Shown here in pieces: positions 1-64,000 of a DNA stretch of 64,000 nucleotides. The notes under the pieces are model-generated. The model was not told the origin of the DNA. It made no database searches and worked only from the letters and a program-made list of their open reading frames with translations. Source of the DNA: Paraphysomonas bandaiensis (taxonomy: Eukaryota > Protista > Chrysophyceae); the NCBI GenBank assembly GCA_965644295.1, contig CBFFRP010000199.1, positions 248,001-312,000 on the forward strand. Reading direction: 5' to 3'. The translations under genes and the position numbers were made by a program. Each line of letters opens with the position of its first letter. The first letter of the stretch is position 1.

Positions 1-389
1 CATCTCTCACCTCAGTCAACATAACTCTCTCCTCTAACCAATACGACAGGACTGGTATAGATTTCATTGTTACTATGAATATATCAAACAGTATAATCAT
101 AACGATATACTGTATATCGATAACGATATATATATAATGTATATATTTATATAGTTTCTAAAATACTGAAAAAAACACGTAACGTTTATTAATTAAAACA
201 TCTATTAGCATTCTCTTACACCATATTATATAACCTGCTGTATACTGACTCTAGACGCATTCTCCTTTAAACACTCAATACCTGGTTATATTACAGACCA
301 GCGGATTGTGACCAGAGTCATACAGAGTGCTACATTCCATTTCACCCTTGAGGGCCACAGGTATTCCACATCATCTTCTCATCCTATGC

Positions 390-485
390 ATTCACATAAA
401 AATTGTCAGATACCTTGACTATGTAAGCACCCGTCGAGGACATTTACTGCAGACTTTTCAACTGTATATGCAAGGGCTTAAGTGC
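390..485 (+). mobile_element. Possible very degenerate copia RNase H C-terminus
   Basis: LDYVST..(frameshift) TADF..KGL resembles L.YV.T..ADI.TK.L; shares tactgcaga(t/c)tttt with the copia remnant near 59463. Confidence 0.25.
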
Positions 486-2500
486 TGCGGCATGTCCTGG
501 ACAGCAAATTGTGCCCATTCACGCTAGGCCTGGTCTTCACCTGCACCCAGGGGTTCACGATGCTACACTTGGTTTCACTCACTATATGGTGGTCTGAGTC
601 CTGACTGTGGATGTAGGAAATCAATTGTTTAGGTCACCTTCAAGACAGCGTATCTGAAGTCTTTGGTGCACTGTTCTGCAGCCTAATGAAAGACCTCATA
701 TATATAACGTCTTATCATTAACAGAAAACATGAGCATTGAATTACAAAATTAAAGTAAATTATGAATATTGCTATATATTTCTACTACTTAACACTACGA
801 AAGGTGCAACCATTTCCACTGGTAAGGAGATTGGATTAATCGGGAGGGTGCCCCTTGTAGTAGGGATTTGAAGGTCTTGGCTGATGCTAAGGAGTAGGTA
901 ATTTAGGGATCCCGTACTCAGATGGCGACGTGGGGTAGAAATCGGGTTTTCACTTTGCCTTGCCTTTTGCGTAGTAGCTCCAAGATACACATGTCGAATT
1001 TTCGTCATTTGGGTATATCATATGATGAAGCAGTAGTTAGGGCATGAGGTGGTACGCTAGAAGTGCTCAGGGGATGCGATACGAAGGCTGCCAGACTTCT
1101 AGTTATGCCGAAGACGTATGATTGTTGATAGGTGTTTTGGGCGGGGGCGTTTTTGCCAATATTGATTTACCTTCAAGTTCATCAGAAAAGATTGTAGCCT
1201 AGTCATCAACAGCGCATTCTGGTTGAGTTAAAGGTTTCGGAGTATCAGTTTGAATATGAGTATCACCGGTATAGATTCGGCACATTTATTATAAACACCA
1301 GGCGTGAACCACGTTCAAAGTAATTAATACCAAGCTTGGATATAGCATAAAATTATCATTAAATTACTAGAAGGGACATGTCCAATCGTGATTGTGTGAT
1401 TGGTCTATGAAATTGAATATTACGTGTGTGCTTTTTCATTGGATTTTGGAACCCATTTGCTCGTATCTTGTCAATCATAAAGTACTTTCCTCGCAAAGTA
1501 TAAGCTTTAAAAGCAAATAAATACTGAAAAAGTAACACAATCACAAAAAGTCTGCTTGAACTCATCTCAATACATAGTGTTTTTTACAGTTTTGTTTTCC
1601 TAAACACTAATTACCATTACTCGTTAGTAGGCACACCTCATGTCGTTCATGGGCATGATATACTGCTGTACGATAGAGATTGTGGACGTAAAAAGCATCC
1701 TGTAGTCTTATACCTTGACTTGCAATATAGTACTCGTACAGACCGTGTACTGTATATATAGCACTGATGTGTTAAATGAAATTGTAAGGATGCTATCATA
1801 CATGTTCCTGGCTTGTTCTACACTTTGATACACTTCTGACAAAGATACTACTTGCTGTGCTATTAGTGTGTATTATCACAAAGCCTCTTCAGCATGTATA
1901 TATATATAAACTTTCATACATGTTATATAAACTTTACCTATCTTACGTCTTCTATTACACAGACATATAACAACAGTTGACAATCAGAGTAGACATCTGA
2001 ATTAGAATTAAATAGAAAATCACACGATTTGATTTCTCATACCATGACATTCTGATAAAATTTATTCGTAAGTGATTAAGTCGCCATATTGCACAATCCA
2101 TCAGCAACATTGTGTCGGCATTGATATTATCAACAACTTGCATTGGTGTTTAATGTGATATATATGTTTGTATGTTTGAGCATACAGCATACAACATGGT
2201 TACGTAGGTAAATGTCTGATTACAACTCCTAGAACCGGTGTAAGTGAACTGTCGTGATCAGCTCTTGTCAACGGAATTATAGAAATTCACTAAACTATTA
2301 AGAATATATAATTAAATCCAGTGCACAAATGTTCTCTACTTCTTATTAAGACACAAAGCGGCAGCCCTTAATACTCGGTGCTGAGGCAAGACATCAATTT
2401 GTACAGAAAAGACTGCCTTGCCATACTTCCGTATGGACCCGACAATGTAAGAGGTCAAAGGGCATCAATATTCAACATGATCCAAGCTCAGAAATAATAA

Positions 2501-5500
2501 TCAATAATCGTCGCAATTAATACTACTACTACTAATTATTTCATACTTCTCGCGGACAAACCTTACGGAAATTCCCTCTAGCATTAGTGATTTGCGGGTG
2601 CGGTGCCCTCTGAATGCAGCTTGTATAACAACAGCTCGACCCCCTATCCCTGGGTTTCCATTCGCAAGATTAATGTACACTGCCTCGACACTGGCTGTGC
2701 TCAAATGCGCAGCATGAATGACAACTCGGCGTATATCTCCACCACGAGTATGTGCCTGCCGACCACCTCCAAGTACAACAACTTTATGTTGAAGTCTCAA
2801 ATCATATGGATCAAGCCCAGATGCAGTGTGACACAAAGCACCATTTACATAGGTATTCATTAGCCCCTCTTCTGGCTGTACTGAGATAGAAACAACGTGC
2901 CACAAACCGGGACGTACACGACGAGAGGACTCTGGATCGGCCATCCCACCTCTGGAAATTGCTCTGCTCACCACCACACCATCCCCATTCAAGTACACGC
3001 TAGTGCGGTGCATTCTTCTTGCTTGAGCAATATCAGGCAGAGAAAACCGGAGTAGGCTCTGCAGATGACCTTGAGGTGGAAGTTTTTCAAACCGTAGCTC
3101 TAATGATATTACGAAGCTTCCTCTTTCGCCTCTTGCAAGGCCCCCTGCAGCCGGAATTTGAAGTGTGAAGCTGCAGCCATTAGAACACCGCAGGAAGGTT
3201 GGATTCTTGGAAGGATCACAACGGTCTAATTCCTGCACTTTGATGTCACTATCATAACATGACGCACAAACATAGTACCCACAGTACTGAGTACAGTAAT
3301 AATGAGTTCTACGCTTGTGACATATTGCGCAGTTCATCCAACGGTAATAACAACTCCCTAGCTTGTGATTCTTCGGACATGTCATAGGCTTCAACGGAGG
3401 ATACGCAGCAGTCCCAAGAAATATAGGAATAAAACTACACTTCCCAGTTGAGGCGAGTCGTAACGGAAATTCATTGGAGGAGAACTTGTAGTCAATAACA
3501 GTCACATCGAAGTCACACCCCGGAACTCTTTCCTGTGAAACAACAGGGTTTGCTCCGCCTTTCCGCCTCTTGCTCGTCTCAAGTTCTTCCTCGAATACTT
3601 TAACATCCAAGGCATCCTTGTATGCTTGACGCCGAAGGCGCTCCTCCTTCTGATGTGCAATTTCCGCTTGCTTGCGACGCACCATCACTTCACGAATCTC
3701 TTCGGCTCCATAGGGCTCAACCTTCGACATATGCTCCTTGCCACTTTCAGGCTCCAATTCCTCCTCGGCGTTCTCAGCACTCATTCGATTCGAAGCATCC
3801 GTCAGCATGTCTATATACTCTTTATAATCCACAACTCCGTCACGATTGGAGTCAGCTGCTTCAAAAAAATCTGCAACATCATCTGAAGTCATGTCGGGAA
3901 CTCCAAGCCAGACCAAGGCACCATAAAACTCAGACGGGCTAAGAAAACCAGTATTATCGTAATCAAAGGCAGTGAAGGCTTCCCACAAAGTGAGTTTTTT
4001 CGCTCTCAGTGCTTCTCGAAAAAATATCGCTTGTGCCGCCTGCTTAAGTGCAAGCCATTGATGGGGGACAGTAAATACTTTAGCTACAGGGGTTTCTCGC
4101 CACTGCGTACAACCATAATTAGCATGCAACTAAACATAGTATGACTTACTTTTCTTTCCATTCTTCGCTTACATCCTACAGTAGCAAGAAAAAATCTTTC
4201 ACGATCATATATACTGAGGCATAATCAGTTGCCATATAGATAACTAATTACAATAACTGTACCTTCCGTGTATAACTTTAAGAAGAATATTGAGTGCGGA
4301 AGGTGCGTAATGCATGTCACAGTCAAAAAACCGAAATGAGTTGTGAGCTTTTGCTGCTTCAAATGATGTGGCCTTGGAACCACTATCTAGCCAATTGCGA
4401 GACGCATCTAACACTACACCACCATCACCAGATGGCGACGCACCAGGACCACTCATCAAGGAGTACCGCAATGTAACCTCCGTGGAAGCATTGTTGATCA
4501 AGGGTTGAGGTTGTCCCCCTTTTATTCTCTGTCGAATATGAATAATACGACGGATAGTTTCAGCCTCAGCAAGAGATAGAGCCACCCAATGGCGCCCCGT
4601 ATGCTCAGGCTGAAGCAAACCAGATATCATCAGGTCACGAAATTCTTCGAGAGTCATGTACTCTTTGTCTTTACAGAATCTACTCAGGATTTGATCCAAC
4701 AATAATTCAGTTGGGACTTCATCTGTGGCAGCAATAATTGCATTGTATACATCTTTCCTGGATAGGTGATGTGGGTTCCCAGCTACTGCGGCGTGAAATC
4801 CCAACAACGAATGGGCTTTTGAAAGCGCCTTTTCTTCACTGTCTGAAAGTGTAACTTTCAATTCATCTGCAGTTTTCAGGCGCAATTTATTATTTCCAGT
4901 ATCTGGGGCATACTCCATGACCTAAATACACATTTATCTAAAAATGAGTAGAATATATACCATACCATGACTACATTTTTTACTCTACGTAGCCCTGTCC
5001 ACTTTGGATTGAAGAAATTCGTCGATACATACAGTCCATCAGAAAATTCTAATGGCTCTTGATGTCGTAGCCTAAATTCTTTGAGAGGATAAAAAGGATG
5101 ATCATCCGTTGAGGATATAGGCATGGCCAACATATGAAAAGGCCACGGGCGCTGAACCTCCTCTTGTCGAGAATACTCTCGGTCGACAAACTTTTCAACT
5201 TCGATTTGCTTGTCCTTCTTGGCTTCAACTTCTTTTTCTTGCTCTTGTTCCTGTTCTCGCTCCTGCTCTGTGTCAAGTCGATTTGCTGAGCCTTCCAGCA
5301 TTGCAAACTGACCCACAACTACCAGTATCCTAAAAACAAATTAAAACCATTATGTAGAATCGTACACATACTTATGGCCAATAGCGTGTTGTCCTGGCTG
5401 AAGAAACTGCTCGTGCTGGTCCAGCATAGACCGCAACTTTTCTTCAAACGGCACAGGATCAGGAACACCCGCCTCAAGTGAAAAATCAATCGACTCATCG

Positions 5501-8500
5501 AACACTTTCAGTGACTCATCGACGTTAAGGTTTTCGACAAATGACATGCTCTTGGTGTGATTGGTACCATTTGTTTCACAATGCACAATCCCGTTATTAT
5601 CAGACGTCACATTGCCTGCCATAAAATATTTCGCGTTTTGATGCAAACAGCGGAACGCGTTCTTGCGGTAGAGATTTCCAATATTCTGCAAACATAGCAT
5701 AGTCCATTGAACTTGCTCTGATCTCAGTGAGTTAATGATCAACCACGCCACGATATCCTCCAAAACGTGTTCTTTTGTCGTCTCATTCTGCTGAATAACT
5801 GCATCGCGCAACTCACGCTTCATTAGCTCCGCAACTTCAGGAATAATAAAAACATGAATTTTCTGACCAGATCCAATCCCACGCATTCTATATGCTCCCT
5901 ATGCATTGAAATGTTGCTGAGCACAAGACATATGTATGTCATATCGCACCTGAACATAGTCTCTAAATACCATATCTTTTCCTAGAGTTATCACCGCCGT
6001 GGCGTTAACCACATGTTTGATATCCATACCAGTCGTATGAATCTAAATAGAAGTTACAGGTACAAAGCAATCATTGACGCAGCCTACCTGATCATAGAAA
6101 GCGAATCGCTTCTCTAAAGGAACACCACATTGATCAGCACTTACAACTCTACCCGTAGCTCGAACAAGAACTTGCTGTTTGTCATCGTCATCCAAGTATA
6201 CAACGCCGTCACACCAAACAAGGCCTCGATCGAGTAACTGTTGAGCAACCTCGAGATTAGAGTAGCCAGTGATGAGAGCGCCAGTATCTATCAGAGCGTT
6301 AAAGTGAGGATTCGACGATACCGCAATGCGCTCCAATAATATATCCACTGTCCATTCGTCCTAAGCATGAATATTTTTTACTTCTAATTAAATAACAGTA
6401 TATTGAAGCTACCTCCAGGTGCTCAAAAGAAGTCACAGATCTGTCCAGAACGGTGGTAAGCATCATTCCGTCGTCTCCAGTTTCGTAGTCGCAACGCCCC
6501 AACTCTTCAGGCAGTAGATCACTTGGCGTGCCAGAAAATCCAACACGTTTTCCAACAAGCATATCTCCACCAACAGATTGACCCGATGCTGAAATCTTTA
6601 GGCGTTGCGACCGCATATGCAATGGAAATATGTTTTTTTGTAAATAATGATGAATAACCAGCGGTTCTTGGAAAAGTAAACTATAAAGTTTTTCCATTTG
6701 CTCTTCATTACTCTTCTGTAAAAATTTTAACTGAACCACTTCTTTATCACTGTCTCCTTCAATCGCAGTCTAAAAAACACTTTATTCTCGAAATCAATTT
6801 ATGATAGAATCATACCCATGGCCTTCCGTCTTTCGTGCATTTAAGACCTCTAATTGCTCCTCCAGCAGAATACACCCACCTTTCATGTCGCTGACTGGAG
6901 TCCCTGTCTCGAGCTGGACCTATTTCATGACTAAACTGAGATGTCAAATCATCAATAATGTCAGCGTAATCATCCTTCCTCAAACCAGAGTATCTAATAC
7001 ATGAAAAAATCACAGAAATTAAACAAATAACACTCCTAAACCTGTATGCTAGAATTGTAAGTCCAATTATGACGTCAGGGTGAGCAAACTCTGACGAACG
7101 ACTGGGTACATCTTTTCCGACAAATGGCACTGCTAGCTTCAAGCGCGACCTTGGGACATGTGGATCAGCTTTCAAGGCAGCATCACAATCTTCAGCACTT
7201 AAAAGTCCAAACGAAACACGATTGACTTTAGCCAAGCAATGTGGAAGGAAAGTACTGAGCCAGTTATGACACAAATTCAATAGTTTTTTATGAGTAGATG
7301 ATGTAACATGAGCGATGACTTTTGCCGCAAGAGCCATGCGACGTAGAAAACATAATTCATTTATAATACTCGTATAATGCCGCTGAAGTACCTCTCGAAC
7401 ACTATGATCAATACTTTCGCCCACATTGGTCAGTTTGGGTACATTTATCTCAAGCCATGCAAGAGCAAACGCGCTATCCCGCCCGCAGTGCGGTCCAACA
7501 TACATTCTTTTCAGTCCAGCATCATCATACGGATCACCAGCCAAATCAATCAGATGACGTAATTGGCACGACGCAACAGAAAGCTCTTCAACACGCTTTT
7601 CAATTGCGTCTTCAAGTGCCCTATTCTTCTCAGCTACCTTGAGAAACATGCCTTTCCTGCTAGATTCATCGTCTTCTGTCAGTGATAATTTTTTCATTTC
7701 CAATTCTTCCAACTGGTTGCGATATTTTTGCAGTTGAATTTTGTCATTCATGGAGCTGCTCTGTCTAGTTAGATCTAGCTCAGGAGGCATAATATCTGTT
7801 TCATTCTCATCCAAATCGTCTACTTGGTCCCATGATGGGAGCCCGGTCACCCAAGATACAATATGCTTTGCGTCATCGGTAACAGTTGTTCCTAATTTCC
7901 AGAAATTCATTCTCTCGTCTTCTTTAACTGTGGTATGAGCACAGTAAACTGCTGTTCGTGATGGGGGTAGTGCACCATGAAGACGTGAATGGGGGGACTC
8001 CAAGTCTGTTAGAGTCTGCATCAATTTAAGGTAATTGAGGCTATCGGCACTGTGGTCTGTACTTTCTACAGGAAAAGACCCCCTACCACCAGTACTGCAA
8101 TTATGGCCGCTGTGTGATCCCCACGACATACCGCACCTCATACACGTAGTAGTATGGCTTTTGACACACGATGAACTACACCCAAGTGTATTTTCATCCC
8201 CTCCAACAATCACACATCGCAACTGTTGCTCCAACTGCAGAGTTCTAGACCGTGCTATAGCTTCATCCACATCACTACAACGCTTAACTGTGAAGCCGCT
8301 GTCCTCAAGAATATTACAGATACTCGGAACAGATCTATCACCCGGAGTTATCGTTCCAGCTCCAGTACCCAAGCTCTCAAAAGCCTGGGAAAGCCACACA
8401 ATAACAGAATTATCCATTGAATTGTCTCTAGGACACTCCAATTCTGCAATTTTTTTGTGGAGTGCGAATATTTCACTTTGCAATTCTGCTAATCGTTTTC

Positions 8501-11500
8501 CACAATCTGAAATATGTGCCTCTATCTGCTCGTCAACAGCATACACTTCATTCACCTATTTGGTACGGATAAGTTAATGAAATAACACACAATTTAATAA
8601 TACCAATCTGGCGTGATCTTCTGCAATTGCTTTCGCAGTCTGCAAATGGCGTATTTGTGCACAAAGCAAGTGTTCGTGTTCAGTGTCAGCATGCAATGCT
8701 TCCACGGCATCTTCTTGTAGTTTTCGTAGTGTGGCGTTCGATTGTTCTCTCTCTTCATCTGTCATTGATTTCTGATATCCCAGTGTAGGAACTGGAACAG
8801 GAGGAATTTCGCCAGTGTCTACCATTGCCCTACTGAGCGCTATATCGATGAGGCTTATTTTACTTGTGTTGTCGCTTCGAGCGGCAGCACCTTCAAGAAT
8901 ATACCGAACAGCTTCATCTCTGTCAATACCATGAAGGTGCTGCTTCTGCAACCACATATATGCCCACTCAGCCATTATTGGCTTCATGGTTTCGTGATAG
9001 AAATCAACGTTTAAAAGAGTAACTGCACAAACATATAAAATAGGTCGCTATATATCTAACACCATACCATGAGGAAGACGCTGCAGATGACGGGCCGCCA
9101 CACCCTCATGCACTGCAGCGGCAAATCGTTTGAGAATATCTTGTGCAACTCCTCGCTGTTCAAAAACAGAGACTTTTCCAGTGTGGGTGTAAAAAATGGC
9201 ATCCAATAAATGAATTGGAAGATTCCATCTCTCGCCTTCATCTGAGCCATCAAGATCAAATTTGTCTCCAATAGGAAAATTAAGTTCGCTCTTTAATGGA
9301 TGCAATATGAGATCCACTTCATCCAAAAGCATCGTTCCGCCCTTAAAGAGATTCAATATTCTCGACAGTTCTTCGGCCTGAATTTTCAGTTCGCCTTGCT
9401 TTGATGTAACCCCAACAGCGTGCGCTTCCTTTAGCTGCTGCAAGACTTCGATGTACGAAAGCATAATACTCTTTATCGTTGTTGGAGTAGCCACCACAAC
9501 ACCACGGTTTCGAGCAGCATTCTCCAAACTCCGTCTCATTGCCGGTTGAACTGTGGTAGACCGATCAAAGTCTAAAGTATAAATTCGCTTCACCATAATA
9601 GTAGCAAATGTCTCCCTCATTCGTGTTCGGCTCATTTCTACAAGTGCCTTCGGGACAACAGAGAGAACGAGGCTTTTTCCATCAGCAAGTATCAACGCCA
9701 ATAAAGGGGCGACCACACTGGTTTTTCCTATTGATATACATGTAATTGAACAAAATTTAGACATTTGATAAAATTACCAGCTCCCATAATCATTTGCTTC
9801 ACCTTTGAAACTCCATTCTTTAAATTATTTCTGAAGTTATCGACAATTTCTACTTGTTTTTGTCGAAGTTGAATATTCCACACAAATTCAAAGACAAGAT
9901 AACGGGGATCAAAGTTCAATTCACGAGTTGGCGATATGTTGACGTAATGTCTTGCCATTTTAAGGGCTTTTGACAGCTCCTCACCCATCTGAACTAGTTT
10001 TGGTATCAGGGTGGCTGAGTGCATACTTCTATTATCTTTCGGTATACTCAGGACCTGTTATATTCACAAATTAAAGTGGATAACAATCTCTTTAACTAAC
10101 CTTGTGTAAAAGATTCTCCAAGCCAATAGCCATTCCAAGGCAGCGATTTGTATGACCCAATCTATTCGATCGTAGCATACACAGAATTACCAGATTAAAC
10201 ATAACCGAAATCGTATCCGCAGATAAGTAGGGATTCAAGCCGAGTAAATCCCTTTCACCTTCACTGGATATGAGCACACCAAACAAAAATTCTATCCAGA
10301 CCGCAGAATTCTGTCCAGCCAATCGGCACAGAAGAAAGCGTGTTTTCGACACTCGTAACCGGTCATCCAGCTCCTGGTCTATATCTACCCAATTAGCCGC
10401 TTTTTCCAGGAGTGGCACAGTGTCCTCTACCATTTCCGCATCTGAGTCTCTGAGTCTGTATAGTTCTGATATCAGTTTCTGTATGCCGATATATGCTTGC
10501 GATATGACATCTTCAGCACCTTCGACACCGTTAAAATAGTTGACAATGTTGACATTAGATAAGTTCTTAAGCTTTGGGATCGACATTGTATTTGCACCAT
10601 TCGCAAATGCTGCAACATCATCTTTAATACGAGATAAGATGGAACTAGCAACAGCCGTTTTAGACGCTTCATGTTTGCTGACATCAAACGCTAGCTCTGG
10701 ATTTACGAATTCCATTCCTAGTTCTTCACGTCGACAGCTTGTTACTACCCCGGCAACATCCCTCAACGGCTGAGTCGCCAGTGCATCCAGTAGCTCATCA
10801 GACGCTGCCATATTCTTGAGTACAGAATCAATATTCTCACCCGGACTGTTCATTAGAAACTTGCGAAGGAGAACCATTTCAGCTGGAGTAGCATGAAGAT
10901 TTAAGACGCGAGCAAATTCATGAACAAATTGCGGTCCTCCACCCTTAATATCTGCAACTACATGATTCGGTAAGCTCCCACCACGTATAAATTTTACTGT
11001 CGGTAATGATTCAACTCCAAATAGTCCTGTCAGTTTATCGCACTCGTCAACATCAACCTGTTGTCAAAGGTTAACAGGGGAGCAAAAATAAAAACTATAC
11101 CTTCAAAAATATGGCTGTGGGTGTACGCATTGATAACGAACGGAAAACAGGAGCGAGCGCTTTGCAAGGACCACACCACGTAGCAAAGAAATCGACAATA
11201 AATAGTCTATTTGGGTTGTGATTGATAATTTCGATAAAATGGTCCATACTACTGACAGGAATTGGCGGTGATGGACACAAAGAGTCCTTTCCTAATCTGT
11301 AGTAAACAGATGCCGCAAGATTGGCAATCGATGACTCTGAAATCGCTTGAATACTACGCCGTTCGCAACCATAGTCGCTCAATTGGGGTCTGTCCCAAGT
11401 TGAGGACAATGGCATAACATACGACGTTGCTGGAGGAGGTAGCTCAACATACGGTGGTAACGGTGGAAAGCGAAATGAATTTTTGCGTTTCATTTGCTTC

Positions 11501-14500
11501 ATCAACGGGACAATTTTTGCAAACAGATCGGCTAGCGGGGAACGAGGTTCCGTTTCATCTACCCAGCCATTGAAGTACGGTACATTCGATACTTTGCGGT
11601 TGTCTTTAAACCTAGGCATGCGGAGTGATACTTGACGGTTACGACCTAAAACATTTATAACAGATGCGGGAAGTGACTTCGAATGTCGGTCCACAAACAG
11701 TTGGGAAAGCAACAAAGCAAACCTATGAGAATCATTCGTACTTGAACCCTTTTTGACGTAAGCGCTGTAACCCCCCTTTCCACCATACATCATATATCCA
11801 CCCATCATTCCGCCTCCAAGCATTCCTCCTCCATACCCTCCACCAATGACTTTACATCTACTCTCACCAGATAAAAGAGAGTAAAGAAATAAGAATCCTA
11901 GACCGGCTTGTTTCCCATTCATAGACTCAGAACCACTCCACACCTTCTCTAAGATCTTCAGAAAACCCTGTCCTGTTAAGCCCATCGGCTTTTCGTATTT
12001 CATAGTCAGAATTTCCCACAAAGCTTCCATCCCTTCACCAAGTACATGACGACGTAAACGGTTTGCGTTCCCACTATTTTCTGTGGTATATAATTTCGTT
12101 TGCAGATTGCATTCATGTATATTACTCTCGACAGATACAGAATGATGCGATTTTCCATCCCTCATTGCATCCTCTAACTCACGGGATAATTCGGTAGAAT
12201 AAACTTGCCACCCTGCGTCACTTTCCCACATCCATCGAATTCTCGATATTGGAACTTCAACTTCCTTTGTTACAGTATCATCGGGCAACCCTTCATCAGG
12301 AGAGTCTAAAATTACATTCTGCTCCGCTGGAGTAATATTTTCAGCATTCACAGCTGATGGAGACGTTAAAATATCCGTTTGCTTGTTACCTCCCATTGTG
12401 TCTTGCTCGATAGCCACATCTACGACAGCGGCACTTTCTACACCTTTACAGTTTATCTGTTCCCTTTCTTCCCATCCGGGTAGAAGTAGAGTAACCGACG
12501 GCTCAGTGCCTAACATACTCTCGTCGGCATTATCAGGATGAGAGTTTTCATTATCCTCATTACTCCTAGAATGGGAAGAACTGGTGTCATCATCACTTGG
12601 ATTATCGCAATTAGCCTGCTTAGACTCGCATTCATCACTGGGAAGAAGTGATGACTTTTCTTCTTCCACGTAATCAAATGGACACAAACAAACACAGGGG
12701 AAAATTTCAGTTGCACCAAGAAGACTATATATTCCTGTGATGGGTTCACATACGGGGTTAGAATCAACAAAAAACTTCAATATTCCGCCTGACCCTGTGT
12801 CTAATTCGCATGTAACGAGGCAATCTTTACCATATAATGGGGCCAGATCTTCAAAATCTATTCTAGATTTCTTGTTTTTTCCATCACCATCATTTTTCTC
12901 ATCCTCGAAAAATTCTGTTGATACATTACGAGTTCCTGTGATTCTCTGTTGTATTACTCCTTTGTGATAGAGCAAGCCATTGGCGTACAGAGCTAATGAT
13001 GAACCCGCGTCCTCCTTTCCTCCCAAACATGGGACTGCAGCAGGTCCAAACTCTTCACATCCGTCCCCACAAATACCAAACCCGTCTCCTACACCTCTTC
13101 TGGCCGGTTCGTGATTCCATCTCATGGTCCATGTATGTACCCCCGTATTCGGAAGCATACCTATTGTACCTTTGATGGCCTCAATATCATTTCCGTACTT
13201 CTCTTCCCTTAATTTTTTCTTGTATGCAGCCATTTTCTCTCTCCACTGTGCCGACCTCTCATCCCGCTCCTTCTGCTCTTTTGATAGATATTCTTCCTCG
13301 TTAGGTACCGGACAGCGATCGCCTCTTCGACGTACATGCGTAACCCTTCCAGACACATTCCAGCTACAGTAGAATCCAGTAATCTCATAGGACGAGATCT
13401 GAACATCACTTGGCCAAATACCTACTTCTGAGGTGTCTGCATGTCCTTCATATATTATTCCCTTTTTATAAGCTTTCTCTAGCTCTGCTGATGTCGAGGA
13501 GGAAAATTCTTTCCATTCACCGCGATTATTTAATGCCCATTCCCACTGCACTTGATCCTCATCCTCAAAGTCACGCATCACGACAAGCATCCCTTCCTTC
13601 TCTATGCGTAGCGACTCTCCGCACTGTTCTGGGTCCCACGTCCACTCTAGACCCCCAGATTCCTCGATTTCATCTTCCAATGAAGCTTCAAGACCCATTT
13701 CGACAGCTTTCTCCAGACGAAACCTGTGACGGCGCCGTGCATGGGCAACTTTATCCGCTTCGTTGAGATGAACCCCCATGGCTCGAATTATCTTTTCAAT
13801 TACTCTTTCGGCCCCCACAACTCGATCTATTTCAATCCCATTGCGAAAGAAAATGAAGGTAGGAAAAGTAGTGATATTGAACGATTTAGAAATGGCTGCT
13901 ATTCCATGACAATCTGCACGGACAGAGAGAAAAGTGGCCATGTCCTGATACAACGGGACTAGTTCTGTAACTGCAGGCATAACTTTAATACAAGCAGAGC
14001 TCCAAAGTGTATGAAAACATGCGACGACAAGCCACCCTTCAGGAGGAGCGTCAGTGGTGTCTCCACCACACACCTAGTACACTAATCACTTGTATAACTC
14101 TCGTATTTTCTTATGCTTACCTGAATAGCCCAAGAGCTATCACCATCCTCTGCAGTTGTAATATCCACCATCTGTGCATAGTTTTCTCCAAAAACAGTGT
14201 TGTCTTGGTAGTAAGGCCAGTTCGATAAGAGTGTTCTAGGTGGTGCTCTGCACAGTACTTCGGCGTCACGGTTTTCTAACTGTGCGCGCAACTGATGTAT
14301 GCGATTATAGCACAACGCCATACTATAATCATCATGAATTTTTTTGTTGTAACATGGACAATCTGAAGAAGTCACCACAATGTCTGACTCAAGCAACTGT
14401 AATTCTTCTTCTGGTGCCAATCTGCATGAGCTCGATACACTGTCAAGCTTGGCAATATGACGAGCGCATTCAATAGTAAGATCCCAAGGAGATTCGGTTC

Positions 14501-17500
14501 CTGAATCAATTGTCACAAGAGATATTTTGAGGCGACAAGCATGTGCGTCTGGATGCCAGTCATTGTTCGTGCGCGAAAATCCACTAAAAATATCATCTCC
14601 TTCAGTATTGAATCTCGTATCTGTGGCAATGCTATCCGCCAATCGAAACACCTCAGCGTAATCTCTGTGAAGAAACCGCAGGAGCATCAAGTAGACAGCA
14701 GAATTTAATCCCTTGGTAAGCAAAAAAGATAGCGATACATGTACAGGATACAGAAAATATCTTTCCGACAACGGGATTTTTTTTCTGTTTAAAACAAGGA
14801 ATGTACTAAACGGCTCAGTTGCTATATGTGGCCTGTGGGGTGGTATGACTGGTACGAGGACCTGTGTTTCCCCGCGCACATTTGACACAAGCAGAGAGTG
14901 TGGAATGCCTGTCAGCATCTTCGCAGTCAATGAATTACGCTCATTCGAGATAAATATGTCTACGTGATCGACACTGTAGAGTCTCATAATTCCTTCGTGA
15001 TCAGGCCTTGCCACAAAAGAAAGCTTAAGGCGAGGAAGTTCGACCAAGTCAATGGGTGGACACCCAACAGGTATTCCATTGGCCAAAGAGCAATTCTACA
15101 ACAAGTCAAGTGAGACTATTACAACAGCTATTCAAAAGATATTTAAGGACGTACATTACAATTGCTTGTTTTAGTCCATGCACATATATGCCCAACATTC
15201 TCTATCCGCGATAGAGTTTTCATGATGGAAAATAAACGGGAATTTTGTGGAGCGTAGAGAAGGTTGAGTAGTACCATATCCTCTGAATCTGTGGGAGAAA
15301 ATGGGGCAAAATCAACTCCCAACCCAATAATCTCACTTGCAACAGCAGATGCTAATTTTTTCACATCTGTGAAGGGCTTCGTCAAAGAACTGCTGCCCAA
15401 TCGACTCAAAGCTGCAATGCACGCTTCTTCATTGCCATTGCATGCAGCTATAACTTCACCAAGCTCATTGAATTGACAAAATAGTATACGTTCTTTCTCA
15501 ATCACTGTGGGTGCATGATCTCTTTCATCGTCGCTATCACTCCGAAAGTCGTCATCTTCGCTGTCAGACATTCCTTCCCAGTGCCATACCCCTTCTCCAC
15601 GTGCTCTTTTCTCCGATTCTCCACGCTTCTGAACAACCTCGGGGTCAACTCCTCGTTGTATTCCCACCCATTTATAATCGTTGACGTACTCGATGTCGTA
15701 TGTAGAATTATCATTCACACGGCGAACGACACATGGCCAATATTCCCCTTTGCCTTCATAATCGCACTCAACCTCTGAGTCAACTTTGAAAATCATTTCA
15801 TCATCAACTACATCTTTATCCATATCAATATTCTTCTGTCTCGTCGGTCGCGCAAGAAGATGTAACGATTCGCAAACGGATGCAATGCGTTGGCGAAGCC
15901 TGAAATCACGTTCCACAAGTTTCTTAGGGCGACGTATTATAGAAATAGTTCGTCCAGGCAAACCTGTACACTGCAATACAGACGCATTTTTGAACATTGA
16001 GCCAGCGGATGAAATATTTTCATGTGACCCTGCCATTGAGATTTCAATAAAGATCATGAATTCTCCATCATCAACATTCGGATAACCACGAAGCCGTTTA
16101 TACCCGCGAGATGCCATGAAGAAGTTATCAGCAACTGTTCCTTGAGGTACAATACTTTCGTCCTCCCAAAATGTATAGGCGTCCAGAAGAGCGTCAGGAA
16201 CGAGCCCATACATAAGGCGAGATGGTACAAGTACTTCTCTTCCTCCACTTAGATTAAGAGGGTGCTGTTGATCCCTCACGACCAATACACTAGACGCAGG
16301 GCTAGCGGATACATTGTCAATATCATTGACGAGATAGTTATTACAACCGGCTGGATATGACGAACCCGCGCCACGAATCCAAAAATCTGGGTATTGAGCC
16401 TAAATTCCATATTATTGATTTATACGAAATTAAACTACACACCTGTCTGTCCTGAATACTGGGTTGCATTTCTCGAAGGGTATAGCGAGTGTCAGTTGTG
16501 AGGTGTAGAGAGTACCACCACTCTCTCCCTTGCGAAACACACTCATATACATGTAAACAACGTAATCGCTTGAATAAATACACTAGCTTGAACGGTCCAC
16601 CAAGCATAGGGTGTAATCCCAAAAGTACAGCAACCTCGGCATCATTCGGTAAGGCCTTCTCAGGCAGCATGAATTGCATAGGTGGAGGTTGGGGACCATT
16701 GAAGAAAGTTTTCCGAATAGGTTCAAATATCTATAGATACAAGGAAGTCACAAAACAGGCATAGAATAATCATACCTACATTCACAATCCACCGCTCGCT
16801 GTCAAATAGTTCAGCAGGGTCATACTCTCTCTCCCATTCATCTCCTAGTGGAGGACAAACTGTATGCGCAGTTGGCCAGTATTCAAGCTCATGATTAAGC
16901 CCCACGAGGCGATAACATTGCCGATTTTCTGCTCTTTCAACAAGCGAGGCCTGAATAGTCGAATCCCCAAATATCATCATAACATCGGGATGATTGGCAA
17001 TATCCGAAATTAAGGCAGCCAGATGTTTACTTCTAAGAGTCATTTGACCTAATTGCGTGTCGATTTCAACACCAAGCATGCCAGTATCTGCGACTTCACC
17101 AACTTCACAATCGTAGGATGTCTGCAATATCAATGCTGGAGCTGGTGGAAGATCGTCGATGTTATCGCTGCCAGATTCATAGCCATTTCCGTGTGTCGTT
17201 GCAGCAGTTCGAGTAGAACCCACCGCCCACCTACCACATGACCTTTTTCCTTGTATACGACTCCACCTATTCTGTTTGTCTAATACACCAGCACTTGCCT
17301 TGAGACTTCCAGTCAGAGAGGAACTTACTTGAAGTGCTGTTTGCATTACTTCATCAAGAACACCTTGACGACAAGAAGTGGCCCAACTAATAAGCCGACG
17401 ACGTTGTACCTGCAAAATTTCATACAATTCTGTTTCTGGCATATGCATACGAGCTCCTTCAGCCGTAGCTTTATTCCAAGTGTGCCGAGTTGTCAAGTAT

Positions 17501-20500
17501 ACAAAGCTACCAATTAGTGTCTTTACAGTAGCAGCGGTGAATTCATGCTCTTTGCTATTACGATATAATAATATTTTGTGGGCATGCAAATCGCAAGCAA
17601 GTCGAGAATTTCTATCTATCAACGATTCGTTGTTTGGTTCCGAGGATGTTTGTTTGTCAAGTCGTTTTAAATAGTCTTCGAATAGATTTTCAAACTGCAC
17701 ATGTAAGATTTGACGTAGATCTGCTCGACCTTTTTCAAGCTTTAAAAGAACATCGTCGTACACGTCTACCTCACGCAAGGGGATGTCGGCATAATCGTCC
17801 TCTCCACGTGCCCAGCAAATTAAAAAGGTTAAGTAATTGTCTACTCGAGCAGCGAGTCTAGTAATGTACAAAATGATCATAGTAGAAGTGTTGAATTCTT
17901 TAGCACCCTCATCGACAACGGAGCCCGTGTCCATAGCAAGAGCCCCCTTGAGTAAATCAAGGATAGATCGCAAAACTGTGTCAGGAGATCTGTAAAGCTC
18001 ATTCAAAAGAAGTCCATATGGCGTTGACAAGAGTTCAGGGTGCCGTGTGGGCACCATCTGCAGTTTATATCAAACATATGATATCAACAAAAGCAGTTAC
18101 CTTAGGCTCAACTCCTCCCATATCCATTGCCATATACATTCCCGGCTCAAACATGACTGAGTCTAATATGTTTCTCAGCTCCGGCGATTGAAGCTTATGG
18201 ATTCTATCTTCGCTTGAAAAGAAAGTTATGAGAAGAGGAAGTCTCATGTATGGAACTGTCAGGTACGAAATCAACAGTTCGGAATCACGCTGATTTAAGA
18301 CTTGCCCGAATTTATCATCAAATGACGGCAAATTCGGTCGATATATGACATCATCCTCCGTCTTTATCTTTGGAGGTGGGACATAAAAAAATGGTGTCGC
18401 CGTTGAAGGAAAGCGATGGGAAGGAAGATGCTCCGGATCAATTATCTTACCAGTTACAGGGTGGGTCTGCCTAGGATCGGGGCGACACTTTAGTTGAGTC
18501 CCAAAACCACTCACTTCATATCCTCCATTCGAGTCGTCCCATGTAAAAACAAGTTGTGCAGACATCCGATCCCGCCGCATTATATTTTGTGGAGCCTCAG
18601 GATCTGTATAATTCATAAATACTTTACGATCTGTGTTGAGAAAAAACTTCCACCAGAAGGCAACATCACGATAGCATTGTAGCTCCGGGTAGTTTTTCAT
18701 CTAAATAATGAGTTATAGTAGTATTTTGCGAATGTTTGCCCTCACCAAGTATGAGTTAGTTGGCATGGCGTCGCACAGCTGCATATGGGGTCGAGAAATT
18801 GGAATAGCTATTTCCCGCCCAACCATGCGAAGGTATTTTATCAGCTCCTTTCCTGGACGGAGAACATAGTCCTCCTCCCATGAAAATATTTTTCGCAGTC
18901 GGTTTTGACTTGGGCTTTGAAAATAATCCAACACAGCAGTTCGTGCTATGTTTAATTCAGGGTAGTGCACCTCAATAGTTTCAGTCTGGAATAATTCATA
19001 ATATTTGATAAGATATTTGATATATCATGCTACACAATAAGATAAGCCAAACCTGTGTTGCAAACGATCCCACAGATATTCCAAATCCTGGATGACCCAA
19101 CTGACGACCAGCTGCGGTGCGCCCCATCAATTGCGCGCACATCTGCACACACTAGACTGTAAATGCAACCAACACAGTTTAAATACCCAACCTCCGATGG
19201 TTCGTCGACCGCTATTTTACGCATAATTGCATCTGACACAGCACACATGCACCCAGGAACAATGACACACACTGCATCAAATGGTCGGCTCTGCTGAATG
19301 GACATCGCAGCAGCTGCAAAATGCTCACTTAATCGTTGCAATGTCAACAACAGTTCAACCTAAGAACGCAATTACGATTCCATAGCTTCTCAGAAGGAAA
19401 CAGACCTGAAGTTCATAAGTAATTGATCCATCCCATATGCAGCCAAGTGCGGTTACAGCCCGCTCTGCTTCTTTACCGACTTCAAAATCAGGGAGTAGTT
19501 CTTCTCCAAAGCACTCAACTTTTTCCACCACACTCTCTTCCTTTTCATTATCCTCCTTCTTGTTACTAGGTTTGATTTTGCTTGTGATTTTGACCTCATC
19601 ATTGGAACGCTTTTCACACAGACGTTTAGCCTTTTCTTCAGCTCGTTTGACTTCTTCTACAGCTTTTTTAGAGGCGCGACGACTACTTCTCTCTGATATA
19701 TATAGTTCGCTTTCAGTCATACCAATGCCTCGCGGTTTCGGAATCGGCACGACCTGTTGAAGGGCACATTCATGACATGAAATACAATAAACTAATCCAA
19801 GCGTCATACCTGGGTGAAGACATGTTCAATGACCGATAATATTATAAACTTGTCGTTCTTAATGCAGTGGCTCTGATTTTCAATCAATGTACAAATCTTA
19901 TCACACATTCGAATGGCAGAAATAGCCTCTTTTCGCGTTACGGCCTTACGTGGAATCTGGAGCAAATCTACAGGAATGTACTTTCCCAGTGCCACAGTCT
20001 GACCTATAGAGTATAATCTTTAGATAAAGCGATGCATATGTCAACGCACTACCTGGGTCAGGTTCACTATTAGGCATATCCCATGCCATCATATTTTTGA
20101 ACTGTATGAAGGAAGGGTCATCCGATTCATTGGACATTGGCCCATCGAGGTTGAGCAGGGGAGGCAAATCAACAGAGTCATCTCGGCAAAAAGAAAGCGA
20201 TGAAGACACTTCTTTCACCAACTGATGAATCTCGCCCAGCATTACGGAGGTGTCCACGACAAAGTCTCCATTTAAACTTTCACTAACAACCAACAGTTTA
20301 TAATACGTAATAAATATCGAATACTTACGTCGAATCAGCCTTATCTGTAACAATAACTGCATAATGACTAAGTTCCCTGACCACAAGTTCGCACACCTTT
20401 TGGCCATTTTCGTCTGGTAGCATGTACACTAGATCATTTTTGACCATTTCAACCATCTTGGTACATAATGCGAGGTGTATCTATGAAGCACATTAACACA

Positions 20501-22795
20501 TTTATCAATGAAGCATGTATTCCTCACGATATCGCATTGCAAATCAGTTAAACCTCGACTTCGAAGCATATAGCGAAGGGCCTCGATAACACACCTCACA
20601 TACGCGGTCTGTGATCTCTGGGGTCTACGCCACTCACCACAGAGGCCAAGTTGATCACGTTCTTGCGCTCCAACCTCAGCCTCTACAAGTGATTCCTCCA
20701 GTGGTTTTCCCGTCAAAAATGGTAGCAACACATCATAGAACCTAGTGGTATCTCCGTGATGAGTATTTACAGCCAAATTATAAGCTGCGGCCCAAAACAC
20801 ATCATCGAGGGCATTCTTCTTCGGAATACCATCTAACACCAAGCATGTACGATAAGATATTTCCGGAGCAGATTCAGTGGCAGATACTGCATGATTTTTG
20901 AGGCCACCAAAAGGGTCCGTCTGTATCACAACTAATTTAAATGTTCGCTCCGAAGTGCGTTGAAGCAACAGTAAAATCTCTCGATTCTCCACAAGGAGAG
21001 GCAACAATAGAGAGTCACCTTCGCCCACACTTTGTAAAATTTTCTTGAGCTTTCGCAAAAAACTGAGAAGCTGTGACTCAGTTGACGTCTTTAGCATCCG
21101 CAACATTTGCTTAAATACAGCAACACTCTGTTGCATCACGTGAAGGGTATCAGAAAAGCCGACACGAGCGTTGTGGTCAAGACCAGAAGAAGGGCGGGTC
21201 AACATAACATGCCCGGCCACTTTCTGTAGAACAAAATTAAGTACAGTGTAGGACCAAGCAAGATTACTGGATCCCTCCAGAGTAGTTTTCTCGACAAAAG
21301 CATCTCCGAACACACCAACAAGTGATGGGGTCATCCACATTGGTCTGGGCTTGGGGAAGAGCTCCGCAAGTGAGAGGCCCTGCCGTTGCTTCGCTACCTC
21401 AGCACGACGCTCCTCGTCAAACATGCACAATACCTATTACAAACAAACAAAACATCAGTACTCTCGTCGGTAGATTGTCAGCTCGTATACTGTTTATACC
21501 TTGTCTCGTGCTCTACTTGTCTTAACATCGAGATCAGTGGAGTATTTGGCTTCCACACGTACCGAGCGCAAAGCTATATTACCGGGCATCATACCAGTCT
21601 GTGCCGATGAAAAAAGAAAGAGCCCATCAGGGTCCAAGGCGAAACGCTCGTTTGCAACTATTGATTCTTCCTTCAGAACTACCCCTGGTTCAGTCCCAAC
21701 CCCTAAGGTGTGGTGAGTTACAAACAAAAAGTATGTTGAAAAAAGGCACATACATGTCCTCAATTCGCCTTTCTCTTCTGCAGAGGACGCACATTTTACC
21801 GTTACTACAACGCGTTTCCAGGCCCCGACCTCGATACGTGCCCGGGTTGTGTCACCATAAGTACCGAAAAGCCCGACACCACCGGCTTGGTTGATGACAC
21901 ACTCACCATCAGACCGCGAGAGAGCTGTCTTACCTGACCGCTTATTTTCCTCTGAGTGAATCAACGCCGTCTGGTATAGAGACAATCCTTCCCTTGGAGG
22001 TGCCTCTAAAAGCTTTATATCCATCGTAATAGTGTACGCATTGATGTACTCCTTGTACCACTTCCCGTATCCACCCCCCATGGTCCCTCCCTTTCCCCAG
22101 GCGTCCCCTCCCCACACGTCCATAGAAGGCCCATAGCAGAATTTAGACCCCATTTTAGCCCTTCGTTTCTTTTCTTTCTCTGCTGCCCGACGTCTCTCTT
22201 CTTTTTTTTCGTCACCGCCATCCAGCAATTCCGAAACATTCAACTTGAGTCGATATCCAGGTTTGATGATAAGGGCCGTACTCCCATCTTTCAGTGTCTC
22301 AAAAACAGCCGCCGCTGAACCATTATCACATGCTTCTTCGTTTTCCGTAACACCTTGATTGTCGTTCCAAGATGTGTAGGTTTGTGAAGAAAATGAGACC
22401 TCCGCAGGTTTCTTCCCCTTTCCAATATCATCATCCTCTTCTTTGTCACTCTTCTTCAGCTTGGCGGCTGCTTCAACTTCAGCTGTTGCTTTTTGCAACA
22501 AATCATCGGCACGTTCTGGGTCAATAATTTCTACATTTTCAGGGAATAACTCCCTGTCTCTCCTGAAATCAAAAAACATGTATGGATCCTCCACCTTCTC
22601 TTCCTCTTCTTCATAACACTGTTGGTTACCTTTCCCTCTTCTTTCATAATCATCATCAGATTCACTATCACTCTCACCCAATACATCTTGATTAAAAGAA
22701 TCAAAGTCATGCTCGTAATCAGGGCCAATAGTTGTTGTGACAGGTTTCGGTTGAGATTTATTTTTTTTTGATTTACGTGTTTTCCCACGGCGCAT
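2501..22795 (-). CDS. Giant multi-exon (~30 exons, ~6,200-6,300 aa) DUF3638/DUF3645 helicase-like P-loop protein with LamG, Tudor, thioredoxin x2, SPRY, WWE x2, EF-hand, Zn-finger and IQ modules
   Basis: Consecutive minus-strand ORFs join in frame through 29 short GT-AG introns (e.g. 21753-21703, 21499-21434, 7041-6994). Motifs: QMIMGAG|KTS (Walker A, intron-split), LLDEVD (Walker B), RLKLAVPFVGKDVPSRSSEFAHPDV (DUF3645), GFSGTP, ALIDTGALITG, DQ|IHTTGMD, Q|GAYRMRG, EQEREQEQEQEKEVE, WCGPC, EF loops DYDNTGFLSPSE and DSNRDGVVDYKE, IQAAFRGHRTRK. Confidence 0.88.
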
Positions 22796-23358
22796 ATTGC
22801 CCGTATTTTAGATTACCTTTGAGGTAAATATGCAGTTAAGAACAATGTACTATCTATTGAACAATATATTGTTCCTAGGTATTGTATTGTATCCAAGATA
22901 TCGTCTCTAGATTATATATATATGCTTGTGCATCTATCTCATAACTAGCTTCATCCATCATCATGCATCTATCCTAGAGCCTATAGCTCTCCTCGGCAGA
23001 CAGTATCTTTTTCTTCACTCTTCTCATCTCCTTCCCATAAACTCAGGTAGGGTCGTAGCATCTTTCATGTGGTGTTTACTAACTTTTTGTGTTAACTTTG
23101 CAATTTATTATGATATTGGATAAAAATGCCGTTTTTTGATAAAAATACCATAATTCTTACATCCTTACAGTCAACGTGTTTTTGATTATGACAATCGAAT
23201 CAAAAAGGCCAATCTGGAGACCCAACAGGTGATCGTGTTAATGGAGGAACATCTATCTGCAACTGTTCCGTGGAGTGTGGAGTGAGGAGTGCCCTATCGT
23301 ATCTAATATTTGTGTTTTTCTGCAAAGGATTTCTCTGACAAAGGATTTCTCGATTAAT

Positions 23359-24557
23359 ATGTCTAGTAATAGTGATTTGTATGCGACTATGATGGGAAGT
23401 GCTACTGCCGGCCTGTTTGGTAGGCTGGTTTGCCATCCGTTGGATACTTGCAAGACAAGGATTCAAGCGCCTCCTGGTTATGGACATGTATTGAGATCGA
23501 CGTATAGTGTTCTAGTTAAAACTTTTAAAGAAGAAGGATTGAAGGGTTTGTATCGTGGAATTGGTGCTGTAACCATTGGAGGCATTCCTGCAACGTGTTT
23601 GTATTTTACTTCTTATGAGGTATTATGAATTCAGAGTGTGTACATATTCTCTTACCTCTCAATCTGTCATAGATTTCGAAGAACTACTTATCAACAAACA
23701 AATGGTTTGAGAAATCTCAGTTTGCGTCGTATTTTGTCAGTGGAATGTTAGCAGAGACTATCTGGTTTGTTCTTCATGCAATACATACTGATTTAACAAA
23801 TGTTTCTGTGTAGCTGCATAATATTTGTGCCAGTGGATGTCATCAAGGAAAGAATGCAAGTTCAGCGACATGTACCGGGACAGGGATCCGCTGTTTTGTA
23901 TCGAAACAGTTTGGATGCCCTTATGGTAACTATGAAACATGAGGGACTTGGGGGCATATATAGAGGATATGGAGCCACGCTACTTTCGTTTGGGCCCTTT
24001 TCGGCCCTTTACTTTACATTCTACGAAGAGGTGATGTAAAACTCATCATCACAATTCTTTCTCATTGGCAAATAGATTAAGAAGCGCATGTCACTGCTAA
24101 TGCGGAGCAACGTGGACTCCCCTAGTTTTGAGCTGTCGCTTTGCAGGTATTTCGTTTTGACTCTTTTCTCCCATTCACTTATTCTCATTGGCTGCATACA
24201 ATAGTTCTGCTCTTGCTGGAGGATTAGCATCCTTTATTACGAGCCCACTGGACATGGCTAAGCTTCGACTACAGGTTCAGCGACAGAGCGAAGCCGCAGC
24301 AAGTCTAGCGTCTAAATGCACCGGGGAACCGAGGGTAGTGTATTCTTCTTTCTTGGATGTACTGCGGAAGACGTATGCTGGGCATGGAGGAATGAGCGCT
24401 CTCTATAGAGGGGCCACCGCCAGAGTAAGAACACTATTCCCGACTTGTAATTTATTGTAAACTTGTGAGTTTCCAGGTGTTATTTCATGTCCCCAATACC
24501 GCTATTTCAATGGCACTTTTTGAGGAAAGCAGGAAATGGTGGGCAAAATATGTCTAA
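23359..24557 (+). CDS. Mitochondrial carrier family (SLC25) protein, multi-exon
   Basis: Three Px[DE]xxKxRxQ signatures (HPLDTCKTRIQ, VPVDVIKERMQ, SPLDMAKLRLQ) and [G/A]LYRG/GIYRG motifs across spliced ORFs; ends ...KWWAKYV*. Confidence 0.93.
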
Positions 24558-25413
24558 AGATTTCTAAAGCTGTTGTAATAGCGAATAAGTTCTACACGTG
24601 TGTATTCGTTGAGATGTTGTGATGATAGTGTTCATAATAAGCGTATAAATTTTCTCTCTTTCTCACTTTAGTACCGATTGGACTTACTCTCTGTATGGTG
24701 TTTCTACATACCTTTGTGTATTCCAAACAGAAACATTTCATTCTCAACAATTTGAACAGCAAAGTGAAGATCAAAATCAAGCTCGGCTCAGCGAAGCGTT
24801 TTCGAAACTTTCTCGTTGTAAATTTCTCATCGTGGTCATGTCGAAAGTGATGTCACTGTCTTGGTGTGCGTTATTCACACGTTGTACTCTATTAGTAATA
24901 CTGTATATGCATTGTCAAAACATGAAGTGCAGCAAGCTAACTGCTAGTGTAATGAGATTCATTTCATCTGTATTTAGGCATTGAGCAGTATTACTTGAGT
25001 GCTACGTATAGCGTTTACCCATTTCTTGTTTACTACAATCCTGGCATGTTTGAGTTTAATTAGGAGTTATAATGAAAAAGATATTTATGGATACAGTATG
25101 ACAGGCTATTACTTGGTAAGTCGGTGTCTATTTACTGTCGAAATATAGATCAGTAAATCATTCTTCGAACGGAAGGTGCGTTTGGAGCACTCAATGGGAT
25201 GTAGTGCTGATAAACAATAAACACAATACACATATATTATTTTATCTATAATCGATAGAAATTGATTACGCGTGCCATGCCTTATGTAAGTATAATATAT
25301 AGTAATATTGGACTACACAACAACACTGTCTGTACTTGATAGAATACATATATTTCGTATATATATATGCGTCTACACGAATAATGCACTAGGTGTATTA
25401 TGATTCCATATAG

Positions 25414-25749
25414 TTAGCTGATGTTTGTTATCACAATGCACTTGTATTCACTCGATTGATAAAAGCGGCCAACAATATAATCGCAAGACTGGAAGAAGAA
25501 ATAAAGTGGCGAAAAAGCCCTTCGACCTGAAGCCTGAATGTTCCCTGTGTCCCAAGACTTAGAAACTAGTGATGAAGTCATACTGTTAGCATAAAGTCGG
25601 GTAACTATTGCTTTTTCTTCACAGTATACCACATATACCAGAAATATAACTGCAATTGCCAGCAAGGCAACCACACTAAGGAGCAATACACACACCAGAA
25701 AGGGCAGGAATATCTCTAGAGTAACAAGAAGCACAGAACAATTCAGCAC
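25414..25749 (-). CDS. Possible small membrane protein or terminal exon
   Basis: 111-codon ORF with one long hydrophobic stretch; no ATG, preceded by a possible cag acceptor; no upstream exon could be joined. Confidence 0.25.
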   Translation of the reverse strand: MLNCSVLLVTLEIFLPFLVCVLLLSVVALLAIAVIFLVYVVYCEEKAIVTRLYANSMTSSLVSKSWDTGNIQASGRRAFSPLYFFFQSCDYIVGRFYQSSEYKCIVITNIS

Positions 25750-26187
25750 ATGGATCTGTCATGAGTCACCCTTTCAGTGATCTCTCCATCACTGTCTCAA
25801 GAGTAATCTTACGACCGTTCCTATAGCTAACAAACATCCACTCGATGAGGATCAGAAGACTGAAAACTCTGTATCACTGTATTCTACGGTATTCCTGCAA
25901 TATAGAAGAAGGTTTATGAAATTTCGTAATAAAATTCCACCCTTCCACCCTCATTTTTGAATACAAAGAGTGGCTACTTCGAATGCAATCAACATACATA
26001 TAGGCATTGATACGTTCGTATATGACATACATAGTCATACATAGTACTGCTGACTACCATACAGCAATATGTCTGGTAGACCTTAATATAAGCATATTAC
26101 ACGGTGGGGAAGATATTGAGCACTTTGTGGGTATATAATCTCATTTCTTCATATTACCCGTCGATTGATACTACAATCTTTGAATTC

Positions 26188-27237
26188 ATGCACTCTAGAA
26201 TTATACAGGAAGAGAAGCAGGCACAGGACTCATATGACAGTAAGACACTTAAAGGATCACGTACACTTATGTGTGCTGTGGATGGTAGTGATGGATCGGA
26301 TTTGGCTTTTCAAACTATGATGGTGATGAGGAGAAAACTCGATCATGTGTGTATGTTTCACGCATACTCTCTTGAAAAGGAGGCTTATCTACCCCCACAT
26401 TACCATAAGGACGAAATTTTATATCATTATCAGCAGGAGTTAACTAATAATTTTCACTTACCAACAACGAAATTTTCGCTGTATTGGGAAGACCGTAAAG
26501 GTCGCAGTGTAAAGGAAGTTATATCTGACTTCTTGGGTGAATTCGTCGGAATTCGGAACCCAATGTCAGGGACTCGGCGTCCACCAGACTTTTTCTTTTG
26601 TGGATTTTCTGGACGTAAAAGAGTAAGATCGCACTCAGCTAATAGCATAGCGGACAGAAAGGCTGAGTACAAAGATAACATGTTTCGTTCTATTTCTGAG
26701 GGAGATATGACTGACGACAAGGAATCTGATGGAGGAAAGGAAGCTGGCCCCAGTAGGTACCGAGAAAGGGCTTCCTCCAATGATTTAACTCTAGGTAGCA
26801 CGGCCGATTTCGCATCTCGTAATCTTCGTGTCCCAGTAGTTATTGTGAAGCTGGAGTTATTGGCGGACACGAACCGGTGTTTCGTGGTTGCCGTTGATGG
26901 TTCGGAACTGTCCATGCGTGGCTTTCGACTAGCGCTGACCCTTGTGGGCCCTCATGACAGGGTCAGATGTGTTACAGTCGCACACCCTCAGAGTGATTAT
27001 ACTGATGAGATTCGAGCAGAATATGAGGCTATTTTCCCAACACTGCCTGTATCAGACTGCGCTTATGAGGTAATCAACCGCCCTGACCGGTGCTCTATCG
27101 CGCAGACCCTATGTCGCTACGCCCTAGACCAAGAGGCGGACTTCATCGTAGTCTCTCCACGACCTGCTGAGGACCTGTCTAGTGTTACTGAATACATTAT
27201 TTGCAATTCATTTTGCTCTGTTATATTAGCCAAATAA
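26188..27237 (+). CDS. Tandem universal stress protein (USP) domain protein
   Basis: Two USP starts (LMCAVDGSDGS, FVVAVDGSELS), LGSTADFASRNLRVPVVIVK and SSVTEYIICNSFCSVILAK; intronless; first ATG at 26188. Confidence 0.9.
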   Translation: MHSRIIQEEKQAQDSYDSKTLKGSRTLMCAVDGSDGSDLAFQTMMVMRRKLDHVCMFHAYSLEKEAYLPPHYHKDEILYHYQQELTNNFHLPTTKFSLYWEDRKGRSVKEVISDFLGEFVGIRNPMSGTRRPPDFFFCGFSGRKRVRSHSANSIADRKAEYKDNMFRSISEGDMTDDKESDGGKEAGPSRYRERASSNDLTLGSTADFASRNLRVPVVIVKLELLADTNRCFVVAVDGSELSMRGFRLALTLVGPHDRVRCVTVAHPQSDYTDEIRAEYEAIFPTLPVSDCAYEVINRPDRCSIAQTLCRYALDQEADFIVVSPRPAEDLSSVTEYIICNSFCSVILAK

Positions 27238-27920
27238 GTACATGTTACCTGGTACTATTGCTGCATTGATTACGTGATAGAATGCTGTTGTCATAATAGG
27301 GAAACACGCGATGCGTGAGTTATATACGAATATATATATTTACTTAATAATACAGAAGTGGAGTATAAATTTCGTCCTTGCTGTTGTGTGCTACACATTA
27401 ATTCCCCAATACAACGCTCTGAGATCTGAACTATTAAAGAAAAATATATTATATCTACTATATCCTAGCTGTTGGCAAGATGATACACGTAGACTGTAGT
27501 TATAATAGATTTTCGCCACTGCATATACAAATATATAGTGCCACACCCACTTGCAAATCACTTACCCTGGTTCCACTATTGTGAAGATAGTAAATTTATC
27601 TGAGTGTCTTTAACACGAATACGCAAAATACAAAATACGTATAAACCACACAAATACTTACACACATATCTTATCTTCGCCATTAATTTGTATATAGTAA
27701 AGCAACAGCTAAAGAAGACTACTCAACTAAACTAAATTACAAACTAACGTAAGTGTGCTGATACACAAACTTAGAATGCCTACTCTAATAACTGCTGATC
27801 TCTCTGTAAGTGTCTTTTTATCGCAAGATATGCACAGAACAATTATAACAATGTTTAAATACGCATATATCAATCAATAGTAACAAAATTTACACTTATT
27901 AATATACTCGTGGTGACGAG

Positions 27921-30229
27921 TTATTTAATATCTACATCGTCGCTACAGGTTGTATATTCATTGTTACATGTGTTTATTAAATGACTATAGAAGTGTTTGA
28001 CATCAGGATGCGCTCTTATCTGACTCTTTTGAAGTGAATGGGATAAACTAAGTCCATCAAGTGTCCTTACTCTCGAGAGTGCCACTGCATACAATCATTT
28101 ACTATAACTAGTGTAAGCGCGGATATCATAACGTACCATATGCTTGTCCATATTCGAACACATTCCGTATATCCAGCACAGCTTTGTCGACAGACATACC
28201 CTGCGACTTATGCACGGATATCCCCCACGCTAAGTCGAGCGGAATTTGAGTTCTTTGAGCAACTACACGCCCACCAAGCATAACAGGAAATTTTTGACAC
28301 CCAATAGACTCCACCACACCATCACAAAATTTAATTACTGGGCGGTTTGCATTTCTGTTGCATGTATGAATATTAGTGATTGTGTTTTACTGTAGTTCTT
28401 CTCACCTTGAAAACTCAACAACAACACCTCTTGCTCCATTGACTAATCCGCCTTTAGAGTTGATAGTCTTGACTAACACAACTTGGGCACCCACTTTAAG
28501 CTTTATGGACTGCTTGGCTGGACAATGCTGATGTAGCATTTGGGTAAATACCTGTCTACCTTCATCAAACGCCCTGAATTCTCTCATATCACCTGTAGTA
28601 TAACACTGTTACCACACATGTCAAAGTTATTCCAATAATACCATTTAATTTGTGCAATTCACTCGTATTCAACTTATCCACGTCTCTCCTGTGAGTAAAT
28701 ATACGGGTTGGTAGTATTCCGTCATCACTATTAAGAGTTCGTCCGACACATACTTGGAACGACGACAGCAACGACTCTGTGTGCAATATTTATACGTGTT
28801 ACAAAATTCCATGTTTTTATACCAGTCACATTTCCCCATCTAACCATGTTCAGTAGTGACGAGAAGCTATTGTCAAGTTGACGATAAACCTTTTCTAGTA
28901 CAAAGCAATCGGCAAGGTCGAATAATGCACTCCAAACCTCAGACTGAAAGCAAAATCTTCCTGGTGTGTCACTTTTCCTACTCTGTGTAAGAGAGTCGTC
29001 TTGTTGTGACATTGTTGTGGCAACGCTATTCTCAACAGGTGGAAGCTGAAAAAAGTCTCCTGTAAATATTACCTGCAACCCACCCATGGGTGAAGAATTC
29101 CCACGATACTTCTGTGCCCTCAGGTTCAACAGCTGTAATAGGTTACACATCTGGATACAGGCATATATAAATTCACACCTCAATAAAGGCGGGGCTCATC
29201 ATAGAGATCTCATCAACTACTAAAACTTTAGCTTGTTTCCACCTCTTTGCTATGAACTGCATTTGGAAAGCCTGCTAATCCCAAATAAGTGATAATTTTG
29301 TTTCAAATTTGACGACCTGTTGAGAAGATGATGAGTCGGATGTGACAGTATCACCTGGTCGAATACCAGAAAACTGATGTACTGTCACACCTCCAATAGC
29401 ACATGCAGCCAAACCGGTAGTTGCTGTTACAAATACATGCTCTGCTCCGAGTTTACTTTCCAGACCACTCACTATACACTTCAACAGATAACTTTTTCCA
29501 GTGCCAGCACCTCCTGTGAAGAACACATTCTTGCCATCCATACAGCGATCATATATCTTTTGCTGAATATACGATAATTCTTCATTCTCAGTACGTTCTG
29601 TGGTAATAGAGTATTCAGAAATTCTCTGTGTCGAGATGATATCGTACTGGCTTTGTTGAGAATTTGCGGTCAACTTTTCTGGGCTACATAAGAGAGGTTT
29701 TGTTTTTTTCTTTTGTGGAGTAAATCCAGATTTAAGGGGTGATAATCTAAGCTCTTGACTAATTTTGCATGGTTTAACTGGCTCTGGAGCGCTTTCTATC
29801 TTCCTACATATTCTTGACAGAGTTCGATTACTATGCCTTTCGTTTTCTTTATTAGCGGATGAGGTATTGATTGGATTATCTGATGATTGCATTGATAATT
29901 CAAACAACTCATTTACATGTGCTCTGTCATCGAAGCGGACTGAAATGCGGGCCCTAAACTCTGGAATATTTAGCTGGACGAATTCATCTTCACGGTCGAC
30001 TGATAACCATTCATGGGAAATATTATGAGCGAATATAGTTCCACTTACCTTTTAATTGGGATGTTATATACATATCTTGTCTCTTCCCTATGTGAACGAT
30101 GACTTGAAATCCATCACTCATTCGTCGGATTGAGAGGCTGACTTGATTCGTGTGCTTCTTGTTTTGGATAAGGCGCCCCCGTTTGTCAAAGGAGGTGACT
30201 AACACCTCAGAGCAACCTGCTAACTCCAT
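27921..30229 (-). CDS. PIF1: ATP-dependent DNA helicase PIF1, multi-exon
   Basis: FFTGGAGTGKS, VTATTGLAAC, GGVTVHQFSG, DEISM, GGLQVIFTGDFFQLPPV, LKVGAQV..LVNGARG, QIPLDLAWGISVHKSQGMS, FEYGQAY|VALSRV. Confidence 0.95.
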
Positions 30230-30647
30230 ATACAATATTGTACCACCCTAATACTCAGAGTAAATGCCTAGTATGTAGGAACACAGGCAATGGTTTAAGG
30301 AATCTTATGGACGATGGAATGCATGGTTGGCTTTGTTGTTTCTCAACGGCTCACACTGAAATCCAGTACCAGCAGCAGATCCTACCCATCAAATGTATAT
30401 TACTGTATACTCTATAATACTGTTTTGTATATGTGGTGGCTTGTAGGTACTTCATCTCTCTCCATTCTTTTTGACTTCTATCTGAAGTCTGCAGTCTGCT
30501 GCCAGTCAAATAAGACTCCACGATATATGCATATATACATATCAACATATCAACACTATACTTCATATTAACGGGACAATACACACTCTCAGACATTCAT
30601 TACTGGTTATTTATATATCCAGATTGATATTGATTTAAATAGGTGTC

Positions 30648-33600
30648 ATGAGAAAAAAGAATGGAGGAAAGCCTTCGCTTAGGCGAGCTGCCCCACCCCC
30701 ACAGTCCGACTCGGACTCCGATAATGTAAAAGAACAGGATGAAGAGGTATCAAGTGATGAAGAAGTGTTTAATCTAGGTGGAGGAAATGAATCAAGTGAA
30801 AGTGAGGTGTGTATCTATATATTATCATATGCTTATTGGTGACTGACTGATTATATCTATGCAGAGTGATTCTGAACAGGTTTATCGAAATAAATCAGAT
30901 TAGTATAGACTTGATGATTGTTTTTGTACAGGCAGGTGATTCTAGTGAAGAGGAATCTGAGGTTGGTGAATATGTCATGTTTTATCTTCTTTTGTTAATT
31001 TTTAACAAATAGGTCTCTGCCGATGAGGAAGACAGTTCGGATGACGAAATGGTAACCCAATATGCAAGCGGAAGTGCAAACACAATGTAATTATTTACCC
31101 TCGCTTTGCAGGATGACTCTGAATCTGGTTATCCCACTGGTGGTGGTGATATCGAGCAGCTTGTAGAGAGCCTACCTCCTGAGCTCCGTCAACGCGTGGT
31201 AATGGGTAAGACAGAAGATGATGATGATGACGAAGACGAAAGCGACGATGAGGATGACAACGAGGAGGGATGGGGCAAAAAAGCGAATTACTGGTCGGGT
31301 GACACTGCAGACCTGGAAATCGGACAAGATCAACAGGATGCTGAGGATGAAGAGGAGGCAGCTTTGGTTAGTCATCCTGTATTCTCACCATCAACAGTAA
31401 CATTTCACTGCTGTAAAGGCCCTACGCAAGGAGCAGGTAGCCCGCCGACGGGAGAGTGACTATGAGGAGGACTTATACTATGAGGACGATGGTGTTGACA
31501 ACACTGAGCGACCCAAAAAGGCGGATGCTCTGACCGGAGCACTAGATCTGGTAGCCAACGGAGGCTCAGGGGTGAGTTAGTCACGACAGAGCGTGCGCTG
31601 TATATGTGTGCTGCAGATTATGATAGTCAGACTGACCTTCCATGTCTTTTTGGCCTTTTTATCTGCTATATTGAACATACAGTTAGCTCAGCTGGTAGTT
31701 ATGCGTGCGTAAAATACGACGCTTGCTCCGCTGTGCTTATACGCTGTAATGTGCTCTCATCCTACGTGGATGCCTTTTACGCTGTGCTACCCTCGCTTGG
31801 AGAGCCCAACACCTTATTTTTTCTAGTTACACACAATATTTGTGATCTTATTGTGTTTAATCAATTTTTGATCACTGCAGTCTGCCGACGTTACTGTGGA
31901 GAAGCTGAAACGCGATGTTGCGAAGCTTTCCAAGAAGCAACGTATGGAACTGGTGAGTGGATTAAAGTATGTATGTTTTACCTCATTTAGTTTAATGACA
32001 TAGCTGAAAGCTGAAGCTCCCGAAATGTTGGGACTTGTCGATGAACTGAACGATCGCGTTAAAGAGTTGCACGAGAGAATTAACCCTATCAAGGGTCTCA
32101 TTGATGAGGCAAATAAGTTAAAGCCCGTAGATGATGAGCTGGCGTTGTACCTAGAAGTGAAGCAGCAGTTACTGCTCTCCTACTGCACCAACACTGTTTT
32201 TTATCTCATGCTTAAGGTTAAAGTAGTTTAACTTGATCTCTTAATTGTTTAAATATTTTGCCTTGTTTTTTAGGCAGAGGGGCAAAGTGTTAGAAACCAT
32301 GGGGTGGTCAAGCAGCTTTTGCACTTACGGTATGTCAATCAATCCGTCTGGTCAACAACAATTCAGTAATTTTGTATTTGACACATGACAGCTATGCTAT
32401 GGAGAAAATGCGACCCCTAGATGGAAAAATGAAATACCAAATTGATAGGTATTCCTATTCTGACCGATACTCCTTACAATAACGAGTTTTCATCAGACTT
32501 GTGAGCGCTGCAAATAACGAAGAGTCACTGGATTCATCATCTCGTACTGGCGACCTCAGACCTAATGTTGATGCTCTCTTGAAGGCGTCAGGAGACGACG
32601 ATATGTCTGAGGACGAAATCCAAAAGGATTCATCCAGTGCGAAGACTGGAGTATATCGTGCACCAAAGAATCAAGCAGTCCCTTACCAGGTGTGAAAACA
32701 TACGAGCACTGTGCGTTCGCTGTTGTGACTGTATCTATTCTAGGACGATAGAGATGAAATGCAGAAAGAAGAAAAATTAAAGAAAAAGAAAAAGAAGCTG
32801 AGGAATTCTGAGATCCTGGACACTCTGCGCGAAGAGTTTGGTCATGCGCCAGAGGTATTCCCTGTTCATGCTCTAGTCAATGAGGTCTTACGATTTTTTC
32901 AGCAATCCTCGTCATCTGGTATAGCATCAGTGAGCCAAGTACAGAAACAACTCGAAGAAGAGGCTGAGGAGAGGCGCAAATTTGAAGAAGACCGTTTTGT
33001 CCGTCTGGTAGATGTCTTCTCAAATGTACTATGCAAGTATCATGATGTGTTGTTTCGTGTAGACTCTTTCGAGAAAGGAAAAGAAATCTATTAAACGAAG
33101 AGAAAAGCTGTCACAAAGCCACGATATGGTTGGTGATATTGGCGACGTTCGCGAGTTTGAAGAACTGGCAGATCTCGCTAGCGGAATCTCAAAGGACTCC
33201 CAACCGGATATGACTTCTCCTGGCAAGGGTTCTTCGTCGAATGGCCAAGAATTCATGTCTCGTGCCCTTGAAAAGGCTGTGAGTGCCTTCACGTCAAGTG
33301 GAGACAATGACAAGAATAAACGTAAGCGAAATGTCCATGACGACATGGAGATGTTTGAGAAAGCAGATCGTGACTCCTATAGCGGCCTCCGTAGTACAGA
33401 TGATTGGGGCGATGCCAGCGACGATGGCGAAGACAACGAGTTCGATGCTATGTTAGCTAATAGTTCACACAAGCGTCGGCGTGCGCCTGAACCTTCAGAG
33501 CAGAGCGACGACGATGACGACAATTTATTGGAGAATTTTTCCAAGAAGAAGAAAGAGTTCATACAGAAAAAGAAGGAGCACTATTCTGCTCCTGCTAGAA

Positions 33601-33860
33601 CTGGAGGAAGAGAAGAGGTTGTTGAAAGTGGAAGTAAGCGCGCAGCAACATATGAAATAATGGCCAACAGAGGCTTGACGCCACATCGTAAGAAATCGAA
33701 TCGTAATCCTCGTGTCAAGAAACGTGAGGCCTTTGCCAAGGCGGTTACTGCTAGAAAGGGACAAGTGCGCGATGTTGTTTCTGGATCAACTACTGCATAT
33801 GGTGGTGAATTGACTGGAATTAAAGCTAATCTGTCAAGGAGTAGAAAAATAGGAAACTAG
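30648..33860 (+). CDS. UTP3: U3 snoRNP / SSU processome protein UTP3 (SAS10), multi-exon
   Basis: Acidic N-terminus; YLEVKQQLLLSYCTNTVFYLMLK (Sas10/Utp3/C1D); C-terminal KRAATYEIMANRGLTPHRKKSNRNPRVKKR...YGGELTGIKANLSRSRK (Sas10 C-terminal domain). Confidence 0.93.
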
Positions 33861-35423
33861 CGTGTTGTCTTCACAGTATAAGACATGGAATTAGCACTTT
33901 ATCACATTATTAATAACGTGTACAAGAGTTACTAGATGTTGCGCTTAATTTGTTCATGCACTCTCAACTCTCCTGTAGTCTATGCATCCCCAATGCACGG
34001 GAATATAGTAATCCTAGCTTAGCTAGGATGCAATGTGTACCCAATGCTACTACGAATCACTAAATCATATAGTTGTTAGATCAAATAATATACGAAGCCT
34101 CTATTGAACGAAATGTTATGACGCACGTGTGTCTGACGACCATAGCAGTATTTAGTGAAAGTAGCATTGAAGTATGTCGTAGCTGTAGACAAAAGTAATG
34201 TCGCTAAGTAAGAGTGACTATATCCAAGACGGTGATAAAAGTTTAGTATAACTAGCGTACTCTATGCATGTGTAAAAAGATCTCGGAAAAGCGCCACTTT
34301 ATTGTGGGCTATTCCTCTTTAACATGTATCCAGAGAACGAGAAATTTTGGATAATAATCAGATTAGTGATCTACCCTTATATTCTTAAACGACTCACTCA
34401 CAATAGTGTGATCACATAAAAATAACCGTTCACAACACACTTGACAGGATATATATACGATGATGATTAATTATTCTACGTTTTATATGAAAACTACTGA
34501 ATGTACGGCTCAAACCACACAAATGCTATTACCACTGCATTATGTATATGTAGGAGACTTGAAATGAACAATATATGCAGCATATTTATCACATATCTGA
34601 ACTCAATGCCACGGACCATTTAATCGTTGTTCGCGGGCTGTTTTTTGCTATTAATAAATTCTTGGACACATGATGTGTAGCAATTTTTATATGACTTGAA
34701 AACAACAACAATTAGAGTATATATATATGACTATTCATTAATCCTTACCTCGAATAAATGGTCACATGAGATCATTGGCTGCTGTGTTTTAAACTGATTC
34801 ATTCTCTTCTTAACACACTTGTCATACTTACGCTTAATTCTATCGCACTTTGATGTATCCATTGAATATGTATATATTTTTAATTGATATCTAGAGCTAC
34901 TTTACTAAGATAAGTGTGTAGAGAGTTTAAGGTGAGTGGGATGGTGGAGCTGGAACCATATACAGTCGTGCTCTCTGTGGAGTCCACATATACAGTACCA
35001 ATGAGTGTACTGGTATACTGGTATATACGTATGTAGGTATACTGGGTGAAGGGTACGACTGCTGTATATGTGTGGGTATCACGTCTAGACGTATGGTATA
35101 TACTGTGTAAGTGTACGGTACTACGTGGTGTTATGTACTGCTGTATTTGTGTGTACATATATGTACTGCTGTAACTGTGTGTGTATATGTACATCTCTGA
35201 ACAGAATGCTGTTGTGTGTTATGTACCGCTCTGTGTATGTATATGTACTGCTCTAGTTGTGTGTATATTCCTATCCATGTACGTACATGTTCAGCAGTGT
35301 GTAGTGCTGTGTATGTATGTATCGGACAGCACACACATATATCTATCTATATATCTATATACATACATCATATTCACTACTCACACGCTCATATCACTCT
35401 ATAATATTTGAATCCTTTCAACA

Positions 35424-38400
35424 ATGTTCAAAAATCTTACAGCTGCTGCTAGTGCAGCTACTGCTAAAGCCGCTGTACTCTCCGAACAAGCAGCTAAGAG
35501 TGCAGCAGCATATATTCCCGCAGGAGAAGAATGTCAGTCATGTGGTAAATCTATATCACAAACACGTGTTATTACTGGTATTGGTGCACTTACACCATGT
35601 ATTCGATGTGGTATACGAGTCTGTAGTTCATGTTCTGTAAAGAGCGCAGAGAAGTTACCGGATTCTATGAGACAGTCAGATGTTAAGGTACCATCTGATG
35701 GGATGGGACGGCTATGTTTAAGAAAATGTCATCCGGAGTGTGTTGTAATGTGGATGGCTCAACTTATAGAGAAACATGATAATGCATCTCGTGAATCTCT
35801 TCATGCATTTTTGACTACCGGAAAAGTTTCGCCATACATGAAACCTGTTGTAAAGGACACGAAAGCTAGAAAAGCCGGAAGAATATTTCATATTGCGGGT
35901 ATTGTTAGACAAGGCTATAAGATTTAGAAAGTATAATATATATGTGATGACAGGTTACGCCGCTGATGCTGTTGGTGTATCAGCGTATTATAAAGCTATT
36001 AAGCTTGCTGCAATGGGTACGGGGGTATTGGGTGTGCTACTCCAGGGGGATGTAGCGAAACTCCTGTATCCGCTGATGGAATGCCTGAAGGAATTCGGAG
36101 TTGAGGGACCAAATGGTGTTCTTAGGTTATACTATCTTGGTTGTAGTTACGAACTACAGCGCAAGGTACTGCGCTTTCTGGCTGGAACAATATCTTACTT
36201 GTCTGTATAGCTGAATCACAACCTTGAGAGCCACGGCCACTCATCTGGAAACACCGGTCAGTGTACCTACCCTCATCTTCATATTTCATGTTGAGTTTAG
36301 GTGTTCTGGTAGAGGAGTGTCCGCAAGAAACCCTAGACTATGTTGGTACATACAGTGGTCCTGCACAGTGGTTGTACTCTGGTGAGTCCTTACTGTCATA
36401 TTATTTCGTCTTGTCATACTCATTTTTCTGTCATGCAGCCCGACTTCCTGAACCCCACTCAGGGGACGAATGGACGAGGTTGGCTGATACTGGGCCTCTG
36501 TGCTGATGATCATTTTGTTTCAGGTGGTACTTGCATCGAATCGCAGAGAGCCAAGGGTGGTCTGTACTCTATGCTGTTACTGAATCCTCCACACTCTATG
36601 ACGGCACAAGTTGTCCTGCGTTTGCTTTGGTCGGAAGATGTTCTGAGGGACGTAAAGAGGTCTTACATTGCCTCTTGTAAATTTTGACTAAGGTAGTAGC
36701 GCACAGGCAATGCTGGTAATACGAGGAACACAGACTTCAGTGGACTGGACCATCAACTTAGCAGAGACGATGTACAAGTTCTCCTATAGGGGGTGAGACG
36801 CTATACCGTGAGTGTATACATCCCAACCATTTGTGTCTTGCAAATAGGGGCAGTCGGGGAGAGAATGTCACGCATGGCAATGTTCATACAGGGATGATGT
36901 TGGGGGCCCTAGCCATTTTGGACGTATTCTGCATGCGACATAGGATTCACACTCTGCTAGATGATGGCTTTGACGTCAAGGTATTGAGGAGAAGGAAGAT
37001 TCACTTGACGGATATAACATGTTGTCAATAAGGTTGTTGGCCACTCATTGGGAGCGGGAACTGCAGCCCTTTTGACAGCTGAACTAAAAAATGGCCTCTA
37101 CAGGAGGGCTGTAGGCGGCGACGTTGATGCCGGACCCGCAGCAGGCTCACTTCCAAGGGTAACTGCCATCGGATTTGGGACCCCCCCCGTTGCAGATGAG
37201 GTGTGTGGTCATAGTTTTGGGGATGATTTTTTCTTACATGTTGTCGAATGTGAAGAGTCTAGCGGACGCGTTCTCTGTTGATGACCTGGTCATTTCAGTC
37301 ATTCACAGGCAAGTATCAGGCCATGTTACTGATGCTTTTTGAATTATTTATTGCAGGGATGATGTTGTACCTCGACTGAGCCGTTACAACATCGAGAAGT
37401 TAGCAAAAGAAGTATAAATCGGATTTTGTGTTATGTTATAAATGCGTTGGCAGGTGAATACTATCACTCCTACAGCAGAACGCTGGAAAGCAGAGGACCA
37501 GGCAGGGTTCACAAAGTGAGCATTTTGTTTGAGCGGCTATCACAGTCATATACAAAATATATATAATTTATACTATTTTTTGTTTTAGGTACGCTCAGAC
37601 ATATGGACAGGCTGGGGATATGGCTGCCGCTGAGTTGTCGAACTCTCCTAATGACTCAGATACCGTACCCGTTGAATTGGACAACCCAGATGACTACGAT
37701 CAGGTATATATATATATATACGAAGTGTACATTATGGCGTGGACTAATTGCGAGCTAGGCAGAGAAGATGGCCGCGGTCACTGTGGAACAAAACGATAAT
37801 GTAGTGGAACAGACCCAGGTGCTGCTGATTCCAGGAAAGATTGTACACTTGCATCTGTCACACGGTATGGGTCACACTGGCCTCTGTTGTTTGTCATCAA
37901 TTACGAATATTCGACAGCCCGATATAAGGCAACTCTCTGCGACCATCGACTCGCCGCCCTTCGCTCAATTGCTCCACTCAGCCATGGCGTAGATGACCAC
38001 AAGATGTCTAATCACATTGCAGCCTTGCGGTCTATTAAAATGAAGACCTCGCCGGTTTTGCGGGAAGCCCCGCAGTGGCAAGTAAGTCCATAGAATCCAC
38101 TGTATGTCTTCTGACGATGCAGTGTACAGAATATCTATGATTCAGATACAAACAGATGGGCCAAATGCTACGTGTGCGATAGCGATCCCACGTGGGCTTT
38201 CATAACGAAAAGCGACGCAACGCGGGCTTTGGTTTACCACAACTGCAGGTAATATTGTTAGTGCTATGATGTTTTCATGATATTGTAAGGCGTATTCGTT
38301 CTAATTTAAATTATTGCAAAGGTCATGCGGAAAAGTTGTGTGCTCCATATGTGCACCTAATGGTGACATAGTTCCTGGCGATGGTAAGAGCATGTGGATG

Positions 38401-38588
38401 CGTAGTTTATCTTTTCATATCTGTACAGGAGTTGGGACATACAACACCCTTGCGGATAACTCTCTTGCTCTTCCCTCAATAGGTATTTGTTGACTAGTAT
38501 GTAAAGCGCATGTGATTATTATCATGTAGGGCTCGTTACTCCCCAGCGAGTGTGCATACCGTGTTACCTACACTCATACAATATGTAG
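35424..38588 (+). CDS. Class 3 lipase with N- and C-terminal FYVE-like zinc fingers, multi-exon
   Basis: IRGT..DW, VHTGM, GHSLGAG (nucleophile elbow), FGTPP, DVVPRL, DHKM; Cys clusters CQSC..CIRCG..VCSSC and CYVC..HNCR|SCGKVVCSIC..RVCIPC. Confidence 0.88.
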
Positions 38589-39363
38589 TGACCGTTTACA
38601 AGGTCACGAGTAGGGGCTGCCAGTATGACTGTCCTTGTTGTACTTGTACACAGAGGGGTCAGTTTCCTGGAAATAACATACCTGACTGGTAGTGGACTCT
38701 CTCAGTTTCTACGGTATTGCAGTTATCTAGAGATCGATATGGTGTAAGTTTATTTTTAGGAGTGTAATGGTTAATAGTACCCACCTTGTTGCAAGTAGTA
38801 ATGTATTGCTTAGTTATTGTATGCTCTGGGAATTGAAATGTATGCTGATTAAACTTCAACGATAGTTTGGCAAGTTTGAATTTTAAACAGCTACACAGCT
38901 TCAATATTAGCCATTGAGATATGATGTTATTGTCACTTAAGACAAAATGAGTTGTTTCACGAATACAGCTTAGGTTTTAATTGTTTATATTTAGTTATAA
39001 AGACATGAGACAGCTGTTGAAAGAACAACTGCGCCCAAGAAAAAGTTTCCCACCTTTTCGGCCATTTTTCGTAATCTATCCTGTTGAGGTTGTCCTGCTG
39101 GCCAGTTTATACCTGGAGATTAGATTAAGAACTAATAGTGGCATTGAACGGATTTATATTGCTAAAAGAACTATTATTTGTGAAACTACACTAGAAAGTG
39201 GAAAGAGAATGCGAATACTTACCACAATAATATTAAGCTGTTTCAGCACGAAAACACCACAAAGCTTGCGTGGGTACAAGACGAGATAAAATGATGACGT
39301 AAGTTTGTTGGCGCACATTTATATACTCTATATTCACACAATTCATATACTGGCACTATTCTT

Positions 39364-42300
39364 CTAAGTATATGACAGTATATAATCTTTGAAAGTTTGC
39401 CGAAAGCCGACCACTTCCTCAGTGGCATTACCAGACTCTATTTTCACCTGGCGGACTGTGTTTTTCGCTCTTTGTGGTCGGCCATCCCACAAATGATGCA
39501 TAGCTACATTGACATGACTACAACGCATATCTCGTGCACCCCACTTACCTTGTAAAAAGTACTGGCCCTCTGGACCAGAAAATATCAAGCTATAAAATTG
39601 CTGATATGCACCCACTAAACTGTACAGTAGTCATTGCAATAGATACAAAAAGTCTACACACTTACGAATTATATAAATTTAAACTGATCCTGTTATTGAG
39701 ATGAAAAAGCGCCACAGGATGGTACAAATTATCAAACTCAGTGGACCCATTCAAGAAGATACGACTGATAGAAACAAGTATAAGGAAAACGCATGAAACA
39801 TACAATAAAACCTACTTTAGGGAAAGATGCGTCTCTTTGTACCCACAGTGAAACATTGTATTGCCGACGTCGATAGATAGACGCTGTGGGTGGCGAAGCA
39901 TATACCTTACAAACACTTGTTGGTCATCACGTATGACCAACATATCTTCGTACACATCCTCGAGAAAAAGTTTAACCTAATTTAAATATAAACAATACTC
40001 AGCGAAAAAAACATCGCAATCAAAACCTCTTTGGCTCGTCCTATAATGCATCCACTATTCAAAAAGCGCGCTGTGCCGGTTCCGAGCGTGCTATCCTTCA
40101 TTCCGAAACCATCTCCCCTATAGTAGTGCCACGGGCCTGTTGCAAAGTAGCATGATAAAGCATCTCATCGTCGCACACCTTACCTCCTGGCTCCGGATAA
40201 ATACCATACTCTGCGCACGCAACGATTGGGGTTGGGGCATTTTCAAAGGCCTGTGATGACACATTCAGATGCGCTATTCAGAAGAGTATTAGCTCATCAC
40301 CTTTCCTATTCGACGAATCGCAGGTGTCAGCACTACGTCATACGCGTCTATCATCATCAAAATATCATTATCTCTAATGCTGCTGTCTCCTAAGATGTGG
40401 TCTCTGTACCACACTATCTTCTGAGTGTAGTCCTTGTAAACTCTACCGAGTCCGATAACCTATATCGTAGATGAATGGCCAAAATACACACTACCTTCTA
40501 TAGCATACATTAATTTCCACACCAGACATATACGCCGTGAACTTGAGATTTTCTAACTCAGGTGTGCTCTCCGAAGCCACTGAATATATGTGCACCACGT
40601 GCTTTCCTTCTGCATCTCTATTGAGTCGAGACCGAGCGCTCAGCCAGTTAGAACGCTCACTAGAAACCAGCTTATACGGCGGCGATGAAACACCTCTTGC
40701 AAACCATTCGGCCGACTCGCGGACATAACCTAGCGTATTTATACATTAAACAATATTTGAACTAAATCTTCTTACCTAAGTCGAAATATATAGCATCAAT
40801 ATACGACGCGAGGGCAAGCATGATACTCTCTCGTAATTGCGTTCGTTCTTCGCTATCAAAACCAAAGTAGACACCCTGCAGACGTCTAACCAGCTCCAAT
40901 TTTTCCTGAACTGATACTTGAGAGCTGTGATACTTAAGCTTTCTTGCCATCTATTGAAAAATCAAAACTTTTACTCAAAACAAAATTACGATGACCTCGA
41001 ATATTAATGACGAGGCTCTCTCAGCAATTCTCTCCGAAGACAACAGAATCAGATGCAGCAGAAGATCCACACCGTCGTAAAGTCTATTCGCAGAAGCCAG
41101 TCTAAAAACTTCATCGATGACGGTCTAGATTAAATAGCACACGGTAAACATTTAATACTTCAAAACAACAGTACGGCACCTCCACGATCACTTCGTCGTT
41201 TGTATCAAAATCAGACCATTGTACTACTTCATCCGAGAAATGAATCTCATCGTAAGGTACTGATTGATGAATTGTATCCTCGTTGAAATTGAAGAAGCGC
41301 TTTATCTTGTCGATGCGTACCAACTCATGATGAGCACACATATATGCCTTTAAAGCAACTTCCACACCCTGACTTGAGTACGCAGAAATAGGATCCTCCC
41401 ATACAGCCCTAATCATGCGACGAACTTCCCCATGACTTCCTACAAAAGCCCTTGGGTTCGCCGGGCAAACTGCATACGGTGAAAACGTCGGACCACCGAC
41501 TGCGTCATCCATTGCCACCACAATAGGTGCAGTAAGTCTGAAGAAGGAGGATTCTCCTATCGCAATCTGTGGTATAACCCCATTGTCGCCATCATCAGGA
41601 AATGGAGTAGCAAGTAAAGAATCAAGGCCGATTAACACCATTACCAGATCTAGAGAGACAGACATATGGTCAATCCACTGTTCAGTTTCTAGAAGCGATT
41701 CCCGGATGTCTCCGTCCTCGACTGGAAGTACAACGAAGTGGCACCCGAGGTTGCAGTGCGGACACCGTTCTCGCCACTTTTGTAGCACTCTTGTAGCTGC
41801 ATTGACATCATCATCTCCAACAAAGACTAACACGGAGACATGAACGATCGATACTGGCAATGAGGGCACAGTGGTTGGTTCTGACCGACTGCGCATGTGG
41901 CTCTCCGCAACACTCCTACTGTCCAACAAAGAAGGGTGGCGCCACAAACGTAACACATCAGACAAAGACAAAATCGAGTCCCGGGTTCTAGCTATCGCGT
42001 TTGGCAATCTTATTGACGACAGAAACTCCAATAGTTCCGCTAGGTCCTTACGAGCTGATTCAGTTGTACATATATACTTTATGCTGCCTGGCGAACAAAC
42101 AACGCCAAGAGGAGATACGACTTCGTCCTCAAGAATATTTAAAAGGGTTAATATGTTACCAACTAACTCCCTCATTTCTACTCCCTCTCCAAACCAGTCC
42201 ATCCAACTAAATAAACACTTTTCAAAATAGCGGCTCCAAGAGAGGTGGTTGTCGGCGCGAGCTAAAGATGTAAGCATTTCATTCAGTACACCGTGATCAG

Positions 42301-43210
42301 GGCGCGATGCATGTACTAGCTTTGGAATCCACATCGATCTAACTTCTAATGAAGCCTTGATATCATAAACATTATGATAGGCAACTAAAATTGAAAGCAG
42401 CTCCTCCACATGTGTCTCCCACGTGGTAAAGCACTTGCTGCGTTCCCCAACGCAAGGAAGACCCAGCATTGTCGCGAAGATAAGTGGAATCTGTCCTCCA
42501 CGCGCAAACAACTTCAAGACGTCCTCAATACAGAGCAGTGAATGTTGTGTGATATTAACCTGGTGAGTAGTCAGTCCAGATACCATACGCACAGAACAAG
42601 GACTGACGTTGGAATGAGAAATGGTATTCCTTTCACGATATCCCTGATGTACGATTACAGCATCAATTCCACATGCATTCAGCCAGTATCGAAGAGACCC
42701 ACTTGCAACACGAGACTGACTAACAAGAGTAAACACCTGCTCCGACTGCAGAGACACTAAAGTCTGCGTCATACTCACGCAAATGGACTGCTGATATGGC
42801 ATTTCCCATTCTCCAACATCCAATGGGCTAATAACAAGTGGACTGATCGTCATTGGATGATAAAATGTTGACACACTCGTGCAGTTTAGTTCGCTAAAAT
42901 GTCCCTTATAAGAAGTAGTACTAAATGCCATGAATGGATATTCATCGACTCGCCCTATGCACATATATAGTGCATGACTGGACACACTGGACCTGAATGT
43001 ACCCTGCAATCTATCATATGTTACCAGTGTACGGTCATTACTCTGATATTTCGAGTCACATATATCCAATACATCATGATAGGAACATATGGTTGTTCTG
43101 TTATCGGATGGAAGCCGATAGAAGTGGAGGTTAGATCGCTGTATCTGTTCGATATGTATATGAGTCAATAAATACAAAGAAGTCGCAAAGGATATCGCTA
43201 TGAATCCCAT
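39364..43210 (-). CDS. Signal-anchored PLOD1-3-like GT-A glycosyltransferase, multi-exon; probably two GT-like domains, the first degenerate
   Basis: Later exons give QKIVWYRD..NDILMMIDAYDV, PIVACAEYGIYPE, RFLNSGCIIGRA, DDQQVF..SIDV, HFNG; the 699-aa first exon has a hydrophobic N-terminus and a weaker copy (PIVVA..NPRAFVG..VRID). Confidence 0.78.
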
Positions 43211-43534
43211 GAGGGATAAGGGGAATAAGAGGGAAGGGTTACAAGTGAAGAGGAATAGAAGATATGAACATAAGTGAGTTAGAGAGCATTGTTACCATTG
43301 TTGTTAAGTAACATGCATATACATACACATCCTCCTGCTGTACATATACCAACATATGCCTACATTATATAGACTGGATACAGAGCTGTATACTCTGTAT
43401 ATTGTCCCCACATATACACAGGGAGATCTAGAGGTATACCGTATACTGCTGGCTGTATATAAGTACTGCTGTGTGGTGGTGTATGTACTAGCTACGCATA
43501 TCTGTATGGTGGATATCTATGTGATCGTGACCGG

Positions 43535-43998
43535 ATGGATGATCCTACTTTAGAATATACTGAATGAGATGCTGACAATGCAAATCCATTCAAGCGGATT
43601 GCAGAGCATGAACAGTAACTCTTTATTGACTTCTGCCGCTTGAACCTTACCCCCGGCCTAGTGCCATATTATAGTTATGACGCACTAACCTCATTACAGT
43701 GTAAGGAGAGATTAGTAGCTATTTACCAGCCGCTTTGAAGGATGATAAGGTGAAGTATATAGTGTATATGGATTATGTCTTGTTTCTAATTATAATTTCT
43801 GAATGTATGTAGTGCTTTGCTATATTGGGGTTGGAGTATTCCTACACATTAGACCTTGAGTCTGTTATACAATTGATACTTTGGACTTACAAGGCTGAAT
43901 TCAGGTTAAAGGCTCTGGTTTATAAAATAATGAGCAACATCAATTGTCAATATAATCCAGCCTTCCTAGCGTCTTGGTGAAACGATATGGTATTGTAA
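43535..43998 (+). pseudogene. Decayed protein-coding sequence with in-frame stops
   Basis: Frame MDDPTLEYTE*DADNANPFKRIAEHEQ*LFIDFCRLNL..YQPL*RMI (stops at 43565, 43616, 43736), an intron-like stretch, then 55 open codons from 43813 to TGA at 43978. Confidence 0.5.
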
Positions 43999-44291
43999 GG
44001 TTTATGATTTTTGTTGCATGCTTGTCATAGTCAGTAGCATTATGTGCTATTTATTGCGTTATTAGAACCAATTCATGTTATCTTTCATACATAGCGACAT
44101 GTTCTGTTGCTAAATTGGTTCATGGTGCAGATGGTGCGATATGTGATAAGTTCTAGCATATTTGCTTGTAGCGTTGTAACCATCCCTTATTTGTAACGTT
44201 TCTTGATGCCGTTGGTATTCGGTATTCTAAACAAACTTATATTCCTTAGTGTACATTAGATTTTATAGTTTCTTTGTTTCCCTGGGTAGTA

Positions 44292-44337
44292 TATTCACTT
44301 AGTAACACTTACTTCTATTCACTGAGTAACACTTACT
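44292..44337. repeat. Two-copy 22-bp direct repeat (24-bp period)
   Basis: tattcact(t/g)agtaacacttact at 44292-44313 and 44316-44337. Confidence 0.85.
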
Positions 44338-44684
44338 ATATATATAGATTTATTTCCTATTCGGAAATAAAATCTGAATCACGAGCTTCTGCTACATCAA
44401 GCTATAAATAAGTACAACTGAAATGATTTAGTATTTTACAGGTATGGTGATTTTTAACTTGTCATGCTTACTCTACATCATCGCCACGAGCTTTTCCAAC
44501 AGACAAAACAACGAAACAAGCAATATAACCTTAACTGTAGAACAGCTGCAGCTGTCATATTTCCGCAAGATATACAATAAAATAAACTAACTTTCATATA
44601 CAATTTTCGAAAAGAATAGCAACTAAAGATATATTTACAGATGGCAGTTTGACTACATAATATACGGAAAAATATCACGGGTGC

Positions 44685-45092
44685 CTACAGATCCTGCCGC
44701 TCTAGCAGTGTATTAACAAACTCATTATTTCCCAGTACGGTAGAGCGAAAGGATTTCATCGCCCTGGCAATCATTACTGCGAGGAGGTGTTTACATACGG
44801 CTTCTCTTCCCAAGATCTTAAACTTATCACAAAAACTTCGGCACGGACAGTAACGATATACAACACGATACATCGTCTCTCCACCTTTCACTAGCCAGAA
44901 ATGTCGTGATGTTGAAAAATTTTGAACTCTAGTTACACCTTTATTGTCAACTAAACCAATGGCGCGTTCAAGTAATGCAGTATCCGCCACAATAAATGAG
45001 AATATTGATAAAGCTTCTACAATATCACTATCTGATTTATTTTCTAATGAACTAACAACATATTCAAGATCAGAATATACAACTTTCTCCAT
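44685..45092 (-). CDS. ZSWIM7: SWIM zinc-finger protein SWS1/ZSWIM7 (Shu complex)
   Basis: ~135 aa; LLERAIGLVD, YCPCRSF..CKHLLAV (CxC..CxH SWIM motif); size and layout match SWS1. Confidence 0.8.
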   Translation of the reverse strand: MEKVVYSDLEYVVSSLENKSDSDIVEALSIFSFIVADTALLERAIGLVDNKGVTRVQNFSTSRHFWLVKGGETMYRVVYRYCPCRSFCDKFKILGREAVCKHLLAVMIARAMKSFRSTVLGNNEFVNTLLERQDL

Positions 45093-45532
45093 GAACAATG
45101 TTCATTCAGAGGTATGTCTCCAATGTAACTTACAGGACACAGTGTTTCAACTACTCAAGCATGAAGCAAGTCTCACATATATATATATATATAGCTATAT
45201 ACAGCAGCATACAGCAGAAGTATGATATAAAGAGTAGTAGTACTGTATACTATACCGTATACTCCTGTATATCACATTGATATATGGCCCCGTATTATTT
45301 GTGCTGGGTGGCCGTATACGGCGGTCTACATACTCTCCTACACTGGTGTATATATACAGGCATATCAACATATAAATTTTGAATGTTGTTGTATTAAACC
45401 TTCCTGGAGATATATACCATAACCAGACAAGCAAGAAGCTTCCAGCGTTAAGTATAGAGTATATAGAGAACATATATTCGTTTGACATTCTGCACTGGGA
45501 GGTTTCTAGAGCCCGTACAACGCAAAGGCACG

Positions 45533-46043
45533 ATGTCGCAGAGTATGGAAGCGACGAACTTCGAATCCCTTAGAATTTTTATGTTACTGTTGCATTTTGT
45601 ATGTACAGTACCATTGTATTGGACACAAGTAGATTCCGTACAAGTTACAACAGAAAGTGTTAACACAAGAGAAGAATATGGATATAATTATACGATATTG
45701 ATATCTTTTTCACTGTTTTGTATGCTCATCGAAGCTGTCGTTTTGAGTTTCTATTTACACACGATTAATCTTTTATATTGTATACATGTTATGCTTGATT
45801 GTATTGGTATTTTTTTTGCGTTATGGATTTCTCTGGATGGATTGGCGTGGCAAACATACATTGTGATTTCCACAGTTTGTGTGTAAGTAGGCTTGCGACA
45901 GCTTTGCTTGTATTTATGTTTGATGTAGGATCCTTCCGGCTTGTGTGGATATTGTGATCTCATTGCTCAGTGTCACACGCGGTGTTAAGGTTCGTTTCAA
46001 GCAGCCGCGTTATATACAAGGAAATCGATGTTGGCCATATTAA
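45533..46043 (+). CDS. TMEM107: Ciliary transition-zone protein TMEM107-like, 2 exons
   Basis: RIFMLLLHFVCTVPLYWTQVDSVQ..EEY..IEA..TYIVISTVCV|ILPA parallels TMEM107 (RFLTLLAHLV..LFWSRDSNIQ..EEY..TY..FC.ALPA); four hydrophobic segments. Confidence 0.72.
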
Positions 46044-47516
46044 TACTATTATGTATGTTAGGTGTTGTATTTCCTCACTATTTGATAATTCTAGCAGTTA
46101 ATCTATGTTCACCTCACTTCTTATTGCCACTATTTTATTTAATATGTTGGGAATGAAAAATATTGGCATACATAGTAGATAACATAGTAGATAATTGGGT
46201 TGAATAACACCTGCTAATGTGCTGTAGATTATACTATAGATTATAGATAACTAGACTGTAGTAAATTCGACAGTAGTGATATATCCTATAGGGTATTCAG
46301 GTATTCAACATAGGGGAGATGAGGTAGGTTTCTGAGTGAGATGAAGTAGCTGCATGACAAGCAATACCCTATTATCCTCCTATTAGTGCATATTCTGAAT
46401 TCTGAACGTGTTTCTTCCAAAGGGAATTTGATTCGAAATACATATTGTATTTTTGTAATTTGTACTACTAGCTTCAAAGTTTAAGAAAAGATCTGTCGTC
46501 TTTAAGTTGGACAAACAAATAAGACCAAGTGAAGCAATTGACGTCATCTATCGGTCACAACTCTTCCCAATGCCTGTGAGTCTATGCAAATGTTCCTGTG
46601 TCTCATATATCATACGAATCAGTAAGCACTCTGTCAAGCAGAATTACATATGCAGTTTAAAGGGAGGCTTCATTAAGGAATGTTTTAATCGGTATATTCA
46701 TTTTAATATTCATTGTAATCCAGCTGTTGTGCGACTGATACACTCATTTCTTAAGCACACATACCACGTGCCCAGCCACAGGGGATTCATGCAAGATTGT
46801 TACTCCATATATAACTAGATTTTAAAAATTAGCAGATTCGTTTGCTTATCCACATTCAAAACCACGCGTAACTGCTTCGAATTACATCTGGAAGCATACC
46901 ATCGCATTTTTGTGTCCTGTCTTTGGCTACGGGTTCATTGCTGGGGTATATATACTTCGAGAAGTGTTTAGACACCGCTTATTTGCCCACGCGTGCAGCA
47001 GTCAACCGTATCAGTTTGAAAATCAATATAATCTAAAGCTCAGTGGTAGTAACCCTCTTTAGACTGCTGACCCTAACCATAAACGACAACTCATCTTCGT
47101 AACCCCCCCGCTCGAGAAGAATCTTGAGTGGCTTACTATTCACAGTAGTTCAAATTGGGAAGGGGGGATGCAGGGAGATCATACTGCTTTCACAGGCCCA
47201 CCACAAGATACTCACCGACAGCACAGTACCAGGTTGCCTTAGATAAAAACCCGAACTTTCTGGTATAATAATTATTTATTTTTCCAATAAATATCCAGTT
47301 TTATTATATTTAGTTCTAAATTCATATATATTTAGATTTTTCTGTTCCATTTTACTGTATTTCCTATAGCTAAAACCGCAAGAAAGGTTCAGGAACAGGA
47401 ATGAATATGCATATCTAGATATTGTTAAGTATGATGCTGTGGTATGTGTATCTTTCCATACAATACAATCAGTCTATATATATCCTATATAACCCCCACT
47501 ATTATATATATCAATC

Positions 47517-48827
47517 ATGACAGAGACAACTACATCTCAAGATGGTCAAGCCAATACCTTTAAAACACAGATTGATTGGCGTAATCTGACAGCTGCTGAT
47601 AGCTCTCAAGTGTTTCAGTACTCTCATAGTTTAGGGCCACGAGACACTGCAAACAACAAAACATTTATAATGCCTCTAGATATGAGTGATGTAAAGAATA
47701 TTATTCGATTACATCGTACTATGTATCCAAGTATATTAATAGATGATGATGATGATTGTCCTCTTGCGCCTGAGGAAATGAAAGATATTATCAATGATCT
47801 TACTAACAGAATTGATACCTTTTTAAAAGGCTTAGTGGAGGAGGAGTCAGGCCAGGGATGGTTTTTAAAAACTAACAGACATTCATGCAAAGACTCCCCT
47901 CTGGATCACCCAACCGATAGTGACTTACACAGATATGCAATGGAATTGAGGAATCATCCTGTCCCATCGGAGGATATTGACATTGATTCTATCGATTTTG
48001 CACCATGCTTTGAGGCAATGTGCGTCTCTCGTATAAAAAGTACGGTAATGAAGTCTGGAGAAGATGTCATGAGTCTACTTTTACGCTCCAAACGAATTCA
48101 TGATGATTGCACAATACAGGTCAAACTCTGTCCTACACCATGGGACTTTTACTTAGCATTTACTGCTTTTAGAAATTCTATGGCTAGTCACCCTCTACAT
48201 GAGTTCAGGTGTTATGTTGTTGCTCGGAAGTTGCGGTGCATAGTTCAGTACTCTTATCTGATTGAGTGCCCAATTAGTCCGGTGTCGATGCCACATGCTG
48301 TGGCTCAAATGGCTGTGGTAGTACAGGAATACATGAAGAGTCTACCGGTGGGAGTAGCTGACGTTGCATTAGATTTACAATGTGTGCCACTGACAGAAGA
48401 TGGGGAAGAGTGGGGGGCGAATGTTATAGAGGCTAACCCTCTCGGACCTGGTACCGTATGGGGACTTGTGAATTGGGACCAAGATAGCCCATGGATTCTC
48501 CAAGATGCTGTCACGACTCCACCTTTCCCTGTAAGAGTGGAGGATACACAAGGCGGGGAGCGAAAGATAGAATGGTACACATACACAAATATCTCCACAG
48601 ACTCACTTGTGAGAATTGAAGATGTTAGAAACAGCGAGGCAGCTAATGTCGATATCGTGGTCATGTATACATCTCGACACCCTAAAGGTTTATCTCTAGG
48701 AGCCCTGGCACATGTACCTCCCGACTACATGCTTATTATATGGGAGCAATGGGGTATTGATAAACGTCAATCTATAGTACGTTCTGAGAAAACTATTGAA
48801 TCTCGACCTCAGTGTGTATTATCGTAA
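47517..48827 (+). CDS. CDC123/D123-like (R2K clade) ATP-grasp protein with C-terminal CaaX
   Basis: WFLKTNRHSCKDSP, LLLRSKRIHDD, EFRCYV, VALD, IEANP; ends CVLS*; intronless. Confidence 0.82.
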   Translation: MTETTTSQDGQANTFKTQIDWRNLTAADSSQVFQYSHSLGPRDTANNKTFIMPLDMSDVKNIIRLHRTMYPSILIDDDDDCPLAPEEMKDIINDLTNRIDTFLKGLVEEESGQGWFLKTNRHSCKDSPLDHPTDSDLHRYAMELRNHPVPSEDIDIDSIDFAPCFEAMCVSRIKSTVMKSGEDVMSLLLRSKRIHDDCTIQVKLCPTPWDFYLAFTAFRNSMASHPLHEFRCYVVARKLRCIVQYSYLIECPISPVSMPHAVAQMAVVVQEYMKSLPVGVADVALDLQCVPLTEDGEEWGANVIEANPLGPGTVWGLVNWDQDSPWILQDAVTTPPFPVRVEDTQGGERKIEWYTYTNISTDSLVRIEDVRNSEAANVDIVVMYTSRHPKGLSLGALAHVPPDYMLIIWEQWGIDKRQSIVRSEKTIESRPQCVLS

Positions 48828-49547
48828 CTCTGTGGATATGTGAATATTTACTAAATATTAGTAAACTATTTTGTCATATTATAGTTCACACGTGTATCAA
48901 TACGAGTTTATTTTGCTCATCGTTTTGTCATTACCAATCGTCAAAATATTATAGTTATGCACCTATTTCGACGACCAATATATGGTACTCTGATTGTCAG
49001 CAATATAGACCCTCAAGTAACACCAATGTTTTATTCCTATCAATAGTCTATATCGTGGTCTCCCTAACAACAAAATGATAATCAAAGACACAACTATTTG
49101 AGTTTCACTATCAATATTCTACATATAACATATAACATACAAGTACGTCACCTTGTTAGCTTATATCGTGTATTGCACTGGGCTCAGAGATCACTGTACT
49201 ACAGGTAGTTCAGATATTCATGAAGTTTTAGACGAACTAAGCAGTATACAGTTGGCACAGCTTTCGGACAACAATCTTGCAACATTTACTGGAAATATAT
49301 TGATGTGGATACAGTTGTATTGTAGTAGTAAATTTCTGGGCAAATTTTAGAGATTCGTTCATAATTATTACCCATCGTGACACAGTAATGTAATATCTAA
49401 GGGTAGCACAAACCTTCGCTACAACACATTCTCCTGTCGTCACATAGAATACAATTCAACATCTTTGGGAATTAATGGGACTACTTGAATGTCGTACGCA
49501 CACGAAGTTATGTCGTAGACCAATATAAGCCCGTAGAATACGTATAC

Positions 49548-50658
49548 TTATTGTTTATTAACCATTCTAGGAGGAACGCTTGGTGCTGTATACAAAAGGT
49601 TTGCGTCCTGATCATAGAATGCAACGGAAAGACCAGAAGATGTAGCAGTCACTGAAGAGAACCCCCCGATGATATGTTCTCCGATGTCCTTGCGGTTGTC
49701 TTTCGAGAGGTACCACTGAAGGTAATCCGTCGGAACATCATCCATATGCTCACTCTTGGTACAACATGTGTTACCAATCCCTGTCACAATATACATGATG
49801 TCGTTCTCGTCTCTTGTGCTCACCCTGTAACGACGGCTTTACTTCTCCTATTAATTGACGTCGAGGTTACTTACATGCAGTGGTCGTGTCCGGCCATATA
49901 GTGTGCACCATACTGAATCAGCATTGGGCGTAAGTTTTCGATAAGGTTATCGGTATTTCCGTGGGAGCAGAGGGAATAGATCGGATAGTGCCCTGCAACA
50001 AACAGGTAATCCGCAGTAGAAGCCTGAAGTTGGGCCTCTATCCAGCTCCACTGTTCAGCCGCTGCGCTTCGGGGACGATAAGGTAGCTTGTCATAATATC
50101 TCGGATCGTTCTCATCCTGAATCTCAGAATTACCAGCTAGGTCAACAGTGTCAATGAAAACAACGTCCATAGTTGTCCCATCCTCGGACTTGAAGGACTG
50201 GGTATGATACAAATTGGGAAAGTTCCACCGATCAGAGATCTCCGTAAAGGCGACCTCAGCAGATACATTACCATAGTGGTCGTGGTTTCCAGCCAAGAGA
50301 TACCATGGTACCTGAAGTGAATCTTGACTGTACACAGAGTTCCATGTATCCTCGAATCGATGACCAGTAGCATCACCCCGTATACCATCTAACAAAAACA
50401 TATAACATAACATACACAAAAAACATATATATATATACCAAAATAAAAATTATCTCCTAATGCAAAAATAGCACTTGCATTAATTTGTTGAGCTATATTA
50501 GCCATGCCATCAGCAGCTGCTTTCTGTCCAGGAGTTGAATAGGGGGGGAAAGGTATGCCACCCCAGTCACCGACCACTACAATATTAATAGAGGAGTCAG
50601 AGAGACTGACAGTCAGTCCTGCCAATAATAAAGTAGATTTTATAGTTGTTGTAATCAT
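49548..50658 (-). CDS. Purple / tartrate-resistant acid phosphatase (ACP5-like metallophosphoesterase), secreted, 3 exons
   Basis: Signal peptide; VGDWG, LGDNFY, AGNHD, VAGHYP, AGHDH metal-ligand motifs. Confidence 0.93.
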
Positions 50659-51091
50659 TATTAATAGATGTGTATTATAGTTTAAGGGATAGACTTCGAT
50701 AGAGTGATACACAGCTAGCCTGTTGAACATATCATACAGCAGTACATGCATACCACTATCACCATACCAGTCATATACATATAGGAAATTCCTACACACA
50801 GGTACACAGAGTGTATAGAGAGCAGTAGGTAGTACAGCAGTACATGCCTGCTACGAAGTACATACTATATACTATACTGTACTGGAATGTACACAGATAT
50901 GGACAATCTGTACAAACGCACAGTTGTATATAAAAAACTCTAGTTTTCCTATATAAAAAATAGGGGTTTCATAACATATACTTACATAAAAGTGACCTTT
51001 TCGTCTGCTGTGGTGCTGACCATGCCCTCATTCTTCACTGATATTGTGTGTTAATTACATGGCTATCTCATACCTATTAACATATCCGAAT

Positions 51092-52729
51092 ATGAAGCTC
51101 AAACTACGTGGAATTGTTACCTCTAAACGTAAACGTGCAGATAAAACAAATCATATCTCAGTGAAGCCATTACATGTAGAATCAGATGAGAGTAGGAGTG
51201 ATATAGAGGGTATACACAGGCCTATACAGTGTGTATGTAATCATACTGTAGATATAATGCCATGTATTGGTCAAATAGATATTATGAGCTTGATTACAAC
51301 ATCTTCTTATGTGGAAGGTATAGGAGAAACACTAGACAGTGCATCAGATAGCTCTAGACTACATGTTCAGGTGCATTCAATAAGACTACTGCGTGTGGCC
51401 CCTAGTCCTGATCAGGTCATGAAAGTAGTGAAGTTTGCTCGAGAAATGTTACCGGAATCTGGAAGCTTATCCCCCTGTGTTATGGAAGACTGTACTCTCG
51501 CGCTATCGCAACTTATATCACCCAACTTTTCTGTAGATAATTGGAACGATAATGCCGGTCGTGATTGCCTAGATTACCTCAGCCCCTTACTGACCGGAAC
51601 AATGACAATTAAGCGTCATTGTCACGCTATGTTCGATTACTCGTCAAGCGAGAGTAGAGACGCTGCGAAAAGTAGTAGTACTGACGCTTACAGTCGCCCA
51701 CCGAGAAAACGTGTTAGGAAAGTATCGAAAATAGAGCAGTGTTTACTCGAATGGTATGAATTAGAATTATTCAAATCTATATCAGAAGACATGAACGAAC
51801 GTTTACTAGTGAGATGTGGTGGGGAGGAGGGATGCACTGATAATTGGACTGATGATGCAGTAGGCTTCGCACCTCCTGCAAGCACGCAAGTGCCTTGCAA
51901 CCTTCCCGGGGGTGACGTGAGTGCTCCCTCCGCTAGGGGTCGACTCTCACGAGGAGAGTACCTCCACGGCAAGAAAGAGCCCCAAGTACGTTGGGTTGTT
52001 CATCGAGTAATGAAACTGATAGGCGTCGGAGTTGATGATAGGGAAAGTGACCTCAGAATGCCTGTTCATATTGTGGATGTTGGTGGTGGTCGGGGGGATC
52101 TTGCTGTGGGCCTAGCTCTAGCAATGCGGTCACACGGTGTGAGTGGTCGAGTGACAGTGGTAGATACGAATAAAGCCAGTCTTGCAGGAGGTGTGGAATA
52201 CGCCCGCGTGACAGGGGTAGACGACCTCATTTCATTCACAGAGGCAGATTTTCATGCGTACCAGCCATCTACTGTGGCAGATGAAGCAGTTGTTGTTGTC
52301 GCGTTGCACGCCTGTGGACACTTAACTGACCTCGCACTTGAGTATGCATGTCGCAATGCTGCCGGGTTTGTAATTGTTCCGTGCTGTTTCAGCAAGATTG
52401 TTGCGTCTGAATGGTGCGGGGGCTGGTGTGATGACCTCAGACGCGCAACTGAATGCAGTGCTACTGAACAGAATGTAAATGACAACCCTCTATCATCTCT
52501 GAAATGGAGAGACAGACTCGAAATCATTGGAAAGTGTGCTGAGAGCGAGCCAAGATGTTTTTCATGGCGAACAATGAAAGCTGTAAATACAATGCGACTT
52601 TTATGTATTCTTAGATCCAGCGGCGAGTTGTGCAGGGAAAATATATCAAAATGCTGGACGCTTTATCTGGAGTCTTTTTCAAGAAATTATAGTTTAAGAA
52701 ACATGGTGTTATGTGGAGACTACTCATAA
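51092..52729 (+). CDS. SAM-dependent methyltransferase (Methyltransf_32-like) with possible N-terminal OB-fold
   Basis: KKEPQV, IVDVGGGRGDLA (motif I), VVDTN, ALHACGHLTD, VPCCF, RNMVLCG; start ATG uncertain. Confidence 0.85.
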   Translation: MKLKLRGIVTSKRKRADKTNHISVKPLHVESDESRSDIEGIHRPIQCVCNHTVDIMPCIGQIDIMSLITTSSYVEGIGETLDSASDSSRLHVQVHSIRLLRVAPSPDQVMKVVKFAREMLPESGSLSPCVMEDCTLALSQLISPNFSVDNWNDNAGRDCLDYLSPLLTGTMTIKRHCHAMFDYSSSESRDAAKSSSTDAYSRPPRKRVRKVSKIEQCLLEWYELELFKSISEDMNERLLVRCGGEEGCTDNWTDDAVGFAPPASTQVPCNLPGGDVSAPSARGRLSRGEYLHGKKEPQVRWVVHRVMKLIGVGVDDRESDLRMPVHIVDVGGGRGDLAVGLALAMRSHGVSGRVTVVDTNKASLAGGVEYARVTGVDDLISFTEADFHAYQPSTVADEAVVVVALHACGHLTDLALEYACRNAAGFVIVPCCFSKIVASEWCGGWCDDLRRATECSATEQNVNDNPLSSLKWRDRLEIIGKCAESEPRCFSWRTMKAVNTMRLLCILRSSGELCRENISKCWTLYLESFSRNYSLRNMVLCGDYS

Positions 52730-54319
52730 GTGTTTTATCTAATCGATTTTGCTTTCACTATGAATTTACAGTGTACTACTGAACGTTCATAACAGTTTCT
52801 ATTGACCCACATGTCATAGCTCTATTTACTATTTAAACCCACTGGCGGAATGATTTATGAGTCTGTTCCGTGTGAAGTATCCGGCTATCAGAATTCAATT
52901 ACTTGCTGGAGTTTGATTCGTCTCTTTGATACTATCGTATGTAGATATGAGCTGTGATATTTGCTGGCGCAGTACATGATTGATTCAAATATAATAATAC
53001 AAAGTTTAGTGATATGCATGAGGTAGTTCAGACGTTCAGACCAGGCTGCTAGGAACGATATCTTGAATAGCAATATATTGTAAAATGTATTGATTTGCGG
53101 ACCGGCCAAATATTTTTTCAATTAGAGTAGATCACTAACTGAATTATATTGATTGTATAAGATTCTGTCCATTGTCCATCTACTAACTAGCTAAGATCCG
53201 ATAATATTGATCGATAGTAATGAGAGTATGACTTTAATGAATACCAATTCTAATGCAACATATTACAGATGTAAATCAGAACATATTATCAGATACACAT
53301 AGGTTTTTCATATATTTTCAATTGTACACCCAATACACCTCATTTGGAGTCATTGATTTAAGACATAAACATAAATATACAAAACTACTCACAAATAGAT
53401 TCAGCAGCAATAATATTCTTCACAACGAATTTGTTCGATCAAGAAATGTGGCTCTAACTACTTCTCTATCACCAGAGTGAGCGCGTTAAGATCACTATGA
53501 GCACAGTCACAGTTACACTTATATCAGTTAGTAAAAGAAGGGTACATGTCGTTAGCCCATGGTAGTCTGAGTAAGAAACGTTTGCAGCGGGAAGCGACCT
53601 CCATGTGCCTCCAGTCTCAAGAGCTTAAAATAGTGACACAGATAAAGATAAATCACTCCATTATACTACTATATATGTGAGTAATAGACTGATATCCATC
53701 TCTCCTGTAGTTAGATATGTATTAGCTAATATAATATCATATGAGGATATTTATATAGATTGAAGCTCTATAAGATCCATGTTTCTCTTCGTCTCAACCC
53801 TCAGTTGATGAGGAATATTCGAGAAATGGGAAAGGTATATATAAATGATATAGTTGGATCTTAGTTGAATGTTGTGTATGTGTGACATCTGTACATGTAT
53901 GTATGTATATAGTGATAGATACAGACTCAAACCTCGAACCCCTACTAAATATGGCAAAATATAGGATCCAACTCTACAAAACTCTATATATTGGATTTAA
54001 ATCAAATATAAAATGATAATATCCGGATATTCGTGAATTAGAAATTCGATTTTGGTTGGTTCTTCACTACAGTATACAGCAGTATGTTTGTGAGAACGTC
54101 TATGTGTTTTTTCTGTAAAATGTGGAAGGTACCGTACTCAAGCCCGCACCATAATGGTGTGGAACTATATAAGTGGTGATGATGAGTGACCAGTGGTATG
54201 TATGGTGTTGCTGGTGAGTAATAGATCCAGGGAGGTGGGTGTTGAAGGAGGAGCTCTCTCATCACAGCATGGTATCATACATACAGAACATAATAACAGC
54301 GAGAACATATCATAGTAGC

Positions 54320-54883
54320 ATGGAATCAACTACCACGGAATCAACTACCACGGAATCAACTACCACGGAATCAACTACCACGGAATCAACTACCACAGGG
54401 GGCATTAGAAAAGTCGGTGATGGGGAAACCAAAAATCGTAACTCCTCTGCGTTAGCTCAGTTTGCGAAGTACTTGGAGATGCGGTTCGACGGGAAGAAGA
54501 GGTATAAGGAACTCATAGACAGTGATATAAATGTAGAACTATTTCAATGTTTCGGTGGCTTTTTGATCGATCACGCCGTCCATGGAACAACGAAGAAGCC
54601 TTTGACCCTAGGTACTGCTTGGCAGTATTTGTCAGACACGAAGACTGCGCTGACGAAGCGATTTAAAAGAAATGAGTTATTAAGCAGCTCCAATGAGCTG
54701 TGGTACAAAGATGTGAGAGCGGCAGTATCAAAGCATATTATCAAGCGGTGTATCGCACAAGGAGTGCGTATATCAGAGAAAACAAGTCCAGTGGGGAAAG
54801 AACTAATGAAGCGCATAGGTGAATACATTATACATTTCATACAATGTGATAGGTACACCGGTATACCGCCGTATACTGTTTAG
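54320..54883 (+). mobile_element. Truncated tyrosine-recombinase (Crypton-like) element: N-terminal core-binding domain only
   Basis: SALAQFAKYL..LFQCFGGFL..KPLTLGTAWQYLSDTKTAL..WYKDVR..KTSPVGKELM resembles, from memory, the SAM-like domain of stramenopile YR transposon proteins; no catalytic R/HxxR/Y follows. Confidence 0.55.
54322..54396 (+). repeat. Perfect 15-bp tandem repeat x5 encoding (ESTTT)5
   Basis: ggaatcaactaccac repeated five times without mismatch. Confidence 0.97.
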
Positions 54884-55122
54884 TTCTCCACAGGGTAAAA
54901 AAAACTTGGTTTTTCTGCATGATCGCCAAATTTCCCTGATTTCAGCTTATATATACGTATACTGTAGTCTTGAGGTATGTAAATATTTGGTGTACTTTGT
55001 GTACAACACTGTGAAGCATGGTGCTTGTATAGAGTTTGAGTGTTTACTCCTTATATTCTGTTGCACGTCGCAGATTAGCGATCCTTCAAAGAATACTTGC
55101 TACAGTGCTTTATATTACACTT

Positions 55123-56028
55123 ATGGTCAGAATAGGAATTCTTTCGCTGGTGATTTCGCTCATCAGTTGGAATGTACTGGACGCATCTCGTGTATCCAAC
55201 TGTTATTCATCAGATGATTTATCGTTACTGGATCGCTCCCGCCTGAGTGTGTATATGATAGATTGGGAGAAAAAGATATTCATGGGATGGACACCGAAAG
55301 CTGCCTGCACTAATGCGGTGGCTATGTTTTTTGACAACATGGGCTTCGAGAGCGGTATAAATTACACTACATTCCCTCATGTGTTTCGCAAACATTACCA
55401 GGACAAGACACGTTCAGTCAATAGTAACTTATGCATTCTCACGGATCCATTTTGGCACCGTTTTAAAGTCGTGCGCAATCCTTTTGATCGAGCAGTGTCG
55501 TCGTTTCTACACATTATGAGTACCAAATTATCAACATCGGTATATCACACTGAACGTGCTGCACAACAAGCTACTTTTCGCTCTCACTTAGATCTCATGG
55601 AAAAAAGTGGTGGAATAATTATCGGTGCAGGGCATCATGATGTCACACAGGCACTTGATCTGGAAATGAATCAGTTTTTATCCCCTGTTACCCCACCCCT
55701 ATTTAGACACATCGTCAAGGTTGAGAACATCGAAAGGGAACTTTCTCGAGTTAACAATGATTTTGGGTCGAATTTTAATCCAAATTATTTTTTATCAAAT
55801 GCTTACCGGAGGCCAATTAGTGAAGAAGTGAAAGTTATTCGTAAATGTAAAGGACCATTTCTGGGAAACATTGAATGGCGGAATTTGTCACACATTCCCC
55901 ACGAGAAATTGCCGTACGAGTGTTTTTATGACCATTCATTGAAGGAACAAGCCTCCAGGTTGTTTGCCAAAGATATATTGCTGTACAATTACTCCTTCCC
56001 TTATATTCTTCCCACCGATTGGGCTTAA
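55123..56028 (+). CDS. Sulfotransferase family 2 (carbohydrate sulfotransferase-like), signal-anchored
   Basis: 5'PSB WTPKAACT, 3'PB VVRNPFDRAVSSF, H..Q, KVENIEREL, FAKDILLYNY. Confidence 0.88.
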   Translation: MVRIGILSLVISLISWNVLDASRVSNCYSSDDLSLLDRSRLSVYMIDWEKKIFMGWTPKAACTNAVAMFFDNMGFESGINYTTFPHVFRKHYQDKTRSVNSNLCILTDPFWHRFKVVRNPFDRAVSSFLHIMSTKLSTSVYHTERAAQQATFRSHLDLMEKSGGIIIGAGHHDVTQALDLEMNQFLSPVTPPLFRHIVKVENIERELSRVNNDFGSNFNPNYFLSNAYRRPISEEVKVIRKCKGPFLGNIEWRNLSHIPHEKLPYECFYDHSLKEQASRLFAKDILLYNYSFPYILPTDWA

Positions 56029-56514
56029 TAATTCTGACATATATTTAATGATATGAGTAAATAGCTGCGAGATTGCAGTATTTTCGCGCTGTCGTACTTG
56101 GTTAGCAAATTACAGTACACCTGCCTCCCAAGGCATTGTCGTGTTCACAATCCTCTCAAGTTATTGTGAAACACCTGCCATTTTGCTCATGTCATAACTC
56201 TCATGTTCTTTGGTGTTGTTATATTACACGCTCCACACGCAAACCTTAACCTTGCTTTATTGCACACAATGTACTTTCAAGAAAGATTATAATTAATATC
56301 TCAATACTTGCCAACATATTCAAGTAACATCTGGTGTGAACCAGGGCCTGGTAACCGTTAATGGTAATGCCATTAATGGCCATTATATTTGCTGGGACAT
56401 TTGTACATTGTAATCTCAGAAACATCTGTACGCGAAACTTCGTGATAGGTACTAAGTACTAACAACAAGCACATTACAACAAGTCGGGTTAGCAAAATCT
56501 TTCATAAATACAAA

Positions 56515-57333
56515 TTATTTAAAGTTATTTTTAGCTTCTCTCAGTGCTGATAGCACAGACACAGCACTAGGACAATCTGAAAACATAGCAGAAATGGACG
56601 GTTCATCTACACGCATGAACGGATTAGTACAAAGCTCTAGTCCAATGGTAGATGGAACTGTGTGCTCATTTCTGTCACGCTTTTGCTTCGCACTTTCGTT
56701 AGCTTCAATGAGGTCTTGATTGTGGCAGTCCACAGAAAGTGCAAAGCGATAATTAGAGAGCGTATATTCATGTCCACAAAATACTTGGGTGTCTGGGGGA
56801 AGCTGCGCCAGCTTCTGCAATGAGCCGTACATGTCCTCGGCAGTCCCTTCAAAAAATTTTCCACATCCACCCACAAATAGTGTGTCTCCTGTGAAGACAG
56901 CCCTCTGGCCAAAATGCTGTACATAGTAGGAGATATGACCCATAGTATGACCTGGGGTGAGAATACAACGGATGGATATATCACATAGCATCACTTCGTC
57001 CCCATCGCTCACCACTCTTGTGCATCCTTCGACATTATCTCTAGCTGATCCCAGGATGTCAACTGAAACCAAATCCATTCATATTTTCGCTCGCGGTAAT
57101 ATACAGATATACGTACCTGGGTTTGTTTCTCTAAAGGCGCTGTTCCCACCCGCATGATCCCAGTGTTTATGTGTAGTCAAAACCATTACAATATTAACAC
57201 CATGTTCAGCTGCAACTCGCTTGCACTCCTCCGGCTGGCTGGATATATCCACAAGGGCAGCAGACCTGGTGTCTTCGTGGATGATCAGATATCCATAGTT
57301 ATCATCGTTCAGTGGGATCGTGATGATTTTCAT
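56515..57333 (-). CDS. HAGH: Hydroxyacylglutathione hydrolase (glyoxalase II), 2 exons
   Basis: DNYGYLI, THKHWDHAGGN, TPGHTMGHISY, FTGDTLFVGGCGKFFEG, CGHEYT, TVPSTIGLE..NPFMR. Confidence 0.96.
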
Positions 57334-57657
57334 GATAACACAATCTGCAGTCGATCCTTGCTTATGATGGGGAAGAATTCGGATCGAATCCTATTGAGGT
57401 TGATGGGGGGGTGCGTGGCTTCACAGAGTACACAAGTTTACAGCACAGTGGTGTGTGTGTATACCTATACCATACATGTATATTTCCTATCTGGGTACTC
57501 CACTTCCGATACACGCACTTACCGACATGGTATACTGGTATTCCATGGTATACGTCGTACGAGCAAAAAGGCAGCGGGGTGTAATAACAAGAGCACAGAG
57601 GGTTGCTTAAGTACAACTAGTACTAGTATAAATAATATCCCCATCCACGTCAACGTG

Positions 57658-58828
57658 ATGAATAATATTATCTGTTTCCTGTGTGTGTTGTTGACTCATG
57701 GTATAGCTGCATCGAAGCCCATTGCTGTTGTCCATATTGGTAAGAGGTTACTTGTCCGTACGGCGCTTGTATCGCTGATATTTGTCATGTGCAGGGCCGC
57801 CTAAGACGGGCACCACTTTCATCCAGGCAGTACTGTTCAAATTAAAAGGTGACTTATTGAAAGAAAATTATGCTGTTATAACTCATGATAACAAACCAAA
57901 TATGTATCCGTTGGGGGACTGTTTCTTCTCTCCTCCTCGCCACAATACTCCTAAAGAAACATGCACTACAATGATACGCACTTATCGCACTCTGTTCCAA
58001 ACACATCTTAATGCTAATAGGAACATTATACTTTCGGCCGAAACATTTTCTTCTCCTGAAGCTGATATAGGCATTCTCTTCGAACTGTTGCAGGGGTTTC
58101 AGCCGCTAGTTATTATGTCAATGAGAAATTCTTTCAGCATGTTACATTCTTATTTCTTTGAAATGTGCAAACCTGAAGTTTATGAAGAGCGGTGTCAAGA
58201 ACTGCGAGACAAAGAGGAGTTGACCATCGAAAGTTATTTAGTTCGTGGAAATATTGAAAACAAGATTTCAATGCTCTACAATCGCACTGTAGGATTGGCC
58301 CGTCGTATTTCCCAGTTGGTTGGAAAAGATAATATTCGTATCATTGATTTCGACGGTTGTGCAGAGAGTGGTGTGAATATTGCAGGTGTTCTGCTCAGAC
58401 TCATAGATATCTCCCATGAATTTTTGTCTGACCACTCAGAAGCTGTCACCAACATGGGTAGAAGAAACGTTGGTAGGCCTCTTGATTACCACCAGGTATA
58501 TGTTGGAGCAATCCGACGCGGAATTTTGCCTAAGTACAAATCTCTTCCTGTGCATGGTCACGTCCTTCCGGACACACTGGAAGGAGAGATGCTTCCCAAA
58601 AAGTGTATGTCATTGGATATTCAAAATAGGATGATAGCCATAAGTCTCAATTTCGATAAGGAGTTACGTAACAGTTTTCCGTTACAAATTGTGGAGAGTA
58701 ATCGGTATGCTATGATCAAGAATGTGCAGAAAATAACAACGGATGAGTCGCTGTGCTTTGTGGACGAGGAAAAATTTTTTGCCTCTAGTGTATGGGTGAA
58801 ATGGCTCACTAGTCATGCAAGAAGTTGA
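57658..58828 (+). CDS. Signal-anchored P-loop sulfotransferase-like protein, 2 exons
   Basis: Spliced VVHIG|PPKTGTTFIQ, IILSAETF, IMSMRN..S: typical of the HIGxxKTGTT sulfotransferase-like family. Confidence 0.8.
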
Positions 58829-59119
58829 GATATATACACGAGATCATTTCAGAATTATGGTTATGATTGACTGTACAGTCGAAGACATCTTCATGTATAA
58901 GTTACGGCAACTCTTTCATTTTTGCGGATTTATGCCTGCTCATTGGCGCTATAGTTTGATGTTCTCAATGAACACGGGTGCATCGATATTAAGAAGTCAC
59001 TACTCGCTGTAACTGACAACGTTTTTTTTCAGGCTTGTGGCGAAATGTGTATGTAATAATATAGGGACGTCCATTTGATTGAGCCATTGAAGTGTTTAAA
59101 GTGGATTATAAGGAGTAAT

Positions 59120-59520
59120 GATAAAGTGACTTTTTTTATGGGCGAGCAACTAAGTGCTGTACTTTAAGTTTTCTGGTAACCATTGGCGACGTAAGATTGC
59201 TGTAGTACAAGCCACAGTTTCAATATCTCATCAATGCAGAGTAAGTGTCAGGCAATGTACGCTGGGATGCAGGTACTGGTGTGACTTCGGGATATCATTT
59301 TTCCTAGATAGCCAAAGTGACCGTGACATAGTGAGCGCTTAATCCTGTATTCCATAAATGATCTAAACATATCGAGATCTAATTCAATTGAATATGTGAA
59401 CGTGTAGATCAGGATGGACCATTAAACACTGCGACACTGTATCATATTGGAACAGATGATCATACTGCAGATTTTTTTACAAAATCATTGTGTATTGGGA
59501 TTTATGAGAAACATGAACTG
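59120..59520 (+). mobile_element. Degenerate Ty1/copia retrotransposon RNase H remnant
   Basis: W.RK..QATVS.S, DSQS, ALNPVFHK*SKHIEI*F..I(C)ERV, LYHIGTDDHTADFFTKSL match the copia RNase H consensus, with stops and frameshifts. Confidence 0.85.
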
Positions 59521-61080
59521 GGCCCACCTCAAGGGTATTCAGGACTAGGCCCACCTGAAGGGTAACTGGGGTGTTGGGTGCCTGTTGAAGTCAAGCATCT
59601 GGACTGTTCACCTTTAGGACTCAAAAATCCTGAACTCAGCAGATATATATCTGATTTATCAACATTGGATTTGTGGTAGAGCGAAACTGATTACACCTTG
59701 GTGCTTGCGGTGATGCACAAGTAGCTTTCGTAGCGTTAAGTATTAGGATATCAGAGTTAAAAGTACTGATTTTTAAACGCCTATATTGCTAGACTAATAA
59801 GAAATTTACTGCTACATCACGGCACATAGCTGACGGATAAGCAACCACAAACATATAACTCCGACATTTCAGTTTTCTAGTAGCCTCACCACAAATATCA
59901 CTATTATGACTCTCTCTTCGTCGCTTCTACGAATTTATTTTTCCAAGGACCTTCACCGATTGCAGTTTCTGTTCCTCACCGAGGCATCTCTTTCTACTAC
60001 GGATGCTTGTTTCTTCATCAGGGCCCAAAGACCAAAGACGTCTACACAAGTAACACTTATATTAGTGGCCCATGTACCACACAAGCATTCGGTTATTATC
60101 TTCTGTCTATATATATTATATATATGCGGCTCACGTTAGTTTTTAGGAGAAATGATCTCGGTACTTCTCTCCCAGAACGCCAGTCCGAATTTGCTTAGGG
60201 TGTCTCGTGTGATGTAAAAATCCTATCTACAGCTTTTAATTTTTGAGAGCAGGCAGTGTTGATTTTCGGTGTTTTGTGGGCAATTAAAAGATTTATTTTA
60301 AGGTATTAGAATTATTACTGTCATTTAGTTTATTCCACCTTTGCATTCACAGTTGAGACCACAGAGTCAACATCTATTTATATCATCGTTGATATCATCG
60401 CTATCAGACATATGTAATTATACGTACAGGAAGCAAAAGGAAGAGGAAAGGTGTCATCGCATTCTTTCTGTTTTTGATGTCATGAGACTATACGTTCATG
60501 CATGTAGACACCAAGCGTCGGGGCCGAGAGCAAACAATAAAGCTCCGTATAAATTGGTTCTTATCCTTTGACTATTGTTGTTATTGGACATTCGAAGATG
60601 CAACCTTGCTTTTGCGGAGGAGGCATTTTGGAGGGGTCAGTAGGGATTCTAAAGCCAGTTGGACGGCCATCATTTAACCCGAACTTCATTGTCGAGAAAT
60701 TTACTGATCTTAGTGACAACCATTGTTCTACAGGAACAGAAGGACACCAACAAAGCAAAAGATAAGACTTCTGAATGTGTGCACTAGTATAAGAACAGCT
60801 ATATTTAATCAAGCTGTTCAATCCTTTGTGTCTGGCTATACTAAACCTACACAACGTACAGCCATACTACAGAGCATGATTGGTAATACCAACACATCTA
60901 AAAGTAGAAAAGTAGTATTACTTACTCATCTTCAGGCACTTATTGATAAAAGATCAGACACATTATAAGAATCGTAGACGACTAATTACTTGTGCATGTC
61001 TACTAGACGTTAGAAGTTGAACTTCATTCGACATCACCGTCATATATCCCATCTGTTACCAATATCTTCTTTTTTCAACA

Positions 61081-61210
61081 ACAAATTGTGGTGAGTAATA
61101 AGCATGAAATGATCAAGAATGTGCAGAAAATAACATCGGACGAGTCGTTGTTGTGCTTTGTGGACGAGGAATTTTTTTGCCTTTAAAGTATGGGGAAAAT
61201 GGCTCACTAA
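61081..61210 (+). pseudogene. Frameshifted copy of the 3' end of the 57658-58828 sulfotransferase-like gene
   Basis: Aligns by eye to 58684-58811 (acaaattgtgg..atgatcaagaatgtgcagaaaataaca..gctttgtggacgagga..aaatggctcacta), with a 3-nt insertion and a 2-nt deletion. Confidence 0.9.
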
Positions 61211-61486
61211 TCGTATATATAACAAACGTAGATGCTGCGACGACTGCAAGTTCAGGGATATGTGTTTTTCATTGGTTATACTCATCTCATGGTCATACTG
61301 CAAGTTAAAAAGAAATAACAGTCTACTGTGACAACTTCGTCGTTCCACATTCATCACTACGACATTACTTTACCAACATCCTAGCCACTAGACATGACAT
61401 AAATTCCCCGCTTTCACGTTAGCATTTTTTAATCAGTACGTCTGCGTTAGAGTTATTCCAATCCGCAGATAATGAGAGTTACATGC

Positions 61487-62781
61487 TCAAGAGAGCATAT
61501 CGATTTCAGTTTCTTTTTCTTTCTTCTTGGATTCGTCTTTGAGAGCTTTCATGGGCATGTCGTTGCAGCGCGCTCTCAACTCGGTCAGCAGTCGGGACAA
61601 CTCCAGCAATGAAAACTCTTTTAGCACTACCTCTTGCCAAGTCTGCACAGTTCTGGATGCGGTCCCGTCAGAGTTCTTGAAAGGTGTGGGGTTCAATATC
61701 ACTCTCACCACCGGTCCACCTGATCCATCTCCCTCGGGAAAAGAATCCCACAGCTCAAATAAGATGTAAGCCGAGAAACTCATTGCAACACGGAAGTCTT
61801 TCACGACCCCCAGTACGCACAGTGCTCCGAGAAGAGTGTAGTCGTGCCCGGAAAATATGTTCACTGAGTGCTCTAGATTGAGAACATGCTGCATAAGAAA
61901 ATTTTAGGGCGAAACGACAAAGTGTGTTCCGACCGAACCTCAAGAATATCAACAGCCATCCGACCGCCCATCTCAGTCGTAAACCCACTGTGCAAAAACC
62001 GCTGCTCCCAAACCCAAAGTGCTAACTCTGTCACACGATGTTCATGCTCTGGCGGAAATATCTTTGATAGCTCCTGGCGCTCACTCTCCTCCACCGGCCA
62101 GTATAGTTCGCACTCTCGCGCTGCATGGAGGTACGTTGTTGCCCACAACGCTTTCTGTAGCTTAGAGAGGATTGTATCACTGGCCCCAACAGTGCGAAAC
62201 ACATCAATGAGGAAGTCTTTGTTTTCTTCCGTTTTAACCTTCCAGCTCTCCTCAGTGTTCTGTCTGTTCTTAATTATATCAGCCTTATCTTTAAAGACCT
62301 TCCAAGGACGGAAGTAGTTATCCGCATCCACAGGATAAAATGATGGTTTAGGGCCCACAACCTGGATAAATATAATAATCAGAACACAGTGTACATAAGA
62401 AATATATTCACCTGGCCCCCCATGGCCCTATTAAATCCCACAATAAAGTCATCTCCGCTTTCCTTAGCCCTGTCAGATTTGCTGCATCTCCAAAATATGC
62501 GGCTACGCTCTGCATCCACCGCACCAGATCTGATATAACGGTCGACATACCACTCTCCTAATAACTCACACTGCATATGACCAACTGAACTAAGATTCTC
62601 CCTCTCATTTTCTTTCCACTGAGATTTAACGGGGTGATCATCTGGCCAGGGTGTCAGTTCGGATGCTAGAAAACAACAACAACGATTACATCTTAAGCTG
62701 AGAGGAGTTCTGTACATACATACCGCCCGGGCCCCTTGAACCATGGCGGTGAAGTATGGATACCGAAAGCAATTTAGGCAT
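61487..62781 (-). CDS. Histidine acid phosphatase (branch 2), 4 exons
   Basis: MPKLLSVSILHRHGSRGP (RHGxRxP), LSSVG..Q..LG, RAKESG, FSGHDYTL (HD). Confidence 0.92.
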
Positions 62782-63201
62782 GTTAGTTGAATCCTTCTAA
62801 TTCTTCTGACTTGTGTAGCAGGGAGGCACCTGGCAGTGCTCGGAGGATTATCACACTGCGGATTCCTGCCTGTTCTTGTAGCGAAATATTTGATCCATAT
62901 TTTTTAGCATACAAAAATAACAGCATCCAACAGTCACTTGTATCCTACATACGGCGGTACACCGTGAGTATCTTTGCACAATGAAATACAACGTATCACT
63001 GCGTATATGTATGGTACGCACTTACGAAGTAGCAGGATACAATGCTGTACTCTGCAGTACGGCGTACTGTTCAATGAATAACTATCCAATAAAACATCTT
63101 CACTCAGATCAGCGACTTTTTAATTGGGTAAATTTCGTGGAAATGAACAGGAAATTTACTCGTGCATGAAGTGCAAGTGATGTGTGCAGCAGGTAGGCAG
63201 A

Positions 63202-63239
63202 ATACTATACTATACTATACTATACTATACTATACTATA
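63202..63239. repeat. (ATACT)7 microsatellite in a divergent intergenic region
   Basis: Seen directly in the sequence. Confidence 0.95.
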
Positions 63240-63329
63240 TGCAATCAGTCAGTTGGCAGAACAGGAAACACACAGATACCAGCCCTGAGTGAGTATTTTT
63301 AGCAGAATCTATTAGTTTGTATAGGAAGG

Positions 63330-64000
63330 ATGACTTCCACACATGATTATATTCCTCTCATCGATGCAAAGTGCCTCTTTGACGAAGACCACCCCCTGCA
63401 TGGCGATACAGTACACAATTTGCTTCATTCCGTTCAAACATCAGGTTTTCTTATCTTACGGAATTCTGCTTTATCCCCTTCTATTATTGATGATGTAATA
63501 TCATCCTACCAACAGTTCTTTAGTCTTCCAAAAGAAAAGAAGGAAACAGTGGATATGACCAGGAGCTCCTCGAATAGAGGGTGGGGATACAGTGGAGCAG
63601 AGCGTGTCAGCTCCATTTATAATTCTGACTACAAAGAGTTCTTTGACTGTGGCATAGAATTACCTCCCAACTTGCCAGTTCAAGGGGTTCGATATTACGA
63701 TCCTAATTTGTGGCCCAGTGAGGATTTAGCTCCCAACTTTCGTGCTAAAATCTTATCTTATTATGATGCAGCAAGCGAAGTTTCGCAACAGCTTCTTGTA
63801 GCAATTGCCAGGTGTCTTGGCCTTCCCGCGGAATACTTTTCGTCGTGCTTTACCTGTCCGATGTCTCTCTTGAGAGGCAACTACTACCCACCCCGCCCTG
63901 ATTGGGCATCCGAAAAAGATTTTGGAATTGCCCCTCATACAGATTACGGGTGTCTTACTTTGGTCGTATCTGACGGTACACCAGGTTTAGAAGTTCAAAC
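63330..64000 (+). CDS. Isopenicillin N synthase-family 2OG-Fe(II) oxygenase; runs off the window end and is absent from the ORF track
   Basis: Open frame MTSTHDYIPLID..GFLILRN..FFSLPKEKK..NRGW..DYKEFFD..PNLWP..LLRGNYYPPRP..GIAPHTDYGCLTL..GLEVQ (HxD motif). Confidence 0.93.
   Translation, partial: MTSTHDYIPLIDAKCLFDEDHPLHGDTVHNLLHSVQTSGFLILRNSALSPSIIDDVISSYQQFFSLPKEKKETVDMTRSSSNRGWGYSGAERVSSIYNSDYKEFFDCGIELPPNLPVQGVRYYDPNLWPSEDLAPNFRAKILSYYDAASEVSQQLLVAIARCLGLPAEYFSSCFTCPMSLLRGNYYPPRPDWASEKDFGIAPHTDYGCLTLVVSDGTPGLEVQ

Follow-up and report, generated by a model that had tools for sequence, protein, structure and literature searches.

A single expressed gene of Paraphysomonas bandaiensis encodes a giant DUF3638/DUF3645 family protein with extra modules

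The window, the whole 64,000-nt stretch of the Paraphysomonas bandaiensis genome analysed here, carries a run of minus-strand open reading frames (ORFs) occupying 22807-2504. These could be spliced into one coding sequence (positions are those of the window).

2501..22795, minus strand: coding sequence; 30 exons, 29 GT-AG introns (42-67 nt), 6,291 codons plus stop, no internal stops
22796..22897 (at least, this being the RNA contig end), minus strand: 5′ UTR; the X10 contig reaches 22897
18058-18100, 18701-18745, 18986-19052, 19143-19191, 19360-19405, 19754-19809, minus strand: RNA-verified introns (X8/X10 joints)
20004-20052, 20283-20328, 20481-20527, 21434-21499, 21703-21753, minus strand: further RNA-verified introns (X8/X10 joints)
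6994-7041, minus strand: hidden intron, found by exon rescue
6042-5950, minus strand: mini-exon, found by exon rescue, restoring SF2 motifs V and VI

Eleven introns were defined by RNA joints, and the other 18 by reading frame, splice consensus and homologue-guided scoring. All 11 joints, spread over 18058..21753, read CT..AC on the plus strand, and a joint at 19751|19808 was found too in a marine metatranscriptome (X18). The spliced RNA contigs were 14,919 nt long in run X8 and 14,861 nt in run X10; expression was seen in ordinary culture runs. The contigs begin at the 5′ end and reach exons 21-22, ending at 7042 or 6823. Below 17300, the X10 contig has 9,828 nt, exactly the summed length of the predicted exons down to 7042. 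The share of RNA words in 6000-15999 was 0.91, the value expected from removing 11 introns. RNA words were detected down to 6000, and RNA from this organism covers none of exons 26-30. An in-frame stop (22808-22810) lies directly upstream of the ATG, and a separate RNA contig begins past ~23100. The spliced frame is stop-free over 18.9 kb, and Walker A and motifs V and VI are complete only once it is spliced.

The locus is thus confirmed as one real, expressed gene with a 30-exon model, in which the linkage of exons 1-22 to exons 23-30 is predicted. A preliminary description of this DNA had proposed one giant gene from ~25 ORFs with a product of ~6,250 aa. The RNA joints and collinear homologues bear this out, with 30 exons and 6,291 aa. 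The ~19-kb mRNA that it expected was recovered in part, as spliced 14.9-kb contigs with 11 intron joints that end in exons 21-22. The protein was read as soluble because a scan of its 6,291 aa for transmembrane-like windows found none but a strand adjoining Walker A.

From the N-terminus to the ATPase, the following features were assigned.

21530..22123, minus strand: N-terminal LamG/ConA-like beta-sandwich, aa ~225-405 (family profile and alignment; no Pfam match)
20528..21361, minus strand: AnkH/AnkD-type (clan CE-like) cysteine-protease-like domain, aa ~440-717 (AF2 model and fold search)
20891-20893 and 20603-20605, minus strand: His596 and Ala692 (nucleophile position) of that domain, which also has a putative Asp619
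15839..20474, minus strand: long region common to the whole family, aa ~720-2100 (collinear BLAST to P0029, P0106, P0108, P0116 and others)
15629..15811, minus strand: candidate Tudor/Agenet-like segment, aa ~2110-2170 (Agenet E 0.22 and typical sequence pattern)
14220..15307, minus strand: conserved 'B' domain, aa ~2278-2620, with a beta-rich half and a helical-repeat half
13783..14055, minus strand: putative first thioredoxin (Trx) fold, WSSAC (Thioredoxin_2 E 5e-4, 20.8 bits, below the 27-bit cut-off)
12658..13665, minus strand: predicted SPRY domain, aa ~2790-3125, into which WWE domain 1 is inserted, after the first strands and before the core
12028..12249, minus strand: WWE domain 2, aa ~3262-3335 (Pfam WWE 49 bits, best stretch exon aa 613-675)
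11758..11850, minus strand: Gly/Met-rich low-complexity linker (from the sequence; missing in homologues P0015 and P0024)
10890..11265, minus strand: second Trx domain, canonical WCGPC, split by intron 11058-11100 (Pfam Thioredoxin 73.7 bits)

The family profile of the N-terminal LamG also matched the C-terminal LamG of homologues and of the 6,291-aa protein itself (aa 6090-6184, i-E 0.004), which supports the prediction of LamG-like domains at both ends.

The AF2 model of the protease-like domain (pLDDT 72) matched Legionella pneumophila AnkH (6mca; VIA Z 15.4, rmsd 3.8 Å) and AnkD/LegA15 (7ew8; Z 14.0, rmsd 3.3 Å; further structures 7kj6 and 7xql); the next match scored 5.8. Foldseek gave E 1e-4. 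These effectors have a cysteine-protease-like domain with a cap, and the fold is shared over ~210 residues. The layout is AnkH-like, with a strand that carries the His, a following strand that finishes with an acidic residue, and the nucleophile position at the start of a helix further on; this is the clan CE order His-Asp-Cys. AnkH has this triad order and the motif GNCSW (PMC6712400), which GTC(A/T)(W/Y) of the chlamydial relatives resembles. The likeness to AnkH/AnkD is structural only, with identity of 6-8%, and sequence-profile searches for the link gave no match. Whereas AnkH/AnkD are 460-aa secreted effectors, the P. bandaiensis domain forms part of a 6,291-aa ATPase that has no ankyrin repeats and has Ala for Cys. 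A GTPase activity has also been reported for LegA15/AnkD (PMC9757750), and therefore the fold does not dictate protease-type chemistry.

In an alignment of 13 sequences, the His was the sole invariant column. The nucleophile column holds Cys (PQRxGTC) in chlamydial ORFs and in one eukaryotic homologue (P0108), but Ala in the P. bandaiensis protein; equivalence of the Cys position is based on motifs and secondary structure, not on residue-level superposition. Because the nucleophile is Ala though the His is kept, the domain is predicted to be dead, that is, unable to act as a conventional cysteine protease. This agrees with the earlier label of a degenerate papain-like domain.

A Pfam search of the long region that follows (aa ~720-2100), putatively helical by the preliminary description, gave no domain matches. 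The Tudor-like segment had no match in Atlas, and its assignment from sequence is weak. The B domain is 36-54% identical to 10 homologues and occurs in chlamydial homologues; its AF2 model has pLDDT 77, and searches against Pfam, the PDB and known folds gave no match. Despite its strong conservation, it was absent from the domain list of the preliminary description.

The first Trx has Ser in place of the nucleophilic Cys, and its assignment is weak. For the SPRY domain, profile A4 searched against the PDB found GUSTAVUS, SPSB1 and SPSB4 (E 0.007-0.09) in two collinear stretches aligning the SPRY core motifs, and the region was SPSB-like at 0.85 in Atlas. These matches support a SPRY domain with WWE domain 1 nested inside, as predicted from the sequence. 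Pfam WWE was above the cut-off twice (49 bits), and this match is the likeness to WWE proteins such as RNF146. In contrast to SPSB/GUSTAVUS and RNF146-type proteins, the P. bandaiensis SPRY has a nested WWE and neither a SOCS box nor a RING. The Pfam match of the second Trx runs on into the next exon and scores above the cut-off.

The ATPase core and its insert follow.

9084..9916, minus strand: DUF3638, first RecA-like lobe (Pfam DUF3638 81.6 bits, above cut-off)
9784..9717, minus strand: Walker A GAGKT, across intron 9728-9777 (motif after splicing)
9312-9329, minus strand: Walker B DEVD (motif)
7311..8831, minus strand: inter-lobe ATPase insert of ~490 aa, with an alpha/beta ('receiver-like') segment and a Cys/His finger
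5689..7283, minus strand: DUF3645 and second RecA-like lobe (Pfam DUF3645 56.6 bits, above cut-off; family alignment)
6524-6535, minus strand: motif III SGTP
6022-6039, minus strand: motif V HTTGMD
5878-5952, minus strand: motif VI QGAYRMRG (intron-spanning)

The SF2 motifs were invariant in the family alignment. Homologues gave weak Pfam matches to ResIII (5 of 8) and DEAD (2 of 8), and a sequence search of the core against the PDB gave no match. The ATPase core is best described as a predicted two-lobed, SF2-like ATPase of ResIII/DEAD-like type with motifs I, II, III, V and VI. Two RecA-like lobes and these motifs are shared with the SF2 superfamily (ResIII, DEAD, SNF2-type), but here a large insert lies between the lobes, the Helicase_C/SNF2 Pfam models were unmatched and no nucleic-acid-binding module was found. 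The insert is missing from distant family members. Its finger (near 8090-8180) has eight ligands, C,C,H,C,C,H,H,C, nearly invariant in an alignment of 27 sequences, with an IBR match at E 0.98 in Pfam. The 'receiver-like' segment matched designed alpha/beta proteins only, and this assignment is weak.

Four modules were assigned C-terminal to the ATPase.

3767..3994, minus strand: EF-hand pair (Pfam EF-hand_1, _6 and _7, E 4e-10 to 1e-9)
3242..3424, minus strand: possible Cys-rich, ZZ-like finger (read by eye from the sequence; no Pfam match)
2672..3214, minus strand: C-terminal LamG-like domain (Laminin_G_3 E 5.8e-4, 20.5 bits, below cut-off)
2582..2644, minus strand: putative IQ-like motif (IQAAFRGHRTRK) (Pfam IQ E 0.0028, 17.7 bits, below the 20.3 cut-off)

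The EF-hand pair is kept in P0106 and P0108, while the ZZ-like finger and the IQ motif are weak assignments. The domain order given earlier was recovered almost as listed, with the Tudor, receiver-like, IQ, first Trx and Cys-finger entries weak. In profile searches, both WWEs, the WCGPC Trx and the EF-hands were above the Pfam cut-off, but the first Trx, IQ and LamG were below.

The protein is a member of the known but uncharacterised DUF3638 (PF12340)/DUF3645 (PF12359) family of giants found in protists, fungi, microsporidia and Chlamydiae/Legionellales: both Pfam models matched well above their cut-offs and Walker A and B are present. We found no paper describing the function of this family. 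As proposed earlier, it occurs in protists and some intracellular bacteria (Parachlamydiaceae, Chlamydiales, Ca. Berkiella and Coxiellaceae metagenome-assembled genomes). Relatives of 4.7-7.1 kaa share the core order: LamG-like domain, AnkH/AnkD-type protease fold, long Pfam-free region, B domain, two-lobed SF2 ATPase, EF-hand pair and second LamG-like domain. The ATPase, B domain and protease fold are the best-conserved parts, and the core is 40-50% identical across distant protists.

Compared with these relatives, the P. bandaiensis protein has lost the protease nucleophile and adds the Trx(WSSAC)-SPRY(nested WWE)-WWE-Trx(WCGPC) block and the 490-aa inter-lobe insert (alpha/beta plus two-zinc-type finger), both common only to a marine sub-lineage (Paulinella and metagenomic fragments). 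Other additions of the sub-lineage are the Tudor-like segment, ZZ-like finger and IQ motif. The preliminary description knew of no described protein with this architecture, but it is not confined to P. bandaiensis: the Paulinella micropora protein P0029 (7,115 aa) is collinear end to end, with aa 25-6233, and the Trx-SPRY/WWE block is shared by 16 metagenomic fragments. Two transcript ORFs match in part: P0024 of P. chromatophora along the C-terminal half, and P0116 (5,819 aa) from the N-terminal domains through the ATPase. The comparison of accessory domains that had been suggested showed that modules swap: homologues carry UBA or a RanBP2 finger, P0134 has a Trx inside the ATPase, and of the three family paralogues in the P. 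bandaiensis genome (62.6 Mb), one is a SPRY-LRR-Ank-polycystin channel fusion. The canonical paralogue lacks the Trx/WWE block, and most family members lack the Trx block. JGI annotates relatives as 'thiol-disulfide isomerase/thioredoxin'.

We favour, with a probability of about 0.6, a single expressed gene whose product is a soluble family member of 6,291 aa, in which a conserved SF2 motor scaffold carries swappable ligand-binding modules. The motor might spend ATP on moving or remodelling a macromolecule that it binds, or on toggling the scaffold between states. The interchangeable SPRY, WWE (poly- or iso-ADP-ribose), Tudor-like, ZZ-like and LamG modules would recruit substrates, and the dead protease domain could grip a peptide or a ubiquitin-like tail without cleavage. 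Ca2+/calmodulin, through the EF-hands and IQ, and the single intact Trx site may adjust activity. The UBA and RanBP2-type fingers of relatives point to ubiquitin-like and ADP-ribose signalling as a shared theme, and the scaffold probably has a link to signalling through poly-ADP-ribose and ubiquitin-like proteins.

A cell-autonomous immune or surveillance machine, sensing ADP-ribose, glycans, redox and Ca2+ and answering through its ATPase like animal RNF213 or ZNFX1, is an unlikely alternative. Modules do vary among paralogues and relatives and include innate-immunity types (SPRY, LRR, ankyrin, WWE, UBA). Pathogens frequently mimic or target components of host defence; the family has been copied into obligate intracellular bacteria of amoebae, the protease fold recurs in Legionella AnkH/AnkD, and DUF3638 gene families are expanded in microsporidia (PMC5423893). 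However, the gene was expressed in ordinary culture, only three paralogues in 62.6 Mb is far below typical immune-receptor expansions, and the core identity among distant protists is unlike that of fast-evolving sensors. Like RNF213 (mysterin) and ZNFX1, the protein is very large and carries an NTPase engine together with many binding modules on one chain. RNF213 combines six dynein-like AAA+ modules with RING and RZ fingers, and in ZNFX1 an Upf1-like SF1 helicase is joined by NFX1 fingers plus one RZ finger. Pfam searches of the exon ORFs found no dynein-type AAA+, RING or NFX1-type zinc finger, and no SF1 helicase was found. Because these domains are missing by Pfam and the ATPase resembles SF2 enzymes, not AAA+ or SF1, the likeness proposed in the preliminary description holds as a concept only. 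Its integration of ADP-ribose, redox, Ca2+, methyl and glycan inputs is a conjecture read from domain names: the first Trx has no nucleophilic Cys, the Tudor is weak and the LamG domains need not bind glycans.

It also seems improbable that the protein is a nucleic-acid translocase, or a chromatin or RNP remodeller, recruited and activated by poly-ADP-ribose, ubiquitin and methyl marks as in ALC1/CHD1L or ZRANB3. Motif III (SGTP) and motif VI (QxxxRxRGxGxGQ) resemble those of SNF2/ResIII-type translocases, the WWE, Tudor-like and ZZ-like modules are of kinds typically found in proteins of chromatin and DNA damage, and the N-terminus is very basic. Against this, the analysis found no domain recognisable as DNA- or RNA-binding, chromatin enzymes do not usually carry EF-hands, IQ, Trx or LamG, a paralogue ending in a membrane cation channel fits a DNA-tracking core poorly, and the bacterial homologues come from organisms without chromatin.

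A giant thiol-disulfide oxidoreductase, with the other domains as scaffold only, would match the JGI name of relatives and the one canonical WCGPC site, but is very unlikely since the Trx block is dispensed with in most of the family and in the canonical paralogue, the first Trx lacks the attacking Cys and conservation is strongest elsewhere, in the ATPase, B domain and protease fold. Least credible is an artefact in which at least two neighbouring genes or a decaying pseudogene were read as a single frame: the X8/X10 contigs do lack exons 23-30 and end near an intron, but the ATPase straddles the contig end (motifs I-II upstream, III, V and VI downstream), inter-exon gaps are just 42-67 nt, the spliced frame has no stop, collinearity with the gene models and transcripts of homologues extends to aa 6233, and RNA words reach 6000.

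The giant gene under study occupies one strand of the window:

22795..2501, minus strand: DUF3638/DUF3645 gene of 6,291 aa

The stretch 22807-2504 is occupied by minus-strand open frames, has a negative GC skew throughout, and can be read as a continuous frame when the open frames are joined via short GT-AG introns. A first model of 23 exons had several wrong sites, and RNA joints showed extra introns. The final model has 30 exons and 29 introns of 42-67 nt, giving 6,291 stop-free codons. No transmembrane-like segment was seen in the final protein.

RNA contigs from four public runs were placed on window 17300-23299. Two runs, X8 and X10, each gave one long spliced contig (14,919 nt and 14,861 nt, respectively). 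All 11 joints in these contigs were GT..AG on the minus strand, and five of the 11 introns seen in RNA fell within, or superseded, initially guessed junctions. The marine metatranscriptome X18 had one joint in common with X8 and X10. At the 5′ side, the X10 contig extends upstream past the ATG (22795) by about 100 nt, to 22897, and an in-frame stop lies upstream of this ATG. The 5′ boundary of the gene is clear because a separate contig starts beyond about 23100. Below 17300, the X10 contig has 9,828 nt, which is the exact sum of the predicted exons down to 7042. The share of sampled words of 6000-15999 present in the RNA runs was 0.91, against 0.914 predicted after loss of the 11 introns that the model places in that stretch. 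Homologues revealed an in-frame hidden intron without a stop at 6994-7041, and scoring of splice paths against homologues found two mini-exons (6042-5950 and 4213-4150). The former brings back helicase motifs V and VI. The locus is thus one gene, with its anatomy and family established: the single giant gene proposed in the preliminary description is borne out by the spliced RNA contigs and the continuous 6,291-codon frame.

Three minor features of the RNA contigs were noted. Both long contigs end within 6823-7042, X10 exactly at the donor of exon 21 (7042) and X8 171 nt past the end of X10. Retention of the adjacent intron 6994-7041, or alternative splicing, may account for these assembly breaks. 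At 22557, the X8 and X10 contigs have C where the window has T, which editing or a difference between strains could explain. At 22769, within the A-rich first codons, the X8 contig terminates with 15 loose T's, probably an artefact of assembly or priming where sequence complexity is low.

Both defining domains of the family were detected by Pfam: DUF3638 (PF12340) at 81.6 bits against a curated cut-off of 31, with its N-terminal piece in the preceding exon (19.4 bits), and, downstream, DUF3645 (PF12359) at 56.6 bits against a cut-off of 25. By these profile scores, the protein is assigned to the DUF3638/DUF3645 giant-protein family. A search with a 581-aa exon as the query against 1.84 billion cluster representatives found 1,204 proteins at E≤1e-3. 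Many were exon-sized fragments; 14 were longer than 2,000 aa. The closest full-length homologue was from Paulinella (Rhizaria). P0029, a 7,115-aa gene model of Paulinella micropora, matches collinearly over aa 25-6233 (38-44% identity). The transcript ORFs P0024 (complete, from P. chromatophora) and P0116 (5,819 aa) span, respectively, the C-terminal half to aa 6230 and the N-terminal domains through the ATPase. In the homologues P0106, P0108, P0115 and P0116, 6-7 ordered blocks were matched, also outside the two Pfam domains. Diplonemid sequences are among the distant members (4.7-5.8 kaa), which have in common with the studied protein the blocks at aa ~245-920, ~1000-2060 and ~2280-2620 and the two ATPase blocks; most of aa 2650-3700 is absent from them, as is the insert between the ATPase lobes (aa 4345-4820). 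The block with thioredoxin (Trx) and WWE domains was common to 16 metagenomic fragments (34-61% identity). Other modules sit on the same core in other members: UBA and UBA-like domains and a third LamG in P0108, a RanBP2-type zinc finger in P0106, and a thioredoxin placed within the ATPase in P0134.

In the first RecA-like lobe of the ATPase, the Walker A sequence GAGKT (motif I) is interrupted by an intron and made whole by splicing, and Walker B (motif II) is DEVD. In the second lobe, motif V (HTTGMD) and motif VI (QGAYRMRG) appeared after the homologue-guided exon rescue and were recognised by eye against consensus motifs. Motif VI in the second lobe of SF2 enzymes carries the arginine finger and is of the QxxGRxxR type. 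Motifs I and II, SGTP, and the HTTGMD-type and QGAYRMRG-type motifs were invariant in an alignment of eight family cores. No established SF2 profile in Pfam matched the gene's own exons, and a sequence/profile search of the ATPase core against the PDB gave nothing useful. Among the eight homologues, Pfam gave weak matches to ResIII in five (best E 7e-6) and to DEAD in two. These weak matches, together with the invariant motifs, would place the engine of the family in the SF2 superfamily.

The N-terminal region that the preliminary description called degenerate papain-like was modelled with AlphaFold from exon 3 and seven homologues (pLDDT 72). Exhaustive structural comparison of this model gave AnkH (6mca, Z 15.4, 209 residues aligned) and AnkD (7ew8, Z 14.0, 212 residues aligned), with the next match at only 5.8; Foldseek concurred on the AnkH/AnkD fold (E 1e-4). 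Sequence and profile searches of the domain against the PDB gave nothing useful, and the Atlas returned unnamed clusters only. The AnkH domain is a clan-CE-like cysteine-protease fold with a triad in the order His243, Asp258, Cys324 and the motif GNCSW (PMC6712400). Among 13 sequences from eukaryotes and bacteria, the sole invariant column was His596 of the studied protein, which the model places on strand 179-182; in the alignments, the next strand terminates in an acidic or amide residue. The nucleophile position opens a later helix; chlamydial ORFs and P0108 read PQRxGTC there, and P0029 and a paralogue on contig C151 of the same genome have Ser. In the studied protein the residue is Ala, in the motif PQRSQTAY. 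Thus, the protein shares the fold with AnkH and AnkD but has Ala in place of the catalytic Cys of AnkH. It has lost the protease nucleophile and is therefore not classed as an active protease of the AnkH/AnkD type. The early label was right, since the fold is of AnkH/AnkD type and the His is kept while Cys is replaced by Ala. The ancestral domain looks to have been catalytically competent. AnkD/LegA15 is also reported to be a GTPase (PMC9757750), so this fold need not go with protease chemistry. A possible tie of DUF3638 giants to viral-tegument-like (VTD) deubiquitinases was dropped, as the giants are absent from the VTD paper.

The B domain (residues ~2278-2620) showed 36-54% identity to ten aligned homologues and gave a confident model (pLDDT 77), with one half beta-rich and the other half helical-repeat. 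No family or fold was found for it: fold searches returned generic helical-repeat matches only (best Z 6.3, Foldseek E 0.2), and a sequence/profile search of the PDB gave nothing useful.

The accessory domains read earlier from the sequence were recovered in part above Pfam cut-offs. WWE, in two stretches (49 bits against a cut-off of 21.1), the second thioredoxin domain (73.7 bits, CxxC site WCGPC) and the EF-hands exceeded them. The first thioredoxin domain (20.8 bits), in which WSSAC is SxxC only, fell below its cut-off; Laminin_G_3 and IQ were also below theirs but consistent. The family profile built on the N-terminal beta-sandwich found the LamG-like domain at the C-terminus as well, both in relatives and in the studied protein. 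For the SPRY region, within which WWE1 is nested as read from the sequence, Pfam SPRY gave no match even at E 5. When a 16-sequence profile of this region was compared with the PDB, the top matches were SPRY proteins only (GUSTAVUS, SPSB1 and SPSB4; E 0.007-0.09), in two collinear stretches, and the Atlas pointed to SPSB-like clusters (0.85). The Tudor segment had a weak Agenet match (E 0.22) and a typical sequence pattern; nothing was found for it in the Atlas. A receiver domain has a flavodoxin-like (beta/alpha)5 fold, an acidic pocket and, following strand 3, an Asp that accepts the phosphate. In the segment called receiver-like, Response_reg gave no match, the acidic pair usual after strand 1 of receivers was not visible, and designed alpha/beta proteins were the only matches, over about 40 residues. 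A well-conserved eight-ligand Cys/His finger adjoins this segment.

A prokaryote scan with one genome per species found 32 loci, mostly in Parachlamydiaceae and other Chlamydiales, Ca. Berkiella, Coxiellaceae and unnamed MAGs. The bacterial ORFs on MAG contigs (loci L008-L038) are 3,200-3,900 aa long and have the same ATPase core. In several, the ATPase is accompanied by the protease fold and the B domain, and some of these protease folds retain an intact Gln...Cys motif. One hit, in an 'Anaerolineaceae' MAG (L007, PABI01000099.1), showed 51% identity to the eukaryotic core and a B-domain match at E 1e-112. As this is far closer than any other bacterial match, the contig probably comes from a eukaryote and was binned with bacterial sequence.

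The 62.6-Mb genome has three DUF3638 loci, the studied gene included. The other two are:

Contig C151, about 51,760-63,830, plus strand: paralogue (L005-L006), collinear with aa 407-5860 of the studied protein
G000:C66:165604-188937, minus strand: paralogue (L001-L003), one uninterrupted 7,778-codon open frame

The C151 paralogue is canonical, without the Trx-SPRY/WWE block and without the insert between the ATPase lobes. The C66 paralogue is intronless, in contrast to the 30 exons of the studied gene. It has, in order, a weak B-domain-like match (27% identity), DUF3638, DUF3645, two SPRY stretches, LRR, ankyrin repeats and, at the C-terminus, a polycystin domain with a PKD/ion-transport channel.

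The preliminary description likened the protein to the immune giants RNF213 and ZNFX1. RNF213 is a dynein-like AAA+ ring with RING/RZ, and ZNFX1 is an SF1 Upf1-like helicase with NFX1/RZ fingers. None of the hallmarks looked for (AAA+, RING, SF1 helicase, NFX1) was found by Pfam scans covering the 23 stop-to-stop ORFs defined before the rescue of the two small exons, or by relaxed scans of eight of them. The likeness was thus not upheld; a role as an immune machine, though possible, is unlikely.

DUF3638/DUF3645 proteins rank with the largest conserved proteins that protists and fungi have, with no assigned function. Literature searches by Pfam, InterPro and PANTHER identifiers found no functional study of the family, and a 2025 paper gives its mechanism as still undefined (PMC12615304). 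The studied locus provides an RNA-backed full-length example, and comparison with it gives a concrete family-wide anatomy: a putative SF2 motor, the conserved B domain and a protease fold earlier seen only in the Legionella effectors AnkH and AnkD, whose catalytic Cys is kept in chlamydial members but lost here. This anatomy opens the family to experiment, by ubiquitin-like probes on members that keep the Cys, by ATPase assays and by measurement of ADP-ribose binding. It also suggests where AnkH and AnkD, two poorly understood effectors, obtained their fold.

The protein would be a large scaffold bearing a motor or switch driven by ATP, with its targets chosen by interchangeable modules. WWE here, UBA and RanBP2-type fingers in relatives, and the Ulp/DUB-like origin of the protease fold point to ubiquitin-like and ADP-ribose signalling as the theme of the family. 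A broader reading is, as a whole, unlikely (probability about 0.15). The giants would be undescribed ancient ATP-driven machines, combining an AnkH-type ubiquitin-like protease with an SF2 motor; in many eukaryotes, the protease would be a dead, substrate-holding derivative; the Legionella core effectors AnkH and AnkD and the giant chlamydial homologues would be pathogen copies of host machinery; and the studied protein would be a version gated by poly-ADP-ribose, Ca2+ and redox state in stress or infection surveillance.

There was no sign of a functional cluster with the giant gene among the window ORFs inspected. The neighbours are ordinary eukaryotic genes:

26104-27237, 29275-29907, 33126-33860, 51044-52729 and 55036-56028: ORFs for a universal-stress-protein domain, a PIF1-like helicase fragment, Sas10/Utp3, a methyltransferase and a sulfotransferase
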